From: a bacterium
GTDB taxonomy: Bacteria; Patescibacteriota; Saccharimonadia; Saccharimonadales; SZUA-47
NCBI GenBank assembly: GCA_043753565.1
Contig: JAYUWM010000074.1
Span: 25,273-89,272 of the forward strand
DNA: 64,000 nt
Direction: 5' to 3'
This document shows, piece by piece, positions 1-64,000 of this stretch; positions within the stretch are counted from its first letter, which is position 1; every line of letters starts with the position of its first letter. The translations under genes and the position numbers were made by a program. Below the pieces are notes generated by a model. It was given only the letters and a program-made list of their open reading frames with translations. It was not told the origin of the DNA and did not search any database.

Positions 1-45
1 CAGAGTAAGTTAGAAGTAGCCGATTCTAGTAGGTATAGCCATAGA

Positions 46-3000
46 ATGCAGATGGAAGCTAACTTAAATAAGGCTATGAAATCTGCTTCAAATGACAGGA
101 TACTAGCCACAGTTTCAGAAACTGCAGCTATAGAAGGACCTGTACGCGCTTGGAGAAAGCTTAACAGTGAAATAGCAAAGTCTAAAGCGGGAACTCAGGT
201 ACTAAATAGCTATGACGATAAAGGTAGTATTATAGGCACGGATGCTATTAATAAAACTGACGCAATGTCAAATGGGCTAGTAAGACTAAAAGGTGCGGTA
301 AGTATAGCAGCTTCTGCGGTATCTACCGCAGCTAACGCTTTTTCTGGTATTCTGTTTTACGTAGGTTTAGCAGTTGCAGGCTTCCAGCTATTATCCAGCT
401 GGTTAAGCACTAATAGTAAAGAGTTCGACAAGTTTTCTAGCAGCCTGACTTTAGTTTCTGATGCTTCAGAAAACATGTCAAGAACTTTAGCAGCTATTAT
501 ATCTAAAGACCCTTTAGAAGTGTTTAGTGTAGCTTCTGTACAGGCCAAAGCTAACGCTCTTCAAAGTATTTCAGACGGCACCAATACATTAGTTAAGGAC
601 TTCTACGCATTAAGAGCGGCATCTAGCTGGTTCGATAAGTTTTTAGACAGTTCATGGGATTCTATTGGTAAGGGTTCAGCAGATAAGTTATCTACTAACC
701 TAGCAAAAAGCATTGAAGCTTCTTTATCAGGTTTAGAAAAAGGTCCACTAAAGGAGAAAGCAAAAGCAGCTTTACAGAACATTTTAGGAGCTAATGTAGA
801 TCTCTCCAGTACTAGTAAGATTGAGGCTGCCTTACGAAAACTAAGTAACCCGGAAATTCAAAGTGCGGGTACAGGCATTACTAAAGTATTACAGGATATT
901 TCTAGAGAGGCGAATAACACAGCTTCTAATCTAACTTCTGTACTAGCTAGCTTTGAAGAACTATCTAAGATAGTTAAAGCTAATATGGCCTCAATGCAAC
1001 CTACAGATTACGCAGGTAAATTAGGTTTTCAAATGTTGAGTGACGCAGGGAAGCTAGCCCTAGCCCTAGAGTCTCCCTTAGATAGCATGAGAGCTCTAGG
1101 CGAGCTTACTAAGAATGCGCAAGTAATGAGCTTGCTACCTCCAGATACCTCAAATAGACTACTAGAGGCAAAGAAAGGTATAGACGCGCTTAATAAAAGC
1201 TACGGAGAGCTACAGCAAGCTGAATTTGCAGCAGAAAAAGCTATGCAAGCGCTAAAAGGTGGTGGCGTAATTAAAGCAGGACAAGTAGACCAAGCCCGTA
1301 ATAAAGTAGCGACAGTAGACACACTCACTCCAGCAGGTGCGCAGCAAAAAGCGATTATAGATAATATTTCTAAAGAAAAAGCCGCTATAGAAATAAAAAT
1401 GGCAGAGATGGGCACTAAAGTGTCTTCTACCCTACTAAAAGAGTTTGTGGAGGTCGGACTAAATAAGTTACAACAAAGTTTATCGGCTGCTATGGCAGAA
1501 GGTACTATAACTGCTGCCAAAGGGTATTTGTCTGTTTTAAAATCTGCTGGAGTAGGTACCGCAGCAGACGAAGGTAAACTACGACTGCAAGAAATAGGTA
1601 TTCAAAGAAAAATTCTAGAAGCTAATTTCCAGCAAGCTAAGCGTATAGAAGAAAATAATAATCGGCTAGAGGAGCTGTCTCTGTCACTTAAAGAAGCTAC
1701 CAATGCTTCCCAATTAGGTGGTACAAACCTTAGGGCTGCTGAAAAGGCAATGGCGGAGCAGCCTGGGTTAATAATAGAGCGTAAAAACCTAGATGATAGA
1801 AAAAGGCTTACTTCAGGCAAAGCACGTTCAGCTTCTGAAATTAAGGAAATGGGTATAGACCCTAAGGTGTTAGCATCTACAGCAGCCTATCAAGCCCAGG
1901 AAACAGCTTACTTAAGTGGTATTGCTAAGCTTAACGGTCAGGCTGCTGCTTCTAAAATACAGTCTATGGCAGAAGTAGCTAGAGAAGCCACTGAATTTAA
2001 TAAGAAGGAACTAACAAGAGAAATAGGTGTTAATGTTTTAGCTATAGAACGCCTAGATACCTTGCAAGCTATTAGAACTGAGTACGATAAGACACTTCAG
2101 GCAAAAAAATCTGAGCTAGAATTCACTAACCTAATGAAGGAAAGCGAAAAAACTAGACTAGACTTACAAACTAGTAAGAAGATCATAGAAGCAGCTAGCG
2201 CTTATGGAGACCCTGCTGAACGCGTAAAGGCACTTGAGGCAATAAAAGAAGAAATAAAGCTAAATGACAATAAGCGTATTAACAGTATTATTGCACTTAA
2301 ACTTAAGCATATGGACGCAGAGCAAAAAGGGTTAGAAAGTATCAGAGTAAAAAAGGCAGAACTAGCTGCTTTAGAACTTAACGAAAATAACGCAATAGCT
2401 CAAGCCAGAGTATCCCAGCAACAGGAAGAGCTTACTTATCTAGGTACTATAGGGGTATTGTCAGCAGAGCAGCTTACTAAACGCTCTGCCGCTTTAGCGC
2501 TGGATAGTCAGTCTTTAGTATATGCCAAAGAACTATCCGCCCTAGAAGCAGATAAAGCCGCTAAAATGCAGCCCCTGTTAGACGCTATGGCTAAGCAAAA
2601 ACAGATAATGGGCGGAGCTAAGGACCCTGCTACAGAAGCACAGCAAAAAGAACTAGAAGCCTCGTATACCAGACAGTTGACAACCTTAAACTTAATTAAT
2701 GCTACTAAAGTTGCTTCAATTACACTAACTGCCCAGCATAAAGCAGAGCAAGAGTTATTTGCGGAACAGATGGGCAAAATGGTCAGTATTACGGAAACGC
2801 TGACAGGGGCTTTTGGAGGTGTTGGGGAAGCTATTGGTAAGGTGGGTCAAGCTATTTTACAGATGGCTAAAGATGATGAAGACTACCTTAAAAGAAAACA
2901 AGCTATCTTAAGTAAGCAAAGAGGTACAGAAGAAGGGTCTACTGAGTATAAAGCATATACTAAAGACCTAATTAAGTTAGAGAAGGATAAGACTAATGCG

Positions 3001-5766
3001 GAGCTACAAGGTTACGCCAAGTCTGCATCAGCAGGTAAGAAGCTATTTGGTGAAAAAACCCTGGCGTATAAGGTACTTAGTGGGATAGAAAAAGCCTTTC
3101 AGATTGCTTCAGCAGCTTTACAATTAAAAGACTTGGCTATAAGCTTAGGTATTTTAACTACTAAAGTAGCTGCGACAGGAGTAGCTGAAACAAGTATTCT
3201 AGGTATTAAACTTGCATCCGCTCCAGCTAAAGTAGCAGCAGACAGTCCGGGAATATTTTCCAGCTTTGCATCAGCAGCCGGGCCTTATGGTCTAGTTGCC
3301 GCAGCTGGAGTAGTAGCTGCTCTTGTAGCAATGGCTGGTGGAGGAAGTACTAGCATGCCTGAAGTAGACATGACAGGGCTAACTTCTGAAGATCGTCAAA
3401 GCACTCAAGGTACAGGTCAATCCTGGGTTAATGGTATAAAAACGGATACAGGTGGTGGAGTTTTTGGAGATTCTGGTGCCAAGTCTACAGCAATTGTAGA
3501 TTCGCTAGAAGCCATTAAGTCCAACTCTATTTTAGGGCTTGACTATGACAATAAGATGCTCAAAGCACTAGAGAAGCTAGTCGATTCTATTAATAGTGCC
3601 GCTAAATCTATATACTCGGTACAGGGCCTTCGTCAAGGTACTGGATTCGGTACTATGGAAGGTAAGACTAAATCAAGTGGTGGGTTCCTAAGCAGCATTT
3701 TCGGCGGAGATACTACATCTACCACTAGTATACAGTCTGCAGGTATTCAGTTTACCGGTACTTTTAAGAATGTGATGGACGGCGTAGCAGGTAGTATTAG
3801 TCAGTATAAGGATGTATTAACACAGTTTACTGAATCCGGTGGATGGTTTAGTGACGACTCATCTTGGTCTACCCTAAGCCGCGAAAGCCAAGCACTTAGT
3901 TCAACTGTATCTAATTCTATTAGTGAAGTTTTCAGAGATGCAAATAGTATGTTCTTAGACGTAGCTGCTAAGATAGGTGTAGCATCTTCTAGAGTCGCAG
4001 ATGTTATTAGTAACTTTGATATTACCATGCCCGTGGATATCATGAATCTAAAAGGTGATGAGCTAGTAACCGAACTAAATGCTGTAATTGGCGCTAAGCT
4101 GGGTGAGGCAGCAAAACAGATATTTAGCGGTTTTGACCCATTTAGAAAGTTTGGTGAAGACTATCTAGCTACAGTTCTTAGAGTCATAGATGCTAGTGAT
4201 AAAGTAGACATGGCTTTACGCTCTATTGGTAATACTTTCCAGACCCTAAGCCGCTTCGATATATCAGAAGCTATGGTTAATGCAGCTGGAAGTCTAGAAA
4301 GCTTTATGGAACAGGCTAGCTTCTTTAAAGATAGTTTCTTAACTAATGTAGAGAAGCTTGCACCTCTACAAAAAGGAGTATCGGATGAACTAGCAAGACT
4401 TGGTTTAAGTACTACTACTACTAAAGACCAGTTTAAGGCTTTAGTACTTGCGCAAGACTTAAATACATTAGCTGGACGTACGCTATATCAAAGCCTAATG
4501 GAGCTAGCTCCGGGATTTGATTCTATGTTAAAACTTGCTGAAAGTATAGACTCGGAAAAGTTGTCAAGTAGTAACAATACTTTACAGCTGATGATCACTC
4601 TACTTACGTTGCAGGGTAAGGCTACAGAAGCCTTAAACCTTAGTAGGTCTAAAGAACTTAGCACTATGTCAGAAAGTGATAAACTTCTACAACGTCAGAT
4701 AAACGTATTACTTGACGCAAATAAGCATAGATCTAGTGAAATAGCTATTTATACTGCTTTAGGTGATAGCGCCCAAGCATTACTACTAACTAGAAAAGCG
4801 GAGATAGATGCTGTAGAAGAGTGGCTGAGACCTGCTAAGATGTACCTTTATGCTATGCAAGATGAAGCCAGTCAAAAAGCTAAGCTGACTACTGCGTATA
4901 CTAAGGAAACTGCTGCGATTAACTCTACAATAGCTAGTTTAACTACTTCTATAAAGACTCTTGCAGCATACAAGGATTCATTATTAGTAGGCCAGCAGAC
5001 TACCCTTACTCCTGCCGAAAGATACCAAGAAACTAAGCGTCAAGCTGCACTAGTAGCATCAATTGCTACAGGTATAGCCTCAACAGACGCAGAGATTTTA
5101 GCTAAGCAGGATGCTATTAGTAAACTGCCTAGTGTAACCTCTACCTTTTTGGAAGCTTCGAGACAGCTGTATGCTAGTTCTGAACAATACACCCAAGACT
5201 TTGCGTCTGTATTGAGCTTATTAGATACAACAGGAGCCTCTTTAATCCTACAACAAACAGATTCTCAAAGACAGTTAGATGTTTTAACTACTAGCACTAG
5301 TTTATTAGGCTTAATTGAAGTAAGTACTGCTACCGTAGCTACTTTATTACAGCAGTACTTAGTGCTGCAAAGTAATACAGGTGCTGCTAAGTACGCATAC
5401 GAGACTTCTGGAGCTTTAGCACCTAGCGTAGCTTTTGGGGGAGCATTTGCAGAGGGTGGACTAGCAAGAGGTACAGTACTAGTAGGAGAGAAAGGGCCAG
5501 AGATAGTGAATTTCACTAACCCTGGAAGAGTTTACTCTAATAAGGCAAGTAACGAGTTATTTAATACTTCGGAATTAGTTGCAGAAATTAAAGCTTTACG
5601 TACTGAGGTAACTCAGCTGCGTAAAGAGCAGCAGCAGCAGACGGGGCATCTAATTGCTGCTAACTATGATGCTAACAATAGAAACGCGGATAAAGTAAGT
5701 ACAGCTACTAGAGAAGTGTCTGCTCAGGCTGAGTGGAAAGCACGCTCTATGCTTAAAGTAGCATAA
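46..5766 (+). CDS. tail tape measure protein
   Basis: 1906-aa ORF with long Ala/Glu/Lys/Gln-rich coiled-coil stretches and hydrophobic Gly/Ala segments (GPYGLVAAAGVVAALVAMAGGG). Followed by a terminator and the tail-tip genes. Confidence 0.85.
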   Translation: MQMEANLNKAMKSASNDRILATVSETAAIEGPVRAWRKLNSEIAKSKAGTQVLNSYDDKGSIIGTDAINKTDAMSNGLVRLKGAVSIAASAVSTAANAFSGILFYVGLAVAGFQLLSSWLSTNSKEFDKFSSSLTLVSDASENMSRTLAAIISKDPLEVFSVASVQAKANALQSISDGTNTLVKDFYALRAASSWFDKFLDSSWDSIGKGSADKLSTNLAKSIEASLSGLEKGPLKEKAKAALQNILGANVDLSSTSKIEAALRKLSNPEIQSAGTGITKVLQDISREANNTASNLTSVLASFEELSKIVKANMASMQPTDYAGKLGFQMLSDAGKLALALESPLDSMRALGELTKNAQVMSLLPPDTSNRLLEAKKGIDALNKSYGELQQAEFAAEKAMQALKGGGVIKAGQVDQARNKVATVDTLTPAGAQQKAIIDNISKEKAAIEIKMAEMGTKVSSTLLKEFVEVGLNKLQQSLSAAMAEGTITAAKGYLSVLKSAGVGTAADEGKLRLQEIGIQRKILEANFQQAKRIEENNNRLEELSLSLKEATNASQLGGTNLRAAEKAMAEQPGLIIERKNLDDRKRLTSGKARSASEIKEMGIDPKVLASTAAYQAQETAYLSGIAKLNGQAAASKIQSMAEVAREATEFNKKELTREIGVNVLAIERLDTLQAIRTEYDKTLQAKKSELEFTNLMKESEKTRLDLQTSKKIIEAASAYGDPAERVKALEAIKEEIKLNDNKRINSIIALKLKHMDAEQKGLESIRVKKAELAALELNENNAIAQARVSQQQEELTYLGTIGVLSAEQLTKRSAALALDSQSLVYAKELSALEADKAAKMQPLLDAMAKQKQIMGGAKDPATEAQQKELEASYTRQLTTLNLINATKVASITLTAQHKAEQELFAEQMGKMVSITETLTGAFGGVGEAIGKVGQAILQMAKDDEDYLKRKQAILSKQRGTEEGSTEYKAYTKDLIKLEKDKTNAELQGYAKSASAGKKLFGEKTLAYKVLSGIEKAFQIASAALQLKDLAISLGILTTKVAATGVAETSILGIKLASAPAKVAADSPGIFSSFASAAGPYGLVAAAGVVAALVAMAGGGSTSMPEVDMTGLTSEDRQSTQGTGQSWVNGIKTDTGGGVFGDSGAKSTAIVDSLEAIKSNSILGLDYDNKMLKALEKLVDSINSAAKSIYSVQGLRQGTGFGTMEGKTKSSGGFLSSIFGGDTTSTTSIQSAGIQFTGTFKNVMDGVAGSISQYKDVLTQFTESGGWFSDDSSWSTLSRESQALSSTVSNSISEVFRDANSMFLDVAAKIGVASSRVADVISNFDITMPVDIMNLKGDELVTELNAVIGAKLGEAAKQIFSGFDPFRKFGEDYLATVLRVIDASDKVDMALRSIGNTFQTLSRFDISEAMVNAAGSLESFMEQASFFKDSFLTNVEKLAPLQKGVSDELARLGLSTTTTKDQFKALVLAQDLNTLAGRTLYQSLMELAPGFDSMLKLAESIDSEKLSSSNNTLQLMITLLTLQGKATEALNLSRSKELSTMSESDKLLQRQINVLLDANKHRSSEIAIYTALGDSAQALLLTRKAEIDAVEEWLRPAKMYLYAMQDEASQKAKLTTAYTKETAAINSTIASLTTSIKTLAAYKDSLLVGQQTTLTPAERYQETKRQAALVASIATGIASTDAEILAKQDAISKLPSVTSTFLEASRQLYASSEQYTQDFASVLSLLDTTGASLILQQTDSQRQLDVLTTSTSLLGLIEVSTATVATLLQQYLVLQSNTGAAKYAYETSGALAPSVAFGGAFAEGGLARGTVLVGEKGPEIVNFTNPGRVYSNKASNELFNTSELVAEIKALRTEVTQLRKEQQQQTGHLIAANYDANNRNADKVSTATREVSAQAEWKARSMLKVA

Positions 5767-5768
5767 AG

Positions 5769-5803
5769 AAAGCCCCTATCTTAATTAAGATAGGGGCTTT
5801 TTT
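5769..5803 (+). terminator. rho-independent terminator after tape measure gene
   Basis: Perfect 16-bp stem aaagcccctatcttaa/ttaagataggggcttt followed by a T-run. Confidence 0.8.
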
Positions 5804-5822
5804 ACGCTTATAAAAATTATAC

Positions 5823-5851
5823 TTGACATATATAGCTAGCTATAGTATAAT
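5823..5851 (+). promoter_or_regulatory. sigma70-type promoter (TTGACA-17-TATAAT)
   Basis: TTGACA at 5823-5828, 17-bp spacer, TATAAT at 5846-5851. Confidence 0.75.
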
Positions 5852-5881
5852 AGATAAAATATTGTGCATACTGGAGAAAAA

Positions 5882-7438
5882 ATGAGTTATTCTCAAGAAT
5901 GGTTAGAGGATCAATCTGCTATAAGGGGGGTTCTAGTAGAAGTGGGTGTTCTGAGCCTTAAGACTAATCAAGAAATAACACTGTACCTATCTAATATAGG
6001 GTATATTACTGAAGACTCCTTAGTTAGCTTTAATCCAGTTATTACTGGAGGAATACAGATAACTGAGTCTATATCTCTAGATAGTACTACATCACTATCT
6101 TTTGGAGATTTACAGGTTAGTAACTATAACGGTGAATACGACAGTTGGCTTGATGATAGCCTATTTGTATGGGTTAATAGACCAATAAAGATCTATATAG
6201 GGGACCCTTCTTGGGTATGTACTAATCTTGCTCAGGTACGTACCGATTTTGGGTTAGTATTTAGCGGCGTAGTTACTGATATTGACTCTAGCTCTAGAGA
6301 TAGTTTAAATATACGAATTGGTGACAAACTACAGAGATTAAACACACCCCTTAGCGAAGATAAGTTGGGTGTTTACGGTACGTGGCCAGGCGACCAGAGT
6401 AACCAAGATACAGTTAAGCCTTTAGTATTTGGCGAACCTTTTAATATAAGCCCTCTACTAATTAATCCCGCACAACTAGAATACATGTTCAATAACGGGG
6501 CAACTGAAAGAGTCATTGAAATTAGAGATAATGGTGTACCCATATATAATAGTAGCATTACCAGTAATGTTATAGTTAATACTACTTTAGGTACTTTCAA
6601 GCTATTAAAGCCTTTAATAGGTACTTGTACAGTGTCTCTTCAAGGAAAGCTAGGTAGTATAAATTTAGTGACAGGCGTACTGAGTAGCACTTACACTAAT
6701 ACTATTGCTAACGCGATAGCTTTAATATGCACACAATACGGCAATAATAGCACTAAGCTAGCTATATCGGAAATAGACTTAAATAATTTTGCTGCATTTA
6801 ATATAGCAAATTCCCAAGCTATTGGTATATATATATCTGATAGAGAGAATGTTCTAAATATATGTCAAAGTATAGCTAGTAGTCTTAATGCACAATTATA
6901 CATGACCCGTCTAGGTAAGCTACAGCTACTGCAATTAGGGGTGTATACTTCCGATGCTACTGTAGTAATCACCAATGACGACATACTTCAGCATACTTTA
7001 GGCATATCTACTAGAACACCCGTAATCGCAGCTAGTAAGTTAGGGTATTGTAAGAACTGGACAGTACAGCCTAATCTTACTACTAATATTCCTACCGAGC
7101 ATAAGGATATTATGAAGACAGAGTGGTATACTAGTACTGTAGTAGACCCAGAAGTTAAGCTAATGTACAGTCTTAATAGCGACCCTATACAGAAAGAGAC
7201 TGTATTCATTGATAGGCTTGAGTCAGACACGGAAGCCGTTAGACTTCTTAACTACTTTAGCGTACCTAGAACTATATACAGACTTACCGGGACTTCTAAA
7301 TTGTTATCCCTGAAGTTAGGGCAGGCTGTTACTCTTGTGCATGATAGATTTAACCTGGCTAATGGTAAGACAGGACAGGTAGTCACGCTCACCCCTAATT
7401 GGGCTACCTCAACTGTAGAATTAGAGGTACTAATTTAA
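5882..7438 (+). CDS. minor tail / distal tail protein (putative)
   Basis: 518 aa from ATG 5882, preceded by GGAG. The ORF-track GTG at 5864 sits right at the predicted transcription start. Position is immediately after the tape measure gene. Confidence 0.55.
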   Translation: MSYSQEWLEDQSAIRGVLVEVGVLSLKTNQEITLYLSNIGYITEDSLVSFNPVITGGIQITESISLDSTTSLSFGDLQVSNYNGEYDSWLDDSLFVWVNRPIKIYIGDPSWVCTNLAQVRTDFGLVFSGVVTDIDSSSRDSLNIRIGDKLQRLNTPLSEDKLGVYGTWPGDQSNQDTVKPLVFGEPFNISPLLINPAQLEYMFNNGATERVIEIRDNGVPIYNSSITSNVIVNTTLGTFKLLKPLIGTCTVSLQGKLGSINLVTGVLSSTYTNTIANAIALICTQYGNNSTKLAISEIDLNNFAAFNIANSQAIGIYISDRENVLNICQSIASSLNAQLYMTRLGKLQLLQLGVYTSDATVVITNDDILQHTLGISTRTPVIAASKLGYCKNWTVQPNLTTNIPTEHKDIMKTEWYTSTVVDPEVKLMYSLNSDPIQKETVFIDRLESDTEAVRLLNYFSVPRTIYRLTGTSKLLSLKLGQAVTLVHDRFNLANGKTGQVVTLTPNWATSTVELEVLI

Positions 7439-9015
7439 TGGCATATACTAAAAATAACAGAAATACCTCGCTTAGTGCCATAAATAGGTTAGTCCCTATT
7501 AATATAGCTATATCTACCTCAGTCAAAGAATACGGTATTAACATAATAGCTATCAATACTTCTAACACCCTACTAGTAGGGTATGAGTATCGGGTAGGAA
7601 CTAGCTGGGCAACCTCAGTTTTAATAGCTAATACTAATAGTAGCTCACATACTTGGACTGTACAGTCTGCAGGCATATATACTATATGGTGTGCTGCAAT
7701 AGATATATACGGGTACTACTCTGTACCTGCAAACACTGTTGTAGTCATAGCTGCCCCTGGATATAGTTCTATATCGGGTGTAGTTGAAGGGCCTAATATT
7801 AAGTTAGACTGGACAATTTCCGCTAGCGCCTTTGCTATTGATTCTTATGAGATTAGATACGGAGCCGCTTGGGGTACTGCTACATACGTAGGCTCTAGTA
7901 AAGCTACTACATATACTGTCAGAGTAGCCTATTTAGGTCCCTTAACTTGGTGGGTAGCAGCAAAAGACATTGCGGGTAATTTTAGTACCCCTACTGCTGT
8001 GAACATCCCGATTAATAGCCCTAGTAAGGTACTAAATATTATTGCAGATATAATAGATAATAATGTATTATTATATTGGGGGGCACCTGTAGTCGGGTAC
8101 GGGCAAGTACCTATTGACCAATACGAAGTTCGTAAGGGGGCTACCTGGGAAACAGGTACTTTAATAGGTTCAAACGCCAACAGTACTTTTACTAGTATAT
8201 TTGAGCAGGCTGCTGGAGAATACTCGTACTGGATAGCTGCTATTGATACTGCAGGAAACTACGGCGAAGCAGTTAAGTTAAGCGCTAAAGTTAATCAACC
8301 GCCTGACTACGTGCTGAGAAATAATTATAATAGTACTCTACTAGGTACTAAAGTTAATTTTTATCTAGATAATGGTGGATTAGTGGGACCTGTAATTACT
8401 AGTCAATTATGGAGCACACACTTCTCAGGAAATAATTGGAATACTCCAGCAGACCAAGTTACTGCGGGATACCCTATATACGCTACACCGGGAGTAACTT
8501 CTGGTAGCTACGAAGAGATTTTAGATTATGGTACAAATATACTCAGTACTATTGCTACCAGTAACATTACTATAAGCAATATTACTGGTACCGTCACTAA
8601 TGTGTGCACACTGTCATGGAAGCTAAATATTGGGGATCCTTGGACAGTAATGTCCACAGGTAGTAATGTTGTACTTCTACCCGTATTTAGGTACCTACGT
8701 GTACAATACGCATTTAGTTGCACCGGATTAAATAACCTAGTACGAATAAGTAGCTTAAATATCAAGCTGGATATTAAACAGCGCTCCGACTCTGGCAATG
8801 CAGTAGCTGTTGTAGGCGGAACTCAGGTAAATTTTGGGTACCCCTTTATATACGTAGATACCCCCATAGTACAGCCTAGCAGTACAACTACACCTCTTGT
8901 ACCTGTAGTTAATTATGTAGGTACAGTCAACCCCACTAATTTTACTGTACGAATTTTTAACCTATCTGGTGTTGAAGTTGGTGGGGCCTTTTCATGGGCA
9001 GTTAAGGGTTATTAA
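7438..9015 (+). CDS. tail-tip protein with FN3-like repeats (host-specificity J-like region)
   Basis: ATG overlaps the upstream stop (TAATG). Repeated motif YE[IV]R.G..W....(I/V)G......W(V/I)AA.D.AGN(F/Y) occurs about 3 times. Confidence 0.55.
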   Translation: MAYTKNNRNTSLSAINRLVPINIAISTSVKEYGINIIAINTSNTLLVGYEYRVGTSWATSVLIANTNSSSHTWTVQSAGIYTIWCAAIDIYGYYSVPANTVVVIAAPGYSSISGVVEGPNIKLDWTISASAFAIDSYEIRYGAAWGTATYVGSSKATTYTVRVAYLGPLTWWVAAKDIAGNFSTPTAVNIPINSPSKVLNIIADIIDNNVLLYWGAPVVGYGQVPIDQYEVRKGATWETGTLIGSNANSTFTSIFEQAAGEYSYWIAAIDTAGNYGEAVKLSAKVNQPPDYVLRNNYNSTLLGTKVNFYLDNGGLVGPVITSQLWSTHFSGNNWNTPADQVTAGYPIYATPGVTSGSYEEILDYGTNILSTIATSNITISNITGTVTNVCTLSWKLNIGDPWTVMSTGSNVVLLPVFRYLRVQYAFSCTGLNNLVRISSLNIKLDIKQRSDSGNAVAVVGGTQVNFGYPFIYVDTPIVQPSSTTTPLVPVVNYVGTVNPTNFTVRIFNLSGVEVGGAFSWAVKGY

Positions 9016-9098
9016 ATATATCAATTAAATTTAATATAGATAGCTATATTATTGAAATTGCACCAAATCAGGTAGCAGTAGTTAAGGACCAATACTAA

Positions 9099-9677
9099 AT
9101 GATAGAAGTTAACGTAATTAATCCCCTAACAGGTTTAGTATCTACTGTTAGTAGTAACCAGACTGAACAAATTGATGCTGTAGACTTCCAGGGTGCGTAT
9201 CTTGGAAAAGTGGCTAAATCAGCTAATGTAGTACAGGTGCCTTCTCCTCCTTCTACTAGCAACCTTAAGTGGGATTTTCTTACAAATACTTGGGTCAGGA
9301 ATTATAGTATTATAGACGTAGCCTTAATAGCCAAAAACGATATTGATAATATTGCAGGGGCTACTAGGCTAAGATATATTACAGACGTACCAGGCCAACA
9401 GGCTACTTATTTAGTAAAGAAACAACAGGCAGACACGTATTTATTGGATAATAGTATAGTTGGCCCTTATCTAGCTGTAGAAGCAGCTATTATGAATACC
9501 TCAGTTCTTACTACTGCACAGCAGATTGTATCAACCTATCACAGTTGGAATAACTATATAGGACCTAAGATAGAAGGCATCCGCCTTAAAGCTAAAGCAG
9601 ATATACGCTTAGCCACTAGTATACCCTCAATAGATAACATACGAGCAGTAGCTATACTAGAGCTAAGTTTAGTATAA
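9099..9677 (+). CDS. hypothetical tail-module protein
   Basis: 192-aa ORF in the co-directional structural block; no recognisable motif. Confidence 0.5.
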   Translation: MIEVNVINPLTGLVSTVSSNQTEQIDAVDFQGAYLGKVAKSANVVQVPSPPSTSNLKWDFLTNTWVRNYSIIDVALIAKNDIDNIAGATRLRYITDVPGQQATYLVKKQQADTYLLDNSIVGPYLAVEAAIMNTSVLTTAQQIVSTYHSWNNYIGPKIEGIRLKAKADIRLATSIPSIDNIRAVAILELSLV

Positions 9678-9687
9678 GAAAGGTACC

Positions 9688-10830
9688 ATGTCGAATAAAT
9701 TAAGAATAGTATACCAAAATTTAGTAAATAGTACCGCACCTATTAATACATCTAGTACAGCTTCGGCAGCCACCCCAAGTAGTAATTTAACTAAAGACAC
9801 TAAATCTTTAGTATGGAGGTCTGCTACTTCGCCTACTGCAGCAAAAGCTAATCTGGTACTAAGTTTCCCTAGTACTATAGTGGGCGGTGTTATTCTGCCT
9901 TTTTGTAATTTAAGCTCTGAAGCTACTATACGTATTCGCGGATATACGGGTAACACGCCCACATTAGGCAGTACTACTACCGCTAGTATAACAACTACTA
10001 GCGGTAGTAATATAGTTACAGGTAGTTTTCTTAATATTGCGGTAGGTGACGTACTATCTACCAATAGCTATACCCAGGCAGGTACTACAGTTTTAATAGG
10101 TTCTACTACAACTAGCCTTATTTTATCTACAAATGCTTTGGGTACAGTATCTAACTATTCAACGTTATTCACTAGCCCCACTAATTCTATAGTAAATACC
10201 TTAAGCGGCGGACCTAGTAAAAATGATGTCATTACAACCACAGGAACCTTGATATTTGATTCAGGGGCTGTATTAGCCGCACCTTACCAACCATTGGGGT
10301 TATGGAGCTGGGGAAGTCTACCATTAGGAGTTAATAGTTACTCTTATGGTGGAGGCACATATGGACGAGTATGGTTACCTGATAATCAGCAATTAGCATG
10401 TACTAGTATACTAATAGAAATATTAGATGTTACTAATATTTCTGGATATATAGAACTATCTAGGTTAGTAATAGGGGCTTACTGGTCGCCCAAGTTTAAT
10501 ACATCATTTGGACTATCTACAAATACTAAAGACCTTAGTACTCATCAGCGCAGCGAATCAGGAGATCTAGTAACTAATAGAGGTACTAGGCATAATAGTA
10601 TGTCTTTTGATTTAAAATGGCTAACTCCTATAGATCGCCTAGAATTTACTAGAATTCTTAAAGGTAACGGTCTGCCGAAACCTTTATTTATTAGTTTATT
10701 TCCAGATTCTTCAGAAGACTGGTCTAAAGAACAATCCCACCAAATATACGGTAAGTTATCCCAGTTAGTCGGTATAGAACACAGTATATTTGATATATAT
10801 AGCACTAGTATTGAGATAGAAGAGGTTTAG
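9688..10830 (+). CDS. hypothetical tail/baseplate protein
   Basis: 380-aa ORF, Ser/Thr-rich N-terminal half, tightly packed between tail genes. Confidence 0.5.
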   Translation: MSNKLRIVYQNLVNSTAPINTSSTASAATPSSNLTKDTKSLVWRSATSPTAAKANLVLSFPSTIVGGVILPFCNLSSEATIRIRGYTGNTPTLGSTTTASITTTSGSNIVTGSFLNIAVGDVLSTNSYTQAGTTVLIGSTTTSLILSTNALGTVSNYSTLFTSPTNSIVNTLSGGPSKNDVITTTGTLIFDSGAVLAAPYQPLGLWSWGSLPLGVNSYSYGGGTYGRVWLPDNQQLACTSILIEILDVTNISGYIELSRLVIGAYWSPKFNTSFGLSTNTKDLSTHQRSESGDLVTNRGTRHNSMSFDLKWLTPIDRLEFTRILKGNGLPKPLFISLFPDSSEDWSKEQSHQIYGKLSQLVGIEHSIFDIYSTSIEIEEV

Positions 10831-10835
10831 ACATA

Positions 10836-12659
10836 ATGCCACCAAATTTTTACGCAGGTCAAGCAGACTACATTACAGAATTAAATAAGCTAGCTACCGT
10901 TGCAGATATTGGCGGTATTACATCTAACGTCGCTTCTGCTGCTGCAAGTGCTACAGCAGCGGCAGCGTCCAATATTAATGCTGATACTGCAAGAGATGCG
11001 GCAGTGGTGGCACGCATCGCTGCAGAAACGGCTTTGGACAGCTTTGATGATCGGTATCTTGGACCAAAGGCTGCAGCTCCAACACTAGATAATGACGGGG
11101 TCGCACTGCTTGTAGGCGCACTTTACTTTGATACCGTGATCAACGGAGGTTCCATGCGTGCGTGGAACGGTACGAGTTGGGTAGGCTTTACAGCAGCTAC
11201 TAACGCATCCGCTGTGTCCAATACTCCGGCAGGTAATATCGCCGCGACCACAGTACAAACGGCACTTAATGAGCTGGACGTGGAGAAAGCTAATCTTGCT
11301 AGTCCCGCATTCACAGGTACAGTCAGTGGAATAACAAGCACAATGGTAGGCCTTGGAGCAGTTAACAACACTAGTGACTCTGCCAAACCAGTATCTACTG
11401 CTCAGGCAGCAGCGGATACTGCAGTACAATCTGCTGCTGCTACTGATGCCACTACTAAAGCTAATGCTGCACAAGCTGCTTCAGCTCCTGTAGCACACGT
11501 AGGCTCTAGTGGTACTTCACATGCTGTAGTATCTACTACAGTAGCAGGCTTTATGATTGCTGCTGATAAAGTAAAAATTGACGCCATAACTGGTACTAAT
11601 ACGGGCGATCAAACTACTATTACTGGTAATGCAGGTTCAGCTACGGTTCTTCAGACTACTAGGACTATCAATGGTGTAGCGTTTAACGGCTCAGCTAATA
11701 TTACTGTTAATGCTGTGGACGCTACCGCACGTATTGCTAGTTCTCTAATTGGTGCAGTTAGCGGCGTAGCCGCTTTAGATGCTACAGGCAAAGTTCCTGC
11801 AGCACAGCTGCCCTCATATGTAGATGATGTACTGGAATTCGCTAACCTCGCCGGATTTCCAGCTACAGGTGAGATAGGTAAAATATACGTAGCTATAGAT
11901 ACTAATAAGGCCTACCGTTGGTCTGGCACAGTATACGTCTACATTACTTCAGGAGCGGTAGATTCTGTAGCTGGTAAAACTGGCATTGTTACACTAGTCA
12001 AAGCTGATGTAGGTTTAAGTCTTGTTGATAATACGTCTGATGCCTCTAAGCCAGTATCTACTGCTCAAGCAACTGCGGATGCCCTTAAACAAGACCTAAG
12101 TGGTAAAGATGCTACAGGTGGTTATGCAGGCTTAACGCTGTTTAGGCTCAATCTTAAGAACGCGGCCAACACAATCACTAGTTGGTTTACTACTGCAGCT
12201 ACTGCAGCACGTACCTGGACTATGCCAGATAAAGATGGTACAGTAGCGATGACATCAGATATTACTGGTGTCAACTCAGGTACTAATACAGGTGACAATT
12301 CTGTTAATACTCTGTACTCAGGGTTAGTTAGTAACGCTACGCATACAGGCGATGCGACGGGCTCTACTATACTTACTATAGCAGCTGGTGTTGTTACCGA
12401 TGCTAAGCTGTCAGCAGTCAATACCGCAAGCATTAAAGGGCGAATATCTGCAGGAATTGGGGCTCCAGAGAACCTAACAGGAACGCAGACCACAACATTG
12501 CTCGATCCTTTTACTAGCACGCTTAAAGGTCTTGTTCCGGCGTCCGGAGGCGGTACAACTAACTTTTTGAGGGCTGACGGCACTTTCGCAACACCTGCTG
12601 GTGGCGGGGGCGGTGTCGCTACAGGATTCGAGACAAATTTTCTTTTAATGGGAGCGTAA
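10836..12659 (+). CDS. tail fibre protein
   Basis: Two NTSD(S/A).KPVSTAQA.AD fibre repeats, TGTNTGD motifs, TVQTALNELD, and C-terminal FLRADGTFATPAGGGGG. Composition turns GC-rich inside the gene. Confidence 0.75.
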   Translation: MPPNFYAGQADYITELNKLATVADIGGITSNVASAAASATAAAASNINADTARDAAVVARIAAETALDSFDDRYLGPKAAAPTLDNDGVALLVGALYFDTVINGGSMRAWNGTSWVGFTAATNASAVSNTPAGNIAATTVQTALNELDVEKANLASPAFTGTVSGITSTMVGLGAVNNTSDSAKPVSTAQAAADTAVQSAAATDATTKANAAQAASAPVAHVGSSGTSHAVVSTTVAGFMIAADKVKIDAITGTNTGDQTTITGNAGSATVLQTTRTINGVAFNGSANITVNAVDATARIASSLIGAVSGVAALDATGKVPAAQLPSYVDDVLEFANLAGFPATGEIGKIYVAIDTNKAYRWSGTVYVYITSGAVDSVAGKTGIVTLVKADVGLSLVDNTSDASKPVSTAQATADALKQDLSGKDATGGYAGLTLFRLNLKNAANTITSWFTTAATAARTWTMPDKDGTVAMTSDITGVNSGTNTGDNSVNTLYSGLVSNATHTGDATGSTILTIAAGVVTDAKLSAVNTASIKGRISAGIGAPENLTGTQTTTLLDPFTSTLKGLVPASGGGTTNFLRADGTFATPAGGGGGVATGFETNFLLMGA

Positions 12660-12660
12660 C

Positions 12661-12987
12661 ATGCCAAATTTATATAAAGTCCTTGGACAATCAAACCCAG
12701 CAGCGGCCACACTGACTACACTATACACAGTGCCTACAGCAACTTCGGCGGTCTGCTCTACTCTAGCAATCTGTAATCAAGGCGTTTCAACTTTATACCG
12801 AGTCGCAATTCGCCCAGCAGGAGCGCTCATTTCAGCTGCACACTATATTGTTTTCGATGCTGCGGTCGCTTCATTAGATACTGTTTTCCTTACGTTAGGC
12901 ACTACACTTGCAGCAACTGACGTTATTTCGGTACAAGCAGGTACAACAACAGTCAGCTTTAATCTTTCTGGCACGGAGATTACTTAA
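12661..12987 (+). CDS. small fibre-associated protein (hypothetical)
   Basis: 108 aa; starts 1 nt after the fibre stop and overlaps the next gene start (TAATG). Confidence 0.5.
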   Translation: MPNLYKVLGQSNPAAATLTTLYTVPTATSAVCSTLAICNQGVSTLYRVAIRPAGALISAAHYIVFDAAVASLDTVFLTLGTTLAATDVISVQAGTTTVSFNLSGTEIT

Positions 12988-15440
12988 TGAGTAGCCGCAC
13001 AGCGTCACGAAGCGGGCTTGTTGGAAAAAGCCTTTCTGTACCTTTCATCCATCCAAAGGGGGGAACCTCCAGTGCAGCATGGTACCGTGAACCTAGTTGG
13101 TTAGCACTACCTGACGTTACAGGGCTACAAAGACTTGTCGGTGTCGTTGCGATTTGGCCTGATTCGAACTTTCTTGCAGTGACATGCGCTGGGAGTCTTG
13201 GTTACCTGGTTGATTGGGGAGATGGCACGTCTTCCACAGTAGCCACAACAGTTCAAGCCGACAAACAGTACGATTTTAACTCTGTTTCTCTTGCAAATAC
13301 AAACGCACCCTGCACCTTGACAGATATAGGCGATTTGGTTACGCGTACTGCACACGGGTACACCAGCGGACAAACAGCAAAGTTTTTCAACATTTTAACG
13401 ACTACCGGGTTAACAGATAACTACACATACTTTGTTATCAACGCTACAGCAGACACTTTCCAAGTGGCGTTGACTCTAGGAGGTGCCGCGATTGCATTGA
13501 CACTTGATGGAACTGCGACACTGTTACCGTATAAGCAAGCTATAGTAAGTATAACACCTCAAAGCACAGGGACGTTAACATCACTGAATTTGAACGTAAA
13601 ACATGCAGCAATTGGTGGAAGTATTTTACCTGCGTACACAGCTGGCTGGCTGGATATAGCTATTGCTGGAACGAGTTTAGCTACTTTAACTATTGGGGGC
13701 GTTACTGTATATCAAGGGGATCTAGAACAGGTTAAGATAGTTGGTGGTAATAGCATCACGTCCATGGCCACTATGTTCAGTAACTGCTACTCCTTACAGT
13801 CAGTACCACTGTTCAGTACAGCGGGTGTAACGAATATGGTTAGTATGTTCCTTAACTGCTACTCCTTACAGTCTGTACCGCTATTCAATACAGGGGCTGT
13901 AACGAGTATGGCTAGCATGTTCAACGCCTGCTCCTCCTTACAGTCTGTACCACTGTTCAGTACAGCGGGTGTAACGAATATGGCTAGTATGTTCAACGCC
14001 TGCTACTCCTTACAGTCAGTACCGCTATTCAATACAGTGGCTGTAACGAGTATGTCTAGTATATTCAGTAGCTGCCCTTTATTACAGTCAGTACCTCTGT
14101 TTAATACAGCGGCTGTAACGAGTATGTCTAGTATGTTCAGTAGCTGCTCCTCACTACAGTCAGTACCGCTATTCAATACAGCGGGTGTAACGAATATGGT
14201 TAGTATGTTCATTAACTGCTACTCCTTACAGTCTGTACCGCTATTCAATACAGGGGCTGTAACGAGTATGGCTAGCATGTTCAACGCCTGCTCCTCACTA
14301 CAGTCAGTACCATTGTTTAATACAGCGGCTGTAACGAGTATGACTAGTATGTTCGCTAACTGCCCATCCTTACAGTCAGTACCACTGTTTAATACAGCGG
14401 TTGTAACGAATATGTCTAACATGTTCAACGCCTGCTTCTCTTTACAATCAGTACCTCTCTTCAATACAGGGGCTGTAACGACTATGTCTACTATGTTCAG
14501 TGGTGGCTGCTTCTCCTTACAGTCTGTACCACTGTTCAATACAGTAGCAGTTACCGATATGACCAGCATGTTCAGTAACTGCTCCTCCCTACAGTCAGTA
14601 CCGCTGTTCAATACAGCGGCTGTAACGAGTATGTCCACTATGTTCAACTCCTGTCCCTCCTTACAGTCAGTACCACTGTTCAATACAGCGGCTGTAACGA
14701 GTATGACTAACATGTTCAACACCTGTAGGTCTTTACAGTCAGTACCGCTGTTCAATGCAGGATTGATAGGATTTGCAACTGGCATGTTTTCAAACTCCAC
14801 TCAATTAGCTGTAGGCAGGTTGAATAATTTAAAAGTTGCTATCAGCTACGCAGGGTGTAAGTTATCTAAAACCGCCTTGGAAGATATTTTCAATGGGCTT
14901 GGAAAAGCATCAGGTGCACAGACATTTACCATCGGAACAAACTGGGGGGCAGCCCCTGTAGTATCTCTTTCTGGAACTACTACAGAGGGCTCTCTCACTG
15001 TGACAATGGCAAGCACTACAGGAATTGCAGTTGGGATGCAAGTAACTGGGACCAACTCTCCACTGACAAAAGATGGAGCCGTATCACTACAAGACGCGGG
15101 AGACACTGTTACGCGAGCTAGTCACCTACTACTAAATGGTACTGAAGTTTCGTTTGCAACCATTGTTAATACTACTGGTATTGCTACATTTACCCCATAC
15201 TTTGTTATCAACGCCACAGTAAATACTTTCCAAGTGGCACTGACTGCAGGAGGTGCCGCAATTGCGTTGACCCTTGACGGTACGGGTTCAATTCTGTATC
15301 GAACAGTGGTTGAGGCTATCAACCCAAACGTATCTGTAACGCTTTCGCGCCCCGCCACAGCAAGCGGATTGACAACGCTTACCTATCGTCAGTTAACAAC
15401 AGGAACGGCTATTCTTAAAGGCTGGACTGTTTCAGGATAA
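12987..15440 (+). CDS. BspA-like leucine-rich-repeat (DUF285-type) adhesin / receptor-binding protein
   Basis: 14 tandem 24-aa units xCxSLQSVPLFNTxxVTxMxxMFx, flanked by two paralogous ~68-aa domains (aa 113-180 and 703-770). Confidence 0.8.
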   Translation: MSSRTASRSGLVGKSLSVPFIHPKGGTSSAAWYREPSWLALPDVTGLQRLVGVVAIWPDSNFLAVTCAGSLGYLVDWGDGTSSTVATTVQADKQYDFNSVSLANTNAPCTLTDIGDLVTRTAHGYTSGQTAKFFNILTTTGLTDNYTYFVINATADTFQVALTLGGAAIALTLDGTATLLPYKQAIVSITPQSTGTLTSLNLNVKHAAIGGSILPAYTAGWLDIAIAGTSLATLTIGGVTVYQGDLEQVKIVGGNSITSMATMFSNCYSLQSVPLFSTAGVTNMVSMFLNCYSLQSVPLFNTGAVTSMASMFNACSSLQSVPLFSTAGVTNMASMFNACYSLQSVPLFNTVAVTSMSSIFSSCPLLQSVPLFNTAAVTSMSSMFSSCSSLQSVPLFNTAGVTNMVSMFINCYSLQSVPLFNTGAVTSMASMFNACSSLQSVPLFNTAAVTSMTSMFANCPSLQSVPLFNTAVVTNMSNMFNACFSLQSVPLFNTGAVTTMSTMFSGGCFSLQSVPLFNTVAVTDMTSMFSNCSSLQSVPLFNTAAVTSMSTMFNSCPSLQSVPLFNTAAVTSMTNMFNTCRSLQSVPLFNAGLIGFATGMFSNSTQLAVGRLNNLKVAISYAGCKLSKTALEDIFNGLGKASGAQTFTIGTNWGAAPVVSLSGTTTEGSLTVTMASTTGIAVGMQVTGTNSPLTKDGAVSLQDAGDTVTRASHLLLNGTEVSFATIVNTTGIATFTPYFVINATVNTFQVALTAGGAAIALTLDGTGSILYRTVVEAINPNVSVTLSRPATASGLTTLTYRQLTTGTAILKGWTVSG
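13323..13526 (+). repeat. intragenic domain duplication, copy 1
   Basis: Encodes DIGDLVTRTAHGY...YFVINATADTFQVALTLGGAAIALTLDGTATLL. The paralogous copy is at 15093-15296. Confidence 0.8.
13753..14797 (+). repeat. 14 x 72-bp coding tandem repeat (LRR units)
   Basis: Periodic ...tccttacagtcagtaccgctgttcaatacagcggctgtaacgagtatg... Segments 13821-13936 and 14181-14296 differ at one base. Confidence 0.9.
15093..15296 (+). repeat. intragenic domain duplication, copy 2
   Basis: Encodes DAGDTVTRASH...YFVINATVNTFQVALTAGGAAIALTLDGTGSIL. Confidence 0.8.
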
Positions 15441-15445
15441 TCATT

Positions 15446-15622
15446 ATGCCATTTTTCAAAATAGACAATGCTGAAATTGAAGAAACTACCCACATTGACG
15501 GGCCTGGATTCAGTCTTTCGGAGGCCGGAAAGACTGATTACATTTACCCTATAGAAGGGTGGTATTGGTTTGCTTCGGTGACTGATAGTAGAGTCTTCTT
15601 TAACTTGCCCGAACCTGCGTAA
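15446..15622 (+). CDS. small hypothetical protein (58 aa)
   Basis: ATG 15446 lies 6 nt after the LRR gene stop: MPFFKIDNAEIEE...EGWYWFASVTD... Below the ORF-track cutoff. Confidence 0.45.
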   Translation: MPFFKIDNAEIEETTHIDGPGFSLSEAGKTDYIYPIEGWYWFASVTDSRVFFNLPEPA

Positions 15623-15624
15623 AT

Positions 15625-15660
15625 AAAAATGCTCTGCGTATTTTTAGGCAGGGCATTTTT
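15625..15660 (+). terminator. rho-independent terminator
   Basis: Stem aaaaatgctctgc/gcagggcattttt ending in a T-run. Confidence 0.7.
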
Positions 15661-15664
15661 ACTC

Positions 15665-15693
15665 TTGACCCTAAACTGCGTTTGTGGTATAAT
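15665..15693 (+). promoter_or_regulatory. sigma70-type promoter (TTGACC-17-TGgTATAAT)
   Basis: -35 at 15665-15670, -10 at 15688-15693, with an extended -10 TG. Confidence 0.7.
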
Positions 15694-15784
15694 ATACCAG
15701 GCCTAGTAATAAGGTATATTATACAGCTTCTCAACACTGATACTTAGGTGTTCAACATATTTTTTACTGTACGAGGTTACTAAC

Positions 15785-17011
15785 ATGGCATTTGACCCAC
15801 TAAAACCAGCAACAACTGATAACTTCCTAACAGACTTTACACAAGGTATTAAGGCCAACTCAGTAGCATTAGCTCAGTGGCTTGACAGTACGAATGTGAC
15901 CATTACAGGCGCGACTCCTCCTTTTGCCAAGCGATACAATAGAGCTAGTGGCTTTATTGAGGAGTACAGTGGTACGGTGTGGGGTACCCTTACTGTGAAC
16001 ATCCCCGGAAATGCTGCAACTGCTACGAATGCAGTTAATGCTGTTAATGCCACGAATGCAGTTAACTCCACGAATGCAGTTAACTCTACGAATGCCACTA
16101 ATGCTGTCACAGCCACCAACCTAGCCGCAGGTGCAGCAGGCACAATCCCCTGGCAGTCCGCACCCGGCACTACTCTGTTTACTGTGGCAGGTACAGCTGG
16201 TATGGTATTAGTATCAAATGGAGCAGGTGCACCCACTTGGACGTCTGCCCCTACTTTCTCAGCTCCTACGCTTGGAACACCTGTATCTGGCAACCTTGTC
16301 AATTGTTCGATCCCATACTCACAATTGACTGGCACTATTCCAATTTGGAATCAAAGTACCACAGGCACCGCTGCAAGCGCAGACACGGCAGCTGCCTGCA
16401 CAGGCAACGCAGCCACGGCAACTACCTCTAATGGCTCATTCCGGTCCATACAGGTCTTTACAGCTTCTGGAACGTATACCAAGCCTGCCGGGCTGGTGCG
16501 GGCGAAGATTACTGTGGTGGGCGGCGGCGGCGGAGGTTCTGGTGCAAACGGAACCCCCTCTAGCGGCGGAGGAGGCGGAGGTACGGCTATCAGGGTACTT
16601 TCTGCTTCAAGTATTGGGACAACTGAAACTATCACTATTGGTGGCGGAGGAGGAGGAGGCTCCGCTGGATCTCCCGGTGGTGGCGACGCATACTCCCCTA
16701 TTCCGCCTGTCCCGGCTGGCGGCGGAGGCGGCGCTGGCACTTCCTCTATGGGCACACTGGCGTCTGCAACAGGAGGGGGTGCAGGAAACCCCGCTAGCGG
16801 AGGAGCTGGCGGGGGTACAGGCACGTCAGGAAATATAAATCTTGGCGGGGGCGGCGGGGGTCCTACTGGAGGATCCAGTTTTATGGGTGGTGGCGGCCCA
16901 GTAAACGGCGGCCCGGGTAGAGCCTTCGGCGGAGGCGGTGGAGGCTCTCTTGCCTATACCAGTGGCGGAGCCGGCGCAGCCGGCGTAGTATTTATTGAGG
17001 AGTTCTTCTAA
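15785..17011 (+). CDS. glycine-rich fibre-like structural protein
   Basis: N-terminal fibre-like region, (T/S)NAVN(A/S) hexapeptide repeats, then FTASGTYTKPAGLVRAKITVVGGGGGGSG and long poly-Gly blocks. Confidence 0.7.
   Translation: MAFDPLKPATTDNFLTDFTQGIKANSVALAQWLDSTNVTITGATPPFAKRYNRASGFIEEYSGTVWGTLTVNIPGNAATATNAVNAVNATNAVNSTNAVNSTNATNAVTATNLAAGAAGTIPWQSAPGTTLFTVAGTAGMVLVSNGAGAPTWTSAPTFSAPTLGTPVSGNLVNCSIPYSQLTGTIPIWNQSTTGTAASADTAAACTGNAATATTSNGSFRSIQVFTASGTYTKPAGLVRAKITVVGGGGGGSGANGTPSSGGGGGGTAIRVLSASSIGTTETITIGGGGGGGSAGSPGGGDAYSPIPPVPAGGGGGAGTSSMGTLASATGGGAGNPASGGAGGGTGTSGNINLGGGGGGPTGGSSFMGGGGPVNGGPGRAFGGGGGGSLAYTSGGAGAAGVVFIEEFF
16021..16110 (+). repeat. 18-bp coding tandem repeats (NAVNxT hexapeptides)
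   Basis: acgaatgcagttaa(c/t)nc(c/t) iterated about 5 times. Confidence 0.75.
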
Positions 17012-17451
17012 TGAAAAAAGTATTGATTTTTGAAAACAAAATCCACGACATTGTTGAAGTAGGGGCCGAGTTTCCGGTAGCCCGGGAAATGAAGTGGGTT
17101 GATGCGCCAGATACTGTAGACAGCGCCACACACGAATTCAATGGCAAGGCATTCGACCTTAAACTCATTCTAGTGACACCTCCTGTGCAAGCCTTCGTGG
17201 CAACCCTTGCGCCGTTAGACTTTCTTGAGCGATTCACGCTTACAGAGCAGCTTGCCATTACGACTGCAGCAATGCAGTCTCCCATGGTGCGCTTGTGGTA
17301 CGACAAGATGATTGCTGCACGCAGTATCGACGTTGCGGATGCTCGCGTAATTGCCGGTCTGGACGCGCTGATTGCAGCAGGCCTGCTATCAGCTTCACGC
17401 AAATCTGTGCTGTTGATACCCGCGGGCCAAATCCCAGTGGCCCTGCTATGA
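17011..17451 (+). CDS. hypothetical protein (cassette gene 2)
   Basis: 146 aa; TAATG overlap upstream and ATGA overlap downstream. Confidence 0.55.
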   Translation: MKKVLIFENKIHDIVEVGAEFPVAREMKWVDAPDTVDSATHEFNGKAFDLKLILVTPPVQAFVATLAPLDFLERFTLTEQLAITTAAMQSPMVRLWYDKMIAARSIDVADARVIAGLDALIAAGLLSASRKSVLLIPAGQIPVALL

Positions 17452-17837
17452 CGCAACCCGTAATTGCCTTAGGGTGCGTTGCAAACCTATTTTCCCGCAT
17501 GATGCGCTTTACCTACGCAGGGGATACAGAGCAAGGACATACGCACAATTTTGACCACCTTACGCTCCTTGCCAAAGGGAAGCTAAAGGTCACTGTCGAA
17601 GGCATGGCAACGGAGTTCAACGCGCCCCAGATGATTTACATCAAGGCCGACAAGAACCACGAACTTGTCGCCCTTGAGGACGACACACTGGCCTACTGCA
17701 TTCATGCCCTGCGTACAAAAGACGGCTCGGACATTCTTGACCCTGCCATGATTCCTGCGGGTGTTAATCCACTAGGTCTGGCCCAACCTATTTGTACTAT
17801 CACTACTGAAATTAATGTACCCAGCGTTGTTCTCTAA
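17448..17837 (+). CDS. cupin-like small protein (putative)
   Basis: Start trimmed to ATG 17448 (ATGA overlap with upstream stop). G-H-T-H-N-F-D-H plus a beta-rich region resembles a cupin metal site. Confidence 0.5.
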   Translation: MTQPVIALGCVANLFSRMMRFTYAGDTEQGHTHNFDHLTLLAKGKLKVTVEGMATEFNAPQMIYIKADKNHELVALEDDTLAYCIHALRTKDGSDILDPAMIPAGVNPLGLAQPICTITTEINVPSVVL

Positions 17838-17873
17838 CAGCTACGTATACTCATTGGCTCAGAAAGACGTCTT

Positions 17874-18341
17874 ATGAAAATCGTTTTTATTTACGGCAAC
17901 CATCTGAGCGCCCGTCTAACCAAGTTATTCACCGGCTCAACCTGCTACCACATTGGCTTTACTGACGGCATCAAGTTTTGGGACATGCACAAAATACGTC
18001 GTCGCCGCTTGTGGGACGGGCTGTACCCACCTGCTCGCTACCTGCTGGCTGATTGCCCAGTGCCCGTCACGGCTGAGTACCTTGACCACAAACTGGACAC
18101 CGACAACAGCACCTATGGCTACATCGATTATTTGCTGTTCGGCCTGCGCGGGTTTTACCACTTGGTGGGCAAGTCAACACGCAATGCCGGTGGCGTGATC
18201 TGCTCGGAGATGGTAGCCGACGACTTGGCAGCTTGCGGCTGGACAAAGCGGTTCTACGAAGTGCCTTCGCCCGCTGATTTGGAAGTATCTGTGCTGGGGC
18301 GAATAGACTACATGGCTAGAGATGTAGCTACCCGACCCTAA
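17874..18341 (+). CDS. permuted papain-fold (YiiX/LRAT-like) hydrolase, putative
   Basis: 155 aa with His (TCYHIGF) upstream of Cys (GGVICSEMV). Assignment from motif memory only. Confidence 0.35.
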   Translation: MKIVFIYGNHLSARLTKLFTGSTCYHIGFTDGIKFWDMHKIRRRRLWDGLYPPARYLLADCPVPVTAEYLDHKLDTDNSTYGYIDYLLFGLRGFYHLVGKSTRNAGGVICSEMVADDLAACGWTKRFYEVPSPADLEVSVLGRIDYMARDVATRP

Positions 18342-18359
18342 ACTGTTAAAACCGTAAAT

Positions 18360-18395
18360 AAAAATGCCCTGCTTATTTTTAGGCAAGGCATTTTT
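18360..18395 (+). terminator. rho-independent terminator
   Basis: Stem aaaaatgccctgc/gcaaggcattttt with a T-run. Confidence 0.65.
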
Positions 18396-18399
18396 ACTC

Positions 18400-18428
18400 T
18401 TGACCCTAAACTGCGTTTGTGGTATAAT
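18400..18428 (+). promoter_or_regulatory. sigma70-type promoter (TTGACC-17-TATAAT)
   Basis: -35 at 18400-18405, -10 at 18423-18428. Confidence 0.7.
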
Positions 18429-18506
18429 ATAGCAACCCTAGTAATAAGGTATAAATTTTCACAATATATAAGATAGGCTCTATCTTATTTTTATAAGGGC
18501 TTTCTT

Positions 18507-18863
18507 ATGGAAGTTACTAACCTAGCCCAAGTATTAGGCATTTTAATTGCATTTTTAGGTATTATAGCTTTCGGGCTACAAACTATTATGAAAAACTGGA
18601 AAAGTAGCTCTACTGAGTCTTCTCTGTTAACGCTTATGCATGGCGAACTAGAACGTATGTCTAGTCAAAATACTACTTTATCTAATGAAATTGGTAAGCT
18701 ACAAGTTGAACTAATTAAGCTTAGTAACCAGCTGTCTAGACTGAATGTAGAGAATCAAAAACTACAAGAAGAGGTAGCCATGCTAAATAAGGAAATCTCT
18801 AGACTGCACACTATTATGCTACGCCAAACAGTGGAATTTCCAGATGTACTCAAAAAAGATTGA
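18507..18863 (+). CDS. membrane-anchored coiled-coil protein
   Basis: N-terminal TM segment (LGILIAFLGIIAFGL) followed by heptad-rich LQVELIKLSNQLSRLNVENQKLQEEV. Confidence 0.55.
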   Translation: MEVTNLAQVLGILIAFLGIIAFGLQTIMKNWKSSSTESSLLTLMHGELERMSSQNTTLSNEIGKLQVELIKLSNQLSRLNVENQKLQEEVAMLNKEISRLHTIMLRQTVEFPDVLKKD

Positions 18864-19053
18864 GCTTGTATCTAAATATCTAGTATATAAGGGCGAAGCT
18901 TTATTAGGTAGCTCGGAAGATGCGCCCGTATGGAGAATACGCAGAATCTTAATAGATGTTAGTGGAGTAGAAACTACTGAATGTATTTATAATTCCAAAT
19001 GGAAAGATAGGTACTGCTTACCTTACGGAGACATACAATGTCCGCGACTATAA
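18844..19053 (+). CDS. hypothetical protein
   Basis: 69-aa ORF overlapping neighbours by 20 and 16 nt. Confidence 0.4.
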   Translation: MYSKKIELVSKYLVYKGEALLGSSEDAPVWRIRRILIDVSGVETTECIYNSKWKDRYCLPYGDIQCPRL

Positions 19054-19394
19054 ATTTAAAAATATACCAAGGAGCTACGTACTCTAAAAAAGTTATCTGG
19101 CAAGGCGGGACTCCCGTAGCTCCTATTAACCTTACTGGTTGTACAGCTAAAATGCACGTTAGAAGTAAGGCAGGCGACCCTAACCTACTTTTAGCCTTTA
19201 CTACAGAGAACGGCGGTATAGTACTTGGTGGTACAACAGGCTCTATTGAGTACTGTAAGCTTAGCGCTCTAGCGTCTGCTGCAATTACATGGCTTACAGG
19301 TGTGTACGATTTAAAAATTACCTTTCCTGATGGTACGGTTACCCGTAAAATATCAGGCAGTATAATTATATCTCCTGAGGTAACTAATGTCTGA
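19038..19394 (+). CDS. Ig-like tail adaptor protein (BppU-N-like), putative
   Basis: Pattern IYQGATY...W.......L.G......V.........[12 protein letters not shown]..(I)[10 protein letters not shown]. Confidence 0.45.
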
Positions 19395-19905
19395 TGAAGT
19401 ACTATTAGTATCAGAAACTCAATATTTCCTAGTAGATGGTACCACAGAGATATTAGTAAAAGAAGAAGGTACTGTTCAATTAATTGAACTTTATGAACAA
19501 GGCCCTCCCGGTCCTCAAGGTTCACTAGGTCTTACAGGACCTAGTGGACCTATTGGAATACAGGGACCTATAGGCCCCGTAGGCTTCACGGGGGCTATAG
19601 GTCTTACAGGTGCAACAGGCCTTACAGGTGCGCAGGGTCCTATAGGGGTAACTGGAGATACAGGGCCCACAGGACTTACCGGAGCCACAGGTCTTACAGG
19701 AGCTGCAGGTGACCTAAATTATAAGCATGTCCAAGGGCCTGCTTCAGCAGACTGGCTAGTGACGCATAATCTCGGCAAATTTCCTTCAGTTACTATAGTT
19801 GATAGTGCTGGCGAAGAGGTTGAAGGGTCTGTTCAACATATTAATAATAGCAGCCTAAGAATTCTATTTTCTGCTGGATTCACAGGTACTGCGTACCTAA
19901 ACTAA
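19387..19905 (+). CDS. collagen-like repeat fibre protein
   Basis: About 26 uninterrupted G-X-Y triplets ([19 protein letters not shown]...), then a C-terminal domain paralogous to 26986..27303. Confidence 0.75.
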
Positions 19906-19917
19906 TCGGAGTACATT

Positions 19918-21165
19918 ATGAGTCGCAAATTTCTTGCCCACATCAATCTAGCTAAAAACGAGATTCAAAACGCTATTATCCAGAATTTGGCTACAGCTCC
20001 TGCTGCACCGATTCCTGGACAGATTTATTACAATACTACGTCAGGTCGTTTTGAGTACTACAGTGCGGCTGCTTGGGTAGACCCAACCTCTAGAGCTAAT
20101 CATACTGGTACACAGCCTGTAGCCACAATTACAGGTCTTGCAGCTATAGCTACTAGTGGCTCTGCTGCTGATCTAAGCGCGGGAACACTACCAGCAGCTC
20201 GTTTTGATGACGTAGCTCACGGAGCCCGGGCTGGCGGTACTACACACTCTGTTGTATTAGCTGCAGGTGCTGCAGGTTTTATGACTGGAGCAGACAAGAC
20301 TAAGCTAGATGGCGTAGCCGCAGGTGCGACTGCTAACAGCACAGACGCTATCTTGCTCGCACGCGCTAATCATACAGGTACACAACTAGCCGCTACTATT
20401 AGTAACTTCGATACTCAGGTACGTACTAGTAGCATAGCGCAAATGACTGCACCTATAGCTTCTGTAAACGTGGGTGGTCAGTTACTAATCAACGTAGCTA
20501 CCCCCGTTTCGGCTACAGACGCTACTAATAAAGGTTACGTAGATGCACTAGTCAACGGTACTGACTGGAAACTATCTGTACGCGTTGCTTCTACAGCAAA
20601 TAGCTTGCTGTCTGGATTGTTGACACTTGACGGCATTACGGTAGCAGCAGGCGACCGCGTTCTACTAAAAAATCAGACAGTAGGTGCTGAAAACGGTATC
20701 TACGTGGCGTCTTCGGGTGCTTGGACAAGAGCTACAGATGCTGACGTAAGCGCAGAAGTAACGTCTGGCATGGCTATGATGGTCACCGAAGGTACTACGC
20801 AAGGCGACACTCAGTGGGTATTAACTACCAATGACCCTATCGTTATTGGTACTACAGCACTTGTATTTGCCCAAATCGGGGGAAGCACGAGCTACACTGC
20901 AAGTACTGGTATATCTATTACAGGTAACTCGATTGCTATAGATACTGCAGTAGTGGCTCGCAAATTTGCAGCTCTTGTTGGTGCAGGTACATCAGTTGCA
21001 ATTACGCATAACTTAAACACCTTAGACGTAACAGTGCAAGTGTACGAAGTAGCTGACGGGGCAACTGTTGAGTGTGATGTAATACGTAACACAGTAAATC
21101 AAGTTACATTAGGCTTCGCAATAGCTGTTGTTGCCAGCGCATTCCGAGTTGTTGTACAAGGCTAA
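19918..21165 (+). CDS. tail fibre protein
   Basis: Two RANHTGTQ repeats, a GADKTKLDG motif, and N- and C-termini paralogous to 27314..27706. Confidence 0.7.
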   Translation: MSRKFLAHINLAKNEIQNAIIQNLATAPAAPIPGQIYYNTTSGRFEYYSAAAWVDPTSRANHTGTQPVATITGLAAIATSGSAADLSAGTLPAARFDDVAHGARAGGTTHSVVLAAGAAGFMTGADKTKLDGVAAGATANSTDAILLARANHTGTQLAATISNFDTQVRTSSIAQMTAPIASVNVGGQLLINVATPVSATDATNKGYVDALVNGTDWKLSVRVASTANSLLSGLLTLDGITVAAGDRVLLKNQTVGAENGIYVASSGAWTRATDADVSAEVTSGMAMMVTEGTTQGDTQWVLTTNDPIVIGTTALVFAQIGGSTSYTASTGISITGNSIAIDTAVVARKFAALVGAGTSVAITHNLNTLDVTVQVYEVADGATVECDVIRNTVNQVTLGFAIAVVASAFRVVVQG

Positions 21166-21168
21166 AAT

Positions 21169-21690
21169 ATGGCTAAGAAAGTTCTGGGATATGAGGCCCT
21201 TGCGTCCCTTGCTATAGCAGCAGGGGCACTAACACCAAACCCTGGAATTATAGGTGTCCAGGTTTGGAGCACCACTTTAGCAGCCCCCGTAAGCTGGAAT
21301 GGTACTAGCTGGAATGCGGCGGGTTCTGGAGGAACTGTGGCCGCAAGTTCGGTAACGAACGTTCCAGCGAATGGTATCGTTGCAACAAACGTGCAGGCTG
21401 CTATCGACGAACTAGCTACCAAACCTAGCAGAGTGGTCGTGACTACCAGCGCTAACACCACAATGGCTTTAGTAAGCAACACGGACTATGTGTACTTTGT
21501 TGCTGGCGCACACCTAATTAGTCTTCCGTCACCAAATACAAATCGGTACACGGTCAAGAACAACCACTCAGCTGATATTACCATAGACACAGCAGGAGTT
21601 GAACTAATAGAGGGAGCAGCCAGTATTTCTATTAGACCAGAAAGCTCTGTTGATCTTGTCTCTAACGGTACAAATTGGTTCGTAATTTAA
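21169..21690 (+). CDS. fibre/spike-associated protein (putative)
   Basis: 173 aa; contains NVQAAIDELATK, a motif shared with the fibre genes. Confidence 0.5.
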   Translation: MAKKVLGYEALASLAIAAGALTPNPGIIGVQVWSTTLAAPVSWNGTSWNAAGSGGTVAASSVTNVPANGIVATNVQAAIDELATKPSRVVVTTSANTTMALVSNTDYVYFVAGAHLISLPSPNTNRYTVKNNHSADITIDTAGVELIEGAASISIRPESSVDLVSNGTNWFVI

Positions 21691-21702
21691 CGAGAACATC
21701 AT

Positions 21703-23085
21703 ATGGCATATACCCCCCAAAACCCAAATGGGCAAGCTATAGCAGCAGCTAGCTCCCCTGTAGTCTTAGCATCTAATCAAAGTGCAGTACCTGTCACAGG
21801 TCCACTAACAGACACCCAATTACGTACAACTCCTGTTGCGATCTCAGGCTCCATTGCAAACACTAGTTTTTCCGTCAATAACAACGGTGTTGTTTCCACG
21901 GTCAACAGTTCCGCCGTTGCGCTGGGTATAGGGGCTCTGTTCACAGGTTCATCCGAGGACGTAACAGAGCAGGCGGATGTGCGGGTCAGCGTTTTCACGG
22001 ATCAAGCCAGTGCTGTCGATGGCCTGCAATTACAGCAGTCCAGCAATGGCACAAACTGGGACATTGTTGATAGCTACACAGTGCCTGCCAACGCAGGCAA
22101 AACCTTTAGCGTAGGTGTTTCTGCCAAGTTTTTCCGCGTTGTTTACACCAATGGCGGGGTAGCGCAAACTCTATTTCGCTTACAGGTCAAATACCACAAG
22201 ACCTACAGCAAAGGCTCGTCCGTTCGTCCGCAAGATGCAAGAACCAACGACAACGACATGGAGGAGCAACTTGCGCATCTTCTAGGGTTTAATGGCGTAA
22301 GTTGGGATAGGTTACGTAGTACTGTAGCTAATGGCTTGGCGGTAGATGTGACCCGCTTGCCTGCTTTGGTAACAGGTGCTGCAGTAATCGGCGCTTTGGT
22401 GGCGAACCAGTCTGTCAACAAAGCACAGATTAATGGTGTCGTGCCTTTGATGGGCAACGGTATCACAGGTACAGGTAGCCAGCGGGTCACAATTGCATCA
22501 GATAACACAGCATTTCCAGTTAACGCAACTCTTGCAGCTGAGACGACTAAGATCATAGGTACCGTCAACAGCTCCGTAAAAGCAACCTATAGAGCATCCA
22601 CCATTATTCCTTTAGTGGCGGCAGTAACGGTTAATGTACCCTTCCTAAACATTATTGGGTCGGCTACCAAGACTATCACAGTAAAACGTATCAGAGTATC
22701 TGGTATGACGCTAACTGCTGTCGGATACTTTGCAATCAATGTGGAAAAGCTTTCATCGGCGTCTACTTTGGGTACTTTTTCAACCCTTGTGGCTACATCA
22801 TTGGATACCAATAATGCAGTCGTTACGGCGGTAGTCAAGGCGTACACAGCAGCACCAACAAAAGGTACATTAGTTGGCACCATTGCAAGCCATCGAACAC
22901 TTTGGCAAGCAACGGTAGCAGCAGCAGCGGGCGTCACAGACGACACCATATTTGAGTTTGGGAATGCTGGAGATGTACAAGGAGTCGTTTTACGTGGAGC
23001 TGCACAAGAATTGGCCATGACTTTCCCTGTGGTATTGGCATCAGCAGGTACTCTAGCAATAAGCATTGAGTGGACCGAGGAATAA
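21703..23085 (+). CDS. hypothetical structural protein
   Basis: 460-aa ORF in the late block. Confidence 0.5.
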   Translation: MAYTPQNPNGQAIAAASSPVVLASNQSAVPVTGPLTDTQLRTTPVAISGSIANTSFSVNNNGVVSTVNSSAVALGIGALFTGSSEDVTEQADVRVSVFTDQASAVDGLQLQQSSNGTNWDIVDSYTVPANAGKTFSVGVSAKFFRVVYTNGGVAQTLFRLQVKYHKTYSKGSSVRPQDARTNDNDMEEQLAHLLGFNGVSWDRLRSTVANGLAVDVTRLPALVTGAAVIGALVANQSVNKAQINGVVPLMGNGITGTGSQRVTIASDNTAFPVNATLAAETTKIIGTVNSSVKATYRASTIIPLVAAVTVNVPFLNIIGSATKTITVKRIRVSGMTLTAVGYFAINVEKLSSASTLGTFSTLVATSLDTNNAVVTAVVKAYTAAPTKGTLVGTIASHRTLWQATVAAAAGVTDDTIFEFGNAGDVQGVVLRGAAQELAMTFPVVLASAGTLAISIEWTEE

Positions 23086-23086
23086 A

Positions 23087-23476
23087 ATGATACTATCTCC
23101 TCTTTTAATTAAATGGGCAGGAGTAGGGCTAGTAATAGCAGCTCTACTATTTGGTGCACGCTCGGTATACTCTAATATCAAAGAGTCGGGGTACCAAGAA
23201 GCTGCTACTAAGTATCAACTAGTAATTGATAAACAGCAAGACGTAATTGACGCTAAACTGAAGAATATTGAAGAGCTGTCCCACTTACTAGTCACAGAAA
23301 GCAGAGTTTCAAACACCTTACTAGCAGCCAATGTTTCTAGTATTCTTACAAAAGTAAAGGGTGTTCCGCTTGTTGTTGTAAAAGACGGCAAGTGTACTCC
23401 ATCACAAACTTTTTCGGATACTATAGATGCGGTAAACAAACGCGTAAATGAGAGTATAAAGGAGAGTCAAAAGTGA
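23087..23476 (+). CDS. i-spanin (Rz-like), putative
   Basis: Start at ATG 23087, after GAGG. N-terminal TM helix plus a periplasmic coiled coil; overlaps the lipoprotein gene. Confidence 0.55.
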   Translation: MILSPLLIKWAGVGLVIAALLFGARSVYSNIKESGYQEAATKYQLVIDKQQDVIDAKLKNIEELSHLLVTESRVSNTLLAANVSSILTKVKGVPLVVVKDGKCTPSQTFSDTIDAVNKRVNESIKESQK

Positions 23477-23745
23477 AAATTATCCTTATACTAATTCTCT
23501 CATTATTTTTATCGGCGTGCGGAGTTTTCAAAAAAGACCCTGGCCCTGTTGTTTATACGAATGAACCTGTTCAAATAAACAAAGAAGCTTTAGAGCACTG
23601 TAGCCTTTTAAAAGAAGGTTTGGTAATAACTACTTTTGAAGATGCCCTACTAGCTTACTCTGATGTTGCAACCTTATACGCAACATGCAGCAACAAACAA
23701 GCTACTAGTATTAAGTTATTAAAACAATTCGGAGGTACTAAATAA
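23473..23745 (+). CDS. o-spanin lipoprotein (Rz1-like), putative
   Basis: GTG start overlaps the upstream stop. Lipobox LFLSAC at the end of the signal peptide. Confidence 0.65.
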   Translation: MKIILILILSLFLSACGVFKKDPGPVVYTNEPVQINKEALEHCSLLKEGLVITTFEDALLAYSDVATLYATCSNKQATSIKLLKQFGGTK

Positions 23746-23945
23746 TGGACTTAGAAAAAATAGGTGGGCGCAAGTTCATTATTTCTATGCTTATAGGAGC
23801 AGCTAGCACCATTTTAATGTGGTTTGCAAAAATTGGAGATTCTGCGTATACTACAATTATATTAGGTACTGTAGCTGCGTATATTACTGGAAATACCTAT
23901 GAGAAAGTAAAAACAAATGCAACTGAGCAAGCACTTCTCCCTTGA
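23745..23945 (+). CDS. holin, putative
   Basis: 66 aa with two hydrophobic helices, immediately upstream of the endolysin. Confidence 0.5.
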   Translation: MDLEKIGGRKFIISMLIGAASTILMWFAKIGDSAYTTIILGTVAAYITGNTYEKVKTNATEQALLP

Positions 23946-24348
23946 GGAGCTTACCTTCAGCCAAACAGCTGTACGTAATAAAATTGATAATGTTCCTACG
24001 GGGGCAGATTTAGCAGCTTTAACTAATACTGCTCAACAGATGGAATTAGTAAGAATATTGCTTAATAACCCTATTAGTATTAATAGCGGTTACCGATCGG
24101 CAGCACTTAATAAAGCCATTAAAGGCTCTTCTAAAACAAGCCAACATATGATAGGTGAAGCAGTAGACTTTACTTGTCGCGGTTTTGGTACTCCAAAACA
24201 AGTTGTTGAGAAAATAAAGAATTCTAACATAGAGTTTGATCAGTTAATCTATGAGTTTGAAAGCTGGGTACATATTAGTTTTACTAGTAAAAAGCCCCGT
24301 AAGCAGATTCTAACAATAGATCATAGCGGCACAAGAATTTTTGCATAA
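23917..24348 (+). CDS. endolysin, peptidase M15 family (L-alanyl-D-glutamate peptidase-like)
   Basis: FSLEELT...SGYRS..LN.....S.H..G.A.DF pattern typical of Peptidase_M15_3. Confidence 0.75.
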   Translation: MQLSKHFSLEELTFSQTAVRNKIDNVPTGADLAALTNTAQQMELVRILLNNPISINSGYRSAALNKAIKGSSKTSQHMIGEAVDFTCRGFGTPKQVVEKIKNSNIEFDQLIYEFESWVHISFTSKKPRKQILTIDHSGTRIFA

Positions 24349-24362
24349 CCTAAGGATACATA

Positions 24363-25106
24363 ATGGCAAGAAATAGTGGTAAAACGCAACGTACTTTTCC
24401 AGCAAAGAAATCCTATAGTCCTAGCCAAGAAGAGAAATCTCAGGCACGTAAGGCTACAAAAGGAGTTGAGTATCAATCTAACCACTCATTTAAGGAAGTA
24501 GTTCCGCTAAATGAGATTCAATCAAATTACCTTGATGCTATTAAGCACAATGATGTAATTTTGGGGGTTGGCTCAGCTGGAACAGGTAAGACGTTTATAG
24601 CAGCTAGTTATGCTGCTTCGGAGTTATTTCATCGTAGAGTAAATAAGATTATTCTTACAAGACCTAACGTAGAAACTGGACGAGGTCTAGGATTCTTACC
24701 AGGTACTCTAGAAGAGAAATACGCTCCTTATCTACTACCTTTTGACAATATATTTACCAAAGCTTTGGGTAAAGGTTTTTATGAATACGCCCTTAAAAAC
24801 AAAGATATTGAACCTACACCACTAGGTTTCTTGCGAGGTACTACATTTGAAAACTGTATTGTACTATTAGACGAAGCGCAGAACTGTACTAAAGAAGAAA
24901 TGAAAATGCTTCTTAGCCGTATAGGTAAAAATTGCAAAATGATTATTTCCGGTGACACCGAGCAAGCAGACATTGAGTACTCAGGACTAGATGACGCTAT
25001 CAATCGTTTAGAAGGAATTTCAGGAATTGAAGTAATTGAATTCTTGGATGAAGATATTGTACGCAGCAAAATGTGTAAACAGATTATTATGGCCTATAGA
25101 GGTTAA
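24363..25106 (+). CDS. phoH: PhoH-like ATPase
   Basis: Walker A GSAGTGKTF, LDEAQN, and ISGDTEQ motifs. Confidence 0.85.
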   Translation: MARNSGKTQRTFPAKKSYSPSQEEKSQARKATKGVEYQSNHSFKEVVPLNEIQSNYLDAIKHNDVILGVGSAGTGKTFIAASYAASELFHRRVNKIILTRPNVETGRGLGFLPGTLEEKYAPYLLPFDNIFTKALGKGFYEYALKNKDIEPTPLGFLRGTTFENCIVLLDEAQNCTKEEMKMLLSRIGKNCKMIISGDTEQADIEYSGLDDAINRLEGISGIEVIEFLDEDIVRSKMCKQIIMAYRG

Positions 25107-25115
25107 GGAATAGAA

Positions 25116-25337
25116 ATGACTTATTTATATAAAAGTACTACAGGTACTACAGTTAACATTGGATCTTATGTTATCTCGATCTTTGGTCTTGAACTAGATG
25201 AAAGAGTTGCTGAACTAGACGCAGAAGTAGGCATCAGCCTATCCATAGATTCAGAAGCGGTAGAAGCTGCGGAGGAGCCTGCTATTGTAGTACCCCCAGT
25301 TGTAGTACCCCCAGTTGCAGTACCTACAGGTAAATAA
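25116..25337 (+). CDS. hypothetical protein
   Basis: 73 aa; C-terminal VVPPVVVPPVAVP repeat. Confidence 0.45.
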   Translation: MTYLYKSTTGTTVNIGSYVISIFGLELDERVAELDAEVGISLSIDSEAVEAAEEPAIVVPPVVVPPVAVPTGK

Positions 25338-25341
25338 AAAA

Positions 25342-25375
25342 AGCCCCTATAACAGAAAATTATAGGGGCTTTTTT
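25342..25375 (+). terminator. rho-independent terminator
   Basis: Stem agcccctata/tataggggct followed by TTTTT. Confidence 0.8.
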
Positions 25376-25442
25376 ACGCCTATATTTAGTAGCTTACAAA
25401 ATTTCGCTCCTTGCAGAAATAGGGGCATTAAAAAAATGCAGG

Positions 25443-25471
25443 TTGACAAATTTTTGGTAAAGTAGTATAAT
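25443..25471 (+). promoter_or_regulatory. sigma70-type promoter (TTGACA-17-TATAAT)
   Basis: -35 at 25443-25448, -10 at 25466-25471. Confidence 0.75.
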
Positions 25472-25564
25472 TGTTGCATAAGTTAAAATAGGTAGGAATT
25501 TTTGTAAGCAGAAATTAATGCCTACTACGTTTTGCTCTTAAATTTAACCTAAAGGACGCTGTCA

Positions 25565-26824
25565 ATGTGGGCATTAGATAGTCCAGGTAGTAATACTACC
25601 AATAAAGTTGTAATACCTACTGGCGGTATTATATCAGTATCCAAGCCAGATAGTGTAACAGTGTATCCTTATGTAAATGATAGTACGGCAGCAACGCCGC
25701 ATATTCATGTCGCCGAAGGAGACACGGTATACTTTAAACTCTTAGGAACTTCAGATACACCTGTAACTGTAAGTTTCGACTATAACGGCGTAACTAGTAC
25801 AGTTGAAGTACCTGCCGCTAACACAAGCGCACTATTTGGCGCATATTCTACTAAGGAAAATATTATGACAGGTTCAGAAGCAATCAATCTATTTGCTAAT
25901 CCAAATAACGGAGGCAACATGGGTGGGGCCGGTGCAGGGCTAGGTGCAGGGCTACTAGGAGGTATTATAGGAGGTACTATTCTTAACAACCGTGGAGGTT
26001 TAGGCGACAACGTAGGCGGAATTGTTACACCTACAATGCTTACTGCGGCTTTGGGTCAAGTGCAGGACAATACAAATGCAGCAGTAGCCGCATCTGAACG
26101 CCTAAACATGGCAAGATTTGACGCTGATAGTCAACGTGAAATTCAGGCAACTATTGAGCGTACAGCTGCTGCAACTCAATTAGCCAACGCAGTACAAACA
26201 GGTGCTCTAGGTGTTAGCGTTATTAAAGGTCAGGGTGAGATCACTACTCAAGTTGCCTTAACTACTGGTAGCCTAAATACACAAAATGCTCTTAATTCTG
26301 CAGCCACGCAAACTCTAGTACAAAAAGTTGGTGGTGATCTAGGTGTTCAAGTAGCCCTCGGGCAGTCCGCTCTAGGTATGGCTATTGAACGTAATGCTGC
26401 TGCTTCTGCTTTAGCATTCAAAGATAGTGCTATTTTAGCTCTGCAAAATAGCAATAGCTTAGACAATGCAATTAAAGCCGACGGTGACCAGACTCGTGCT
26501 TTAATTGTAGCTCAAAATGACGCTGCTTTAAACCGTATGCTAACTACTGCTCAAGCTGAGATTATTGAGTTGCGCGGCGACCGTACTGCAAGCCTACGTA
26601 GTCGTGAAGTAGAAGTTAATGTAACGCAGTCTGTTAACCAGAACCAGATGCAACTACAAGCACAGCAGCAGCAGCAGCAGCAAGCTGTGTTGAATGCACA
26701 GATTGTTAGTGCACTACACGGCCTTCAGGTGGCTACTGCAACTAACCAACAATTAATTATTGGTAACAGTGGCATTACTACTGGCGGACCTCAGACAGCT
26801 AATCCGGTAAACGTACGCGCCTAA
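25565..26824 (+). CDS. hypothetical virion protein (Gly-rich and Gln-rich segments)
   Basis: 419 aa; contains GGNMGGAGAGLGAGLLGGIIGG and a QQQQQQQ tract. AAAGGA RBS. Confidence 0.5.
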   Translation: MWALDSPGSNTTNKVVIPTGGIISVSKPDSVTVYPYVNDSTAATPHIHVAEGDTVYFKLLGTSDTPVTVSFDYNGVTSTVEVPAANTSALFGAYSTKENIMTGSEAINLFANPNNGGNMGGAGAGLGAGLLGGIIGGTILNNRGGLGDNVGGIVTPTMLTAALGQVQDNTNAAVAASERLNMARFDADSQREIQATIERTAAATQLANAVQTGALGVSVIKGQGEITTQVALTTGSLNTQNALNSAATQTLVQKVGGDLGVQVALGQSALGMAIERNAAASALAFKDSAILALQNSNSLDNAIKADGDQTRALIVAQNDAALNRMLTTAQAEIIELRGDRTASLRSREVEVNVTQSVNQNQMQLQAQQQQQQQAVLNAQIVSALHGLQVATATNQQLIIGNSGITTGGPQTANPVNVRA

Positions 26825-26985
26825 TCTCTGGGGCAGTGGCCGAAATTGTGAAACAAACCATAATATTCGAAAGTGAACTCGAAAGAGAGATCAGAGAGTA
26901 CTATGCAGAGATTCAAGATGAGCTATATGTACTACGTAGACTTATAAAGCCTACGTAGTATAACAACTAATAAACTGAAGCTAGT

Positions 26986-27303
26986 ATGTTAATATCGCAA
27001 TTACAAAGTATGGAAAGCATACTTCAACAGCAGTTTCTAATAAGGTTTTATAATAGACCTATGCTTACGTACGCTACGCAGTGCACGTCCAGTTCGGCTT
27101 CCAAAGATTCTACGTATATTTTTACACAAGCAGTGGCTGCCAGGACCTGGACTATTAATCATAACTTAGGGCAATTTCCTTCAGTTACTATAGTAGACAA
27201 TTCTGGTAACGTAGTATTAGCACAGATACAGTATATTAATAGTAATCAAATAGTGCTTAGTTTTTCCCAACCATTTGCAGGTAGTGCATATTTGAACGTT
27301 TAA
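26986..27303 (+). CDS. fibre C-terminal-domain paralogue (small)
   Basis: [21 protein letters not shown]...SQPFAGSAYLN matches the C-terminus of 19387..19905. Start codon is uncertain. Confidence 0.5.
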   Translation: MLISQLQSMESILQQQFLIRFYNRPMLTYATQCTSSSASKDSTYIFTQAVAARTWTINHNLGQFPSVTIVDNSGNVVLAQIQYINSNQIVLSFSQPFAGSAYLNV

Positions 27304-27313
27304 GGAGCCTGTT

Positions 27314-27706
27314 ATGGCGTATGAAATTTTTACCCCTATTGATTTAAACCAGAATGAAATAGAAGGACTAGTCCTAGATAATTTAGTAACTGCGCCCGTT
27401 ACTCCAGTTCCGGGCCAGGCTTATTTTGATACCTTACTAGGATACGCTAGAATATGGAATGGCACTAGTTGGACCGGTCTTAGCGGTTTAGGGTCTAAGT
27501 TTGTTGCTGATGTTGGCAACGGTTTAGGGTCAGTATTTGTAGTAACTCATAATTTAAATACAAAAGATTTTGTGGCGTCTGTTTTTGATAGCGTTACTTC
27601 TAACGAGGTTTTAGCGGTAGTAAACCACACTACAATTAATACTGCCACTATCACATTCTCAACAATACCACTACTTAACCAATATAGAGTAACTATATTG
27701 GCATAA
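27314..27706 (+). CDS. mini tail-fibre paralogue
   Basis: N-terminus (IDLNQNEIEGLVLDNLVTAPVTPVPGQAYFD) and C-terminus (VTHNLNTKDF) match 19918..21165. Confidence 0.55.
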   Translation: MAYEIFTPIDLNQNEIEGLVLDNLVTAPVTPVPGQAYFDTLLGYARIWNGTSWTGLSGLGSKFVADVGNGLGSVFVVTHNLNTKDFVASVFDSVTSNEVLAVVNHTTINTATITFSTIPLLNQYRVTILA

Positions 27707-27733
27707 GTTACTGAACTAACTATTAAGGATAAT

Positions 27734-27850
27734 ATGGATGCTTCTATTAGGCTACTGTATACATTAATTCAAGAACAACAACAACTAACCCAGCTAGCTC
27801 TAGAGATGCAGCGTAAACTAATAGACCTAATGATAGGGCGATATGCTTAA
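27734..27850 (+). CDS. small hypothetical protein (38 aa)
   Basis: ATG after GGATAA; overlaps the next start by 8 nt. Below the ORF-track cutoff. Confidence 0.3.
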   Translation: MDASIRLLYTLIQEQQQLTQLALEMQRKLIDLMIGRYA

Positions 27851-28238
27851 TCAATTATTAAAAGTAATGACCCCAGATATGATTATAGAAGCTATAAAAG
27901 GCAACCCTATTATAGTTATGGAAACTTTACAAAAGTTTGATACTTTTAAATTACTGGGTCAAGCACTGACCCCTGATTTGCAGGTTGTATTATCTAATAA
28001 TGGTAGATTAATTAATCCTTACTTAAGTAGCTCAGAAGGCGTATCCGCCATTAAAGTCTGGGCAGAGGGGTTTTCTACATTTGTTGATAGGCAGAAACCC
28101 TTTCCCGAAGCTACTAAAAGTAGTGTAGAGGATAGCTTACGTAGTGAGCTAACTGCAAAGATTAGGCAAGAAATATTAGTCGAAATGAGAGAACTAGAGC
28201 TGAAAAAAGCAATAGACAGTTTACCAAAGAAAAAGTAA
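27843..28238 (+). CDS. hypothetical protein
   Basis: 131-aa ORF, last + strand gene before the convergent terminator. Confidence 0.5.
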   Translation: MLNQLLKVMTPDMIIEAIKGNPIIVMETLQKFDTFKLLGQALTPDLQVVLSNNGRLINPYLSSSEGVSAIKVWAEGFSTFVDRQKPFPEATKSSVEDSLRSELTAKIRQEILVEMRELELKKAIDSLPKKK

Positions 28239-28274
28239 AAAAGCCCGCTTAGAGCAATCTAAGCGGGCTTTTTT
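28237..28274. terminator. bidirectional rho-independent terminator
   Basis: Stem agcccgcttag/ctaagcgggct flanked by an A-run and a T-run, between convergent gene blocks. Confidence 0.8.
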
Positions 28275-30253
28275 CATTTAATAGGGCAAGAACCTGTTGC
28301 GCACTCGTCACCAACAATTTCATCAAAACTATTTGTATCATTAAGATCAACGATACCAAGAGTTTGAATATACTCATTGTATGTGTGCTCTGATACTACC
28401 TCCTGCGGAAGATATAAGTATCCTAGATCTTTAGCAGTCATACTAGGGTCCGTACGGTACAAGAAACTAACGCCTACATAGATATCCCAGTTACTAAGCA
28501 ACCAGTTAATAATATCTTCTACTTCATCTAAGGAGTATGAGATAGTTACCGAAGTATTCTGCTGAGTCCAGCTGGTTTGAATTAATTTATACTTCTCAAG
28601 CTGCTCAAGGGCTGTATCAAGATTAACTTCCTTACCGTTAACTTTGGCAAATGGTACATCGTCCCATTTTACTGGAAAGGTTACAAGTACGCCACTATCA
28701 TCCGTAGGATGGTTGATTACGTTGTAGTTTGCTTCTCGAAGCTTAACTACAACGGGGTCATACTTGCTAAACTGTACGTTATTAAAAATGTACTTACCAA
28801 GAGGTTTGTGAATACCTTCTGTAGTATCCATGATCTTAGAAAGCGTACCGGAAGGCTTAACTGTAGTTACGTTCTTAGGGCTAGGCAGGTCTAGTTCCTG
28901 AGCCATACCAATTGCAGCACTAGTAGCAGTACGCTTTAAGTATTCGTAATCATATCCGCCCATATCTGGACGCTTAGCGATACCCGTAAGGCCTACGCCA
29001 CATAAACGCAAGAAGTAGTTGTTTAAGTGCCAGGATTCTTGTAGAATACCATCTTTTAGGTTTACACAGGTTTGTCTATAATTTGCTCTAGATGCAAGAC
29101 GAATAGCCTCGTGCAAGCCAGCCGTATCGCCTTTGAATTTTCCAATGTCCGTTTCAGTGAGGTTGCAGAAAGACTTGTTCCCGAGAAGAATTTCGACGCA
29201 CGGATTGCACCCTGAGAACCAAGGAGCTCGTCTAGTTGCTTCAACTGCATTAATGAATCCAGGTTCAGAACCTCCTGCATCTGCCATGAGGTCAAAGATT
29301 CTTCTGAGGTCTGCATAAACTGGCTTTTCTTTAAATACTAGGGAATTATTAGACTGCTGACGCTGACTATTACCGTGCAACCACCAGTCTTTCTTAGCTA
29401 CTGCAAATTCTTCCCACTCAGGCTGCCCGTACTCAAATAGCGCAATCTCTGCACTCCGACGACTAGAAAGAATAGTACCCAGCCAGTTGACAATGTCAAG
29501 TATATCCATTCTGGTAAGTAAACTATCTGCTCGCCCATTAAGTATCTTAGCAATTGCAACATAGGCAACGCTAATAGCACTATCACCTGAGCTAATCCAC
29601 CCGTAACCCTTAAGCCTTTCGCCAGCTGGGCGTAACTCGCTAAAGTCCAGCACTAGTTCTTTAGCGGGATATTTACCGGCCATAAGTTTACCTATAGACT
29701 TTGCCCAAGCCTCGGCAGAATCTCCGACTTTAATTGTCCATACTCCGTTCTCAAAGATTTCAACGTTGTTTTCATTACCGCCTTTACCTGTACGAGTACT
29801 ATGAACTACACGAATAGTTTTAATAGGCTTTGAGAATCCATTAAGCGTACCTACAATAGGTTTAAACCCTACACCACACCCTTGAAGAAGTAGCCATAGA
29901 ACGTCTACTGTATCATAGATAGTCTCGACCTGCGTAAAGCTACAATTAAACTGTGATGCTTCTCGTGTTTTAGCAACTGTAGTGCCCCCAAGCCACAAAC
30001 TACGGCCACTCATAGATACCTTGCGATCAATCATTAGCTGTTCTAAATCATACAGCTCTGAGAACTCCGTGTCCCTAAGATCACGACCCAGTGCTCTCTC
30101 CCATAGCCATTGCTGGTGGTCAATAACTCTAGCTACTGTTTGCTCCCACGTTTCAAAAACTTTACCATCATCAGATAATGGCCTATTGTAGGTGCGCCGT
30201 GTAATAACCTGTGCTCGTGTACTTACTTTATCCATCTTTATTAATTCCTTCAT
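28274..30253 (-). CDS. ribonucleotide reductase, class II (adenosylcobalamin-dependent, monomeric RTPR-like)
   Basis: N-terminal RRTYNRPL...ETWEQTVARV, active-site-like NLTE/CNPC region, C-terminal redox pair C..GSCP. Confidence 0.7.
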   Translation of the reverse strand: MKELIKMDKVSTRAQVITRRTYNRPLSDDGKVFETWEQTVARVIDHQQWLWERALGRDLRDTEFSELYDLEQLMIDRKVSMSGRSLWLGGTTVAKTREASQFNCSFTQVETIYDTVDVLWLLLQGCGVGFKPIVGTLNGFSKPIKTIRVVHSTRTGKGGNENNVEIFENGVWTIKVGDSAEAWAKSIGKLMAGKYPAKELVLDFSELRPAGERLKGYGWISSGDSAISVAYVAIAKILNGRADSLLTRMDILDIVNWLGTILSSRRSAEIALFEYGQPEWEEFAVAKKDWWLHGNSQRQQSNNSLVFKEKPVYADLRRIFDLMADAGGSEPGFINAVEATRRAPWFSGCNPCVEILLGNKSFCNLTETDIGKFKGDTAGLHEAIRLASRANYRQTCVNLKDGILQESWHLNNYFLRLCGVGLTGIAKRPDMGGYDYEYLKRTATSAAIGMAQELDLPSPKNVTTVKPSGTLSKIMDTTEGIHKPLGKYIFNNVQFSKYDPVVVKLREANYNVINHPTDDSGVLVTFPVKWDDVPFAKVNGKEVNLDTALEQLEKYKLIQTSWTQQNTSVTISYSLDEVEDIINWLLSNWDIYVGVSFLYRTDPSMTAKDLGYLYLPQEVVSEHTYNEYIQTLGIVDLNDTNSFDEIVGDECATGSCPIK

Positions 30254-30410
30254 TAATTAGTCTTTGTCCAATTGCGGTGCATAGCCTGGCATACAAGGCC
30301 GTTTTTAGTTCTTCTATTTCCCTTACTTCTTCTATCTTGTAGGCCTTGCTACCTAGAAATGCACAAACTATATTAATAGCGCTATATACCGACTTTTCTT
30401 CGTCTATCAT
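30228..30410 (-). CDS. hypothetical protein
   Basis: 60-aa ORF coupled to dUTPase (ATGA overlap) and overlapping the RNR start. Confidence 0.4.
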   Translation of the reverse strand: MIDEEKSVYSAINIVCAFLGSKAYKIEEVREIEELKTALYARLCTAIGQRLINEGINKDG

Positions 30411-30838
30411 GATCCAGTACTCCCAAACCCACCGGTACCTCTTACAGTATCGTTCCAGCTAGTACCTTCATACTCTGTAAACTCGGCTAGCATAATAGGG
30501 GCGATAACCAGCTGCGCAATTCTAGTGTCAAAAGCCTTGACTTCGTAGTTAGTTCCACCGTTATTTTTTAGCAAAACTTTAATGTTTCCGCGATAATCTG
30601 AATCAATTACGCCAACGGAATTAGCCAATTGAACACCTATTTTCCCTTGCGAACTCCTATTATAAATAAGGCCTACGAAGCCCGCAGGAATTTGTAAGGC
30701 TACTCCTGTATCCAAAAGTTTTTGTTCTCCGGGATAGAGTATACCGGTTTCAGTACAAACCAAGTCTGCGCCAGCGTCCGTAGCGTGGGCTCTAATCGGT
30801 CGCGCTTTAGGGTTGCCTAATTTCATTAGTACGTTCAT
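30407..30838 (-). CDS. dut: dUTPase
   Basis: Motifs AGADL, NRSS, GVIDSDYRG, RGTGGFGSTG. Confidence 0.9.
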   Translation of the reverse strand: MNVLMKLGNPKARPIRAHATDAGADLVCTETGILYPGEQKLLDTGVALQIPAGFVGLIYNRSSQGKIGVQLANSVGVIDSDYRGNIKVLLKNNGGTNYEVKAFDTRIAQLVIAPIMLAEFTEYEGTSWNDTVRGTGGFGSTGS

Positions 30839-31689
30839 TTTAAATATTCTTCCATTATTTTATCTAGTTTTTTACAGTTATCTTCGCCAACTGCGTCAGA
30901 ACTATAGGTAACTAAGTCCATTAGCCGGTAGTTAAGCATTAGGTTATCAGCACCAAATTCGTTAAGTGAAGATATGTACTTATACTTACTAGCAATAGGT
31001 AAGGCTGAAATAATGTCAAAGGTGGAGCCGTATGTTTTTACAAGCTCAAGAGCTCGTTTAGGGCCAATACCGGGCACGCCTTTGACATTGTCCCCGGCAT
31101 CCCCCATTAAACACTTAATAGAAATGTACTCATCAATACTAAAGTCATAGTGGTCTTGCCAGTTATCTATAGTAAACTCTTTGCGTGTTACATAGCTAAA
31201 TTGGGATACGTTTTCAGATACCAAGAGGTTCCAATCTCGGTCTGAACTTATTAGCCAAATTTGCTTAATTGAAGCGTGCTGCTTACGTTTACCTACTATA
31301 TACGCGGCAATATCATCAGCCTCAACTCCTGGAAATCGAGCTACAGGGTACTTCGCTTCATTTTCATAACTAGACAAGATTTGCTGAACTTCGGTAAAGA
31401 ACGCTTCAAATTCTGCTTTTTCGGCTTCAGTCTGCTCAGCGTACTTATCTTTGCGATTTTGCTTATACTCAGGGTATATACCTTTGCGGTAGCTACTTGA
31501 GCCCATATCTCCTGCAATAATAAGTTTATCACATTTATACGATTTACGTAAGCTATCTACTGTTCGCATATAGTCTTCAGCAAAATCAACAGCTTTAGAG
31601 TGTTTATACCTAAAAGCAAGGTTGAGGCTATCAACTATCATTAGAGAACTTGATTCTGTTGAATTAATTTGTGTAAATGTTTTTGTCAT
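30835..31689 (-). CDS. flap endonuclease / 5'-3' exonuclease (T5 D15-like)
   Basis: DSLNLAFR, YPEYKQNR, GVEADD, and H3TH GIGPKRA motifs. Confidence 0.8.
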   Translation of the reverse strand: MTKTFTQINSTESSSLMIVDSLNLAFRYKHSKAVDFAEDYMRTVDSLRKSYKCDKLIIAGDMGSSSYRKGIYPEYKQNRKDKYAEQTEAEKAEFEAFFTEVQQILSSYENEAKYPVARFPGVEADDIAAYIVGKRKQHASIKQIWLISSDRDWNLLVSENVSQFSYVTRKEFTIDNWQDHYDFSIDEYISIKCLMGDAGDNVKGVPGIGPKRALELVKTYGSTFDIISALPIASKYKYISSLNEFGADNLMLNYRLMDLVTYSSDAVGEDNCKKLDKIMEEYLK

Positions 31690-31694
31690 TAGTT

Positions 31695-31723
31695 ATTATA
31701 GTGCATTATTAGCGTAAAGTCAA
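31695..31723 (-). promoter_or_regulatory. early-type promoter TTGACT-17-TATAAT
   Basis: On the minus strand: -35 at 31723-31718, -10 at 31700-31695. Confidence 0.5.
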
Positions 31724-32178
31724 GATATAAATTTAGGCTGTTCGTACTTAATGTAATCATCAAGCATAGCAACATAAAAAGGCTCATTAGCGTGGTCGTT
31801 AATAAACATATACATATAGTCACTACTAGGAATATCTTTAAAAGCTGCAAACACTTTGCTACGGTCATATTTAAATAGTAGCAAGGGATCTTTAGTGACT
31901 TGAATACCTTGTCTAACAGCCTGCTGCCACCATTCGATTAGCTGAGGGTTTTTTGAAGTCAAGATACTACTAGTTAGGTGGTCTTCTGCGTAATGCTTTA
32001 CTTCTACTGCATAGAGGTTCTTTTCATTAGGCACGTATAAATCGCCCTTGAGACCATGCTTAGGGTCTAATGCGCCTGAGCTAGGCACCCTTTCCCAGTT
32101 AAGTTTAGTTAGTACTCGTAGCTGGTCTCTGATTAAAGTCTCCGCTCTAGCGCCTTTGGCGCGTGGATCAACCGCCAT
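31720..32178 (-). CDS. PD-(D/E)xK nuclease (Holliday-junction resolvase-like), putative
   Basis: G.RAE...GDLY...EVKH arrangement typical of restriction-endonuclease-fold resolvases. Confidence 0.5.
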   Translation of the reverse strand: MAVDPRAKGARAETLIRDQLRVLTKLNWERVPSSGALDPKHGLKGDLYVPNEKNLYAVEVKHYAEDHLTSSILTSKNPQLIEWWQQAVRQGIQVTKDPLLLFKYDRSKVFAAFKDIPSSDYMYMFINDHANEPFYVAMLDDYIKYEQPKFIS

Positions 32179-32347
32179 TAGGTTGTCTCCAGTTAAATAC
32201 GTCGACTAAAGCGTTTTTTAACTTAGCCTTATCTTCGTCGGAAGGGCCATAGTCTTTAAGAGTTTTTAAACCTTTTTGTATCATAACACACATGCAGAAG
32301 GGTTCGTCTTGTCTAGGTCCTAAACAAGCGCATAAATTACTACTCAT
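32168..32347 (-). CDS. small Cys-rich protein (59 aa)
   Basis: ATGA overlap with the upstream stop; the 3' end overlaps the next ATG. Below the ORF-track cutoff. Confidence 0.45.
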   Translation of the reverse strand: MSSNLCACLGPRQDEPFCMCVMIQKGLKTLKDYGPSDEDKAKLKNALVDVFNWRQPNGG

Positions 32348-32553
32348 ACTCTACCTGACTCTGCTCTACCCCAAGTATTGCTAAAGGAGATGGATTCTGT
32401 AAGTCTAAAAGGAAACTCGCAGGTAGAGAATCCAGGAACGCTTCTCCATACTTTAACAGCTTTGTCGTATAAGTCTCTATCCGATAAAGGCGCGTGTACA
32501 CGCATTATTTTGTTACTAGTGTCAAAAGTCACTTCATTGTCGACGTATCTCAT
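32344..32553 (-). CDS. hypothetical protein
   Basis: 69 aa; ATGA-type coupling at both ends. Confidence 0.5.
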   Translation of the reverse strand: MRYVDNEVTFDTSNKIMRVHAPLSDRDLYDKAVKVWRSVPGFSTCEFPFRLTESISFSNTWGRAESGRV

Positions 32554-34346
32554 GCTTCAATCCTTGAAATATTAGCTTCTTTTACGATATGTAGTTTTTC
32601 TATAAGAGGGTGTGTAAACGAATGACTAATTAAAATAGTATTTAAGCTTTCTTCATCTAGTAAAACCTCAATCAATCTTTCTTTTCCTTCTGCATCTAGG
32701 TTCTCTACTGTTTCATCTAAGATTAGTAAATTAGTGCGACTATTAGATAGGGCTTGCATTAGTTTACGTATAGCTAATAAGGTGGCTATATTAACCCTAG
32801 CACGTTCTCCGCTAGATAAAGCACTAATATCAATGTCTCTACCGTTATCAGTAATTACTACGTTTAACTTATCAGCTGATGCAATTTTAAAAGATAACTG
32901 AAATCTACCGTCTGCTAGCACCCCAAGGTATTCATTAGTTATAGCCTCTAGGTCTTTTACTAAGCACTCTATTTTGTAGGCTACTAAACCTGTAGTAGAG
33001 AAGGCTTTCACTAAAACTTGAAGCGTAGCTTCTTGGCTTACTAAAGAAGCTAGCTCCTCACTATGCTTTTCTAAATCTGCACGCATGTCAGACATTTGTT
33101 CGGATATAACCGCTACCTTACTATTATGCGCCTCAACTAATTTATTACGAGCCCTGATTTTAGATATAGAGCTATTAACCTCAGCAATATTTAACTCTAG
33201 AGATAGTACTTCGGCTTCTAGATCTTCCGCATTAAGACACTGCTCTGGTAGTTCAGTGTCTATTAAAGCGTAGTACTTTTCCCACTCCGCTAATATTACT
33301 TTGTAATCCGAGAATTTTTTATTCTGAACTTGAGCTTTGGAAATTTCATCAGTTAGGCCTTGTATAGTTAATTCTATAGTAGATTTAGCTTCTTCAAACT
33401 TCTGAAATAGTGAAAAGCGTGTACTATTATCTATATCCTGAGAGCAGGATTTACATTTAGTAATAGCTGTAGTACCCGACAAACTTTTACCCTCACGCAA
33501 TCTGGCCTGAGTTAAAGCTAACTGTGTTTGAAGTTCAACTAAGTCTACACTAGAAGCAATGGGAGCTACAGCAGGCAGTATGATTTTTGTGTGTATGTTT
33601 CTATACGAGTTATTCTGAGTAACTTTCTTGTTTGTAAGAACTAGTCCACCTATTTCAATGCGCAAGTCCTTGACCCTAGCCTCTTCTACACTAGCAGTAT
33701 CAGGCTCTAATTCAAGAACTTTTAAAGTTAGATCTTCTTTTTCATACTTAGATAACCAACTTTTTACTGTACTACATTTAGCTTGCGTAACGTCACTTTG
33801 CTTAGACAAGGCACTAGCTAGTTCTTTAAAAACTTCAGAGGCTTTAGTATACTTAGTAAGATTTAAAAGCTCAATTAGGAACTTTTTTCTAGCTGTATCA
33901 GTTGCCGTTAAGAATTCTAAAGAAGATACACTACTTTGGTACACAATCTGACTAAATGTTTTATGATCGTAGCCTATGATGCCTTCAATAGTTTTATACG
34001 TGCCTGTAGCCGTGTGACTACTAATATCGATATCGGCACGTATAAGTTTAACGGTGCTAGAAGCGTTTGTTCTAACTGTTTTAATTTCGTACTCTACGCC
34101 GTCTTTTTCAAAGTCCAATTCTATAGAGTAGTTTTTACTATCTGTATACCTATTAAGAATGTCAGATTTCTTAATCTTTTTGGAATTAGTGTTGTAGAGC
34201 ACTTCCTCTAATACTAGGGCAATACTAGACTTACCGTTGCCATTCTTACCTACTAGCTGTGTAAGAGAGTTAGTATTTAGGTCTATAATGTTTACAGGCC
34301 CGTATGAAAACGCATTGGACCATCTTAGCTGCTTAAATTTAATCAT
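32550..34346 (-). CDS. SbcC/Rad50-like recombination ATPase (T5 D13-like)
   Basis: Walker A GKNGNGKSS, long coiled-coil middle with CxxC hook (CKSC), signature LSSGE, Walker B LLILDE. Confidence 0.8.
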   Translation of the reverse strand: MIKFKQLRWSNAFSYGPVNIIDLNTNSLTQLVGKNGNGKSSIALVLEEVLYNTNSKKIKKSDILNRYTDSKNYSIELDFEKDGVEYEIKTVRTNASSTVKLIRADIDISSHTATGTYKTIEGIIGYDHKTFSQIVYQSSVSSLEFLTATDTARKKFLIELLNLTKYTKASEVFKELASALSKQSDVTQAKCSTVKSWLSKYEKEDLTLKVLELEPDTASVEEARVKDLRIEIGGLVLTNKKVTQNNSYRNIHTKIILPAVAPIASSVDLVELQTQLALTQARLREGKSLSGTTAITKCKSCSQDIDNSTRFSLFQKFEEAKSTIELTIQGLTDEISKAQVQNKKFSDYKVILAEWEKYYALIDTELPEQCLNAEDLEAEVLSLELNIAEVNSSISKIRARNKLVEAHNSKVAVISEQMSDMRADLEKHSEELASLVSQEATLQVLVKAFSTTGLVAYKIECLVKDLEAITNEYLGVLADGRFQLSFKIASADKLNVVITDNGRDIDISALSSGERARVNIATLLAIRKLMQALSNSRTNLLILDETVENLDAEGKERLIEVLLDEESLNTILISHSFTHPLIEKLHIVKEANISRIEA

Positions 34347-35286
34347 TTAACTTGTTTATGTTATCATTAAACACACCAATAGCTTTATCTACTTGAGCGG
34401 TATTTAATTGTAGAATATAGGATAAGTACTCGGTCAACTCTTCCTGCATGGTCATAGTAGGGTCGAGAATAAGTGCTGTATCAGTTTCACGTTTCATGAC
34501 CTTTTTGTCGATAAGGTCATTGTCTTCAATAGCACCAAGCTGTGCAAGGTCGCCTTCGATTTCATACAGTGTGTGGTGATACTCCGTAGCTAGCATACTA
34601 TCGCCTGCCTGAATAGTTTTACGTAGTAGCTGCGGTAATTCTAACTTAACCCACTGATGCGCCATTATATCAGTATCATATATAATGACGCCTGTATCTA
34701 CTAAATTACGGTGAAAGCTTGTAGTGCAGGGAGAACCTGGATAAAGAAGGTTCCTCTGACTATTCTCATAAGAATGCAAATCTCCTAGTAAAACTATATC
34801 CCAACGATTAAATAAGTCTAAATCTATTTCAGCTTTAACATGTGGAGGTATTTCAGCCCTACAGTGTGTAAAAAGAATTTTGTTATTAAAGTTTTTAGGG
34901 TTAAATTCTTTTAACTTGTTATAGGGTATAATATCGTATAGATCGTTACTAAAGTAATCATCTATAATACGCACTAAAGGGTTAATACTATTAGTGACTT
35001 CCTTTAAATAAGTAAGGAATGTAGTGTTACGTTTATCACTCTCATGGTTTCCAGGAATAATAATAGTCTCAATAGTACAGTCCTTAATAAACTCAAAATA
35101 TAGTGCTAGTTCTTCCATATTAGGAAGTCTATCTACAATATCTCCGGCTATTACGTGTATAGATACGTTTTTTTCTAAGGCATGAAGTTGATTAAACATC
35201 ATCTTATAGCGATTAATGGCCCACTCTTTTGGTACGCCTTTCTGCCCTAATTTAAGGTGCCAATCTGCTGATACTAGTATTTTCAT
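34339..35286 (-). CDS. SbcD/Mre11-like nuclease (T5 D12-like)
   Basis: Phosphoesterase motifs DWHL, GDIVD, GNHE, GDLH. Confidence 0.85.
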   Translation of the reverse strand: MKILVSADWHLKLGQKGVPKEWAINRYKMMFNQLHALEKNVSIHVIAGDIVDRLPNMEELALYFEFIKDCTIETIIIPGNHESDKRNTTFLTYLKEVTNSINPLVRIIDDYFSNDLYDIIPYNKLKEFNPKNFNNKILFTHCRAEIPPHVKAEIDLDLFNRWDIVLLGDLHSYENSQRNLLYPGSPCTTSFHRNLVDTGVIIYDTDIMAHQWVKLELPQLLRKTIQAGDSMLATEYHHTLYEIEGDLAQLGAIEDNDLIDKKVMKRETDTALILDPTMTMQEELTEYLSYILQLNTAQVDKAIGVFNDNINKLND

Positions 35287-35774
35287 ATGTTATATTCTTT
35301 TTTGAATTTTAGGTATAAAGCATACGCTAATTCGGGGGTACTTTCGGTACCTAAATGTATTAACTTTTTATTATAAAGTATCTGGGCTTTCCATTTAGAC
35401 TTATTTTTAGATACTCCCATATATCCAGAAGTATTACGTCTAGATAGGCCTGTATTTCTTACATTTATATGCTGAGGTACATCTCTTAAGTTATCTAAAC
35501 TATTATTACTTCTATTTCTATCTATATGATCTATATTAAATGTAGGCCATTCTTTGAAACAGTAAAACCAAGCTAGTCTATGTGCGTAATATGATTTACC
35601 TTGTAAATAGATAGTTAAGTATCCGACACTATTTAAGCTACCCGAAATACTACCTTTAGTCGCCTAGTTACTTCTAGTCACTTTATTATTAAATATACCA
35701 GTATTAGGGCAGTAGTCTAAGTATTTAACTAGCTCTTCCCATGATATACTAACATTAGCTACCTCTATTTTCAT
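35283..35774 (-). pseudogene. HNH homing endonuclease (HNH_3 + AP2-like) with one in-frame amber codon
   Basis: 163-codon frame, ATGA-coupled at both ends. TAG is at codon 37 (35664-35666). Downstream: GYLTIYLQGKSYYAHRLAWF...IDHIDRNRSNNSLDNLR...GYMGVSKNKSKWKAQI. Confidence 0.7.
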
Positions 35775-36058
35775 GTAAGCGTACCTATAGAGTTACTAAG
35801 GCACCTAAATTCGGCATACCTATAGAGCTTTTTATTTAACTCTGCATCAGTAGATTCTAAATCAACTGCTAGAACTAACTCCAATTTTCGTATAGCTACT
35901 ACTAAATCACCTAATTCAGAACGTAAGTTATCTGTATTAGACCCTAAACTTAAGGGACCTACACCCTCTACACCAAACCTAAGCATCTTGCTACAAGCCT
36001 GCTGAACTTCTGCACACTCTTCTATTACTTTGACTAAACTGTATTCTATTGTATTCAT
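35771..36058 (-). CDS. MazG-like nucleotide pyrophosphohydrolase
   Basis: EECAEV...ELGDL motif spacing of the all-alpha NTP-PPase fold. Confidence 0.6.
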   Translation of the reverse strand: MNTIEYSLVKVIEECAEVQQACSKMLRFGVEGVGPLSLGSNTDNLRSELGDLVVAIRKLELVLAVDLESTDAELNKKLYRYAEFRCLSNSIGTLT

Positions 36059-36070
36059 ATTTTGTAGTGC

Positions 36071-36106
36071 AAAAAGCCCTCTAAGCTGTTTATTTCTTAG
36101 AGGGCT
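36071..36106 (-). terminator. rho-independent terminator
   Basis: Minus-strand stem AGCCCTCTAAG/CTTAGAGGGCT followed by UUUUU. Confidence 0.7.
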
Positions 36107-36113
36107 AGTTTAA

Positions 36114-36767
36114 TTAACCTAGTTCGTTAACTGCTTCGGTGTCTGTACCGGCAGGGCTAGAGCCTTCTGCTGGCTCGCCTTTGGTTAAGCGGTCAAGCAA
36201 GGCTTTTACTTCTTCAGAAGATTGACGCACAAACTTAGCGTCAATAGGCAGGGCTTCGGCAATTGCAGCACGCTCTGCTTCGTTAAGTGCGCGCTTTTTA
36301 AGCTTTAACTGAGCTAGGGTGTACTCTACGTTAAAGGCTAGTGGGCCGGTCTTAGCACGCTTGAACACAATGTCAAAGCCTTCGTCCATATCCGTCGGGT
36401 CAAGACTAAGATCGCTAGCTGCTGAGCAAATCTGCTCAAACAGCTTCTTTTTAAGGTTTAGTACGACGGCTTTAGGTACGCCATCAACTGTAACTAAACA
36501 GTTAACCGAGTAGCTCCATGAGCACTTAGCTTCTGGAAAGTATTCTTGAACGTGGTCAACTTCTTTGTTGTTGAACTTTTCTGCTTCTCGGTCAAATGCA
36601 AGGCACTCAACCGGAATGTCTTTATTATTTGTACCTTTTAGCCAGTATACATAGCGCGGAAGAATTCCCCCAAACATGCGAACTGTATTTTCACCATCTT
36701 TGTAGGTGTAAGACTCGTGTGAATTTTTAACCGCTTTACCATTGGTTTTTGCGAATGAGAGTGCCAT
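36114..36767 (-). CDS. ssDNA-binding protein (gp2.5-like), putative
   Basis: 217 aa with a flexible acidic C-terminal tail (GTDTEAVNELG), located in the replication module. Weak inference. Confidence 0.4.
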   Translation of the reverse strand: MALSFAKTNGKAVKNSHESYTYKDGENTVRMFGGILPRYVYWLKGTNNKDIPVECLAFDREAEKFNNKEVDHVQEYFPEAKCSWSYSVNCLVTVDGVPKAVVLNLKKKLFEQICSAASDLSLDPTDMDEGFDIVFKRAKTGPLAFNVEYTLAQLKLKKRALNEAERAAIAEALPIDAKFVRQSSEEVKALLDRLTKGEPAEGSSPAGTDTEAVNELG

Positions 36768-36773
36768 ATTTGT

Positions 36774-37202
36774 TTACTCGTATTTAAAATTGATTATAGT
36801 AGGTGTTATTTGTAGTAACGGGTTTGATCTAAGTGCGTCATAATTCAGATCAGGAAAAAACGACGTCGACAAGGCTTTGAACCCGTACTGTTTATAAAGG
36901 TTGTAGTCTCGTCTAGAGGCTAGTTTTACATACTGCATCTTAAATAGTATGTCTGTTGACATGTCGTTAAACAAGTCTACAAAGTTTAGTAGAAAGGAAC
37001 TTCCGTGTAGGGGTACTTTAGAGGGCTTTAGTTTAGCGTACTTACTAGGCAGTCGTTTAGAGTAGTGATACTCCAGCATAGACATAAACTTATCAGGAGT
37101 ATTACATGATTGTTCCTCTAAGGTACTTAAATTAAAAAAGATAATCATAGCGGCCTTTTGAATACTTATTATAGCATACTTTATGTGTGCAGACAAGCCC
37201 AA
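36774..37202 (-). CDS. hypothetical protein
   Basis: 142-aa ORF; an internal start is possible. Confidence 0.45.
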   Translation of the reverse strand: MGLSAHIKYAIISIQKAAMIIFFNLSTLEEQSCNTPDKFMSMLEYHYSKRLPSKYAKLKPSKVPLHGSSFLLNFVDLFNDMSTDILFKMQYVKLASRRDYNLYKQYGFKALSTSFFPDLNYDALRSNPLLQITPTIINFKYE

Positions 37203-37241
37203 ATTTTTTAAGCTTTATTTATACCACTCTTGTCGTTTTAA

Positions 37242-37460
37242 TCAGAGAGGTTCGTACAGTTTACCTTTAATTCCACAAGCTACTCCGAACCAACTATAGT
37301 TGGTTCGTTCGTTTAAGCACTCACGACCAATAATCTCAGGTCTAGATAGCTCATAAGAGTCTTTTATGTTTACACCAGGGTGCGTACATCTTAGTGTATT
37401 GAAGTAAGTACTTTTGTGGTCTATGCTATACTTACAGTTTGTACAATATTTTGGAGTCAT
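37242..37460 (-). CDS. small Cys-rich protein
   Basis: 72 aa; contains C.NC...C...C...C. Confidence 0.45.
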   Translation of the reverse strand: MTPKYCTNCKYSIDHKSTYFNTLRCTHPGVNIKDSYELSRPEIIGRECLNERTNYSWFGVACGIKGKLYEPL

Positions 37461-37636
37461 TTTTCTTTAACGATCAAATACTGCTCTTTAAAAACCCAAA
37501 AGGTACCCAAGGCTGTTGGGTAGTCAAGTAGTTTAGAGGAAACTAAAACGTCTCCATCTTCTCGCTTACTCCACGTTTCTACAATTACCTGGTGATTTGA
37601 GGTATCTGCGTTTTCAATTCTTACTGATTTTGTCAT
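37457..37636 (-). CDS. small hypothetical protein (59 aa)
   Basis: ATGA overlaps at both ends. Below the ORF-track cutoff. Confidence 0.45.
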   Translation of the reverse strand: MTKSVRIENADTSNHQVIVETWSKREDGDVLVSSKLLDYPTALGTFWVFKEQYLIVKEK

Positions 37637-38580
37637 AGTCCTGTTACTTCCCAGCCTTTACGCATGTAAAAGCCTTGTCTATTTCTATTTTGTACCCTAT
37701 CACTAGGCCCGCTAAAGTTAATATCTATAGCTACCGGTGCTAACTTGTTTTTGTGCTCACGTTGAATACGCCCTATTAGCTGCTCTAGTAATGCATCATT
37801 GGCAATAGGCTCTGCTAATATTATGCAGCTAAGGATATTGATGGAGATACCCTCTGAGAAGATTTGGCGCGAACCAGCAATGCAGCTCTTTTCACCGTCT
37901 TCAACTTGTCGTTTGAGCTCTTTACGTTCTTCGAAGGTTGTCCCCCCAGTAATACACACACATTCATCACCAATAAGCTCCTTTACTTGTTCTAAGAATT
38001 CAACTCTACTAGCTACTACTAATACTTTGTACCCTTTAGCAATCTGTACTTTAGCTAATCCTGCTATAAACTGCTGATAGTTGGGGTCGTATAAGAGGTT
38101 ATTAATTTTAATTACCCAAGGGTCTCCTTGGGACAATGAAATGCCAGGTTTCATAACTATAACGCTAGGCGTCATAGTATGAGATTGTGCAGGCTGCAAC
38201 AGCTTAGGGCCGAAGAAATCTTTGAATAAGATATGCCTACCGTCTACGCGTACCATAGTACCTGATAAGCCTATACGGTACTTAGCGTACATACCATCAA
38301 TAAAGTCTGTAAAGGTTGTAGCAGGGCAGTGATGTGCTTCGTCTACAATAACAGTACCAAACTCTTTAGATATTTTAGGAAGTAGTTTAGTTAGTGTTTG
38401 AATATTACCAACTACAATAGTATGGTCAATATCAAACTCCCCGCTACCTATAATACCAACAGGCATACCGTACAGGGCCTGCACTTCTTCAATCCACTGA
38501 TCTCTAAGCATTGTATTGTGACATACGATCAAAGTCTTCTGCCCGAGCTTTCTAGCAATGTGAAGGGCTGTGAATGTTTT
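37633..38580 (-). CDS. SF2 (DEAH) helicase, exon 2
   Basis: Starts KTFTALHIA (second half of Walker A); contains DEAH, SGT and QLIGRIQR motifs. The track ATG 38583-38581 is proposed to be the intron end. Confidence 0.75.
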   Translation of the reverse strand, partial: KTFTALHIARKLGQKTLIVCHNTMLRDQWIEEVQALYGMPVGIIGSGEFDIDHTIVVGNIQTLTKLLPKISKEFGTVIVDEAHHCPATTFTDFIDGMYAKYRIGLSGTMVRVDGRHILFKDFFGPKLLQPAQSHTMTPSVIVMKPGISLSQGDPWVIKINNLLYDPNYQQFIAGLAKVQIAKGYKVLVVASRVEFLEQVKELIGDECVCITGGTTFEERKELKRQVEDGEKSCIAGSRQIFSEGISINILSCIILAEPIANDALLEQLIGRIQREHKNKLAPVAIDINFSGPSDRVQNRNRQGFYMRKGWEVTGL

Positions 38581-39581
38581 CATTTATGGACTATACCATT
38601 ATCTTATAACTAACGACGCTATTTTGAATTTTCTATCAAGTCTGGTAGCTGTAGTAGAGTTTTTATATAGCATATTTATTAAGACGGCACTATCATCAAG
38701 TGTAAATCTAATATTATAAACTTGACCCTTAGGGTTTATATTTAATACTATTTTTTGTTCGATAGACTTATTAAGTAATATTTCACAAATACTTTTAAAC
38801 TCTTCTAAGAAACTTTTATTAGCGGAGCACAAACTTAAAGCTACTCTACCTGAAGCAGTTAAATTTAAGTTACCGTCCCCTTCTATATACCCACGCATAA
38901 ACTCTAAGAACAAGTAATCCTCAGTAAAATAGGGTAGCATATAGGTGTGTGTCTTAGCAGGGGTTATATTAAATATACTATTTAAATCCTGTACCATCTT
39001 TTCACTATTAAATCTAATTCTAAACGCAGACTCCTGCATAAAGGGACAAATATCGTGCGAAGAAGAAACGGCTAATTTGAATTTCTCTAAGTGACCTATA
39101 TCCTGCTTTTGTAAAGCTAATCCTACTCTATTACGTTCACCCTCTATCCAACCATCTGCCGCCAAAAAGCCTGCCCAGTAATTAGAAGATTTCGTATTAT
39201 TAGAGAAAAAATGCTCGTTTAATAGTTTCTTTTTTGAGAAATCTAAACCCCATCCTTTAGTTCTATAATTTACTTGTCGTTCTGTTAAATTAAAGTGCCT
39301 ACCAATTTGACTAAAAGTTAGTCCAGTTGCGCGTAGTTCTAAAAATTCTTCTAATGTCATTGTGTATCCCATATGTGGATTTGATACGTTAAATAAGATA
39401 TTCGCCGTGTTATACCTATATAGGTATCCCAGTCAACTTCTGTTCTAGAAGTTCTGTGAGTCTCTGAACCATTTGAAGGTATCCCTACCAACTCTGGCTG
39501 CTGATTATCCTTATTAAGGGCCTTCCAGCAATTGAGCGAATTTATTACCCTTTAATTACTTAAAGGGAGGGCAAAACGTCT
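38581..39581 (-). mobile_element. group I intron carrying a LAGLIDADG homing endonuclease ORF
   Basis: Exon 1 ends ..GGUUGGGGU and the intron ends ..AAAUG. Guide sequence GUUUU-GCCCU (39577-39568) pairs with exon 2 AAAAC (P10) and exon 1 GGGGU (P1, with U.G at the splice site). Splicing restores GWG|KT. Confidence 0.7.
38599..39372 (-). CDS. LAGLIDADG homing endonuclease (intron-encoded)
   Basis: Two motifs, WAGFLAADGWI and FMRGYIEGDGNL, plus an N-terminal HTH-like segment. Confidence 0.8.
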   Translation of the reverse strand: MGYTMTLEEFLELRATGLTFSQIGRHFNLTERQVNYRTKGWGLDFSKKKLLNEHFFSNNTKSSNYWAGFLAADGWIEGERNRVGLALQKQDIGHLEKFKLAVSSSHDICPFMQESAFRIRFNSEKMVQDLNSIFNITPAKTHTYMLPYFTEDYLFLEFMRGYIEGDGNLNLTASGRVALSLCSANKSFLEEFKSICEILLNKSIEQKIVLNINPKGQVYNIRFTLDDSAVLINMLYKNSTTATRLDRKFKIASLVIR

Positions 39582-39803
39582 ACCCCAACCAACTAGCGCA
39601 TTGATAAAGCAAGAGCCATCTACAGTATCGTATACTTCTTGCTGTCCGTCTCTAAGAGGGAATCTAGCATTTGGAAAAGGTAACTCATGCAGGCTACGTT
39701 TATCAATAATTTCATGACCTGCGGGTATTAAGTCTTCTCGGCCTACCGGAATAGACATAATACCACGTGGTAGCATTTTATAGTTTTTTACAATATCAAA
39801 CAT
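39582..39803 (-). CDS. SF2 helicase, exon 1
   Basis: Ends ...FPLRDGQQEVYDTVDGSCFINALVGWG (first half of Walker A). The frame stays open upstream to 39923 (possible ATT start after AAGGGAG). Confidence 0.65.
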
Positions 39804-39924
39804 ACCAAAAGAAATACCTGGTCTAGGTTTTTTCTTTATCTTGTATGTTAAAGCCTTGACAAGATTATTAGATATCTCAGGCGTAGTGTCTAGATATATT
39901 CTATTAGAAATAATTGCTTTAATA

Positions 39925-40290
39925 CTATACTCCCTTTGTTACTAGGTGCACGTAAACTAAAAGTTTACGTGCTTTAGCGACTGTAATCATATTAGCAGTC
40001 CCTCTGCTTTCTCCATCCCATAAGGCTACTAAGCAGTCTGCATTTTCTGCCATTTGAGCGTTACGTATGAATCCGGCTTTACGCCCATATACGTCCCAGG
40101 AAGCTAAAAACTCTTCTACAGGTACATTATTTAACTTACCCCATTGCCTACCTAGCTCGTCAGCACCCTTAGCGCCTCCGCATATAACTGTAGTAGGGGT
40201 CCAGGCAATATTGGCTAGGGCTGCTTCTAACAGTTTAGGGTCGGTAACGCCTCTACCGCCTGCTATAATAGTTCTCATACTAATCTCCAT
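39925..40290 (-). CDS. SLOG/DUF2493-like nucleotide-binding protein
   Basis: IIAGGRG...VICGGAKGADELG...ALWDGESRGT pattern. Confidence 0.6.
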   Translation of the reverse strand: MEISMRTIIAGGRGVTDPKLLEAALANIAWTPTTVICGGAKGADELGRQWGKLNNVPVEEFLASWDVYGRKAGFIRNAQMAENADCLVALWDGESRGTANMITVAKARKLLVYVHLVTKGV

Positions 40291-40817
40291 GTATCATCAA
40301 ATTTTTCAGTGTAAAATCCGTACAGGATAATAGACTTACCGAAGTGTAGCAGTCCGACGTATTTCTCGTGTACACTAGGGGGGTATAGGCTCTTAAATCT
40401 AGTAGGTACACCCTTGGCTTCGATAATTGCACCACCAGTATTAATAGGTATGTTTCTATTAATTAGATAAAAGCAGAGTTTAGCTCTAGTAGCCTTATCA
40501 TATTTAAATACTTTACCATTAGAATCAATAAACCAAGTGTGCGGTGTAGCTATTTTAATTAAGTCTCCTAAAAAGAAGATAGCTTGATCAATTCTATATA
40601 AAGGTACTTCATGTAACGATAGTTGTAGTCTACGTAACGCTAAAGTGGGCTTATCTATATTTTTATCGTCTACTAACTTATACTGACTAGTAACTACACC
40701 TTCTACTTCTCGTTCATAATAGTAGAAAACTACCCCGTTTTCTATAATAGGTTTATGTACTCCTAGCCTAAATACGGGGTACGTTATCTTATCAAGTGAC
40801 GTGCTACTCAGTATCAT
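40275..40817 (-). CDS. hypothetical protein
   Basis: 180-aa ORF overlapping both neighbours. Confidence 0.5.
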   Translation of the reverse strand: MILSSTSLDKITYPVFRLGVHKPIIENGVVFYYYEREVEGVVTSQYKLVDDKNIDKPTLALRRLQLSLHEVPLYRIDQAIFFLGDLIKIATPHTWFIDSNGKVFKYDKATRAKLCFYLINRNIPINTGGAIIEAKGVPTRFKSLYPPSVHEKYVGLLHFGKSIILYGFYTEKFDDTWRLV

Positions 40818-43098
40818 TTTTTATCAGAGCTCCGTCTCTAATGCTATAGTAATCTTCAAAAGCACCAAAAGCGTAGTCTTGCCCAATATCTTGGTCAACA
40901 CCAATAGAAGCACTTATAATAGAGCACCCCCGGTCTTTCTTAGTATTGCGCTTTAGAATTTCACAGTACTCGTCTACATCTTCATCTTTTACTATGGATA
41001 CAATAGAATCATGTACTAACATAAAAATCTTAGCGTCTAGTCGTTTATCAGCAGCTTCATTAGCTGTATCAATTGCACCAAGTAAGTTTACATCACTGCA
41101 CAGTGATTGGATCTCTGCGTTAATGCCAGATCGTACCTCGTGGGCAGCGATACCTTTATCTGAGGAGAACACATTAATAAGGCGACGCTTACGCCCAAAG
41201 AAACTGTAAGTATAACCATTAGCTTCAATGAACTCTTTACGGGACTTAAGCCATGATTTAAGTTTGTTGAACTTATCGAAGTAAGCCTTAATATCTTCTC
41301 TTGCTCTGTCAATTCCATAGTATTCCCCTGTAGCTTTTGAAACGGTATCTGATACCTTCTGCGGCCCGCTTCCATATAAAATGCCAAATGAAATGGCTTT
41401 GGCTGACTGTCTCATCGAGCCGTATAGCTTCTTTACGTCTTCTACTGCACAAGGCAAGTCAAAAACCATTTTAGCAATAGTAGAGTGAAAATCTCCGCCG
41501 TCTTTAAATACTTGCTGTAGGTTCTTATCGCCACTTAGCACTGCGGCATAGTACATCTCTCCTGTCTGCAAATCCTGTGAGATTATTTTATAGCCAGGCG
41601 GAGCAACAATGCACCCTTTAATAATGGGGTTATCTCTAGGTATTTGCTGCGCATTAAACTTACCACTACTAGACAAACGCCCAGAAGTGGTAAAAATAAG
41701 ATTAAAATTTGTACGAATTCGACCATCTCTGTCTAGCTCCGGTAAAATTTTACTAATATAGGTACTCTTGATCTTTCCTAGTTGCCTGACTTTAAGAATT
41801 GCAGCAGGTAATGGGTGTTCTTCTGCTAGAAGTGTTAGTACTTCAGCATCAGTAGAGATTGCACCAGTTCCCGTAAGCTTACCCTGAATAGGGTTAAGCT
41901 TTACGTAGTCAAACAGTACTTTACGTAGTTGTTGTACTGAATTAGGGTTAAAGATAATGCCTGCATCTGTTTCAAAGTTTTTAACATGGTCAAAAGCGTA
42001 AATCTCTTCTTTAGCTTCTAGAATCCAACGGTCTAAGTACGTATTAGCTTGAACCATACGTTCTTTACTAATAGGAATACCTACTTCTTCCATGTCCATT
42101 AAGAACAAAGTACCAGGAATCATTAGTGTATTGTATACATTAAGAATTTTAGCATTTTTTTGGATAATAGGCCAGAATTTCTGAAATAAATCATAAGTTA
42201 CAGCGGTATCAATTGCCGCGTACTTACTAATAAGATCGAAAGGAATAAGATCGTATGTAAAGTCATCGCTAGATACGCCCATTCTAGCACAATAGGCCTT
42301 CTTAAACTCGTCTAGCTCTGTATCGTAATCTCCGTAGTCCGTGTACTTTAGAGCTAAAGGTTTTAGTCCATGGCCTTCATTTTCATCTAAACAGTAGTGC
42401 ATACACATGGTATCATGTACTCGACTGCGATCAAATTTAATACCAAGATGATACTCAATCATTTTAATGTCAAACTTCATATTATGAAAGATACTAGAGT
42501 ACTTTTTAATGATTTCGTTTAAGATCTCTAGACACTCTTCGTCTATACAGTCGGTGCTGACGTAAGCACCGTGTTTGGATTTATACGACATAGACAGTCC
42601 TAGTACGTACCCATCTCTAGGGTACAAACAAGTAGTTTCCGTGTCCCAAGCTACGTATCCTTGAGCATTTTCTAATACTTCTTTAAAGAATTCAATAGCT
42701 TTAGTAGTACTATTAATACCTAAGTAGTCTCCCGTAGCTTTGGCATTAGTTAATGCTCCCGTAACGTACTTATGAATACGGTCTACTGCACGCGTAAAGG
42801 CTTCTTTACCTTCCGGTTTAAAATGCAAGATAGCGGGGTTACTAATACAGATAAACTTATCGTACATTAGCTGTCCAGCGTAATTAGTAACAGAACTGAT
42901 TTTAGCATATTCTTTAGCGGCTTCAGACCCGACTAAGATAACATAGTTATAAGGTTCTAAGTCTACAATTAAGTCTACGTCCTTTTTTAACAGTTTAGGG
43001 ACTGGTACACTAGACATATGGTACGTATCAAACTCAAACTTAAAGTAGTCTTTATAGTTATTTCTGCTAGGGGCTTTGTCTATTACTGCAATTTTCAT
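40804..43098 (-). CDS. DNA polymerase, family A, with 3'-5' exonuclease domain
   Basis: Exonuclease motif WDTET; polymerase motifs RQSAKAISFGILYGSG and LVHDS. Confidence 0.9.
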   Translation of the reverse strand: MKIAVIDKAPSRNNYKDYFKFEFDTYHMSSVPVPKLLKKDVDLIVDLEPYNYVILVGSEAAKEYAKISSVTNYAGQLMYDKFICISNPAILHFKPEGKEAFTRAVDRIHKYVTGALTNAKATGDYLGINSTTKAIEFFKEVLENAQGYVAWDTETTCLYPRDGYVLGLSMSYKSKHGAYVSTDCIDEECLEILNEIIKKYSSIFHNMKFDIKMIEYHLGIKFDRSRVHDTMCMHYCLDENEGHGLKPLALKYTDYGDYDTELDEFKKAYCARMGVSSDDFTYDLIPFDLISKYAAIDTAVTYDLFQKFWPIIQKNAKILNVYNTLMIPGTLFLMDMEEVGIPISKERMVQANTYLDRWILEAKEEIYAFDHVKNFETDAGIIFNPNSVQQLRKVLFDYVKLNPIQGKLTGTGAISTDAEVLTLLAEEHPLPAAILKVRQLGKIKSTYISKILPELDRDGRIRTNFNLIFTTSGRLSSSGKFNAQQIPRDNPIIKGCIVAPPGYKIISQDLQTGEMYYAAVLSGDKNLQQVFKDGGDFHSTIAKMVFDLPCAVEDVKKLYGSMRQSAKAISFGILYGSGPQKVSDTVSKATGEYYGIDRAREDIKAYFDKFNKLKSWLKSRKEFIEANGYTYSFFGRKRRLINVFSSDKGIAAHEVRSGINAEIQSLCSDVNLLGAIDTANEAADKRLDAKIFMLVHDSIVSIVKDEDVDEYCEILKRNTKKDRGCSIISASIGVDQDIGQDYAFGAFEDYYSIRDGALIKNDTE

Positions 43099-43131
43099 TT
43101 ATTTCCTTTTAGATACCTTTACTAAGGTGTA

Positions 43132-43989
43132 TCAAGTTCCTTTTGTATATTCTATTAGTGAATGTATGTCTTCAGTACTCATTGTACCAGGATCAACGCC
43201 ATCTGGCAAGTCTACTATTTCTACGGTGAAACCTGCTTCTTCAATTAAAGGTTTAATCTTTTTTGCGGCTTCGCGTCCAGGAGCGTCTCCATCATATAGA
43301 ATAAATACTTTTTCAATGCCCATTACCTTATAGCTTAGCATCTTCTGAGCTACGTCGTTATTAAGCTTACTAGTACCAAAAGTACATACTACGTTATGTA
43401 AACCGTTATCGTAACAATTAAGCATATCAAATATACCCTCTACTAGAACAATACTAGTAAAGTGCTCATCAAATCTGGCAGGGTACATAGGTATAGTTGC
43501 GCCTGTAGGATAATTAACGTATCTAGGATTTCCGTTAGACATAGTATGTCTACCTACGTAGCATACAGTTTTGTTTCGCACGTCTTTAACAGGAAAAACT
43601 ATTCGGTCTTCCATAACAGAAACTTTATCAGTAGAAAACGCGTCAAAATATTTCAAGGTTTTGGCGCTGACTCCGCGAAATGCGGAAGTGTAGGGGGTGC
43701 TACCTTCCATAGGCTCTAGTCCGTTAGTACTCTCGCTCAAGGCTTTAAGCTTCTCTTTAAGTTTAGCTATTCTAATAGAGACGTTATTAGTTAATAGCCC
43801 GTAAAATTTAAATAGGTTAGCTTTGTAGCCGCAAGAAAAGCAGTGGCATATCCCGGTAATCTTATCAATTCTAAAACTAGGAGTATTATCGGAGTGGTCT
43901 GGATTAAAGCACGTGGTAACGTAGTCCTTGCCTGAAATAGAGAAAGAAACCCCTTTTTCTTTTAGAAGTTCTAGTACTGGGTCACTCAT
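43132..43989 (-). CDS. DNA primase (DnaG-like, CHC2 zinc finger + Toprim)
   Basis: CFNPDHSDNTPSF...CHCFSCG zinc finger; Toprim EGIFD...DGDAPG. Confidence 0.85.
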   Translation of the reverse strand: MSDPVLELLKEKGVSFSISGKDYVTTCFNPDHSDNTPSFRIDKITGICHCFSCGYKANLFKFYGLLTNNVSIRIAKLKEKLKALSESTNGLEPMEGSTPYTSAFRGVSAKTLKYFDAFSTDKVSVMEDRIVFPVKDVRNKTVCYVGRHTMSNGNPRYVNYPTGATIPMYPARFDEHFTSIVLVEGIFDMLNCYDNGLHNVVCTFGTSKLNNDVAQKMLSYKVMGIEKVFILYDGDAPGREAAKKIKPLIEEAGFTVEIVDLPDGVDPGTMSTEDIHSLIEYTKGT

Positions 43990-44188
43990 TATTTGCCCTA
44001 TTAAAATCTTTGCAAGCTTTCCACCCCTGCTGGAAAGCTAACAACCTTTCCCATACTCCAGGCTCTGTCCACGTCCCGTCAGCAGTTTTAGCTAAACTAG
44101 CGTTATCTGGGTGCGCCCAGTAGTCCATGCTTATGTAAGCTATTTCGGATTCGCTAGATAGACCGCTAGGGTGCGCTACGCATCCCAT
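43982..44188 (-). CDS. hypothetical protein
   Basis: 68-aa ORF coupled between helicase and primase. Confidence 0.45.
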   Translation of the reverse strand: MGCVAHPSGLSSESEIAYISMDYWAHPDNASLAKTADGTWTEPGVWERLLAFQQGWKACKDFNRANNE

Positions 44189-45558
44189 GCTAGATCTCCT
44201 GCTTTTTCTTCTGTGGCGTGCGCTCTTTTCATACTATCCTTTTTAGGCTTTTCTGCAACTACAGGTTTCTCGATTGAAATTGGGCTAATACGAAGAGTGT
44301 CCCAATCTATAGGGCTAGTAAATTTCATTTCCTTAGCTCCTCGAATTTTGGTAGTCTCCATGCTAATAGCACTATCTTCTTTTGTATGTGCTTCCATAAT
44401 TACGGCAATATCCGCGGCATCTAAAATACCCTTAGCAAACCTAGTTTGGCCCGTATCATCAATCTGATAAGGTGAGACCATAACAACGTCGTGCTTGCGA
44501 GCTAGCTCTTTTAATTTCTTACTGATTACTAATTGAGGCTGCCAGTCAAACTGAGACCCGGTACCTTCTACAACAATTTGATTAAGGTAGTCTACTACTA
44601 CTGTAGTTAGCTTGTCCCCAAAGCGCGCTTTAACTTTACCAATATGAAGGTCTAGGGAGGTAAGGCTTAGTGCTCTATCGTCAACAATAATCATTTGAGC
44701 TTCTTGCAACTCGCATTCTCGGACAATACTCTCTTCGAAGATATAAGGGTCTCTGCTCTTTAAAAACTCTTGAACAAAGGGATCTGCCCCTACAAACATA
44801 GCGCCACGGGCTTTAATGACTTTTAGCATCTCGTCATCGGTGAGCTTATTGTTCTTAAGATTCATATGGTTGACGTTAGCTAGAATACTCATATTCCTTG
44901 TTAACGTTTCCTGCGCAATCATCTCAATAGTGAAGTATATACTTGTATTGCCCATCTCATACTGATTAATCATTAGGTTGCTACAGGTAATAGACTTACC
45001 AGAACCGCGTTTACCTCCAATAAGTATAAGCTCTTGTCGGGCTACTCCACCTAGTACTGAATCAAAAGTGTTGTTAAGGCCCAGGTGCACTCGGTTTTTA
45101 GCCAGTTCTTCTGGTCTTACAAAAACCATGATCTCATTCATTCCGAAAACGCCTTCAGTTTTCAGCGTCTTCTCGTCTAGTTTCATTACAATACTAGCTA
45201 GACTTTCTTTTATTTCTGTAGTGTCGTATAAGGGTAGTTTATCAATAAACTTGTCCAATAGCATAATACACTCATTTTGAGTGTACTGGTCTATAAGTGC
45301 GTCTAAGGCTACTTCTGCACTTACCTCTGTTTCATCAATAAGCCTAAGCGTGGCTAATGTCTTCTGCGCAATTCCTTCTCTGGATGTTGTCTCTAGGTCA
45401 TCAAAACTAGGGACGGTACTATACTTGTCGTAGTGTTTAGTGATAAGGTTGTAAACTGAGGAATAGGCAGGGTCAAGGAATACTAGCTTTAGTTTGGCCC
45501 AGACGTCAATATTTTTCTCTAATAAGAGCTTATTCAAAACTACTGCTGAAATATCCAT
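44176..45558 (-). CDS. replicative DNA helicase (DnaB-like)
   Basis: Walker A GGKRGSGKS, Walker B IIVDD, RecA-fold C-terminal domain. Confidence 0.75.
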   Translation of the reverse strand: MDISAVVLNKLLLEKNIDVWAKLKLVFLDPAYSSVYNLITKHYDKYSTVPSFDDLETTSREGIAQKTLATLRLIDETEVSAEVALDALIDQYTQNECIMLLDKFIDKLPLYDTTEIKESLASIVMKLDEKTLKTEGVFGMNEIMVFVRPEELAKNRVHLGLNNTFDSVLGGVARQELILIGGKRGSGKSITCSNLMINQYEMGNTSIYFTIEMIAQETLTRNMSILANVNHMNLKNNKLTDDEMLKVIKARGAMFVGADPFVQEFLKSRDPYIFEESIVRECELQEAQMIIVDDRALSLTSLDLHIGKVKARFGDKLTTVVVDYLNQIVVEGTGSQFDWQPQLVISKKLKELARKHDVVMVSPYQIDDTGQTRFAKGILDAADIAVIMEAHTKEDSAISMETTKIRGAKEMKFTSPIDWDTLRISPISIEKPVVAEKPKKDSMKRAHATEEKAGDLAWDA

Positions 45559-45587
45559 TTGGCTCCTATGTGGTTACTCACCACACA

Positions 45588-45893
45588 TTACGCTGCGGCT
45601 ACTTTAGTTTCATTATCAATAATGACCTGGTCTAAAATTTCTTCTAGTTTGTACAGAGTTTCTGATCTAAGCCGCTGAAGGCTGGCATGATACCCATGTT
45701 TGTCGTCATACAACAAGCCTAGTTGCTGATGTGTTATAATCTGCTGTAGCCCAAAATAGATTAGGTCATGTGCCTTAGCCGACTCCGGCATAATGTCTAC
45801 TTTAACCGTTTTTCCGTAATTATGCTCAGCTTGTTTCACAACCTCTTCTGATGTGAAAGCTTCGTTATCATGGTAAGTTATGGTAATTTTCAT
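45588..45893 (-). CDS. hypothetical protein
   Basis: 101-aa ORF. Confidence 0.5.
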   Translation of the reverse strand: MKITITYHDNEAFTSEEVVKQAEHNYGKTVKVDIMPESAKAHDLIYFGLQQIITHQQLGLLYDDKHGYHASLQRLRSETLYKLEEILDQVIIDNETKVAAA

Positions 45894-45903
45894 AGTATAA
45901 ACT

Positions 45904-45937
45904 AAAAAAGGCCGGGAGCTATATGTAACTCCCGGCC
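45904..45937 (-). terminator. rho-independent terminator
   Basis: Minus-strand stem GGCCGGGAG/CTCCCGGCC followed by UUUUUU. Confidence 0.75.
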
Positions 45938-45956
45938 TATTATTTAATCAATTAGA

Positions 45957-46703
45957 TTAAGCTGCTTTAGCTTCTGCTTTAGCTTTTTTAGCCTGACCAT
46001 CATAATCAGCAACTTTAATGCCGCGACGGGTAAGCAGTGTCTTCAAGCCACGCTCTGTTTTATCCACAGCTTTAGCAATTTCAGCCACGGTCATGGTTGC
46101 AATTGCGTCACCCAAGTCAGTAACAGGGTCTGTTACGTTCTTAGCGTGACTGATCTGCTGCGCAGGAATCTTCTCAATTTGTCCGTTACGGGTTAGGGAC
46201 AGAGCCTTACCGCGAACACTAGCAATAGTCTTGCCAAGTGTGGCTGCAATTTCTTCAATGAATTTACCTGCTTGTGCCATCTTAACAAACACGCCTTCTT
46301 CTGCTGTAGTGTACGTACGCGCTACTTCTACCTTTTCAGCAGCTTTAACACTACCAGTCAACTCAAGAGCAAGAAGCTTGCCCTGAATCTGCTTTGCACT
46401 AAAGGAACCGCCGTCGAACTGCTCGGAGATTTCTTTATACGTCAAATTACCTGCATTACGGCTTACAAATGCGCTCAAAGCAGCACCTTGCTCAGGAGTA
46501 AAGGCAGTAACTTTTTCTTTTGCCATCGAAGCAACTTCACGGTCTAGTTGACGCAGCTTAGAAGCAACAGAACGGGGGGTGAGTTCCATTGTGGCAGCAG
46601 CTTGTTCAACAGAGGCAACGCTTACAGGTGAACTATCTCCTACGATCGACAGGAGTTGTTCAACAGTAGCATCAGACCATTTTTTAGCTTTTGATTCAGT
46701 CAT
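45957..46703 (-). CDS. four-repeat HTH-like protein (hypothetical)
   Basis: Four ~55-aa units, each ending in a ...(I/L)A..LG.(T/S)..SVR.KL..L-like helix. A single-unit paralogue is at 51871..52233. Confidence 0.5.
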   Translation of the reverse strand: MTESKAKKWSDATVEQLLSIVGDSSPVSVASVEQAAATMELTPRSVASKLRQLDREVASMAKEKVTAFTPEQGAALSAFVSRNAGNLTYKEISEQFDGGSFSAKQIQGKLLALELTGSVKAAEKVEVARTYTTAEEGVFVKMAQAGKFIEEIAATLGKTIASVRGKALSLTRNGQIEKIPAQQISHAKNVTDPVTDLGDAIATMTVAEIAKAVDKTERGLKTLLTRRGIKVADYDGQAKKAKAEAKAA

Positions 46704-47458
46704 TAATTTATTTCTTTCAGTAGATCATTTAGATCGGTTATAATTGTAATACCGTATTGAACGGCTTTTTCCCGTTTACTAGACATTTTGCCTTCTTCGT
46801 CTACTAGATAATCTGTAGTTTTAGTTACAGAATCTACTAGAATGTAGCCTGCCGCTGAAAGGGAAGCTTCAGCATCGACTTTCTTCTTGAAGGACTTTAA
46901 CTTACCAGTAATACAAACACGTTTAGCATCTGTATTAACTAATTTCTTCTCCGAACTCTTAAAACTAAAGGGCATAAACTCTTTAATTTCTGGGTACTCT
47001 GTACTAATCCAGTTTAATAGATTAGCTGTTACCTTATCTCCTAGACCTGCTATTTTGCAGGTTTCCTGATTAATTTCTTCAATTGAGGAAACCGTATCAG
47101 CAATCTTCTTAGCAGCAGTTCCGCCAACTAGCGGTATGCTGAAAGCGGCGATTACTGCTGCTAGATCTGCACCCTTAGCGCGCTCAATTTCATCTAGTAG
47201 TTTGTCTGCTGTTTTGGCACCGAGAGCTTCTATTACCATATCTCTATCGAGATAGAACAGCTCGGTAATATCTGCTAAATTTAGTTTTTCAATAGTTTTA
47301 GGGCCAAAGCCTTTAATCTGTAAAACTTTGCAGAAATTCTCTAGTTTCTTATTAAGTTGAGCAGTACATGCCGTGTTTCTGCAGAACAGCTGCTCATTAA
47401 CAAAAATAAGCGAGTATTCGCAACAAGGACACGTAGTGGGAATCTCAATCTTTTGCAT
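46703..47458 (-). CDS. NAD-dependent DNA ligase, C-terminal piece (Zn finger-HhH-BRCT)
   Basis: CPCC...C..C zinc finger, GFGPKT HhH repeats, BRCT-like ITGKL...V. Confidence 0.75.
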   Translation of the reverse strand: MQKIEIPTTCPCCEYSLIFVNEQLFCRNTACTAQLNKKLENFCKVLQIKGFGPKTIEKLNLADITELFYLDRDMVIEALGAKTADKLLDEIERAKGADLAAVIAAFSIPLVGGTAAKKIADTVSSIEEINQETCKIAGLGDKVTANLLNWISTEYPEIKEFMPFSFKSSEKKLVNTDAKRVCITGKLKSFKKKVDAEASLSAAGYILVDSVTKTTDYLVDEEGKMSSKREKAVQYGITIITDLNDLLKEIN

Positions 47459-47482
47459 AGTTCGTTTTCGGTTTATGTATTA

Positions 47483-47511
47483 ATTATAACCCAAAAGGGT
47501 ACGTTGCACAA
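47483..47511 (-). promoter_or_regulatory. possible promoter TTGTGC-17-TATAAT between ligase pieces
   Basis: -10 at 47488-47483, weak -35 at 47511-47506. Confidence 0.35.
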
Positions 47512-47528
47512 GTCTAAATTTTTAATGC

Positions 47529-48482
47529 CTAAGCATCTACTTTGTGGGTAATGCAAGGTATTATTTCGCCACCTAAAATCACCCCTACTGTATCACCTAT
47601 ACGCAAGCCTAGCATTTCAATAAACCCAGGGTTATTAAGAGTTGCACGAGATACTAGTTTGTCGCCAATCATAACAGGTTTAAGAACGGCTACAGGCGTG
47701 ACCTTACCACTTTTGCCTACGCCCCATTCTACTGACAGAATCTGAGTTTCTACTGCCTCTTGTCTGACTTTTTTAGCGTAAGCACCATGAGGGAACTTAC
47801 TTGTGTACCCCATACTTTCAAATAGTCTATTGCTATCAACACGAAGTACGACACCGTCACACTCATAGATATTATGTAATTCACTATCGAAAATAGTATT
47901 AAAGCCAAGAGCTTTGAGATTTTGAATATCACGGGTATATGTATCTTCTGTATAAGGTATTACGCTATAAGCGAAAAAGCTAATAGCTCGGGTACAGAAC
48001 TCAGCAGTGTCTTTTAGGTTTAACGCACCACTTGCGTAGTTACGACTATTAGGTACTTCTTTAGGGGCTACAATCTCACCCGTTACTTGAAAAGTACCAG
48101 TGTTAGCAACTGTTAAAGGTACTAGGTCTTTACGAGCAATTACTTTTGCAGTAATGTCTGTACCTTCTGTACCGTCACCACGAGTAAGTGCCTGTACTAG
48201 TTCGCCTTCAATATAAAGCAGGCTTATGGCTGCGCCATCAAGTTTAGGGGTACATACTTTGTTAGGAATGTCTGCTAAAGGGACCGCACCCTCGTCTTCG
48301 TAGTATTTTTTCAGGCTGTACATAGGGTACAAATGCTTGCTAATATTCTCGTGCTGTTTTGCACCTACTTTAGCGTATCCAATCGAATCAGCTAAACGGT
48401 CAAATACTTCGTCACTAATAATAGGGGTTCCAGAGTAGTAAGATATAGACGCCTCGTCCAAATATATTTTAATTTTGTTCAT
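47529..48482 (-). CDS. NAD-dependent DNA ligase, N-terminal piece (adenylation + OB fold)
   Basis: N-terminal YY.G.P.ISD.(E/V)(Y/F)D, nucleotidyl lysine motif KLDG, and RGDG. Confidence 0.8.
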   Translation of the reverse strand: MNKIKIYLDEASISYYSGTPIISDEVFDRLADSIGYAKVGAKQHENISKHLYPMYSLKKYYEDEGAVPLADIPNKVCTPKLDGAAISLLYIEGELVQALTRGDGTEGTDITAKVIARKDLVPLTVANTGTFQVTGEIVAPKEVPNSRNYASGALNLKDTAEFCTRAISFFAYSVIPYTEDTYTRDIQNLKALGFNTIFDSELHNIYECDGVVLRVDSNRLFESMGYTSKFPHGAYAKKVRQEAVETQILSVEWGVGKSGKVTPVAVLKPVMIGDKLVSRATLNNPGFIEMLGLRIGDTVGVILGGEIIPCITHKVDA

Positions 48483-48526
48483 AAGATATATTATATACTA
48501 TTAGGCAGACTAAAGCAAATACAAAT

Positions 48527-49507
48527 TTACTGTAGCCCAAGGAACCATTTGCGGGCTGCACTAGCGGCTGTAGAAGTTACATCTTTACTAGTAAAGCCAC
48601 TGGCCGCTAACGTATCGGACTCTTCTTTAAAGATATCAGACATAACCCACTTAATGAAGACCCCTGTATTTTTAGGGTCACGACTTTCAACGTGCTCTAG
48701 ACCTTGTAGTAGTCTAGGCTCTGTAACTACTTTATCTACAAACTCACGGATTGAGGCAATTTTTTCAACGTCAACAGCTGCTAAAGTACTAACCTTAGAA
48801 CTAGAGTGCTTTTCTCCTTTTACTTTAAACCTTAGCGTGTTGCCTTTATACACGGTAGTCCATACTACCCCTTCTCCTACAAGCTCCCCAGCAAAATCAG
48901 CGCCTAGTAGTTGACGCGCAACTGGGCAGTCCTGCTCTACTAGATTAGTTTGGTATATTAATCCTGCTTGTGCTAGCTCCGGAATGTTAAAGTTAACCTT
49001 AATGGTATAGTTAGGAAACTGGTAGATACTAAGAAGTACTCCGCCGCACGCGTCTAGAACTTCTTGGCTAGACAGGAATTTTTGGGAGTCTGAGTTCTCA
49101 GAGATACGAATAGCAAATACAACAAACATTTTAGGAAGGTTATTAAGGCCTACGCTTTTTTGAATGTTGCCACCACAAAACTCGCCAAATATTTGTACAG
49201 TATCTTGAGCAGTTAAGGTATGCTGGGTCTGTATGTTAGCAAGAACCTGCGTAAATAAAGGCCTATTAGCGTAACTCCAAGTACTAGACCCTGCATTGTC
49301 GTCTTCTGGAGTAGTAACACGTTCACGGCTTTGTGTATACATAATACCTAAAGGTGAGAAACATACCGCGTGATTAGTTCCGTGTAGTTTAACCGTACCG
49401 CTGAAGTTTAGGGTCGGAAGGGGTTCATTGTGAAACTTGGCGGTATCTTTAACGTGTTTAATAACACTGCGAAATTGATCAATAGAAGGAAAAGAAATGT
49501 GTCTCAT
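48527..49507 (-). CDS. Rnl2-like RNA ligase
   Basis: Motif I VKLHGTN (compare EKIHGTN of T4 Rnl2), III FGEFCG, IV GEGVVW, V RFKVKGEKH. Confidence 0.65.
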   Translation of the reverse strand: MRHISFPSIDQFRSVIKHVKDTAKFHNEPLPTLNFSGTVKLHGTNHAVCFSPLGIMYTQSRERVTTPEDDNAGSSTWSYANRPLFTQVLANIQTQHTLTAQDTVQIFGEFCGGNIQKSVGLNNLPKMFVVFAIRISENSDSQKFLSSQEVLDACGGVLLSIYQFPNYTIKVNFNIPELAQAGLIYQTNLVEQDCPVARQLLGADFAGELVGEGVVWTTVYKGNTLRFKVKGEKHSSSKVSTLAAVDVEKIASIREFVDKVVTEPRLLQGLEHVESRDPKNTGVFIKWVMSDIFKEESDTLAASGFTSKDVTSTAASAARKWFLGLQ

Positions 49508-49514
49508 AAAGTAT

Positions 49515-49543
49515 ATTATAAAGGATTAAGCAACTATTTGCAA
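49515..49543 (-). promoter_or_regulatory. promoter TTGCAA-17-TATAAT, 7 nt upstream of the ATG
   Basis: -10 at 49520-49515, -35 at 49543-49538. No SD before ATG 49507. Confidence 0.5.
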
Positions 49544-49545
49544 TA

Positions 49546-49728
49546 TCAATAATATTGAACTAAACTCATAACTTCCGATACAGTTTCTTTAACAAGCCTA
49601 GTGTGGCCGCTATTATAGACTAAAATACTTCCACTTTGGTGGTTGTTATCATAAATTTCTAATAACTGTTCAGCATTTACTTTCATAGGGAGACCTGTAT
49701 CTAGCTCCGTTAGTGGTATAAACTTCAT
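49546..49728 (-). CDS. hypothetical protein
   Basis: 60-aa ORF abutting the next gene. Confidence 0.45.
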   Translation of the reverse strand: MKFIPLTELDTGLPMKVNAEQLLEIYDNNHQSGSILVYNSGHTRLVKETVSEVMSLVQYY

Positions 49729-50004
49729 TTAATTTACCTTAAAATGTTTTGCTACTATTTGAGCAGCTTCTTCTTTAGATACAATTTCCATAAGCCCGTC
49801 TAGTAGGCTAAGAATGTTAGAGATGCTTGCTTCCATACTTACACCCTCGCGGCTAGCTTGGTAGTCGCCTTCGTATGTTTGAAAGTATTTACGGATGTGC
49901 ACGTACTGTTTGCCACGAAACTCATTAACTACCAACCTTAGCTGGTAGAACTTATCCTCATTACTATAAACGAGTTTTTCGTACAGTTCTGGTTCTTCAT
50001 TCAT
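49729..50004 (-). CDS. PC4-like ssDNA-binding protein, putative
   Basis: ...YQLRLVVNEFRGKQYVHIRKYF... resembles the p15/PC4 beta-sheet motif. Confidence 0.45.
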   Translation of the reverse strand: MNEEPELYEKLVYSNEDKFYQLRLVVNEFRGKQYVHIRKYFQTYEGDYQASREGVSMEASISNILSLLDGLMEIVSKEEAAQIVAKHFKVN

Positions 50005-50615
50005 ATACGTACCCCAATTTCTCTAAGATGCTCAAGCGAAGCTAGTTCGTAGGCTTCGGTATTCATACTCTGCTGCCATTTCTCTGCTAGCAACCAGCAC
50101 CGATAAATATACCCATACCTGTCTGTAAGAGTTTCTAAGTCTACACGAGCTAGGGAATCGTATCGTGTAGAGTAAACGATCTCACCTACTTTGAAGCGGA
50201 TACGGGTAGCTCCGTCGGGAACTAGCTCTGGTTTAAAGTAGTCGTGCGAGGTTGCGCGTAGCGGCACATCATTAACTTCTAGGATAGTTTTAACAAATCC
50301 CGCACTACGGTAAATAGATTTAGAAATAGCATCAACTGTAGAGCCTTCAAGGTACTCTTGAATAGCGTAAACAATCTCGTCTTTTGTAGCAGCCTTACCA
50401 CGTAGAGCAGCCCTACGTGACGCATCTCGGGCTTTGTTTTCTTTGTACTTGTCAATTAAAACTGCTAAGCGTGTGACGTTGTAGGCAATACCTAAAATTG
50501 CGCACGCGTCTTTTTTAGTAATAGGCTTGCCTTCTACAGGCTCAAGCCCTGCAATCACGCGCTCAAAGTGCGCCTCGTCTAGTCTCTCGTTATCATTCTT
50601 AGCGCGTGTTGCCAT
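50001..50615 (-). CDS. hypothetical DNA-binding protein
   Basis: 204 aa with an HTH-like KKDACAILGIAYNVTRL segment. Confidence 0.45.
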   Translation of the reverse strand: MATRAKNDNERLDEAHFERVIAGLEPVEGKPITKKDACAILGIAYNVTRLAVLIDKYKENKARDASRRAALRGKAATKDEIVYAIQEYLEGSTVDAISKSIYRSAGFVKTILEVNDVPLRATSHDYFKPELVPDGATRIRFKVGEIVYSTRYDSLARVDLETLTDRYGYIYRCWLLAEKWQQSMNTEAYELASLEHLREIGVRI

Positions 50616-50623
50616 TATTTATC

Positions 50624-50803
50624 CTATGGGTTGGTTCTATGAAAGTTTCCGCAATTAGGACAGTGTAGTCCTTTAATCTTAGTACCTTCGTCTGTTCTAT
50701 CTGTGTATTTATCTTCTTGAGGAGTGTACTCAACAATAGCACTACAATGATAACAAGTAAACTGTTTAAGAACTTTTTTGTCGTATCTGATAACTGTTGC
50801 CAT
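50624..50803 (-). CDS. zinc-ribbon protein (59 aa)
   Basis: CYHC...CPNC pairs. Below the ORF-track cutoff; a promoter lies directly upstream. Confidence 0.5.
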   Translation of the reverse strand: MATVIRYDKKVLKQFTCYHCSAIVEYTPQEDKYTDRTDEGTKIKGLHCPNCGNFHRTNP

Positions 50804-50827
50804 ATTATATTAATTTCTTTAAAAGAT

Positions 50828-50856
50828 AATTATATCAAAGATCTAGCTTAGGGTCA
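50828..50856 (-). promoter_or_regulatory. early-type promoter TTGACC-17-TATAAT
   Basis: -35 at 50856-50851, -10 at 50833-50828. Confidence 0.65.
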
Positions 50857-50861
50857 ACTTA

Positions 50862-51014
50862 TTAAATATAGTGGTTACCGAATGCGCAATAAATTTTAAA
50901 CCAACGTACAGGCTTGTTACGCACATGGTATGTGTTAACTTTAAAGCTAAAAGTCTCAGGACCTATTTGAAGGTGCCTAGTACCAAACCTAATGTTAAAA
51001 AGAAGATCACTCAT
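50862..51014 (-). CDS. small hypothetical protein (50 aa)
   Basis: Start trimmed to ATG 51014, which overlaps the glutaredoxin stop by 8 nt. Confidence 0.4.
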   Translation of the reverse strand: MSDLLFNIRFGTRHLQIGPETFSFKVNTYHVRNKPVRWFKIYCAFGNHYI

Positions 51015-51261
51015 ATTTAAGATACTTTTGTAGTTCCAGGAATCCACCAATGTGCTTAGTACCTACAAAGATTTGAGGTACTGAGGTTGCGTTAGGGGCT
51101 TTGTCTTTTAGGTGAGTAACTGGAACGTACTGCTTACCGGGCTCGTGCTTTTGCCCTACGTTAAGAACGAGTTCTACATAGTCGTGCTTTTTTAGTTTAA
51201 TTAATGCTTTAGCTTGTTCACAGTACGTGCAATTAGGTTTGGAGTAAATAGTAAAATTCAT
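51007..51261 (-). CDS. glutaredoxin / NrdH-like redoxin
   Basis: CTYC active site, ...VPQIFVG.KHIGGF. Confidence 0.75.
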   Translation of the reverse strand: MNFTIYSKPNCTYCEQAKALIKLKKHDYVELVLNVGQKHEPGKQYVPVTHLKDKAPNATSVPQIFVGTKHIGGFLELQKYLKYE

Positions 51262-51431
51262 GTATTTTTCTGGAGTTTGGCGCAGGTTAAAAATCCGGCA
51301 GTTGTAATATAGACTAACAATGCTTTGAAATTGATAGATACTTGAGGTACGGGGCTAATTACAGCAGTAGTGTCGTAATGCACAATGGGGGCTTCCATAC
51401 AGATTTTGTGAGCTTCTGAGAAGTACTTCAT
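51258..51431 (-). CDS. small hypothetical protein (57 aa)
   Basis: ATGA overlaps at both ends. Below the ORF-track cutoff. Confidence 0.45.
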   Translation of the reverse strand: MKYFSEAHKICMEAPIVHYDTTAVISPVPQVSINFKALLVYITTAGFLTCAKLQKNT

Positions 51432-51823
51432 ACTGCTAATCTACCATGAGTTAAGTTAATTTCAGTGTTTGTATAGGGAAGAAACTCTTTCCAGATGTTT
51501 AACCAAGGGCCTCTAAAAGAGATAGCCCATGTGGTATCTGCAATTCCTTCTACTTTATGAAACCGCTCTCTGGGTGTGTAGATACAGTTTAGGGACGGTG
51601 TATATACACACTGAATAGGTTTGCCTGAGTTTTTAACGTACTCTAACAGCTTGCCTTTTAAGACCCACGATACCGCATTAAATGCGTGCGTATGGTAAAC
51701 TTCTCTGCTACCTTTATCAAATCGTAGTAAGACAATGGAGAAGAACATTTTAGACTCTATTAGCCAGTATCCTGTTACTTTAGACTCATGGCCCCCGTCT
51801 TTTGCTTTAAAAAATAATTTCAT
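51428..51823 (-). CDS. hypothetical protein
   Basis: 131-aa ORF; a His-rich beta-type region (VYHTHAFNA) may be cupin-like. Confidence 0.45.
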   Translation of the reverse strand: MKLFFKAKDGGHESKVTGYWLIESKMFFSIVLLRFDKGSREVYHTHAFNAVSWVLKGKLLEYVKNSGKPIQCVYTPSLNCIYTPRERFHKVEGIADTTWAISFRGPWLNIWKEFLPYTNTEINLTHGRLAV

Positions 51824-51840
51824 ATCTAACCTATAAATGC

Positions 51841-51861
51841 AAAAAGGCAGCCGAAGCTGCC
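51841..51861 (-). terminator. rho-independent terminator
   Basis: Minus-strand stem GGCAGC-UUCG-GCUGCC followed by UUUUU. Confidence 0.7.
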
Positions 51862-51870
51862 TTTTAAGGA

Positions 51871-52233
51871 TTAGGCTGCAAGAACCTTGGTGAAATAAGC
51901 AGCGGCTTTGCCTGTTAGCTTATTAAGAATTTCGTCGTCTGCTTCGGCACCTGCTTTGAGAATTGCAGCTTTCAGCTCAGCAATTTGGTCTTCTTTACTA
52001 ATGCGAGGAGCTTTGTCGCCTGTTTTAGCTTTAGTAGCGCTGGTTGAACCTGCCGCACTAGCGTCTTTCTTCAAGTATACACCTGCCTGAACCAGAATCA
52101 TGCGCACACCATTAGGTGACTGTTCCATTTCTTCTGCAATGGATTTAACCAATTCAGTAGAGTTTTCTGGAGTAGGGCTACCTGATTCGTATTTTTCAAT
52201 AACCAATTTTTTGTCGTCGTCTGTCCAAGCCAT
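51871..52233 (-). CDS. single-repeat paralogue of 45957..46703
   Basis: N-terminal W(T/S)D...V..Y....P.....E..K.IAEE(M/L)..S..(G/S)VR unit. Confidence 0.5.
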   Translation of the reverse strand: MAWTDDDKKLVIEKYESGSPTPENSTELVKSIAEEMEQSPNGVRMILVQAGVYLKKDASAAGSTSATKAKTGDKAPRISKEDQIAELKAAILKAGAEADDEILNKLTGKAAAYFTKVLAA

Positions 52234-52269
52234 TATTAATTTTCCTAGTTGTGTGTTGTTTAAAGATTA

Positions 52270-52298
52270 ATTATACAATATAATTACTAACTATTCAA
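52270..52298 (-). promoter_or_regulatory. early-type promoter TTGAAT-17-TATAATTAAT
   Basis: -35 at 52298-52293, -10 at 52275-52270. Confidence 0.65.
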
Positions 52299-52312
52299 GT
52301 AAGTAATTATAT

Positions 52313-52387
52313 TGGTACTACATAGCAGAGTTGAACTGCTCTTAATGGCTTGAAAAGCCACTGTCCTAACCGATAGACGAATGTAGT
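52313..52387 (-). tRNA. tRNA-Glu(UUC)
   Basis: Acceptor ACTACAT/ATGTAGT, anticodon loop UUUUCAA, T-loop UUCAACU, CCA encoded. Confidence 0.85.
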
Positions 52388-52631
52388 ATAATAAAAGATA
52401 AGATAGTGTGCTATTACGCTAAAAGGGACTTCAGCCTTACCGTTTCCGGGGTGCCTATGTACTTTACCAAGTGGCTCACGCGAGATTCGTATACTAAGCT
52501 AGAAGTTGCGCTGCGTTATTATATACTTTTCTACTTTCAGAAACCTAGATGCCCTTCAGTTTCTTACAGACCCAACGTGCCTTTGCCCTACTCTTTAAAT
52601 GATGGCTGCTTCTAAGCCCACATTCTAACTT

Positions 52632-52726
52632 ACCATATTTAAGTACCCTAGCAGCCCTGAAGCCCTGAAGCCCTGAAGCCCTGAAGCCCTTGCTGTGGTT
52701 TTAACACAAAGGTACTTAAATATGGT
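52632..52726 (-). ncRNA. CCAUAU-type long hairpin H1
   Basis: 16-bp arms accatatttaagtacc/ggtacttaaatatggt. The interior carries (GCCCTGAA)x4. The arm overlaps the CCA of tRNA-Thr. Confidence 0.6.
52654..52690. repeat. octamer tandem repeat (GCCCTGAA)x4 + partial
   Basis: Exact 8-bp repeats inside hairpin H1. Confidence 0.9.
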
Positions 52727-52797
52727 GCCCAGTGTCCGGATTGAACAGACGACCTATCCCTTACAAGGGGATTGCACTACCGCTGTGCTAACTGGGC
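52723..52797 (-). tRNA. tRNA-Thr(UGU)
   Basis: Acceptor GCCCAGT/ACTGGGC, anticodon loop CUUGUAA, T-loop UUCAAUC, CCA encoded. Confidence 0.9.
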
Positions 52798-52808
52798 ACG
52801 TAACTTGT

Positions 52809-53081
52809 TTATACAGATTCTTTAGTTACATCTGTCATTTTTAGCGGGTCAAAACGACGATACATAGTCTTTACATCAAACTTATCACGAATACGTGCAG
52901 CTTCTGCAAGGAAGTCGCTTTTTGCTGCTTCGTTTTCTGCAATGAATAGTCCCTGGTCTTCTACGCTAAGCTCAGAAATATCGACGCCTTCATACATATT
53001 ATTAGGACTAACAGTAACATAAAGAGCACGCTGGCTGGCTTTGTGGTCGGCTTTAGTGTAAGTAAATTGCATGAAGTTCAT
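52809..53081 (-). CDS. hypothetical protein
   Basis: 90-aa ORF downstream of a promoter. Confidence 0.5.
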   Translation of the reverse strand: MNFMQFTYTKADHKASQRALYVTVSPNNMYEGVDISELSVEDQGLFIAENEAAKSDFLAEAARIRDKFDVKTMYRRFDPLKMTDVTKESV

Positions 53082-53109
53082 TGTATTTTGCTTTCTGTGT
53101 TTAAGTATT

Positions 53110-53138
53110 AATTATACAGCGATTTATGTACTAAATCA
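53110..53138 (-). promoter_or_regulatory. early-type promoter TTGATT-17-TATAATTAAT
   Basis: -35 at 53138-53133, -10 at 53115-53110. Confidence 0.6.
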
Positions 53139-53232
53139 AGTCAATATTTAGTGACTAATAGGTGGGTACTTATACCGTCTGTGTAAGTATATATTATACA
53201 GCTTTAAGCAAAACTAATCAACTCTAAAATTT

Positions 53233-53484
53233 TTAATCTTCTTTGAATAGCCCATCATAAACGTGCTTTTGAAAGATTAAACTAAGATAAGGGTGAGTAA
53301 AACTAAAAAACACTAGGGGGGCTGCTATTAAAGCTACTACAAAAAAGGCGAAATATACGGTGCCTTTGTTAAACACTGCAAAGCCTTCTGCCTCTCGCCT
53401 TAAGATAGCAGGTCTTAAGCTAACGATGATTGCGGTAAGTGCTGTTGTTATTGCAAACAGGATATAGAGTAAAACTAACTCCAT
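53233..53484 (-). CDS. membrane protein (hypothetical)
   Basis: 83 aa with two to three hydrophobic helices. Confidence 0.5.
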   Translation of the reverse strand: MELVLLYILFAITTALTAIIVSLRPAILRREAEGFAVFNKGTVYFAFFVVALIAAPLVFFSFTHPYLSLIFQKHVYDGLFKED

Positions 53485-53485
53485 C

Positions 53486-53884
53486 TTAAGCCGGTACTCT
53501 TAGATTAGCCCGCGCTGCAATAGAGAAATAAGACTCTCGCATAGCTTTAGTTTCCGGCTTAAGAGTAGTTCTAGCAGCAACGGGGCTTTGAGCTTGAAGT
53601 GCTGCACGAGAAATCTCAACATTAGCACTCATAATAGCGCGATTAAACTTACCACCAAACAGTTTAAATAGTTTAGCGGCTGCAATCCAGCTTGCTGACC
53701 ACTCTTGATTCACGGGAGTTTTACGACGGTAAACCATGCCCTTTAAGGCAAGCTTTGCCTGCTCGTTATTAGGCTGATTACGGATAGTTCGTTCCAACCT
53801 GGCTTTACGGTTAGTTTCCCAGCGGCGGCTGGTTTTGTAAACTGAAGAGGCTGCGACTGCTGTTTTACTTTTTGCTTTTGACAT
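53486..53884 (-). CDS. basic hypothetical protein
   Basis: 132 aa, Lys/Arg-rich. Confidence 0.5.
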   Translation of the reverse strand: MSKAKSKTAVAASSVYKTSRRWETNRKARLERTIRNQPNNEQAKLALKGMVYRRKTPVNQEWSASWIAAAKLFKLFGGKFNRAIMSANVEISRAALQAQSPVAARTTLKPETKAMRESYFSIAARANLRVPA

Positions 53885-53907
53885 AGGTTTTATTAGAAGT
53901 TAAGTTT

Positions 53908-54315
53908 TTAAGATTCTGCGCCTTGAACCAAGATGTTGTATAAATAGGCTTCTACAACTTCAGGGTCTTGGAATTGTTTGATAACCATACGATGTTTAAT
54001 GTACTTGGCTACGCGTTTTAGGATAAACAAAAGCGAAGAAATTTCCGAACTATCAAAAGGTACTTCATCGCCACCAGATACAACTGTAATCGTCGGAATT
54101 TTCAAGGTTTTAGCTTGCTTAATTTGACTAATAAGTTCGTCTAAAGAATCTACGTGAAATTCTACATACCTATAAGCCGTATCAGATATACTAATTTTAG
54201 TGTCTGTAAAACTTACTGCATAATAAAAGGGTACTCCTGCAGGGCTACGAAACAAGCAGCCGGGGTCTAGTTTAGAAATAGAGTTATCAGGGACAGGACA
54301 GATGAGAAATTCCAT
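53908..54315 (-). CDS. hypothetical protein
   Basis: 135-aa ORF. Confidence 0.5.
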   Translation of the reverse strand: MEFLICPVPDNSISKLDPGCLFRSPAGVPFYYAVSFTDTKISISDTAYRYVEFHVDSLDELISQIKQAKTLKIPTITVVSGGDEVPFDSSEISSLLFILKRVAKYIKHRMVIKQFQDPEVVEAYLYNILVQGAES

Positions 54316-54345
54316 TGTATATTCTTAGTTGGTTATTTAGTTAAT

Positions 54346-54422
54346 TGGTAGATCGACTGGGATTCTAACCCAGGATCAACGGCTTATGAGGCCGCTGCTT
54401 TAGGACTCTAAGCTATCGACCT
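54346..54422 (-). tRNA. tRNA-Met or Ile2 (CAU)
   Basis: Acceptor AGGTCGA/TCGATCT, anticodon loop CUCAUAA, T-loop UUAGAAU, CCA encoded. Confidence 0.8.
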
Positions 54423-54428
54423 TTATTT

Positions 54429-54511
54429 TGGTATCCCTGGCCAGATTCGAACTGGCACGCCAAAGGCGGGAGATTTTAAGTCTCCTGTGTCTACCGTTCC
54501 ACCACAGGGAC
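54429..54511 (-). tRNA. tRNA-Leu(UAA)
   Basis: Anticodon loop CUUAAAA, long variable arm CGCCUUUGGCG, T-loop UUCGAAU, CCA encoded. Confidence 0.85.
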
Positions 54512-54517
54512 AAAAGG

Positions 54518-54982
54518 TTACATAGACCAGTAAAATGCTGTAAATGCGTGCTTTACAGCATATGCAATATCTTCTTTTTTATAGTTTTTCAATAGCGGCA
54601 ACTGGATAGTCTCACCGTTTAAGAATTTTTGTGTAGCTCCCGCATTACCGATCTTCTTGCTAAAAGAGTCTGCTGTTGAGCACACATGCACAGCTACGTC
54701 TACCATTGCACCAGAGCTATAGGGGCTAGACTTTTGATAGGCAACGGTCATACCGCCCTTTGGGTGCTCCGGGTCGTAAATATGTACGATGCCTATAGCG
54801 TTATCAGGTTTTTGCGGCTTATTAGCTTCTACTACGTCTGTTTCAAGTACGGGAAAGGGCCAAACAGTATCCGAAGTGCCGGAAGCAAACTCCATACCTG
54901 AAGTGTTTTTTGATGTGCGACTAGGAAAGGCGTTCTGGAATAGTTTAATAAGTTCAGGAGGCAGATTAAGGGGGTTAGTCAT
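54518..54982 (-). CDS. hypothetical protein
   Basis: 154-aa ORF downstream of a promoter. Confidence 0.5.
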   Translation of the reverse strand: MTNPLNLPPELIKLFQNAFPSRTSKNTSGMEFASGTSDTVWPFPVLETDVVEANKPQKPDNAIGIVHIYDPEHPKGGMTVAYQKSSPYSSGAMVDVAVHVCSTADSFSKKIGNAGATQKFLNGETIQLPLLKNYKKEDIAYAVKHAFTAFYWSM

Positions 54983-55007
54983 ATTGTTTTCTGTTTAATA
55001 AGTAATA

Positions 55008-55036
55008 ATTATATCAAAGTTAAGCACACTAATCAA
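55008..55036 (-). promoter_or_regulatory. early-type promoter TTGATT-17-TATAAT
   Basis: -35 at 55036-55031, -10 at 55013-55008. Confidence 0.6.
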
Positions 55037-55566
55037 GTAGATTTTTTAATACCTAGTTTAAGCTCTTCTAGGGAAATAGGTGTATAGTCTTCTAGTTGTT
55101 CCATACATACACATACGTATCTAGGGTCAGGAAGTTTAGTACTTTCAAAGGTTACTACGTTAGAGTGTAAGTGTCCGTGTACATTTACAGGCCAACGACC
55201 TAGGCTATTAACATGCACAGGAATGTGTGTAAGCAGCATACCGTCAAATTGGTGGCTGCCTCTAACGTCTTTAAAGTATTTTACGTACTCTGTTAGTTTT
55301 TCTTTATCGTGATTACCTTTGATAAGCACTTTTTCACCGTTTAGTCTTGCTACGTTAGCTAGTGCTTTCTTGTTAAAAGCTACATCACCTAAAAAGTACA
55401 CTTTATCCGAAGGCTTTACCGTTTTATTATGTTGAGCAATCATATGCTCATCCATTTCATCTATGTTTTTGAAATCACGAAGAACTGTTACACCATCTGC
55501 ACGAGTAAAGGTAATCATTCCTAAGTGTGAAAAATGGTGATCTGAACAGAGAAAAATGTTACTCAT
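55033..55566 (-). CDS. calcineurin-like metallophosphoesterase (Ser/Thr phosphatase-like)
   Basis: Motifs DHHFSH, GDVAF, GNHD, HGHLH. Confidence 0.8.
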   Translation of the reverse strand: MSNIFLCSDHHFSHLGMITFTRADGVTVLRDFKNIDEMDEHMIAQHNKTVKPSDKVYFLGDVAFNKKALANVARLNGEKVLIKGNHDKEKLTEYVKYFKDVRGSHQFDGMLLTHIPVHVNSLGRWPVNVHGHLHSNVVTFESTKLPDPRYVCVCMEQLEDYTPISLEELKLGIKKST

Positions 55567-55579
55567 ATACTACAATAAA

Positions 55580-55601
55580 GAAAAGCCGCGTATAGGCGGC
55601 T
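55580..55601 (-). terminator. hairpin terminator after tRNA sub-cluster
   Basis: Minus-strand stem AGCCGC/GCGGCU followed by a U-run. Confidence 0.55.
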
Positions 55602-55611
55602 TAGGGTATGG

Positions 55612-55685
55612 TGGCGGGGCATGGGAGAATCAAACCCCATCAGCGGATAGACAATCCGCGATAACGGCCGTTATATGAATGCCCG
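55612..55685 (-). tRNA. tRNA-Asp(GUC), atypical
   Basis: Anticodon stem GCGGA/UCCGC with loop UUGUCUA. Has a C1.C72 mismatch, a weak T-stem, and ends GCCACCA (double CCA). Confidence 0.6.
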
Positions 55686-55790
55686 TGGTATAGCGTGTAG
55701 GATTCTAACCTACGAAAAGATACTTTAACTAGCGACGCCTTGTCTAGTTATATAAGTTTACCGTGTCTTACGGCTCTCACTTAACGCTAT
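55686..55790 (-). ncRNA. 105-nt tRNA-like RNA without recognisable anticodon arm
   Basis: Perfect acceptor ATAGCGT/ACGCTAT with A-CCA, T-arm GUAGG-UUAGAAU-CCUAC. The core is replaced by two hairpins (CCGU-AAGAC-ACGG; ACUU..UAACUAG-11nt-CUAGUUA..AAGU). Confidence 0.55.
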
Positions 55791-55795
55791 AATAT

Positions 55796-55870
55796 TGGTA
55801 CTCTTTCGTGGTTTTGAACCACGCCGCACGGATTTTCAGTCCGCCGCTCTACCAAATGAGCTAAAAGAGT
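55796..55870 (-). tRNA. tRNA-Phe(GAA)
   Basis: Acceptor ACTCTTT/AAAGAGT, anticodon loop CUGAAAA, T-loop UUCAAAA, CCA encoded. Confidence 0.9.
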
Positions 55871-55877
55871 AAGTTGT

Positions 55878-56165
55878 TTATCCTTCTATCCAGACTGGTG
55901 TGCCAGTCATAGTATATCCGTCGTGCTTTTTAGAATCATAAAGCTCCCAAGTACCTTCTATGTTTTCGTCTGCTGAATCGTTGTCACATTCTTCATCTTC
56001 ATCTTCAGAAGGCGGATAAAAGCCGTACATTTCAGCGTTAGCTATTGCACACTCATTGGCTAAGCTATAAAGCGAGTCATCAGTTGTATCATCCGGGACT
56101 TCAAAAAATTCCCAAGAATCAGTTCCAATAGTATTGGTTGTGCAGTGAATTACAATCTTTTTCAT
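55878..56165 (-). CDS. acidic hypothetical protein
   Basis: Start trimmed to MKKIVIHC (ATG 56165, after AGGAAC). The longer track ORF would run over the promoter. Confidence 0.5.
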   Translation of the reverse strand: MKKIVIHCTTNTIGTDSWEFFEVPDDTTDDSLYSLANECAIANAEMYGFYPPSEDEDEECDNDSADENIEGTWELYDSKKHDGYTMTGTPVWIEG

Positions 56166-56187
56166 TTTAGTTCCTGTTAATGTATTA

Positions 56188-56216
56188 ATTATACAGAAAA
56201 GTAACACAGACTTCAA
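56188..56216 (-). promoter_or_regulatory. early-type promoter TTGAAG-17-TATAATTAAT
   Basis: -35 at 56216-56211, -10 at 56193-56188. Confidence 0.6.
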
Positions 56217-56227
56217 ATAAGAAATTA

Positions 56228-56302
56228 TGGTAGTTCCTCACAGTTTCGAACTGTGGACCTTCTCCGTGTAAAGGAGTTGCTCTACCCCTGAGCTAAGGAA
56301 CT
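56228..56302 (-). tRNA. tRNA-Val(UAC)
   Basis: Acceptor AGTTCCT/AGGAACT, anticodon loop UUUACAC, T-loop UUCGAAA, CCA encoded. Confidence 0.9.
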
Positions 56303-56307
56303 ATAGC

Positions 56308-56616
56308 TTAGTAACTATTGGTGGCTACTGTAACGGGGGTTATTTCTGCGCCTGATAGCTCAAGAAATATATATAGCTTTCCAGGCACCATTTTAGATAA
56401 ACGATTACACTCCAAACGAGCTGCTGCTCTGGATGTGTGTAGCGTAGGGTCTTTGGCGATAGAAAACCCGGAAGAGTTAGAGTAGCTACCTACAATAAAT
56501 CTTTTGTTAAGTACTCCTTCAATGGCTGCGTCGATAGAGTATAATATTGTGTTGTTATTCATACGTTTGCAGTAGCTTGCTAGGTACTCTAGTTCGTTAA
56601 TTGATTCTGGATTCAT
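56308..56616 (-). CDS. hypothetical protein
   Basis: 102-aa ORF. Confidence 0.5.
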   Translation of the reverse strand: MNPESINELEYLASYCKRMNNNTILYSIDAAIEGVLNKRFIVGSYSNSSGFSIAKDPTLHTSRAAARLECNRLSKMVPGKLYIFLELSGAEITPVTVATNSY

Positions 56617-56641
56617 AGTAATTTTTATTTTATTTTATTTT

Positions 56642-56718
56642 TGGTGTGAGATAAGAGATTCGAACTCTTTCTTGCTGGGTGGAAGCCAGCCGTGCTAGCC
56701 GTTAAACACTAACCCCAC
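56642..56718 (-). tRNA. tRNA-Gly(UCC)
   Basis: Acceptor GTGGGGT/ATCTCAC (two G.U pairs), anticodon loop CUUCCAC, T-loop UUCGAAU, CCA encoded. The 5' 24 nt overlap the end of CDS 56695..57060. Confidence 0.85.
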
Positions 56719-57060
56719 TATTAATATATAGGTAACCTGATGCAAATACTGGTCAAAGCCAGTCAGCCACCAAAACTCTGGGTGAGTGGTGGGACCCCAT
56801 TTTGTAATTCTAGTAACATTCATCTTAGCCCAGTCAATATGGTAATGTAAAATGAAATCTATAAAAAACACTAAGATGTACTGGTTTGTTACTAGAGAGA
56901 AACAGAGTACAGTAAATACTGCATTAAAAGCAGCATGAAGTATACCTCCATAATGTCCGTAGGTACCTTTGTTCTTCCACATCCAAGAAGGTTGTAAAAT
57001 CCAATCCACTATCAGGTGTTTTGTTTGTAACAGCAGTAATAGTATAATTAGTGTTTTCAT
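56695..57060 (-). CDS. His-rich multi-pass membrane protein (DUF3307-like)
   Basis: 121 aa with TM helices and HYHIDW/H..F motifs. Confidence 0.45.
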   Translation of the reverse strand: MKTLIILLLLLQTKHLIVDWILQPSWMWKNKGTYGHYGGILHAAFNAVFTVLCFSLVTNQYILVFFIDFILHYHIDWAKMNVTRITKWGPTTHPEFWWLTGFDQYLHQVTYILIVGLVFNG

Positions 57061-57105
57061 ACAACAGTTCTAACAAGTTTTAGTATATGTTTCAAGCTAA
57101 TATCT

Positions 57106-57179
57106 TGGTGCGGGCGGAGAGAATTGAACTCTCGTCTAGACGTTGGCAACGTCCTATTCTACCATTGAACTACGCACGC
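57106..57179 (-). tRNA. tRNA-Gly(GCC)
   Basis: Acceptor GCGTGCG/CGCCCGC (one mismatch), anticodon loop UUGCCAA, T-loop UUCAAUU, CCA encoded. Confidence 0.85.
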
Positions 57180-57185
57180 TTACTA

Positions 57186-57410
57186 CTAACGCCGCATAGA
57201 GGCAGCGTCTACAGCAGCTTGTTTGCTAAAAATAGGTTGCAAGCAGCTTTTGTGGATAATGGAAATACCAATCATTTTATCTCCAGTATAGACAGGAACT
57301 TCTTTAAGAGAAGTAGTGCCTCCATGGGTTGCAAAACTAGGGATATAAGGAGTTTCACGGTCACCAACGCGGGCTGGTGAAACTGAGGATAGTTTAAATT
57401 GCTTTTTCAT
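57186..57410 (-). CDS. hypothetical protein
   Basis: 74-aa ORF. No SD; the -10 box ends 6 nt before the ATG. Confidence 0.4.
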   Translation of the reverse strand: MKKQFKLSSVSPARVGDRETPYIPSFATHGGTTSLKEVPVYTGDKMIGISIIHKSCLQPIFSKQAAVDAASMRR

Positions 57411-57416
57411 ATAATT

Positions 57417-57445
57417 ATTATAACAATATTAAGCAAGTATTTCAA
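57417..57445 (-). promoter_or_regulatory. promoter TTGAAA-17-TATAAT abutting the ATG
   Basis: -35 at 57445-57440, -10 at 57422-57417. Confidence 0.55.
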
Positions 57446-57454
57446 GTAAGAATT

Positions 57455-57528
57455 TGGGGTAATAACGGGTTTCAATCCCTATCTTATAGTTTCACAGACG
57501 ATGGTGCTATCATTACACTATTATTACC
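57455..57528 (-). tRNA. tRNA-His(GUG)
   Basis: Encoded G-1 pairs with C73 (G-GTAATAA...TTATTAC-C-CCA). Anticodon loop CUGUGAA. Weak T-arm (GGG-AUUGAAA-CCC). Confidence 0.7.
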
Positions 57529-57529
57529 A

Positions 57530-57823
57530 TTAAAAAGGAATGTCAGTATCCCAAGCACCGTCGTCATACCGAGTAAACTCAGTATACCTGCCATCTTTTT
57601 CAGGTTCTTTAGGGGCTCCCCACTTTTCAAAGTTAGCCATATCTTGAATGGTTTCTATAACAATGTGCTGAAATTTACAGTAGCCTTGCTTTTCTGCCCA
57701 TATTAAGTACTCGTAGTGGTCTTCAATAACGTCACAAACTCTGCAACCTTTTAGTTTACCAAATGTAATTTGATCAAGTAAGCCCAGCTTAGGGTCTTTT
57801 AAGTTTCTAAAGTTTAGGGCCAT
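57530..57823 (-). CDS. hypothetical protein
   Basis: 97-aa ORF; its ATG lies inside the 3' arm of hairpin H2. Confidence 0.5.
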   Translation of the reverse strand: MALNFRNLKDPKLGLLDQITFGKLKGCRVCDVIEDHYEYLIWAEKQGYCKFQHIVIETIQDMANFEKWGAPKEPEKDGRYTEFTRYDDGAWDTDIPF

Positions 57824-57946
57824 ATGTTAGTAGATACGTAAAGTTAACTAAGAAACCCCCAGGCAGGTAGCCCTGTTTCCACTTATGATATGATGCTTCC
57901 AACCACTCTCATATACCCCTTGGGTAGGGTATCTACTAACATATGG
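57820..57946 (-). ncRNA. CCAUAU-type long hairpin H2
   Basis: 18-bp arms ccatatgttagtagatac/gtatctactaacatatgg. It bridges the tRNA-Arg CCA and ATG 57823. Confidence 0.6.
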
Positions 57947-58020
57947 CCTCTCCTGACAGACTCGAACTGCCACCGTACGGTTTCGTAAACCGACGCATTA
58001 TCCATTTGTGCTAAGGAGAG
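57944..58020 (-). tRNA. tRNA-Arg(ACG)
   Basis: Acceptor CTCTCCT/AGGAGAG, anticodon loop UUACGAA, T-loop UUCGAGU, CCA encoded. Confidence 0.85.
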
Positions 58021-58121
58021 ATTAGTGCAGCGTCTAGTCTGATGACCATGCGAGGATTTGCGGTATTCCGGTGTACCTTTAGTAGAAATCCATCTACTAG
58101 GCCCTTCACGTTGGCCTTTAT

Positions 58122-58196
58122 TGGTAGTAAAGATAGGATTTGAACCTATGATCTTCTCCGTATGAAGGAGCTGCTTTACCGCTAAGCTACTTTACC
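58122..58196 (-). tRNA. tRNA-Met or Ile2 (CAU)
   Basis: Acceptor GGTAAAG/CTTTACT, anticodon loop UUCAUAC, T-loop UUCAAAU, CCA encoded. Confidence 0.8.
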
Positions 58197-58202
58197 TCAA
58201 TT

Positions 58203-58412
58203 TTAATCGTTTGTTATGGTAAACACTTTTCTATTAGAGCAGGTAGTAGTTTCATTTCCTATAAAACTAGCTCGGATGCTTACTACTGTACTACTATTCT
58301 TAGCACACAATAGTACGGCTGTGTCTATGTCATTAGAGCTAACGGATTGGTAAAAGCAGCCGCTAAGCATAATGCTAGTCAGTATTGTTATCAGTATTTT
58401 GTTCATCAGCAC
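58203..58412 (-). CDS. small lipoprotein, putative
   Basis: Signal peptide with lipobox MLSGC; overlaps the protease gene end. Confidence 0.5.
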   Translation of the reverse strand: MLMNKILITILTSIMLSGCFYQSVSSNDIDTAVLLCAKNSSTVVSIRASFIGNETTTCSNRKVFTITND

Positions 58413-58992
58413 GCTCTTGTAAAAGTTTAGTACGTTGTTCCATGCGCAAGACTACTTCGTCTACGTCCATCCACAAATCTTTATTATCTAGTAAGGACTG
58501 GATTTCTGCTGGAGATAAGAACTCTTCGTAGATTTCTTTTAAAAGCTGTTCTGACCACTTACGCTCATGCTGAATCTGGCCGTACATCTCGCCACCTTTG
58601 CCCATTGTTCCACCAGAATAATTGTGGAACATAAACATAGAGTGCGGAGTTACCTCAAACTGGTCTGCACATAAAAAGATCATAGTAGCGGCACTCATAC
58701 AAGCACCTTCAACACTACAAATAACCAACGCTTCTGTTTCTGCTAAAACACGCATGAACTGAATACCTGTAAACATATCACCACCGTAGCTGTTAATATA
58801 AATTTTAACAGTATCGTCAGGCTTGCAGTGTCGAATGGTATCAAACCAATCAATGTAATTTTCAGGGCTATCAATAGTACCTGAAATATAAAACTCGTAC
58901 ACGTGAGAGGATGCTTTAGGCTCAATCATTCCAGGGATGCCGTCCCCAAAGATAGGTACTAGTTTACTTGCTTTGGTCATTGTCGCTTTCAT
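58375..58992 (-). CDS. ClpP-like serine protease (S14 family)
   Basis: INSYGGD, G.CMSAA (Ser), and MFHNYSGG (His) resemble the ClpP catalytic motifs. Confidence 0.6.
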   Translation of the reverse strand: MKATMTKASKLVPIFGDGIPGMIEPKASSHVYEFYISGTIDSPENYIDWFDTIRHCKPDDTVKIYINSYGGDMFTGIQFMRVLAETEALVICSVEGACMSAATMIFLCADQFEVTPHSMFMFHNYSGGTMGKGGEMYGQIQHERKWSEQLLKEIYEEFLSPAEIQSLLDNKDLWMDVDEVVLRMEQRTKLLQERADEQNTDNNTD

Positions 58993-58996
58993 AAAG

Positions 58997-59071
58997 TGGA
59001 GTCGGGTACTGGAGTTGCACCAGTCTGGTACGGATTTGCAATCCGCTGCCTAACTACTCGGCCAACCCGAC
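58997..59071 (-). tRNA. tRNA-Cys(GCA)
   Basis: Acceptor GTCGGGT/ACCCGAC, anticodon loop UUGCAAA, non-canonical T-loop UGCAACU, CCA encoded. Confidence 0.8.
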
Positions 59072-59191
59072 ATAAATAAGTACTACTCAGCGCTTGAATC
59101 TGTGAAAACCCTGCTCTTCATGGCCTACCTTCACGTTCTGCAGAATAGTGTCGGTTATCGGTGTTCCATTGTAGTTTTTGTAGTAATATGG
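59071..59191 (-). ncRNA. CCAUAU-type long hairpin H3 (imperfect)
   Basis: CCAUA-U-UACUAC ... GUAGUA-CUUAUU-UAUG. It bridges the tRNA-Ser(UGA) CCA and tRNA-Cys G1. Confidence 0.45.
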
Positions 59192-59278
59192 CGGAAAAGG
59201 AGAGGGTCGAACTCTCAAGGCTATTTCTAACTCGACGGTTTTCAAGACCGGTCCCATCGCCAATTGGGTTGCTTTTCC
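59189..59278 (-). tRNA. tRNA-Ser(UGA)
   Basis: Acceptor GGAAAAG/CTTTTCC, anticodon loop CUUGAAA, long variable arm, T-loop UUCGACC, CCA encoded. Confidence 0.85.
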
Positions 59279-59427
59279 TTCTAATTAGAACACTTAGTAA
59301 GTATGCTAATTAGAAGAGTCTCATATAGTGTTAACTGATGAAACTCTGTACTGTTTATCAAATAGGAGTGGACGTGTGACCTCATACCCTATTAGTTCTA
59401 GTACTTTTAAGCACTGCTGCTTAAATC

Positions 59428-59503
59428 TGGTTGCGGGTGTTGGAGTCGAACCAACGGCCTCTAGGTTATGAGCCTAGCTATCTACCACCTGATATAACCC
59501 GCG
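59428..59503 (-). tRNA. initiator-type tRNA-fMet(CAU)
   Basis: CGCGGG...CCCGCAACCA ends with a C1.A72 mismatch; anticodon loop CUCAUAA on a stem with two G-C pairs. Confidence 0.75.
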
Positions 59504-59520
59504 TTATTTTTTTAATTGTA

Positions 59521-59597
59521 TGGCAACCCAGGTAGGATTTGAACCTACAACACATGCGTTTGGAGCGCACCGCTCTGCCAATTGGAGCTACTGAGTT
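59521..59597 (-). tRNA. tRNA-Trp(CCA)
   Basis: Acceptor AACTCAG/CTGGGTT, anticodon loop CUCCAAA, T-loop UUCAAAU, CCA encoded. Confidence 0.85.
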
Positions 59598-59602
59598 ATA
59601 TT

Positions 59603-59676
59603 TGGTACCTGCTGATGGTTACGCTCCACCGTCTAACGATTATCAGTCATTGGCTCTACTATTGAGCTAAGCAGGT
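59603..59676 (-). tRNA. tRNA-Ile(GAU)
   Basis: Acceptor ACCTGCT/AGCAGGT, anticodon loop CUGAUAA, non-canonical T-loop AGCGUAA, CCA encoded. Confidence 0.8.
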
Positions 59677-59770
59677 TTATTATATTTAGTAGTTAGCCAG
59701 TAGTACCAAGTATTTAATTTCCACCCTAAGGCAATAAATGCAAATACTACTAACGCTAAAATTAGGTTAA

Positions 59771-60196
59771 TCACTTAAACTTTTCCAGGTTTTCAAGATT
59801 TTGGCAAGAACCTTCTTCTGCTTTATATGTTTTAGTCTCAAACTCAGCCTTGGTCATGCAGCCATTAATGCCTTTGCCAGTACCGTTTGTTTGGCACTTA
59901 ACAGGCAAGACTTTACCCGTTTCAAACTGAATTTCTCCACTAGCCCAGCCGTCACCGTTACGGCAATTTTTAGCGACTGTGCTGTCTGACTGCATAAGAA
60001 TACGTGTAGGCTTTCCCAGTTTAGCGTCTACAGCGCCTTCAGGATACGCAATAGGGAAATAACTAGCAGCGTTTTTCTGGGCATTAAAACGGGTTACAGC
60101 CATGTTATTATCTACTACATCCTGAGGTGCCTCTGAAGTACAAGCTACCAAAGACGCAGCAATAATCATAGAAGCCAGTAGTTTAGTGAATTTCAT
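59771..60196 (-). CDS. lipoprotein, putative (possible superinfection-exclusion type)
   Basis: Signal peptide with lipobox SLVAC; the mature part is Cys-containing. The function is inference only. Confidence 0.5.
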   Translation of the reverse strand: MKFTKLLASMIIAASLVACTSEAPQDVVDNNMAVTRFNAQKNAASYFPIAYPEGAVDAKLGKPTRILMQSDSTVAKNCRNGDGWASGEIQFETGKVLPVKCQTNGTGKGINGCMTKAEFETKTYKAEEGSCQNLENLEKFK

Positions 60197-60222
60197 TTTA
60201 GAGATTTGTTGTTTAAAGAATA

Positions 60223-60251
60223 ATTATAACGCATTTTGACTAGGGTTTCAA
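60223..60251 (-). promoter_or_regulatory. early-type promoter TTGAAA-17-TATAAT
   Basis: -35 at 60251-60246, -10 at 60228-60223. Confidence 0.6.
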
Positions 60252-60264
60252 GTCTATTTTTATC

Positions 60265-60351
60265 TGGCGGAAAACATTGGAATCGAACCAATCAGCCCAT
60301 TACTGAGCGAGTATTTAGCAAACACTTGTCGCACCTTGCAACACGTCTTCC
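60265..60351 (-). tRNA. tRNA-Ser(GCU)
   Basis: Acceptor GGAAGAC/GTTTTCC, anticodon loop UUGCUAA, long variable arm, T-loop UUCGAUU, CCA encoded. Confidence 0.85.
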
Positions 60352-61659
60352 ATTGAAAACTTAGATAAATGTAAGCTATACACTTATCTAAGTTCTCGCG
60401 AACTTAGGGCTTTAACTGGCTTGCGGCCTAGGACTGGCTACCTTTTAGGTGTAAATCACTATTGCACTTACGGACTGAATACCGGCTCATAAATGGGTGT
60501 GCCTTTGATTACTTAATCACTGAGCTGAATTCGGCTGACTAGGCCCATAGGACTGACTACCTACTGAAGTAATAATTGAATATAAGTAGTCATCTCAAAT
60601 ATTCAACTCATATTTACTACCTTTTCACGGCTGGTTACGTCTAGTGTTATAGTGGGTAGCTTAGGCAAGAGCATAATCACATCTAGCAGGTATATGCAAG
60701 AAACTCTTTCGAGATTCTGCAACCCTGTATTAAAAACACAGAGCGGGTATAAGTGTAGAGCTATGTCAAAGCTCTTAGGAATTCAAGCCCTCGTAGATTC
60801 GCAAATCTACTACATTGCCACCCAGTTATTACACTTATTAGGAACAAATAAACCTAAACAATTTAGCTTGATAAGCATTTTTAGGCTTAGCGTGTACTAA
60901 GCGCAATACTTTTGCTAGCATAGGTTTATTTGTAATGTTTTGATAATCTAAAGTATTAAATTCTACTCGCAACTGCTTTCGTAGCTGATTGGAGATAGGG
61001 CAGAAGCCGTTTTTCCAATAATTTTGCATTGTTTTAATAATCATAATATATGTAAAGGTTAACCTCTGTTCAGAAGTCTTATTAGGGTTAAACAGTTATT
61101 ATCTGTGTACACCGTTATACGTTTTGTAGACCTTAGGTAATTATTCTAAGCTCATACAAGAGCTTTATTGTCATTCTTACTGTGGCCACAGCCAAAGGTT
61201 AATCTTTAAATGCCTTTACGCTAAGATTCTAGCCATAGGAGTATTGAAGTCTCCAGGTAGCTAGCTGCTCTTGCGTTTCGGTTCTGTTTAAAGTTACTAC
61301 AACTTGCCTGAAATCAGGAAATTTGCTACAACTTAGGGTCGAACCATCATCAGAAGGTTACCATAATAATTAGGGCTGTTGCTAAGATTTGTCAACAATT
61401 AAGAACTTGATTAGCGGCCAAACTAAATCGACTATCATTTAAGCTATCTCATGTCCACCCGAATAACAAGTTTTACCTTAGGACATTATTAGGTCCAAAT
61501 AGAGAAGTTATCCGTCTAAGTTCACTACAACTTATTTACACATACAAGGGTGTTGTATGTAGCAAAATCCGAGAGGCTTACACGAACCTAAAACGTCTAC
61601 ATTGATCTTATGTTAAATGTGGGTAGCGCCGGTGTGTCTTACTCTGTCTCTAAGTATTA
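60352..61659 (-). ncRNA. promoter-driven ORF-poor 1.3-kb segment (candidate long structured RNA)
   Basis: A consensus promoter at 61660-61688 fires into it. Only one weak 68-aa ORF is present. It has many 6-9 bp hairpins and short direct repeats. Confidence 0.35.
60838..61044 (-). CDS. doubtful ORF (68 aa)
   Basis: The only minus-strand ORF of 60 aa or more in the ORF-poor segment; no SD at either candidate ATG. Confidence 0.2.
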   Translation of the reverse strand: MIIKTMQNYWKNGFCPISNQLRKQLRVEFNTLDYQNITNKPMLAKVLRLVHAKPKNAYQAKLFRFICS

Positions 61660-61688
61660 ATTATACAATGATTTTATTATTACTTCAA
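61660..61688 (-). promoter_or_regulatory. early-type promoter TTGAAG-17-TATAATTAAT
   Basis: -35 at 61688-61683, -10 at 61665-61660. Confidence 0.65.
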
Positions 61689-61705
61689 GCCTAAATTTTA
61701 CTAAC

Positions 61706-61906
61706 TTACCAGGAAGCTTCGTCTACAACTGTTTTAGTAATAGTTACTAGGTCGCCATTAACCATGGCGACTAGAGATGCTGTTACAAGTGACCCAATAC
61801 CACTAGAAGAGTCTACATTAATAGTAAGGTATTCCGAATCTGGGTACTTAGAATGCCACAAAGTTATAGCAGTTACGTCATCACGGTGTAAGGATATAGT
61901 GTTCAT
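61706..61906 (-). CDS. hypothetical protein
   Basis: 66-aa ORF downstream of a promoter. Confidence 0.5.
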   Translation of the reverse strand: MNTISLHRDDVTAITLWHSKYPDSEYLTINVDSSSGIGSLVTASLVAMVNGDLVTITKTVVDEASW

Positions 61907-61932
61907 TTTGCGGTATTTCCAAATAAGTATTA

Positions 61933-61962
61933 ATTATACAATAAATAATACTTAGTTATCAA
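61933..61962 (-). promoter_or_regulatory. early-type promoter TTGATA-18-TATAATTAAT
   Basis: -35 at 61962-61957, -10 at 61938-61933. Confidence 0.55.
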
Positions 61963-61980
61963 GTTTAAAATTATTAATGC

Positions 61981-62058
61981 TGGCTGACCGTCTTGGAATC
62001 GAACCAAGCTTATTCTTCGTTAACAGCGAAGCGCCTACACCATGTTTGCTTACGGTCA
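61981..62058 (-). tRNA. tRNA-Asn(GUU)
   Basis: Acceptor TGACCGT/ACGGTCA, anticodon stem CUUCG/CGAAG with loop CUGUUAA, T-loop UUCGAUU, CCA encoded. Weak D-stem. Confidence 0.8.
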
Positions 62059-62202
62059 ATTTATTAGTAATCGGTATCCCTCTTCCCGATTGTGTAACTT
62101 GATTTTATAGATGGTTGTCAATTTAGTGTGGCACCAAGAATGACGTTTACCGAGTGTTACTTACCATCAACTCGCATAGGGTTCTTTATCTCTAAAGAAT
62201 AC

Positions 62203-62276
62203 TGGCAGGGGTACTAGGGCTCGAACCTAGAATAACGACGTCAAAGGTCGTTGTGTTACCATTACACTATACCCCA
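62203..62276 (-). tRNA. tRNA-Gln(UUG)
   Basis: TGGGGTA...TACCCCT with U1.U72, anticodon loop CUUUGAC, T-loop UUCGAGC, CCA encoded. Confidence 0.85.
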
Positions 62277-62399
62277 GTAATCATATTTAAGCATACTCCC
62301 ATTTGCCTTATGAGCCGGGTGTTCTTACTGGTTCTTATATACTGCCAACGCGCTAACAATCAGTTGTGCCCATTTACACTAATGCTTAAATATATTTAC
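62277..62399 (-). ncRNA. CCAUAU-type long hairpin H4
   Basis: 12-bp arms atatttaagcat/atgcttaaatat plus outer gtaa/ttac. It abuts the 5' end of tRNA-Gln. Confidence 0.55.
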
Positions 62400-62405
62400 T
62401 ACAAA

Positions 62406-62526
62406 CATATTTATGAATTTTAAATATTAACTACGCCTGACAACGTAGCTGTTTCGCAGGTGTCAGCCTACCGACCTAGGTTCCACGGCATGGTGGAACA
62501 AAAGCCGTCTAAAATTCATAAATATG
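62406..62526 (-). ncRNA. CCAUAU-type long hairpin H5
   Basis: 17-bp arms catatttatgaatttta/taaaattcataaatatg. Confidence 0.6.
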
Positions 62527-62527
62527 C

Positions 62528-62603
62528 GAACTCATTGCAAGCAGGATTCGAACCTACGTTTACCCTAACGGGCCGTCCTAAGCCACTAGACTATTGCGAG
62601 TTC
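62528..62603 (-). ncRNA. tRNA-like module lacking an anticodon loop (Y-RNA/YrlA-like architecture?)
   Basis: D-arm GUCU-AGUGGCUUA-GGAC and canonical T-arm GUAGG-UUCGAAU-CCUGC. The anticodon arm is replaced by GCCC-GUUA-GGGU. Extended 10-bp closing helix GAACUCGCAA/UUGC(AAU)GAGUUC, with no CCA. Confidence 0.55.
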
Positions 62604-62653
62604 TTTGGGTCATGACTCCCAAATCTGGTTAAAGGGTAATTAATCCTCGTGAC

Positions 62654-62765
62654 CATATTTAACAACACTTTAAAGCTACTAGTACACTGTACCGTTACGC
62701 TCCACGCGCGGAGAGTATAATGTTAAGCACCAATCACTCATGAATGATAAATGTTGTTAAATATG
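62654..62765 (-). ncRNA. CCAUAU-type long hairpin H6
   Basis: 14-bp arms catatttaacaaca/tgttgttaaatatg. Confidence 0.6.
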
Positions 62766-62863
62766 ATTAGAGTTAGTTACTTGATGGTACTTAGCACCGT
62801 CTATTACTTAGTATAGGGCACAACTTAACTGCCCGGACGTATTGTCGTTTCACCGAACTCTGA

Positions 62864-62964
62864 CCATATTTAAGTAATCTAATCTTACTATAGTTGGCGC
62901 TATAGATTCGCAACTCGTCAAAGTTACCGGGCTAGTAATTGCCCGTTAAATTACTTAAATATGG
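62864..62964 (-). ncRNA. CCAUAU-type long hairpin H7
   Basis: 15-bp arms ccatatttaagtaat/attacttaaatatgg; two internal hairpins. The arm overlaps the CCA of tRNA-Lys. Confidence 0.6.
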
Positions 62965-63035
62965 TGGGACTGCTAGGTATCGCGCCTAGTTTTACTGGTT
63001 AAAAGCCAGTTACTTCACTTTAAAGTTTCAATCCC
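62962..63035 (-). tRNA. tRNA-Lys(UUU), divergent
   Basis: Acceptor GGGATTG/CAGTCCC, anticodon loop CUUUUAA. T-loop is CGCGAUA and the D-loop lacks GG. Confidence 0.75.
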
Positions 63036-63119
63036 ATTAAATATCCCAACCTTCGCGGTTGAGTGCACCTCGAGTAGCCCTGTAAGGCTTCTGGTGACTA
63101 CCCGCGCTTCTTTTTCTAG

Positions 63120-63153
63120 CTAGTGCCGCAAAGGGGGGGTTTCGCGGCACTAG
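63120..63153. other. strong hairpin with G7 loop
   Basis: ctagtgccgc-aaa-ggggggg-ttt(c)-gcggcactag. A T-rich tract follows on the + strand only. Confidence 0.6.
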
Positions 63154-63158
63154 CGTTT

Positions 63159-63190
63159 GTTTTCGTGTTTTCGTGTTTTCATGTTTTCAT
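63159..63190. repeat. octamer tandem repeat (GTTTTCGT)x2(GTTTTCAT)x2
   Basis: Four contiguous 8-bp units between the hairpin and the stop codon at 63192. Confidence 0.85.
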
Positions 63191-63191
63191 G

Positions 63192-63365
63192 TTAATTATA
63201 TGGTCCGGTGTACACTGGTTTTTCTACTACCCATGTAGGGATATATTGCTGCTGGAAAGGCATACCTGGGTATTCGTGCGTTACACTAGGTTGACCAAAT
63301 GTAACTGTACACTCTTTTGTTTGATCCATTTGCTCTAGCATAGCAATAGCTTCATGAATTTTCAT
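63192..63365 (-). CDS. small hypothetical protein (57 aa)
   Basis: MKIHEAIAMLEQMDQTKECT... Below the ORF-track cutoff; lies 2 nt after the upstream small ORF. Confidence 0.45.
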   Translation of the reverse strand: MKIHEAIAMLEQMDQTKECTVTFGQPSVTHEYPGMPFQQQYIPTWVVEKPVYTGPYN

Positions 63366-63367
63366 AA

Positions 63368-63496
63368 TTAACTCTTTCTAGGCTGATTAGTGTACTGCTC
63401 ATAGTTGGCAGCTTCGTGCCACTGAGCAAATGGAATAACTACGGGGACTGCTGTAAGTGGCAGGCCCCCAAATCCTTGAAATTGAAAGGCTGTCAT
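63368..63496 (-). CDS. small hypothetical protein (42 aa)
   Basis: ATG 63496 after AGAAAGAG; a promoter is directly upstream. Confidence 0.4.
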   Translation of the reverse strand: MTAFQFQGFGGLPLTAVPVVIPFAQWHEAANYEQYTNQPRKS

Positions 63497-63521
63497 GTTT
63501 ACTCTTTCTGTTTAAGTATTA

Positions 63522-63550
63522 ATTATACAGCGAAACAGCTAGCCATTCAA
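63522..63550 (-). promoter_or_regulatory. early-type promoter TTGAAT-17-TATAATTAAT
   Basis: -35 at 63550-63545, -10 at 63527-63522. Confidence 0.6.
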
Positions 63551-63551
63551 G

Positions 63552-63686
63552 TTAATAATCTTCGCGGTATGGGATACCTTGCGCTTTACAAAACATCTTT
63601 TTTAGCCATAGAAGCAAGGCATCACTACGAGCACGTTTCATAGATGATAGGTAAGACTTGTATGTAGGTGTGTATAGTTTTTTCAT
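63552..63686 (-). CDS. small hypothetical protein (44 aa)
   Basis: ATG 63686 lies 4 nt after the tRNA-Thr 3' end; basic peptide. Confidence 0.3.
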   Translation of the reverse strand: MKKLYTPTYKSYLSSMKRARSDALLLWLKKMFCKAQGIPYREDY

Positions 63687-63690
63687 AATG

Positions 63691-63766
63691 TGGAGCTATT
63701 TGTTGGACTTGAACCAACGACCTTACCCATACCAAGGGCAAATTCTACCAACTGAACTAAAATAGC
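63691..63766 (-). tRNA. tRNA-Thr(GGU)
   Basis: Acceptor GCTATTT/AAATAGC, anticodon loop UUGGUAU, T-loop UUCAAGU, CCA encoded. Confidence 0.9.
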
Positions 63767-63876
63767 ATATGTTAACACTAACTTGGCTTCTAAGGGCTTA
63801 TAACAATTAAAGGGCTAGGACCCCCACGTAATTGTAATACCTAACTTTCCTAGAGAAAGGCGTAGTGCTAACATAT
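63767..63876 (-). ncRNA. CCAUAU-type long hairpin H8
   Basis: 13-bp arms atatgttaacact/agtgctaacatat (one A.C mismatch). The 3' arm abuts G1 of tRNA-Thr(GGU). Confidence 0.5.
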
Positions 63877-64000
63877 ATTATTCTGCGTACCATCGTGCAG
63901 CTATCTAACAGTATACAAGGTGCGACCATGTATGGATAGGGGGTGAGAACTTATTTGCTTCACTCAGTCTAGACACAGTGCTACTAGCAGGCAATAAAAA

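What the first reader, a model, noticed from the sequence alone, without database searches (positions are those of the whole stretch)
10900..18355. GC-rich mosaic island covering the receptor-binding end of the tail module
The backbone is AT-rich. From inside the fibre gene (about 10.9 kb) to 18,355 the DNA is visibly GC-rich. Compare 16,501-16,560 (ggcgaagattactgtggtgggcggcggcggcggagg...) with 18,451-18,500 (ataaattttcacaatatataagatagg...). The left edge falls inside CDS 10836..12659, so that fibre looks chimeric. The right edge is sharp and coincides with a duplicated terminator-promoter repeat. Every gene inside is fibre- or adhesin-like. This suggests a horizontally acquired host-range module from a higher-GC source. 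I did not compute GC numerically.
Basis: partly seen in the sequence, partly recalled or inferred. Interest (0 to 1): 0.6.

Follow-up and report, generated by a model that had tools for sequence, protein, structure and literature searches.

The report
Mosaic tail-fibre slot of T5-like phage
The GC-rich stretch is real, but it is the ordinary, frequently swapped tail-fibre slot of an uncultured T5-like phage: about half of its extra GC comes from the alanine/glycine/threonine-rich fibre proteins, and only a few small genes at its right end look recently imported from higher-GC phages.

Summary
Bases 10,900-18,355 have 48.5% GC, against 40.1% for the rest of the 103-kb phage contig, and this is the GC-richest stretch of its length. 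The left step lies about 65 nt inside the fibre gene. The right edge falls to 34% exactly at a 101-nt terminator-promoter repeat.

It is not one island from one donor. Recoding each gene with backbone codon usage shows that 55% of the GC excess is amino-acid composition. That share is 89% for the first fibre, whose GC3 of 0.30 equals the backbone. Strongly foreign codon usage (GC3 0.52-0.66) is confined to three small genes at 17.0-18.3 kb. One of them, a permuted-papain-like enzyme, is 87% identical in DNA to a gene on a 59%-GC contig, and its named relatives sit mostly in betaproteobacterial genomes.

Relatives of the phage keep both flanking genes and the fibre's first ~20 residues. Between the flanks they carry nothing, or different fibres.

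The slot holds at least three units:
- a patchwork fibre;
- a three-gene DUF285 adhesin module shared with many phages;
- a four-gene cassette bracketed by the repeat, arranged like the PeSL cassettes of T4-type phages.

This is ordinary phage mosaicism, clearly documented.

The parts
9688..10830 (+). Conserved baseplate-like gene (380 aa, phrog_8610). It is the left anchor of the variable slot.
   Evidence: 46-70% identical homologues in 9 related contigs, always just upstream of the fibre or of the hol-like gene. GC3 0.23.
10836..10901 (+). Codons 1 to about 22 of the fibre. This is the lineage-conserved N-terminal anchor, motif FY(A/V)GQxDYIxxLN.
   Evidence: Shared with the fibres of L003/L130, G061, L131, L132, L133, L134 and L135. 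The sequences diverge after about residue 20. The raw GC step starts here.
10836..12659 (+). Patchwork tail fibre (607 aa). It is Ala/Thr/Gly-rich, and its GC rise comes from amino-acid composition.
   Evidence: 18 PHROG fibre or minor-tail families hit in pieces. IMG/VR relatives match only segments, for example aa 294-423 at 67% and aa 424-476 at 85%. Observed GC 0.472 against 0.476 expected; GC3 0.299.
12661..12987 (+). Small partner gene (108 aa), first gene of a three-gene mobile adhesin module.
   Evidence: 55-69% identical homologues lie upstream of the DUF285 gene, directly or within about 100 nt, in more than 15 viral contigs of 34-59% GC. GC3 0.30.
12987..15440 (+). DUF285/BspA-type leucine-rich-repeat tail protein (817 aa), a putative adhesin with 72-nt tandem repeats.
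   Evidence: PF03382 at E 2e-59. Repeat family D1. Full-length homologues at 44-54% in IMG/VR. GC3 0.417, and 0.45-0.52 in the repeats.
15446..15622 (+). Conserved 58-codon gene, third gene of the DUF285 module. It ends where the left repeat begins.
   Evidence: tblastn hits at 32-47% immediately downstream of the DUF285 gene in 17 loci.
15618..15718 (+). Left (extra) copy of the terminator-promoter element: hairpin 15624-15661, -35 at 15665-15670, -10 at 15688-15693.
15785..17011 (+). Fibre-like protein (408 aa). It has a lineage-typical N-terminal anchor, NAVNxT repeats and a C-terminal glycine-rich domain.
   Evidence: PF21722 and phrog_863/6202. The N-terminal 73-177 aa are 56% identical to the gene that follows the homologue of 7399-9015 in L136 and L013. 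71% of its GC excess is amino-acid composition.
17011..17451 (+). Small protein (146 aa) of unknown function with foreign codon usage.
   Evidence: GC3 0.52, z 3.0. 1,091 distant relatives, which mostly share residues ~64-137 at about 50% identity.
17448..17837 (+). Cupin-like small protein. Homologues are ~117 aa, so the true start is probably a little downstream.
   Evidence: Cupin_2 at E 1e-4, below the Pfam cut-off. 1,289 hits at E <= 0.001; the best 120 listed are 71-87% identical. GC3 0.55. The gene is also GC-richer than its contig in L138 and L140.
17874..18341 (+). Protein with a permuted-papain (YiiX/C92-like) fold (155 aa). It is the clearest recent import.
   Evidence: GC3 0.66, z 4.4. 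86.8% nt identity over 410 nt to L009, which has 59% GC. 355 hits at E <= 0.001; the best 120 listed are 63-86% identical. Homologues lie in Polaromonas, Burkholderiaceae, Gallionella and Ramlibacter contigs of 56-65% GC. Model pLDDT 82; best fold matches 3kw0 and 2if6. H26 and C110 are invariant.
18353..18453 (+). Right copy of the terminator-promoter element, in the ancestral position in front of the hol-like gene: hairpin 18359-18396, -35 at 18400-18405, -10 at 18423-18428.
   Evidence: Relatives G061 and L136 have an element of the same architecture but different sequence at this position.
18507..18863 (+). Conserved small membrane/coiled-coil protein (118 aa, 'hol-like'). It is the right anchor of the slot.
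   Evidence: 54-64% identical homologues in G061, L136, L017 and L018. GC 0.35, GC3 0.28.
19387..23085 (+).
   Evidence: GC 0.46-0.52. 68% of the excess is amino-acid composition. No homologues found in relative G061.

Best explanation
Bases 10.9-18.45 kb are the hypervariable receptor-binding slot of an uncultured T5-like siphophage. The slot lies between a conserved baseplate-like gene and a conserved small membrane-protein gene. It is a composite of at least three separately inherited units, not one island. Unit 1 is a fibre that keeps the lineage's ~20-residue N-terminal anchor and has a patchwork remainder. Unit 2 is a three-gene module (108-aa protein, DUF285 leucine-rich-repeat adhesin, 58-aa protein) that circulates among many unrelated phages. 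Unit 3 is a four-gene cassette: a Gly-rich fibre, a 146-aa protein, a cupin-like protein and a permuted-papain-like protein. The raw GC rise has two causes of similar size. One is the Ala/Gly/Thr/Pro-rich, Lys/Glu/Ile-poor composition of fibre proteins, which raises codon positions 1 and 2 and says nothing about origin. The other is GC-richer synonymous codons. These are moderate in the DUF285 repeats and the Gly-rich domain, and strong only in the three small genes. At least the last of those genes came recently from a phage pool associated with high-GC, mostly betaproteobacterial genomes. Shown here: the composition split, the synteny and the homologies. Inferred: units are exchanged by recombination at the conserved anchor-coding 5' ends and at the intergenic terminator-promoter element. 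The cassette entered at the element in front of the hol-like gene. The likely route is a single crossover with a circular or co-infecting DNA carrying a related element, which leaves the element duplicated on both sides. The duplicated element then gives the cassette its own promoter, terminates the upstream fibre operon, and leaves expression of the downstream gene unchanged.
For: GC profile and rank. Amino-acid against codon decomposition: whole island +0.090 GC, of which 55% is amino-acid composition; by block 89%, 38%, 71% and 20%. Synteny with the complete relative G061 and with L003, L018 and L130-L136: the flanks are conserved, and the slot is 0 kb, 5.8 kb or 7.6 kb with unrelated contents. 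The fibre N-terminal motif is conserved in 7 relatives. The three-gene module is conserved in more than 15 contigs of 34-59% GC. The N-terminus of the 408-aa protein is conserved next to the homologue of 7399-9015 in L136 and L013. The 155-aa gene has 86.8% nt identity to a 59%-GC contig, and its homologues lie in genomes of 56-65% GC. The repeat has only two copies, with hairpin plus consensus promoter. Relatives carry an element of the same architecture in front of the hol-like gene. Other terminator-promoter elements in this phage have different sequences.
Against: No near-identical sister genome was found, so no empty site with a single element copy has been seen. The two copies differ at 6 of 101 positions, so the duplication is not very recent, or it came from a diverged element. 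The direction of events (insertion or internal relocation) is not resolved. The 146-aa gene has no close homologue, so its foreign origin rests on GC3 alone. GC3 of backbone genes varies (sd 0.07), so the moderate excesses (z 1.1-1.6) are not significant gene by gene. Promoter and terminator function are predicted, not measured.
Confidence: 0.75

Rival explanations
1. One reading: the whole 7.5 kb was acquired in one horizontal event, as a host-range module from a single higher-GC donor.
For: The raw GC plateau is continuous and has sharp edges. The slot contents are absent from relatives.
Against: GC3 is heterogeneous, from 0.30 to 0.66. The first 2.1 kb has backbone codon usage. Each unit has different relatives, in phages of 34-59% GC. 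The N-terminal anchors of both fibres are native to the lineage. An internal terminator-promoter copy separates two transcription units.
Confidence: 0.06
2. Purely compositional effect: fibre proteins are Ala/Gly/Thr-rich, so the DNA is GC-rich, and nothing was recently transferred.
For: 55% of the excess is amino-acid composition. Relatives L131 and G061 show the same GC jump in their own fibre or Gly-rich genes at low GC3.
Against: Three genes have GC3 0.52-0.66 with ordinary amino-acid composition (z 3-4.4). One has 86.8% nt identity to a gene on a 59%-GC contig. Slot contents differ between relatives.
Confidence: 0.08
3. The repeat arose by an internal rearrangement. The 408-aa fibre gene sits directly after the homologue of 7399-9015 in relative L136. 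In this reading it was relocated within the genome to the front of the hol-like gene together with a copy of that gene's terminator-promoter, and the three small genes were added later one at a time. No circular or foreign cassette carrying the element was involved.
For: The adjacency of the homologue of 7399-9015 with a homologue of the 408-aa gene in L136 and L013. The cupin and the 155-aa gene occur elsewhere singly, with different neighbours. GC3 rises stepwise along the cassette.
Against: No scar is visible in the 84-nt gap after 7399-9015. The repeat ends lie cleanly at the cassette ends. The 6% divergence between copies fits a diverged donor element at least as well.
Confidence: 0.2

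Closest known systems
PeSL (promoter-early stem-loop) cassettes of T4-type phages (Arbiol et al. 2010, PMC2839356; Comeau et al. 2014, PMC4122927)
   Same: A composite stem-loop terminator plus strong sigma-70-like promoter sits in intergenic positions of a hyperplastic region and brackets a dispensable gene cassette as direct repeats. The papers propose that the elements act as recombination linkers and insulate the cassette transcriptionally.
   Different: Here there are only two copies of this sequence, not a genome-wide family with a consensus. The phage is a T5-like siphovirus, and the element sits among virion (presumably late) genes rather than early ORFans. No mini-circle or indel between sisters has been observed.
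Morons of lambdoid phages (Juhala, Hendrix and colleagues, 2000; from my own knowledge)
   Same: Extra genes with atypical base composition lie between two genes that are adjacent in relatives, and they carry their own promoter and terminator.
   Different: Classical morons are not flanked by repeated regulatory elements and are expressed from the prophage. This phage appears lytic, and the first cassette gene is a structural fibre.
Variable L-shaped tail fibre loci of T5-like phages, e.g. LtfA/LtfB of DT57C and DT571/2 (Golomidova et al. 2016, PMC4728585; Ayala et al. 2023, PMC10713586)
   Same: The phage group is the same: the DNA polymerase is 47% identical to those of DT57C, DT571/2 and pVp-1. 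Several fibre proteins are encoded side by side, and the fibres are highly divergent while the other structural proteins are conserved (abstracts listed).
   Different: No detectable sequence homology of these fibres to T5 or DT57C Ltf was found (searches gave no match). A branched architecture is not shown here.
Gly-rich adhesins of the T4 superfamily (gp38; Trojet et al. 2011, PMC3157838)
   Same: Adhesins of the tail fibre that are among the most variable, modular virion genes (abstract listed). That gp38 is glycine-rich is from my own knowledge. Homologues of the cupin gene lie one or two genes after a gene with a GP38 Pfam hit in L138 and L140.
   Different: The 408-aa protein matches PF21722 (Gly_rich_2), not PF05268, and carries its own fibre-like N-terminal half.

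Membership tests
Compositional genomic island acquired from a higher-GC donor | Raw GC clearly above the backbone, with definable edges | tested here: met
   0.485 against 0.397 (sd 0.019). It is the GC-richest window of its size on the contig.
Compositional genomic island acquired from a higher-GC donor | Atypical synonymous codon usage (GC3) throughout the island, independent of amino-acid composition | tested here: not met
   GC3 is 0.30 in 10836-12987, equal to the backbone. The excess is strong only in 17011-18341. 55% of the total excess is amino-acid composition.
Compositional genomic island acquired from a higher-GC donor | Closest relatives of the island genes lie in higher-GC genomes outside the phage's lineage | tested here: inconclusive
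   Met for the 155-aa gene (56-65% GC hosts). Met for the best full-length hit of the 408-aa gene (55% GC). Not met for the DUF285 module (34-59% GC) or the cupin gene (39-45% GC).
Compositional genomic island acquired from a higher-GC donor | Absent from related genomes that keep the flanks | tested here: met
   G061, L018 and L136 keep both flanks with different or no contents between them.
PeSL-type mobile regulatory cassette | Composite element: stem-loop terminator plus sigma-70-like promoter in an intergenic site | tested here: met
   Hairpins of -21.1 and -18.8 kcal/mol followed by T runs, then TTGACC-17 nt-TATAAT preceded by TG. This is sequence prediction only.
PeSL-type mobile regulatory cassette | Direct copies flank dispensable or variable genes in a hyperplastic region | tested here: met
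   The copies bracket four genes inside the slot that varies between relatives.
PeSL-type mobile regulatory cassette | Many copies per genome sharing a consensus | tested here: not met
   Only two copies of this sequence exist in the assembly. Other terminator-promoter elements share the architecture, not the sequence.
PeSL-type mobile regulatory cassette | Recombination between copies demonstrated (indels between sister phages, mini-circles) | not testable with these tools
   No near-identical sister was found in the collections.
PeSL-type mobile regulatory cassette | T4-type myovirus, early promoters | tested here: not met
   The phage is T5-like by its polymerase, and the element lies among virion genes.
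YiiX/Peptidase C92 permuted papain fold (for 17874-18341) | His upstream of the catalytic Cys, and a fold match to solved members | tested here: inconclusive
   H26 and C110 are invariant in 30 homologues. Foldseek matches 3kw0 (prob 0.99, TM 0.47-0.50, E 3e-3) and 2if6 (prob 0.6). There is no Pfam hit.

The most novel reading that the evidence does not exclude
Recombination at composite terminator-promoter elements, so far described for early hyperplastic regions of T4-type myoviruses, may also load and unload receptor-binding cassettes in the virion-gene region of T5-like siphoviruses. The cupin-like and permuted-papain-like genes stay 63-87% identical in protein across phages of very different GC, and the cupin gene stays GC-richer than the contigs that carry it. 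They may be a class of widely travelling fibre-associated accessory enzymes with a general role at the host surface.
Probability: 0.3. Interest if true: 0.45.

Novelty: new member of a known kind. Interest (0 to 1): 0.3.

Why it matters
It is a clean worked example that a raw GC island in a phage tail module can be largely an amino-acid effect. Raw GC alone would have dated 7.5 kb as foreign, whereas codon-level analysis leaves about 1.3 kb strongly atypical. It also maps the exchange joints of an uncultured T5-like lineage: a ~20-residue fibre anchor, a three-gene adhesin module, and a cassette bounded by a terminator-promoter repeat. This helps in reading host-range modules in metagenomic phages. 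Finally, it flags two very widespread, conserved small enzymes of unknown role next to fibre genes.

Tried and rejected
- Megablast of the flanks and of the island against 50,697 cultured phage records found nothing. tblastn of the baseplate-like, cupin and 155-aa proteins against the same records also found nothing.
- An exact search for the 29-nt promoter core in IMG/VR found no match, so no donor or sister carrying the element is known.
- Searching 60 genomes related to the bin for the baseplate-like gene gave no hit outside the window's own contig. The phage contig is therefore probably not a prophage of that small-genome lineage.
- The 146-aa protein was compared with the DUF4376 fibre-assembly protein that precedes the 155-aa homologue in Polaromonas. 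They are not similar.
- The 84-nt gap after 7399-9015 shows no scar of a relocated gene.
- Tetranucleotide distance is raised for every fibre block (z 2.1-4.2). It cannot separate amino-acid effects from codon effects, so I did not use it as evidence of origin.
- The 12-nt match between the end of the 155-aa gene and the -35 region (GACCCTAAACTG) was noted and not pursued. It may be chance.
Full report
**Setting.** The window is C74:25273-89272 of a 131-contig bin. C74 is 103,308 bp with 40.7% GC, and its first 98 nt recur at its end, so it looks like a complete circularly assembled phage genome. Its DNA polymerase is 47% identical to those of T5-like phages such as Vibrio phage pVp-1 and Escherichia phages DT57C and DT571/2. 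None of 60 related small genomes carries the baseplate-like gene. The contig is therefore a phage binned with that genome, not a shared prophage.

**Observation.** With 300-nt windows, GC is 0.33-0.40 up to 10.85 kb and 0.49-0.53 at 10.85-11.3 kb. It stays at 0.40-0.65 until 18.35 kb and is 0.34 at 18.35-18.65 kb. Segment 10,900-18,355 has 0.485 GC. Other windows of the same length on the contig average 0.397 (sd 0.019), and the maximum over the contig starts at coordinate 10,929. The right edge coincides with a 101-nt direct repeat at 15618-15718 and 18353-18453. The copies are 94% identical, and there are only two in the assembly. Each copy has a hairpin followed by a T run (-21.1 and -18.8 kcal/mol). 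Then comes TTGACC, a 17-nt spacer, and TATAAT preceded by TG.

**What causes the GC?** I recoded each gene with the codon usage of 23 backbone genes in the window (9,706 codons, coding GC 0.399). This gives the GC expected from amino-acid composition alone (one search repeats it with a contig-wide backbone set).

| Block | Observed GC | Expected GC | GC3 | Share of excess from amino acids |
|---|---|---|---|---|
| Fibre 10836-12659 | 0.472 | 0.476 | 0.299 | 89% (with the 108-aa gene) |
| DUF285 gene plus 58-aa gene | 0.456 | 0.421 | 0.417 | 38% |
| Gly-rich 408-aa gene | 0.559 | 0.513 | 0.428 | 71% |
| Three small genes, 17011-18341 | 0.525 | 0.424 | 0.52, 0.55, 0.66 | 20% |
| Whole island | 0.489 | 0.449 | - | 55% |

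- The fibre row shows that the step at 10.9 kb is entirely an amino-acid effect.
- The GC3 excesses of the three small genes lie 3.0, 3.0 and 4.4 sd above the backbone genes.
- The whole-island excess is +0.090 GC.
- The island proteins hold 13% Ala, 10% Gly and 12% Thr. Backbone proteins hold 9%, 6.5% and 7%. Lys, Glu and Ile are depleted in the island.
- Relatives show the same effect. The fibre of L131 jumps to 0.48 GC with GC3 0.295, and the Gly-rich gene of G061 is 0.479 GC with GC3 0.21.

**Comparison with relatives.** IMG/VR and metagenome scans with the 380-aa baseplate-like protein found nine related contigs (46-70% identity). One of them, G061, is a complete 124-kb genome.
- In G061 the order is: baseplate-like gene, 1,594-aa fibre, 336-aa Gly-rich protein, terminator plus promoter, homologue of 18507-18863 (54%), homologue of 19038-19394.
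- In L018 and L136 the baseplate-like gene is followed directly by the hol-like gene.
- The slot between the two conserved genes therefore holds 0, 5.8 or 7.6 kb of unrelated content.
- The fibres of seven relatives share only the first ~20 residues, FY(A/V)GQxDYIxxLN, with the 607-aa fibre. The fibre is chimeric in the comparative sense, but the GC step there does not show it.

**Units inside the slot.**

1. *The 607-aa fibre.* It matches other viral contigs only in pieces, for example aa 66-116, aa 294-423 at 67% and aa 424-476 at 85%.

2. *The adhesin module.* The 108-aa gene, the DUF285 leucine-rich-repeat gene (PF03382, E 2e-59) and a 58-codon gene at 15446-15622 occur together in more than 15 viral contigs. 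Those contigs range from 34% to 59% GC. The module ends where the left repeat begins.

3. *The cassette between the repeats.* It has four genes.
   - The 408-aa protein's first 73-177 residues are 56% identical to the gene that follows the homologue of 7399-9015. This holds in relative L136 and in the 55%-GC siphophage contig L013, which has a Phage-tail_3/Rcc01698_C-type host-specificity protein. Its N-terminal anchor is therefore native to the lineage, and the gene sits in a different place here. Its C-terminal half is a glycine-rich domain (PF21722), like the Gly-rich gene in the same slot of G061 and L003.
   - The 146-aa protein has only distant relatives.
   - The cupin-like protein has 1,289 hits at E <= 0.001. 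The best 120 are 71-87% identical. Its gene is GC-richer than the contig that carries it in L138 and L140 as well.
   - The 155-aa protein has 355 hits, and the best 120 are 63-86% identical. It is 86.8% identical in DNA over 410 nt to a gene on the 59%-GC contig L009, starting exactly at the start codon. In Polaromonas it is the last gene of a Mu-like prophage tail module. The named genomes carrying it are Burkholderiaceae, Polaromonas, Gallionella and Ramlibacter, plus one Terriglobales bin, all on contigs of 56-65% GC. Its model (pLDDT 82) is most like the permuted-papain proteins 3kw0 and YiiX, and His26 and Cys110 are invariant.

**The repeat.** Relatives G061 and L136 carry an element of the same architecture, with a different hairpin sequence, directly in front of the hol-like gene. 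This phage has further terminator-promoter elements of other sequence, for example at 5.8 kb. The right copy is therefore in the ancestral position and the left copy is the extra one.

A single crossover between that element and a related element on a circular or co-infecting DNA would leave exactly this arrangement. This is the mechanism proposed and partly demonstrated for PeSL cassettes of T4-type phages (PMC2839356, PMC4122927). It is an inference here. The copies differ at six positions, three in the hairpin and three after the -10 box. An internal relocation of the 408-aa gene with later accretion of the small genes remains possible.

**Verdict.**
- It is a host-range slot, the fibre is chimeric, and a few genes are recent imports from a higher-GC pool.
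- It is not one island, and about half of the GC signal is protein composition.
- The arrangement belongs to known kinds: tail-fibre mosaicism, and moron- or PeSL-like cassettes.
- Earlier notes of this scan on the same stretch and on other phages reach similar readings. I used them as leads only.

Noticed in passing
contig C74 as a whole (window = C74:25273-89272): The first 98 nt of C74 recur at its end, so the contig is probably a complete, circularly assembled phage genome of about 103.2 kb. It sits in a bin of a ~0.87-Mb small-genome organism. None of 60 relatives of that organism has the phage's baseplate-like gene, so mis-binning is likely.
   Followed up: partly
C74:98001-100000 (outside the window, downstream of its end): A second GC-rich patch: a 2-kb window with GC 0.524 against 0.40 for the backbone. 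Not examined.
   Followed up: no
window 19387-23085, and contig C107 of the same bin: A second block of fibre-like genes with raised GC (the 415-aa gene matches phrog_2647, and the centre of the 460-aa gene has GC3 0.43-0.60). Contig C107 carries homologues of the 415-aa (40%) and 460-aa (54%) proteins, so a second phage with a related fibre set is in the bin.
   Followed up: partly
window 7399-9015 and 15785-17011; L136:2-1415; L013:4506-9221: The 538-aa protein is 48-52% identical to the C-terminal ~500 residues of a Phage-tail_3/Rcc01698_C host-specificity protein on a 55%-GC siphophage contig. In that contig and in relative L136 the next gene starts with the same N-terminal domain as the 408-aa protein. 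In L136 that gene ends in what looks by eye like a Peptidase_S74-type chaperone domain (no domain search run) instead of a Gly-rich domain.
   Followed up: partly
window 18333-18344 and 15666-15677 / 18401-18412: The 12-mer GACCCTAAACTG at the very end of the 155-aa gene also occurs across the -35 box of both repeat copies. It may be microhomology at a recombination joint, or chance.
   Followed up: no
window 17448-17837; L138, L139, L140, L017, L018: The cupin-like gene recurs a gene or two downstream of fibre or GP38-like adhesin genes in unrelated phage contigs, always with different neighbours. Identity is about 80% in L138-L140 and 44% in L017/L018.
   Followed up: partly
window 23917-24348 and 24363-25106: An endolysin-like gene (phrog_894, E 1.5e-39) and a PhoH-like gene (phrog_170, E 2e-80) follow the fibre region.
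   Followed up: no

What the first reader, a model, noticed from the sequence alone, without database searches (positions are those of the whole stretch)
12987..15440. Phage tail protein built from 14 BspA/DUF285-type leucine-rich repeats with signs of recent repeat turnover
The 817-aa protein holds 14 head-to-tail 24-aa units (xCxSLQSVPLFNTxxVTxMxxMFx). To my knowledge this motif is typical of BspA-like LRR surface proteins (DUF285) of bacteria, not of classical fibres. Segments 13821-13936 and 14181-14296 are 116 nt long and differ at a single base, 360 nt (5 units) apart. That implies a very recent segmental duplication or gene conversion inside the array. The array is flanked by two paralogous ~68-aa domains (13323-13526 and 15093-15296). 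This architecture would permit expansion and contraction of the LRR solenoid by unequal recombination, a possible host-range tuning mechanism.
Basis: partly seen in the sequence, partly recalled or inferred. Interest (0 to 1): 0.6.

Follow-up and report, generated by a model that had tools for sequence, protein, structure and literature searches.

The report
Phage tail-module leucine-rich-repeat adhesin gene
A T5-like uncultured phage carries, among its tail-fibre genes, a protein built from 14 near-uniform leucine-rich repeats; it belongs to a large, already catalogued but never studied family of phage proteins whose repeat arrays are visibly reshuffled by recombination, so it is a good example of a known kind, not a new one.

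Summary
ORF 12987-15440 (817 aa) has 14 tandem 24-aa units. It scores far above threshold for DUF285/PARCEL (PF03382 2e-59, TIGR02167 7e-36). The AlphaFold2 model is a confident LRR solenoid (pLDDT 90).

The near-identical tract is really 120 nt (13817-13936 vs 14177-14296, one mismatch) with flanks at about 84%. That fits a short gene-conversion patch, not a 5-unit duplication. A second, older patch links the two paralogous domains D1 and D2.

The gene lies after the tape-measure gene, among fibre genes, in a T5-like siphophage. It is translationally coupled (TAATG) to a 108-aa jelly-roll protein. This pair recurs in every sampled contig that carried the 108-aa gene, in sipho-, podo- and myo-like backgrounds.

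Family arrays range from about 6 to 18 or more units, and units are more alike within a genome than between genomes. Some relatives with identical flanks differ by 1-5 whole units. One pair has identical DNA apart from a 144-nt indel. Another group of five close relatives does not vary.

Phage DUF285 proteins are common and variable repeat number is a published PARCEL trait. The receptor-binding role and host-range tuning remain inferred. Verdict: new member of a known kind, moderate interest.

The parts
12661..12987 (+). 108-aa partner gene, an eight-stranded jelly-roll protein. Its stop TAA (12985-12987) overlaps the ATG of the LRR gene (TAATG).
   Evidence: sequence. AlphaFold2 pLDDT 88.6 with eight strands. 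Only weak fold matches: STMV coat, Ena pilin, phage KHP40 cement, lambda gpJ tip. Lies immediately upstream of the DUF285 gene in 17 viral loci at 55-69% identity and in L080-L082 and L161-L165. More than 7900 homologues, all about 108 aa. The homologue in Pontimonas phage phiPsal1 is annotated 'putative virion structural protein'.
12987..15440 (+). 817-aa DUF285/PARCEL leucine-rich-repeat protein gene
   Evidence: AlphaFold2 pLDDT 90.4, pTM 0.79.
12987..13076 (+). Residues 1-30, predicted disordered, with no signal peptide or hydrophobic segment
   Evidence: pLDDT below 50. Maximum Kyte-Doolittle hydropathy is 1.39 over 15 residues in the first 75 aa and 1.52 over 19 residues in the whole protein.
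13077..13316 (+). N-terminal beta domain (aa 31-110) with family-invariant R34, W38 and G78-D79-G80, and nearly invariant W32 and N35
   Evidence: As part of the 255-aa N-module (aa 1-255) searched: 188 50%-identity clusters at E<=1e-30. All 10 homologues sampled also carry DUF285.
13317..13526 (+). D1, a small beta domain of about 70 aa (FCCH-like); paralogue of D2
   Evidence: Hits phrog_7765. Homologues give sub-threshold PF16190 E1_FCCH hits.
13527..13775 (+). Beta domain and N-terminal cap preceding the array (aa 181-263)
   Evidence: secondary structure and pLDDT.
13776..14786 (+). Array of 14 units of 24 aa (FxxCxSLQSVPLFNTxxVTxMxxM); unit 11 has 25 aa
   Evidence: pLDDT 94-98. LRR fold matches.
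14787..14861 (+). Degenerate 15th unit or C-terminal cap (aa 601-625)
14862..15086 (+). Helix 628-637 plus beta domain (aa 626-700)
15087..15296 (+). D2, second copy of the ~70-aa beta domain
   Evidence: Hits phrog_9370 'tail fiber protein' and phrog_4711.
15297..15440 (+). C-terminal beta strands (aa 771-817) and stop codon
13817..13936 (+). Gene-conversion patch, copy 1 (end of unit 1 to start of unit 3)
   Evidence: 119 of 120 nt identical to 14177-14296. Flanks: 7 mismatches in 45 nt and 9 in 58 nt.
14177..14296 (+). Gene-conversion patch, copy 2 (end of unit 6 to start of unit 8), 360 nt downstream
13426..13513 (+). Older conversion patch in D1: it carries the D2-type motif GGAAIALT
   Evidence: 85% nt identity to 15196-15283. 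D1 vs D2 nt identity is 43.5% in the first half and 78.4% in the second. This half of D1 is closer to L017 D2 (65.7%) than to L017 D1 (52.9%).
15196..15283 (+). Partner of the D1 patch, in D2
15510..15537 (+). Terminator-like hairpin after the gene. A strong promoter-like site follows at 15665-15693.
14219..14800 (-). 193-aa antisense open frame across the array. Read as a by-product of the repeat, not a gene.
   Evidence: Such antisense frames are described for PARCEL arrays (PMC2996958).

Best explanation
The gene encodes a virion-associated host-adhesion protein of a T5-like siphophage. It has a disordered N-terminal peptide and a conserved N-terminal beta domain, which probably dock it to the tail tip, perhaps through the co-translated 108-aa jelly-roll partner. 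Two small FCCH-like beta domains (D1, D2) bracket a DUF285/PARCEL (TpLRR-like) solenoid of about 15 turns, which is the likely binding surface.

In this copy, if the unit is read against the TpLRR consensus (recalled, not tested on coordinates), the residues expected to line the concave strand (LQSVPLF) are the same in all 14 units. That would give a uniform polar ladder, which suits a periodic ligand such as a cell-surface polysaccharide.

Shown: the fold class, the gene's position, the coupling to the partner gene, and the evolution of the array by intragenic recombination (short-tract gene conversion, and gain or loss of whole units at stretches of exact homology). Inferred: incorporation into the virion, the ligand, and any effect of repeat number on host range.
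For: Family and fold:
- PF03382 scores 198.9 bits against a cut-off of 25.
- TIGR02167 'PARCEL repeat' scores 121 bits against 30.
- A profile of the family hits solved LRR proteins, e.g. 4fs7 at 5e-16.
- The AlphaFold2 model has pLDDT 90.4. Foldseek finds LRR ectodomains and the BspA-like 4h09.
- Full-length matches exist in uncultured Caudovirales (A0A6J5ND93, E 3e-46, TMq 0.63).

Context:
- Contig order is TerL, portal, protease-capsid fusion, connector, major tail protein, chaperone, 2386-aa tape measure, tip genes, 607-aa fibre, 108-aa gene, this gene, then a terminator-like hairpin.
- The stop and start overlap as TAATG.
- D2 hits a 'tail fiber protein' PHROG.
- There is no signal peptide or TM segment.
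- The partner-plus-LRR pair recurs in sipho-, podo- (SU10 adaptor) and myo-like (T4 gp13) contigs.

Array dynamics:
- A 120-nt patch differs at one base while its flanks sit at about 84% identity.
- A D2-to-D1 patch is present.
- Nucleotide identity within an array is 59-78%, against 54-63% between arrays.
- D1-D2 spacing is quantised by about 24 aa, from 397 to 692 aa, with one protein at 833.
- Seven pairs with at least 96.6% identical flanks differ by 1-5 units.
- P0028 and P0066 have identical DNA apart from a 144-nt indel bounded by 85 nt of exact homology.
Against: - No phage DUF285 protein has been shown to sit in a virion or to bind a receptor; four literature searches found none.
- LRR solenoids are usually monomeric, unlike trimeric fibres, and no oligomerisation or attachment interface was tested.
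- GC3 of the gene (0.42) differs from the backbone (0.23-0.30), so it may be a recent import.
- Five close relatives (96-100% identical) show no change in the array.
- Repeat-number differences come from short-read metagenome assemblies, and one relative has an assembly gap inside its array.
Confidence: 0.6

Rival explanations
1. It is a virion-displayed accessory adhesin. It would not determine host range. It would bind non-host material (particles, exopolymers, other cells) or simply decorate the tail tip, in the way Ig-like or Hoc-type decorations do.
For: The phage carries several other fibre-like genes that could supply the true receptor binder: 10836-12659, 15785-17011, 19387-19905 and 19918-21165. 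The cassette is portable across unrelated phage backbones. The concave face is uniform and polar.
Against: The N-module and its partner are very abundant and strictly conserved, which argues for a core function. The array turnover resembles that of host-interaction genes. No data separate this reading from the main one.
Confidence: 0.15
2. It is not a virion component. It would be an intracellular or released late protein (a moron) whose LRR surface binds a host or phage protein, for example to counter defence or to manipulate the cell. DUF285 proteins are also abundant in tailless giant viruses.
For: It is the last gene before a terminator-like hairpin. Its GC3 deviates from the backbone. LRRs classically mediate protein-protein contacts. 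Many giant-virus DUF285 proteins appear among the matches.
Against: In every locus examined it sits inside fibre or tail clusters and is translationally coupled to a small jelly-roll protein of a type annotated as a virion structural protein. The D domains match tail-fibre PHROGs.
Confidence: 0.12
3. The signs of 'recent turnover' are assembly artefacts. The 120-nt duplicate patch here, and the whole-unit differences between near-identical relatives, would then come from short-read assemblers mis-threading or collapsing a repetitive array.
For: Exact repeats of 85 nt bound both the patch here and the P0028/P0066 indel; such repeats can mislead de Bruijn assemblers. L162 has a run of N inside its array. 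All the data are metagenomic.
Against: The 773-aa form occurs on two contigs read, from separate ENA samples (ERZ21966605 and ERZ28593999). The higher identity within arrays than between arrays concerns every unit and cannot come from assembly. An 85-nt repeat is shorter than common read lengths. The frame and the 24-aa register are intact throughout.
Confidence: 0.1

Closest known systems
PARCEL / DUF285 repeat proteins (Pfam PF03382, TIGR02167; Roske et al. 2010, PMC2996958)
   Same: Same repeat family by curated profile. Tandem units of about 24-26 residues in variable number, with conserved hydrophobic and variable hydrophilic positions. An antisense open frame crosses the array. Evidence of horizontal spread.
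   Different: The described members are mostly bacterial surface lipoproteins or membrane-targeted proteins (Mycoplasma, Listeria). This one has no targeting signal, lies in a phage tail module, and has its own N-module, two FCCH-like domains and a dedicated 108-aa partner. The DNA dyad symmetry that gave PARCEL its name is weak here.
[quoted passage not shown] UniProt A0A6J5ND93 and A0A6J5NAQ5 from uncultured Caudovirales; Sphingomonas phage PAU gp103; Aeromonas phages LAh10 and D3; Klebsiella prophage 'tail protein')
   Same: A DUF285 solenoid in a tailed-phage protein. The two uncultured Caudovirales entries match over the full length (E 3e-46 and 9e-39).
   Different: Cultured-phage examples share only the LRR part, at 24-38% identity. 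None has been studied experimentally. No cultured phage in the collection carries the full architecture.
BspA/TpLRR-type LRR proteins with solved structures (4fs7 Bacteroides ovatus, 4h09 Eubacterium ventriosum; Pfam LRR_5 PF13306)
   Same: The repeat register MFxxCxSL...LxxVPL parallels the TpLRR pattern AFxxCxxL...LxxIxIP (the TpLRR consensus is recalled from memory, not tested). Best structural superposition is with 4h09 (TMt 0.48). Best sequence-profile hit is 4fs7.
   Different: PF13306 itself does not hit this protein at E<=0.1. The unit is one residue longer. Those proteins are bacterial and of unknown function.
Tail-fibre gene plus small companion gene pairs of tailed phages (fibre plus adaptor or chaperone modules)
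   Same: A tightly coupled two-gene unit at the distal end of the tail module that moves between phage backbones.
   Different: The small gene lies upstream rather than downstream. It is a jelly-roll with no match to known fibre chaperones or adaptors. The large partner is an LRR solenoid, not a trimeric fibre.

Membership tests
DUF285 / PARCEL (PF03382, TIGR02167) | Curated profile match above the family cut-off | tested here: met
   PF03382 scores 198.9 bits against 25. TIGR02167 scores 121.4 bits against 30.
DUF285 / PARCEL (PF03382, TIGR02167) | Tandem units of about 25 residues in variable number among relatives | tested here: met
   14 units of 24 aa. D1-D2 spacing in the family is quantised by about 24 aa. 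Near-identical pairs differ by 1-5 units.
DUF285 / PARCEL (PF03382, TIGR02167) | Dyad symmetry (palindromy) of the repeat-coding DNA | tested here: inconclusive
   Only three weak inverted pairs (74-87% complementary, 12-19 nt) in 1.2 kb. The MEME-type analysis of the original paper was not run.
DUF285 / PARCEL (PF03382, TIGR02167) | Open reading frame on the opposite strand of the array (many, not all, members) | tested here: met
   193-aa and 69-aa antisense frames at 14219-14800 and 14003-14212.
DUF285 / PARCEL (PF03382, TIGR02167) | Membrane-targeting signal or lipoprotein box (many bacterial members) | tested here: not met
   No hydrophobic N-terminal segment; residues 1-30 are predicted disordered. 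This feature is not obligatory for the family.
Leucine-rich-repeat solenoid fold | Predicted structure superposes on solved LRR proteins | tested here: met
   pLDDT is 94-98 over the array. Foldseek probability is 1.00 to LGR4/5, SHOC2, TLRs and 4h09. This is a prediction, not an experiment.
BspA / TpLRR type (Pfam LRR_5 PF13306) | Match to PF13306 | tested here: not met
   No PF13306 hit at E<=0.1 for this protein. Some homologues do hit it. 'BspA-like' is therefore a loose label here.
Phage tail fibre / receptor-binding protein | Encoded in the tail module distal to the tape-measure gene, among fibre genes | tested here: met
Phage tail fibre / receptor-binding protein | Present in the virion and attached to the tail tip | not testable with these tools
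   No proteomic or structural data. The only indirect support is the 'putative virion structural protein' annotation of a homologue of the partner.
Phage tail fibre / receptor-binding protein | Binds a host surface receptor and affects host range | not testable with these tools
   The host is unknown and no isolate is available.
E1_FCCH (PF16190), for domains D1 and D2 | Profile match above the curated cut-off | tested here: not met
   No hit for D1 or D2 of this protein. Homologues score about 25 bits against a cut-off of 29.5. This is a resemblance only.

The most novel reading that the evidence does not exclude
The 108-aa jelly-roll protein plus the N-module-DUF285 solenoid would form a portable two-gene receptor-recognition cassette shared by sipho-, podo- and myoviruses of aquatic bacteria. 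That would make it one of the most abundant unstudied receptor-binding designs. Its reach or avidity would be adjusted on short time scales by gain and loss of whole LRR turns, through recombination at the long exact homologies that gene conversion keeps creating.
Probability: 0.3. Interest if true: 0.6.

Novelty: new member of a known kind. Interest (0 to 1): 0.36.

Why it matters
Solenoid LRR proteins are the standard recognition scaffold of eukaryotic immunity and of bacterial adhesins, but no phage receptor-binding protein of this type has been characterised. This family is large. The N-module alone gives 188 clusters at 50% identity with E<=1e-30, and the partner has more than 7900 homologues. 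It travels as a two-gene cassette between phage morphotypes. If it is a receptor binder, it would explain part of the unannotated tail genes in environmental phages. It would also offer a naturally length-adjustable binding scaffold. As it stands, the finding documents ordinary tandem-repeat dynamics in a catalogued family.

Tried and rejected
- Megablast of the gene and of 20 kb around it against 50,697 phage records found no match.
- A 5-unit segmental duplication is rejected. Only 120 of 360 nt are near-identical, and the flanks are at the array's background identity.
- The N-terminal 255 aa as a generic anchor carrying interchangeable heads is rejected. All 10 sampled homologues with a single D-domain match, the most likely to carry another head, also carry DUF285.
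- A secreted or lipoprotein surface protein of a lysogen is rejected. There is no signal peptide or hydrophobic segment.
- Identity of the 108-aa partner: no Pfam or NCBIfam hit and no PDB sequence hit. Only weak jelly-roll fold matches appear, the best at E 9.5e-4.
- PARCEL palindromy is weak.
- Literature searches for an experimentally studied LRR or DUF285 phage receptor-binding protein found none.
- The taxonomy of the 869-kb bin was not pursued. Co-binning of a 103-kb phage contig is weak host evidence.
Full report
**Observation**

The window holds an 817-codon ORF at 12987-15440 on the + strand. Tandem Repeats Finder reports a 72-nt period, 13.8 copies and 80% matches at 13764-14760. An independent repeat search finds 12 overlapping 300-nt copies spaced 72 nt apart.

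Parsed by hand, there are 14 units of 24 residues (FxxCxSLQSVPLFNTxxVTxMxxM) at aa 264-600. Unit 11 carries one extra residue. Unit 14 is half degenerate, and a degenerate 15th unit or cap follows. In units 1-13, fourteen of the 24 positions are invariant.

Extended, the tract is 120 nt (13817-13936 vs 14177-14296) with a single mismatch at 13851. Its longest exact run is 85 nt. The next best at any other lag is 37 nt, and the maximum in 2000 simulations at 80% identity was 66 nt.

The paralogous domains are real. Residues 111-180 and 701-770 share 57% identity (E 4e-24). They are separated from the array by about 80 and about 100 residues of other beta structure.

**What the protein is**

- Pfam DUF285 (PF03382) matches at 2.2e-59, 198.9 bits against a cut-off of 25.
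- NCBIfam TIGR02167, now named 'PARCEL repeat-containing surface protein', matches at 7e-36.
- PF13306 (LRR_5, the BspA type proper) does not match this protein.
- A profile of 40 full-length relatives hits solved LRR proteins, led by 4fs7 at 5e-16.
- An AlphaFold2 model built on that alignment is confident: pLDDT 90.4, pTM 0.79, and 94-98 over the array. Only residues 1-30 are disordered.
- Foldseek places the model among LRR ectodomains and the BspA-like 4h09.
- In the viral library it matches two full-length proteins of uncultured Caudovirales, called 'Bacterial surface protein 26-residue repeat' (E 3e-46 and 9e-39). Many phage and giant-virus 'BspA family' entries follow.
- There is no signal peptide or hydrophobic segment.

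**Context**

The window is bases 25273-89272 of a 103-kb contig (C74) in an 869-kb bin. Upstream lie the large terminase, portal, a protease-capsid fusion, a connector protein, the major tail protein, a tail assembly chaperone and a 2386-aa tape-measure-sized ORF that ends at window 5766. The terminase is 48% identical to those of 112-118-kb Vibrio phages. That fits the 'T5-like' label given by earlier agents.

After the tip genes come three tightly packed genes: a 607-aa fibre-like protein, a 108-aa protein and the LRR gene. The 108-aa gene's stop overlaps the LRR gene's start as TAATG. A terminator-like hairpin at 15510-15537 and a strong promoter-like site at 15665-15693 follow. More fibre-like genes lie downstream. 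GC3 of the LRR gene is 0.42, against 0.23-0.30 for the backbone.

**A conserved two-gene cassette**

In 17 viral contigs that carry a relative of the LRR protein, the only neighbour conserved with the window is the 108-aa gene. It lies immediately upstream at 55-69% identity.

The same pair, with overlapping stop and start, occurs in several backgrounds:
- a contig with SU10-type adaptor genes, i.e. podovirus-like (L080);
- contigs with a T4 gp13-like gene, i.e. myovirus-like (L081 and L082);
- L161-L165. In L162 the downstream gene is broken by an assembly gap, and in L161 it is cut by the contig end.

The partner folds as an eight-stranded jelly-roll (pLDDT 88.6) with only weak structural neighbours. 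It has more than 7900 homologues of the same length. Its one homologue in a named phage, Pontimonas phage phiPsal1, is annotated 'putative virion structural protein' after a Pelagibacter phage protein, and there it is not followed by a DUF285 gene.

The N-terminal 255 residues of the LRR protein define 188 clusters at 50% identity with E<=1e-30. All ten sampled members that matched in a single stretch (no second D-type stretch) also carry DUF285. The N-module is therefore dedicated to this family and is not a general anchor.

**Repeat dynamics**

The 120-nt patch has flanks at about 84% identity (7 mismatches in 45 nt and 9 in 58 nt), which is the array's background. A 5-unit duplication would have left 360 nt alike. 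The pattern is that of a short gene-conversion tract.

A second, older patch joins D1 and D2. Their first halves are 43.5% identical in DNA and their second halves 78.4%. D1's second half carries the D2-type motif GGAAIALT, and it is closer to a relative's D2 (65.7%) than to that relative's D1 (52.9%).

Across twelve arrays, mean nucleotide identity is 59-78% within an array and 54-63% between this array and the eleven others. The window's array is the most homogeneous at 78%. This is concerted evolution.

Among 69 relatives with both D domains, the D1-D2 spacing runs from 397 to 692 aa, with one at 833, in steps of about 24 aa. That corresponds to 8 fewer to 4 more units than here, with one outlier of about 10 more.

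Seven pairs of relatives with at least 96.6% identical flanks differ by one to five units. For P0028 and P0066 the DNA is identical over 2322 nt apart from a 144-nt (two-unit) indel bounded by 85 nt of exact homology. The short form occurs on two contigs read, from separate ENA samples.

Against this, five contigs that are 96-100% identical to one another all have 13 units and an identical array. Their differences lie only in nt 1-840 of the gene.

Repeat number therefore changes, but not everywhere and not at contingency-locus rates.

**Mechanism**

I read the protein as a tail-tip adhesin. The evidence is positional and comparative. It sits in the fibre cluster, is coupled to a small structural-type protein, has D domains that match tail-fibre PHROGs, and lacks export signals.

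Aligning the unit with the TpLRR pattern (recalled from memory) puts LQSVPLF on the concave strand. In this copy the residues predicted to be exposed there (Q, S, P) are the same in all 14 units. Relatives vary at the same two positions (TT, QT, KS, ET and others), often with one dominant pair. A uniform polar ladder would suit a periodic ligand such as a polysaccharide. This is inference. No coordinates were available to me and no ligand is known.

**Comparison and novelty**

The repeat family was described as PARCEL. Variable repeat number, horizontal spread, dyad symmetry and antisense frames were all noted in that paper (PMC2996958). The dyad symmetry is weak here.

DUF285 proteins are listed in many phage genomes: 45 records by tblastn, several annotated 'tail protein', 'putative tail protein' or 'BspA family', and vB_VhaM_pir03 ORFs 200 and 287 (PMC7765460). 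Notes of this scan list 70 similar findings in at least 58 genomes; these are unchecked leads.

Four literature searches found no experimental study of such a phage protein.

The specific architecture, its obligate N-module and the 108-aa partner appear undescribed, but they are variations within a known kind. Verdict: a real feature, a new member of a known kind, of moderate interest.

Noticed in passing
window 12661-12987: The 108-aa jelly-roll protein belongs to a very large family of uniform length: 7961 of 8000 scored candidates pass E<=0.001. It has no Pfam or NCBIfam model. It is found next to tail-fibre genes, and in Pontimonas phage phiPsal1 it occurs without a DUF285 neighbour.
   Followed up: partly
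L006, L017, L007, L008, L009 (gene nt 1-840): Five near-identical relatives of the LRR gene differ only in the first 840 nt (N-domain and D1 region). The array and C-terminus are 100% identical. This is a mosaic pattern that suggests recombination in the N-terminal third.
   Followed up: partly
L028:5636-7900 and 7857-10160: A 145-kb viral contig carries two DUF285 paralogues in tandem (754 and 767 aa) after one copy of the small partner gene.
   Followed up: no
L162:about 5370-5480: There is a run of N inside the repeat array of a relative. This shows that these arrays break short-read assemblies.
   Followed up: no
window 15785-18341: The four genes after the terminator have much higher GC3 (0.43-0.65) than the phage backbone (0.23-0.30). 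This fits a foreign cassette, as an earlier first-reader note suggested.
   Followed up: partly
G000:C74:13803-14399, 14534-14962, 18245-19063 (upstream of the window): Three small ORFs sit between terminase, portal and capsid genes. Two have GIY-YIG-like motifs (GIYKLTF...YIGKS and GIYLG...YIGQS) and one has an HNH-like motif. They are probably free-standing homing endonucleases. This was read from sequence only.
   Followed up: no
G000:C74:16166-18091: One 641-aa ORF matches both a head maturation protease (N-terminal 160 aa) and a major head protein (the rest), i.e. a protease-capsid fusion.
   Followed up: no
window 14219-14800 and 14003-14212 (- strand): Long antisense open frames run across the array and encode their own 24-aa repeat (LNSGTDCKE...). 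They are a by-product of the repeat, as reported for PARCEL arrays.
   Followed up: partly
L163:1893-4541: An 882-aa relative has an array whose units all carry SLQTVPLFNTAAVT and which contains internally duplicated two-unit blocks. It is an even more homogenised array than the one in the window.
   Followed up: no

What the first reader, a model, noticed from the sequence alone, without database searches (positions are those of the whole stretch)
15621..18453. Four-gene cassette bracketed by a duplicated 98-bp terminator-promoter module
The segment aaataaaaatgc(t/c)ctgc..attttaggca(g/a)ggcatttttactcTTGACCctaaactgcgtttgtggTATAATata...ctagtaataaggtata occurs at 15621-15718 and again at 18356-18453. 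Each copy is a hairpin terminator followed by a TTGACC-17-TATAAT promoter with an extended -10 TG. The 2.6 kb between them holds four translationally coupled genes: a Gly-rich fibre-like protein, an unknown, a cupin-like protein and a papain-fold-like protein. This looks like a self-contained transcription unit inserted, or excisable, by recombination between the repeats, in the manner of a moron. Deleting one repeat plus the cassette would leave a seamless genome.
Basis: seen in the sequence. Interest (0 to 1): 0.6.

Follow-up and report, generated by a model that had tools for sequence, protein, structure and literature searches.

The report
Duplicated terminator-promoter module brackets acquired fibre cassette
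An uncultured T5-like phage carries a foreign four-gene tail-fibre cassette set between two near-identical 101-bp terminator-plus-promoter modules, an arrangement like the 'mobile regulatory cassettes' known from T4-like phages, so it is a clear but fairly ordinary example of how phages swap host-recognition genes.

Summary
A 101-bp unit (15618-15718 and 18353-18453) occurs exactly twice in the assembly, with 95/101 bases identical. Each copy is a stable hairpin with a T-run, followed 3 nt later by TTGACC-17-TATAAT with an extended -10 TG. Copy 2 sits at a junction conserved across about 50 related phage loci, where a single terminator+promoter precedes the g18507 homologue. Copy 1 is the extra copy. 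No relative has a second copy or any cassette gene.

The cassette is compositionally foreign: GC3 is 0.43-0.65 against 0.23-0.32 in the backbone. It is also mosaic. The end of the fibre gene plus g2 and g3 are 80% nt identical to a 55% GC contig. g4 is 87-88% identical to other 55-59% GC contigs and has homologues in Polaromonas Mu-like prophages. The genes encode a Gly-rich fibre, an XkdW-like protein, a cupin and a permuted-papain-like protein.

The upstream DUF285 block is a second portable receptor-binding unit.

Best reading: an acquired host-range operon plugged in at the phage's own regulatory junction, PeSL-like in mechanism and moron-like in architecture. Interest is moderate to low: a new member of a known kind.

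The parts
15618..15718 (+). Module copy 1, the extra copy. Terminator hairpin at 15624-15661 with a T-run, -35 TTGACC at 15665-15670, extended -10 TG at 15685-15686, and -10 TATAAT at 15688-15693. The stop codon of the upstream 58-aa ORF (15620-15622) lies inside the repeat.
18353..18453 (+). Module copy 2, at the ancestral, family-wide junction. Hairpin at 18359-18396 with a T-run, -35 at 18400-18405 and -10 at 18423-18428. It drives g18507 and the genes downstream.
15652..15696 (+). The 45-nt stretch identical in both copies (it recurs at 18387-18431). It covers the T-run, -35, spacer and -10. It is the likeliest crossover zone, and the point where k=31 contigs of an independent assembly break.
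15785..17011 (+). g1, 408 aa. A tail-fibre-type protein with 3-residue (9-nt) NAV/TNA repeats and a C-terminal Gly-rich domain (PF21722; phrog_863 and phrog_6202). GC3 is 0.43.
17011..17451 (+). g2, 146 aa. A fibre-adjacent accessory protein whose C-terminal half is XkdW-like (its homologue P0244 carries PF09636). It is found next to g3 in L171 and L246. GC3 is 0.52.
17448..17837 (+). g3, 129 aa. A small cupin belonging to a family of more than 1,200 proteins at 72-87% identity, found beside fibre genes. Its roughly 12-aa C-terminal extension and the GC3 drop there mark the junction with the g4 piece. GC3 is 0.55.
17874..18341 (+). g4, 155 aa. A probable permuted papain-like (YiiX/3KW0-type) cysteine hydrolase with H26 and C110 invariant. 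GC3 is 0.65. It is 87-88% nt identical to 55-59% GC contigs. Its homologues are the last gene of fibre modules in Polaromonas Mu-like prophages.
12661..15622 (+). The upstream three-gene receptor-binding unit: a 108-aa protein, an 817-aa DUF285/BspA-type LRR protein and a 58-aa protein. It recurs intact in many unrelated phages (GC 34-60%). It forms the left flank of copy 1.
18507..18863 (+). g18507, 118 aa, a TM plus coiled-coil protein. This is the backbone gene that follows the terminator-promoter junction in all relatives, and it was used as the anchor.
18334..18345 (+). An extra copy of the phage-wide 12-mer GACCCTAAACTG. It overlaps the g4 stop codon, 7 nt before copy 2. The same 12-mer forms the -35 and spacer of both promoters (15667-15678 and 18402-18413).

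Best explanation
The window lies on a complete, roughly 103-kb genome of an uncultured lytic T5-like phage. In this phage family a compact regulatory junction always precedes the g18507 gene. The junction is an intrinsic terminator, followed within a few bases by a strong sigma-70 promoter with an extended -10. In this phage the junction is present twice, and the two copies bracket a 2.6-kb block of foreign genes.

How it works (inferred from sequence):
- The hairpin of copy 1 ends the long upstream structural transcript after the DUF285 unit.
- The promoter of copy 1 re-initiates transcription into g1-g4.
- The hairpin of copy 2 ends that transcript, and its promoter re-initiates into g18507 and the downstream genes.
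- The cassette is therefore an insulated operon, driven by the same promoter as the backbone genes that follow it. It should be expressed with the same timing and strength.

What it adds: a second receptor-binding set. This comprises a Gly-rich fibre, an XkdW-like accessory protein, a cupin and a permuted-papain-like hydrolase. It sits beside the DUF285 receptor-binding unit and probably broadens or changes host recognition.

How it arose (inferred): the genes came from phages of higher-GC hosts, in at least two pieces. The duplication of the module is what one expects from one of two routes. Either a circular or linear intermediate carrying the cassette plus one module recombined into the resident module, which is the Campbell-type PeSL model. 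Or unequal crossing-over took place between two sibling phages that carried different cassettes upstream of the same junction.

The 101-bp direct repeat, with its 45-nt exact core, remains a substrate for homologous recombination. That would delete or exchange the cassette cleanly. The phage encodes its own SbcCD-type recombination nuclease.
For: Repeat and signals.

Copy 2 is at the ancestral position. The closest relative (L003/L087, 65-81% aa identity in backbone genes) has one hairpin with a T-run followed by cTTGACCCTAAACTGtGTTTGTGtTATAAT directly upstream of its g18507 homologue. The 47 non-identical upstream regions printed all show a hairpin with a T-run and a -35/-10 pair there. Forty-nine distinct junctions matched the strict TTGAC-17..19-TAnnnT pattern. 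The hairpin keeps pairing through compensatory changes in 6 of 7 pairs.

The duplication is private to this phage. No relative locus has a second copy of its own module.

The cassette is absent elsewhere. No homologue of g1-g4 occurs in 76 anchored loci or in L003. In many relatives the g9688 homologue abuts the junction.

Foreign origin. GC3 is 0.43, 0.52, 0.55 and 0.65 for g1-g4, against 0.23-0.32 for the backbone and 0.29 for g18507. Window 16967-17716 (the g1 3' end, g2 and g3) is 80% nt identical to L246, a 55% GC contig. g4 is 87-88% nt identical to L163 and L247 and 70-73% aa identical to Polaromonas prophage genes.

Fibre context. g3 and g4 homologues lie next to tail-fibre genes in unrelated phages.

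Recombination machinery. SbcC- and SbcD-like genes lie at 32.5-35.3 kb.

Independent assembly. The contigs break at the exact core.

Precedent. PeSLs are roughly 100-bp terminator/sigma-70 promoter composites that flank variable genes, with one element at the same site in the sister phage (PMC2839356; PMC4122927).
Against: - No strict empty site was found. That would be the 58-aa ORF, a single module, then g18507. No sibling strain of this phage is present in any collection searched.
- No read-level or experimental evidence exists for excision, mini-circles, promoter activity or termination.
- The donors found so far do not carry the module. How the foreign genes first came to lie between two copies of a phage-specific element is therefore not explained by homologous recombination alone. 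At least one illegitimate join is needed somewhere in the history.
- g1's N-terminal part has no detectable relative in this phage or its relatives. How the fibre docks to the virion is unknown, and it is not shown that the cassette is functional.
- The perfect conservation of the promoter core could reflect selection or gene conversion rather than a recent event.
Confidence: 0.7

Rival explanations
1. The newcomer is the left block, not g1-g4. In this reading a fibre-type cassette lay directly upstream of the junction, as it does in the closest relative. The portable g12661-DUF285-58aa unit, together with a copy of the module, was then inserted upstream of it. The structure and the way it works are the same. 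Only the identity of the 'insert' changes.
For: - The DUF285 three-gene unit is itself portable and recurs intact in many unrelated phages.
- Its GC3 (0.42) is also above the backbone value.
- In L003 the genes directly upstream of the junction are fibre-type genes followed by small accessory genes. One of these is a 224-aa protein with a similar His...Cys layout, although its similarity to g4 is not significant.
- With direct repeats, either flank can formally be called the insert.
Against: - g2-g4 are much closer to their foreign relatives (80-88% nt) than the DUF285 unit is to its relatives (52-54% aa).
- g2-g4 also have the most deviant GC3 (0.52-0.65). They therefore look like the most recent arrivals.
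- No relative of this phage family has either block, so the order of arrival is not resolved.
Confidence: 0.2
2. There is no mobility. The cassette is a long-resident part of this lineage. Its promoter-terminator arose by an internal duplication of the neighbouring junction. That duplicate is kept nearly identical by selection for co-regulation, or by gene conversion. The repeats play no role in gain or loss.
For: - All six differences lie outside the T-run, -35, spacer and -10, as expected under purifying selection on a working promoter.
- Both copies retain a stable hairpin.
- Other junctions of this phage also pair a terminator with a promoter, so this kind of punctuation is the norm here.
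Against: - The cassette's GC3 is unameliorated, and its 80-88% nt identity to high-GC contigs argues for recent arrival.
- The cassette is absent from all relatives.
- The repeat has sharp edges, with no significant similarity beyond them. That looks like a recombination boundary rather than graded decay.
Confidence: 0.12
3. Assembly chimera. Two co-occurring phage strains share the module, and the assembler threaded a segment of one strain into the other.
For: - The source is a metagenome-assembled contig.
- The donor-like sequences come from the same run series, SRR236171xx-SRR236172xx.
- A k=31 assembly cannot bridge the repeat.
Against: - The exact shared run is only 45 nt, while the contig's 98-nt terminal overlap points to a final k near 99. 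That k spans the core and reaches copy-specific bases on both sides.
- The two copies keep distinct variants.
- Even a chimera would require a strain in which g1-g4 are flanked by both module halves, which is the same biological structure.
Confidence: 0.04

Closest known systems
PeSL (promoter-early stem-loop) mobile regulatory cassettes of T4-like phages (Arbiol et al. 2010, PMC2839356; Comeau et al. 2014, PMC4122927)
   Same: - A roughly 100-bp composite of a strong sigma-70-type promoter and a terminator stem-loop.
- Two copies bracket a variable gene block, while a relative has a single element at that site.
- The proposed role is the same: a homology patch for insertion, deletion and swapping that brings its own transcription signals.
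   Different: - PeSLs form families of about 50 copies per genome. They are concentrated in hyperplastic regions of early genes and mostly flank single ORFans.
- Here only two copies share sequence.
- The phage here is T5-like, not T4-like.
- The module sits in the virion-gene block and brackets a four-gene host-recognition operon.
- Mini-circles and promoter/terminator activity were demonstrated for PeSLs. Nothing has been demonstrated here.
Morons of lambdoid and other temperate phages (first described for HK97 gene 15; review PMC3594210)
   Same: - An added, independently transcribed unit with its own promoter and terminator.
- A GC content different from that of its neighbours.
- Located inside the tail-gene region and absent from related phages.
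   Different: - Morons are typically single genes expressed from a repressed prophage for the benefit of the lysogen, and their signals come in with the insert.
- This phage has no integrase on its contig and is of lytic T5 type.
- The cargo here is virion and host-range genes.
- The signals are duplicates of the recipient's own junction.
Dual receptor-binding fibre sets in T5-like phages (LtfA/LtfB of DT57C and DT571/2; PMC4728585, PMC10713586)
   Same: A T5-type phage that carries two different receptor-recognition proteins side by side in the lateral-fibre region. This is the most variable part of the structural module.
   Different: - The proteins are not homologous to LtfA/LtfB. None of the searches of cultured phages with g1, g3 or g4 gave a match.
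- No duplicated regulatory module was looked for in the DT57C locus. The paper was only listed in a search here, not read, so that comparison was not made.

Membership tests
PeSL regulatory cassette | Composite of a sigma-70-like promoter and a stem-loop terminator/attenuator within about 100 bp, in an intergenic position | tested here: met
   Hairpins of -21.1 and -18.8 kcal/mol with z about -5. TTGACC-17-TATAAT with an extended -10, scoring 11 of 12. All within 101 bp. This is sequence prediction only.
PeSL regulatory cassette | A multi-copy repeated motif family (tens of copies) concentrated in hyperplastic regions | tested here: not met
   The assembly holds exactly two copies. Other terminator+promoter junctions exist (window about 5.8 kb and C74 about 23.8 kb) but share no sequence with this one.
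PeSL regulatory cassette | Flanks genes that differ between related phages, with a single element at the site in the relative | tested here: met
   A single module upstream of the g18507 homologue in L003 and at the junctions read in the other loci. No cassette genes in any relative. No duplicate in any relative. Caveat: the relatives are distant (43-66% aa identity in the anchor gene), and the left flank differs.
PeSL regulatory cassette | Recombination between flanking copies yields deletions and mini-circles | not testable with these tools
Exact-protein look-ups only showed contigs breaking at the repeat.
PeSL regulatory cassette | Occurs in T4-like myoviruses and acts as an early promoter | tested here: not met
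   The DNA polymerase is closest, at about 47% identity, to T5-like phages such as pVp-1 and DT571/2. The module lies in the structural-gene block. The timing of expression is unknown.
Moron | Own promoter upstream and own terminator downstream, forming an independent transcription unit | tested here: met
   The promoter of copy 1 and the hairpin of copy 2. Predicted, not measured.
Moron | Nucleotide composition differs from that of the surrounding genes | tested here: met
   GC3 is 0.43-0.65 against 0.23-0.32 in the backbone. The values drop sharply to 0.29 after copy 2.
Moron | Absent from related phages in which the flanking genes are adjacent | tested here: inconclusive
   The cassette is absent from all relatives. 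No relative has the same left flank (the DUF285 unit) next to the junction, so strict adjacency was not seen.
Moron | Carried by a temperate phage and expressed from the prophage to benefit the host | tested here: not met
   The only integrase-family hit in the assembly is on another contig, C60. The backbone is T5-like and lytic in type. The cargo is fibre-related.
Permuted papain-like (YiiX/3KW0-type) hydrolase, for g4 | Papain-like fold with the catalytic His placed before the Cys, both conserved | tested here: inconclusive
   The model has pLDDT 81 and pTM 0.78. The best PDB matches are 3KW0 (prob 0.98, TM 0.52, E 0.01) and 2IF6 YiiX (E 0.3). H26 and C110 are invariant in 24 homologues. 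There is no Pfam hit.

The most novel reading that the evidence does not exclude
The conserved terminator-promoter junction upstream of g18507 may be a general 'socket' in this family of freshwater T5-like phages. Receptor-binding cassettes would be plugged in and pulled out there by module-to-module recombination through PeSL-type mini-circles. That would extend the mobile-regulatory-cassette mechanism beyond T4-like phages and into virion host-range genes. The phage-wide 12-mer GACCCTAARCYG, which forms the -35 and spacer of both modules, might then be the binding site of a phage factor that controls these promoters or marks the exchange points.
Probability: 0.15. Interest if true: 0.55.

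Novelty: new member of a known kind. Interest (0 to 1): 0.33.

Why it matters
If the reading is right, a short composite regulatory element can work both as operon punctuation and as a recombination handle. That would let a lytic phage stack or swap whole host-recognition operons without disturbing the expression of neighbouring genes.

The idea comes from T4-like phages. Here it appears in a T5-like phage, and for virion genes rather than early ORFans.

The case also points to three gene sets that travel with tail fibres across unrelated phages of freshwater bacteria. They are the small cupin, the permuted-papain-like protein and the DUF285 three-gene unit. None of the three has a match among cultured phages, and their role in adsorption is unknown.

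For engineering, such an insulated module would be a natural insertion site for heterologous receptor-binding cassettes in laboratory phages.

Tried and rejected
1. Homology beyond the 101 bp. The 12/17-nt similarities downstream (15773 against 18510) and upstream (CCCGAACCT against CCCGACCCT) are not significant, with shuffle p = 0.09 and 0.14. The repeat therefore has sharp edges.
2. The 12-mer copy at 18334 as a relic of a third module or as a terminator-associated signal. Only 4 of 39 motif copies precede a terminator, against a background of 47 in 600. Rejected.
3. The 12-mer as a T5-type nick site. T5 and BF23 nicks are confined to one strand (PMC10644984). The motif here is on both strands, 23 plus and 18 minus. 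Not supported.
4. L177, where the DUF285 unit is followed by a promoter and a TM/coiled-coil gene, as an empty-site analogue. That protein is not significantly similar to g18507, E = 0.15. It is analogous only.
5. The L003 224-aa protein as a g4 homologue. BLASTP gives E = 0.12. Unproven.
6. Cultured-phage relatives. There was no match for the region, the module, g1, g3 or g4 in INPHARED.
7. Closer relatives. The promoter-core scan of IMG/VR found only the L003 contig. The GTDB genome scan found none. Forty relatives of the MAG lack the phage and g4.
9. Exact-protein look-up of g4. It is not on record. This is uninformative, because the window's own copy is not indexed either.
10. Rfam. There is no credible family in 15.4-18.7 kb.


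Full report
**1. The observation**

The two segments are real direct repeats. The repeat finder gives 15618-15718 and 18353-18453, 101 nt at 94% identity. A base-by-base comparison shows six substitutions and no gaps. The substitutions are at 15633, 15638, 15651, 15697, 15700 and 15701. An exact run of 45 nt lies at 15652-15696.

Searching either the hairpin half or the promoter half with up to three mismatches finds only these two places in 64 kb. None of 100 shuffles gives a match. The whole 869-kb assembly holds exactly two copies.

Each copy folds into a 38-nt hairpin. The energies are -21.1 and -18.8 kcal/mol, with z about -5 and 0 of 200 shuffles as stable. An A-run precedes the stem and a T-run follows it, so the reverse strand folds equally well. 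This is the shape of a bidirectional intrinsic terminator.

Three bases after the T-run comes TTGACC-17-TATAAT with TG at -15/-14. These are the two best sigma-70-type sites in 10-24 kb, scoring 11 of 12. The consensus terminator scan missed the hairpins, probably because it read the loop as 10 nt.

The four ORFs are as described. g1/g2 and g2/g3 overlap as TAATG and ATGA. g4 starts 36 nt after g3, so 'four translationally coupled genes' is true for only three of them.

Similarity does not extend beyond the 101 bp (p = 0.09 and 0.14).

**2. What the window is**

The window is part of contig C74, which is 103,308 bp with identical 98-nt ends and 40.7% GC. It is an apparently complete phage genome. 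It encodes:
- a bank of 17 tRNA genes;
- a family-A DNA polymerase, a DnaB-type helicase, a ribonucleotide reductase and SbcC/SbcD-like nucleases.

The polymerase is closest, at about 47% identity, to T5-like phages such as pVp-1 and DT571/2. The only integrase-family gene of the assembly is on another contig.

The MAG's 40 nearest relatives are all 0.5-1.8 Mb genomes (most 0.6-1.2 Mb) that lack the phage. C74 is therefore probably a binned passenger, and the bin says nothing about the host. Earlier notes of this scan also call it T5-like and flagged a GC-rich island at 10.9-18.4 kb.

**3. The module is a conserved junction, normally single-copy**

The closest relative found is IMG/VR contig 3300033552_000020 (L003/L087), at 65-81% aa identity over backbone genes. 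It has one hairpin with a T-run followed by cTTGACCCTAAACTGtGTTTGTGtTATAAT directly upstream of its homologue of g18507, the gene that follows copy 2.

I anchored on that gene and collected 76 further loci from metagenomes and IMG/VR. The 47 non-identical upstream regions I printed all show the same architecture: a hairpin with a T-run followed within a few bases by a -35/-10 pair. In most the pair is TTGACA-17-TGgTATAAT, and in a few the -35 reads TTGTCA or TTGCAT. Forty-nine distinct junctions matched the strict TTGAC-17..19-TAnnnT pattern.

In an alignment of 20 diverse junctions, the T-run and TTGA are invariant. Six of the seven stem pairs are kept through double changes somewhere in the set.

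No locus contains a second copy of its own module. The only extra hits are each hairpin matching itself in reverse. Copy 2 is therefore at the ancestral position, and copy 1 is an additional copy private to this phage.

Other junctions of this phage (window about 5.8 kb and C74 about 23.8 kb) also pair a terminator with a consensus promoter, but their sequences are unrelated.

**4. The cassette is foreign and mosaic**

None of g1-g4 has a homologue in L003 or in the 76 anchored loci. In many of those loci the g9688 homologue abuts the junction, so the whole 10.8-18.3 kb region is a variable fibre region.

GC3 values:

| Genes | GC3 |
|---|---|
| Backbone genes | 0.23-0.32 |
| g1 | 0.43 |
| g2 | 0.52 |
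| g3 | 0.55 |
| g4 | 0.65 |
| g18507 (right after copy 2) | 0.29 |

- **g4** belongs to a tight family of 355 proteins at 65-86% identity. Its members are the last gene of tail-fibre modules in Mu-like Polaromonas prophages and in a siphovirus-type contig. At the DNA level g4 is 87-88% identical to the 55-59% GC contigs L163 and L247.
- **g3** is a 117-aa-type cupin with more than 1,200 relatives at 72-87% identity. These lie beside fibre or GP38-like genes.
- **g2** has few relatives, and one of them carries the XkdW domain.
- **Linkage.** L246, a 55% GC contig, carries the 3' end of a Gly-rich fibre gene, then g2 and g3. It is 80% nt identical over window 16967-17716. The fibre-g2-g3 linkage therefore exists elsewhere. 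g4's nearest relatives have different neighbours. The join lies at the 3' end of g3, which has a 12-aa extension and a GC3 drop there.
- **g1** has a Gly-rich C-terminal domain (PF21722) and hits tail-fibre PHROGs.
- **g4 fold.** The model (pLDDT 81) best matches the permuted papain-like peptidase 3KW0 and YiiX. His26 and Cys110 are invariant.
- **Cultured phages.** Searches of INPHARED with g1, g3 and g4 gave no match.

**5. The left flank is also a portable unit**

g12661, the DUF285 protein and the 58-aa ORF recur intact, in that order, in many IMG/VR phages with GC from 34 to 60%. The phage thus carries two independent receptor-binding cassettes in tandem, separated by copy 1.

Which one arrived last cannot be proved. 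The much closer foreign relatives and the more deviant GC3 of g2-g4 point to the right-hand cassette.

**6. Mechanism**

What is shown:
- two near-identical terminator+promoter modules;
- their position relative to the genes;
- the single-copy state in relatives;
- the foreign origin of the cassette.

What is inferred:
- Copy 1 ends the upstream structural transcript and starts a cassette transcript.
- Copy 2 ends that transcript and starts the g18507 transcript.
- The cassette is therefore insulated and co-regulated with the downstream backbone genes.
- The duplication arose either by integration of a cassette-plus-module intermediate into the resident module, or by unequal crossing-over between siblings.
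- The repeat can mediate clean loss or exchange. From general knowledge, the 45-nt exact core is longer than the minimal pairing length for homologous recombination. The phage also has its own recombination nuclease.

The stop codon of the 58-aa ORF lies inside the repeat, so a deletion would be seamless.

An independent k=31 assembly of run SRR23617191 yields contigs identical to the window. These end inside the exact core, each with its copy-specific variants. That confirms a true repeat, but it does not reveal any variants.

**7. Comparison with what is known**

The closest concept is the PeSL of T4-like phages. PeSLs are roughly 100-bp sigma-70 promoter plus stem-loop composites that flank variable genes. 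The sister phage has one element at the site, and recombination, deletions and mini-circles have been demonstrated (PMC2839356; PMC4122927).

This case shares the composite anatomy and the two-copy versus one-copy pattern. It fails the multi-copy-family criterion and lies in a T5-like phage, around virion genes.

The moron definition is an independent unit with its own promoter and terminator, deviant GC, and expression from a prophage (PMC3594210). It fits the architecture and the composition, but not the lifestyle or the cargo.

T5-like phages with two lateral-fibre proteins (PMC4728585) are a functional precedent for stacking receptor-binding proteins.

**8. Side observation**

The 12-mer GACCCTAARCYG is strongly over-represented on C74. 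Its 8-mer core occurs 41 times against 2.7 expected. It forms the -35 and spacer of both modules and of six other promoter-like sites. It occurs once more at the g4 stop codon, and it also lies in frame inside genes.

The closer relatives have a similar element in the spacer of the orthologous promoter. It is not linked to terminators and does not fit T5 nick sites. It remains unexplained; a phage-encoded regulator site is my guess.

**9. Verdict**

It remains unproven for excision, and the label 'moron' is imprecise.

This is a new member of a known kind: PeSL-like and moron-like modular exchange. Interest is moderate to low at 0.33. Confidence in the main explanation is 0.7.

Noticed in passing
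C74-wide; in the window at 15667-15678, 18334-18345, 18402-18413, and at about 1858, 4242, 19176, 27495(-), 27531(-), 40242(-), 50855(-): The non-palindromic 12-mer GACCCTAARCYG is strongly over-represented on the phage contig. Its core GACCCTAA occurs 41 times against 2.7 expected, and the other contigs are not clearly enriched. It appears as an extended -35 (TTGACCCTAAR) in 8 promoter-like sites, in intergenic positions, and in frame inside genes as Asp-Pro-Lys. There is a cluster of 10 copies on both strands in ORF-poor C74 800-3200. Relatives are only about 2-fold enriched, but all 32 of their copies lie on the strand of the anchor gene. It may be a binding site for a phage regulator.
   Followed up: partly
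window 12661-15622: The three genes g12661 (108 aa), DUF285/BspA-type LRR (817 aa) and a 58-aa ORF form a unit. It recurs intact and in the same order in many unrelated IMG/VR phage contigs with GC from 34 to 60% (L172-L194). It is a portable receptor-binding module in its own right.
   Followed up: partly
window 17448-18341; loci L163-L171, L246-L248: The small cupin (more than 1,200 relatives at 72-87% identity) and the permuted-papain-like protein (355 relatives at 65-86%) are very conserved and always sit beside tail-fibre genes in unrelated phage backbones. These include Mu-like Polaromonas prophages and siphovirus-type and SU10-like contigs. Neither has a match in 50,697 deposited phage genomes. 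Their role in fibre biology is unknown.
   Followed up: partly
C74 ends (98-nt identical overlap); the whole assembly G000: C74 looks like a complete, circularly assembled 103-kb T5-like phage genome that was binned into a MAG. That MAG's relatives all have 0.5-1.8 Mb genomes (most 0.6-1.2 Mb) and lack the phage. The cassette's relatives point to betaproteobacterial hosts such as Polaromonas. The bin is probably not the host.
   Followed up: partly
window 18470-18494: In the 5' UTR of g18507, about 40 nt downstream of the copy-2 promoter, lies a small AT-rich hairpin followed by a T-run: AAGATAGGCTCTATCTT ATTTTTAT. It could be an attenuator. The 5' UTR of g1 has nothing comparable.
   Followed up: no
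window about 5770-5860, and C74 about 23740-23830 (1.5 kb upstream of the window start): These are further compact terminator-plus-consensus-promoter junctions in the structural gene block, with sequences unrelated to the duplicated module. Terminator-promoter punctuation appears to be the rule in this phage's late region.
   Followed up: no
L158, L159, L161 (junctions upstream of g18507 homologues): The closer relatives carry a GACCCTAA-like element inside the spacer of the orthologous promoter, for example TTGACActatGACCCTAAcgtgGTATAAT. Its position is shifted relative to the window phage. This suggests a conserved regulatory site at this junction.
   Followed up: no
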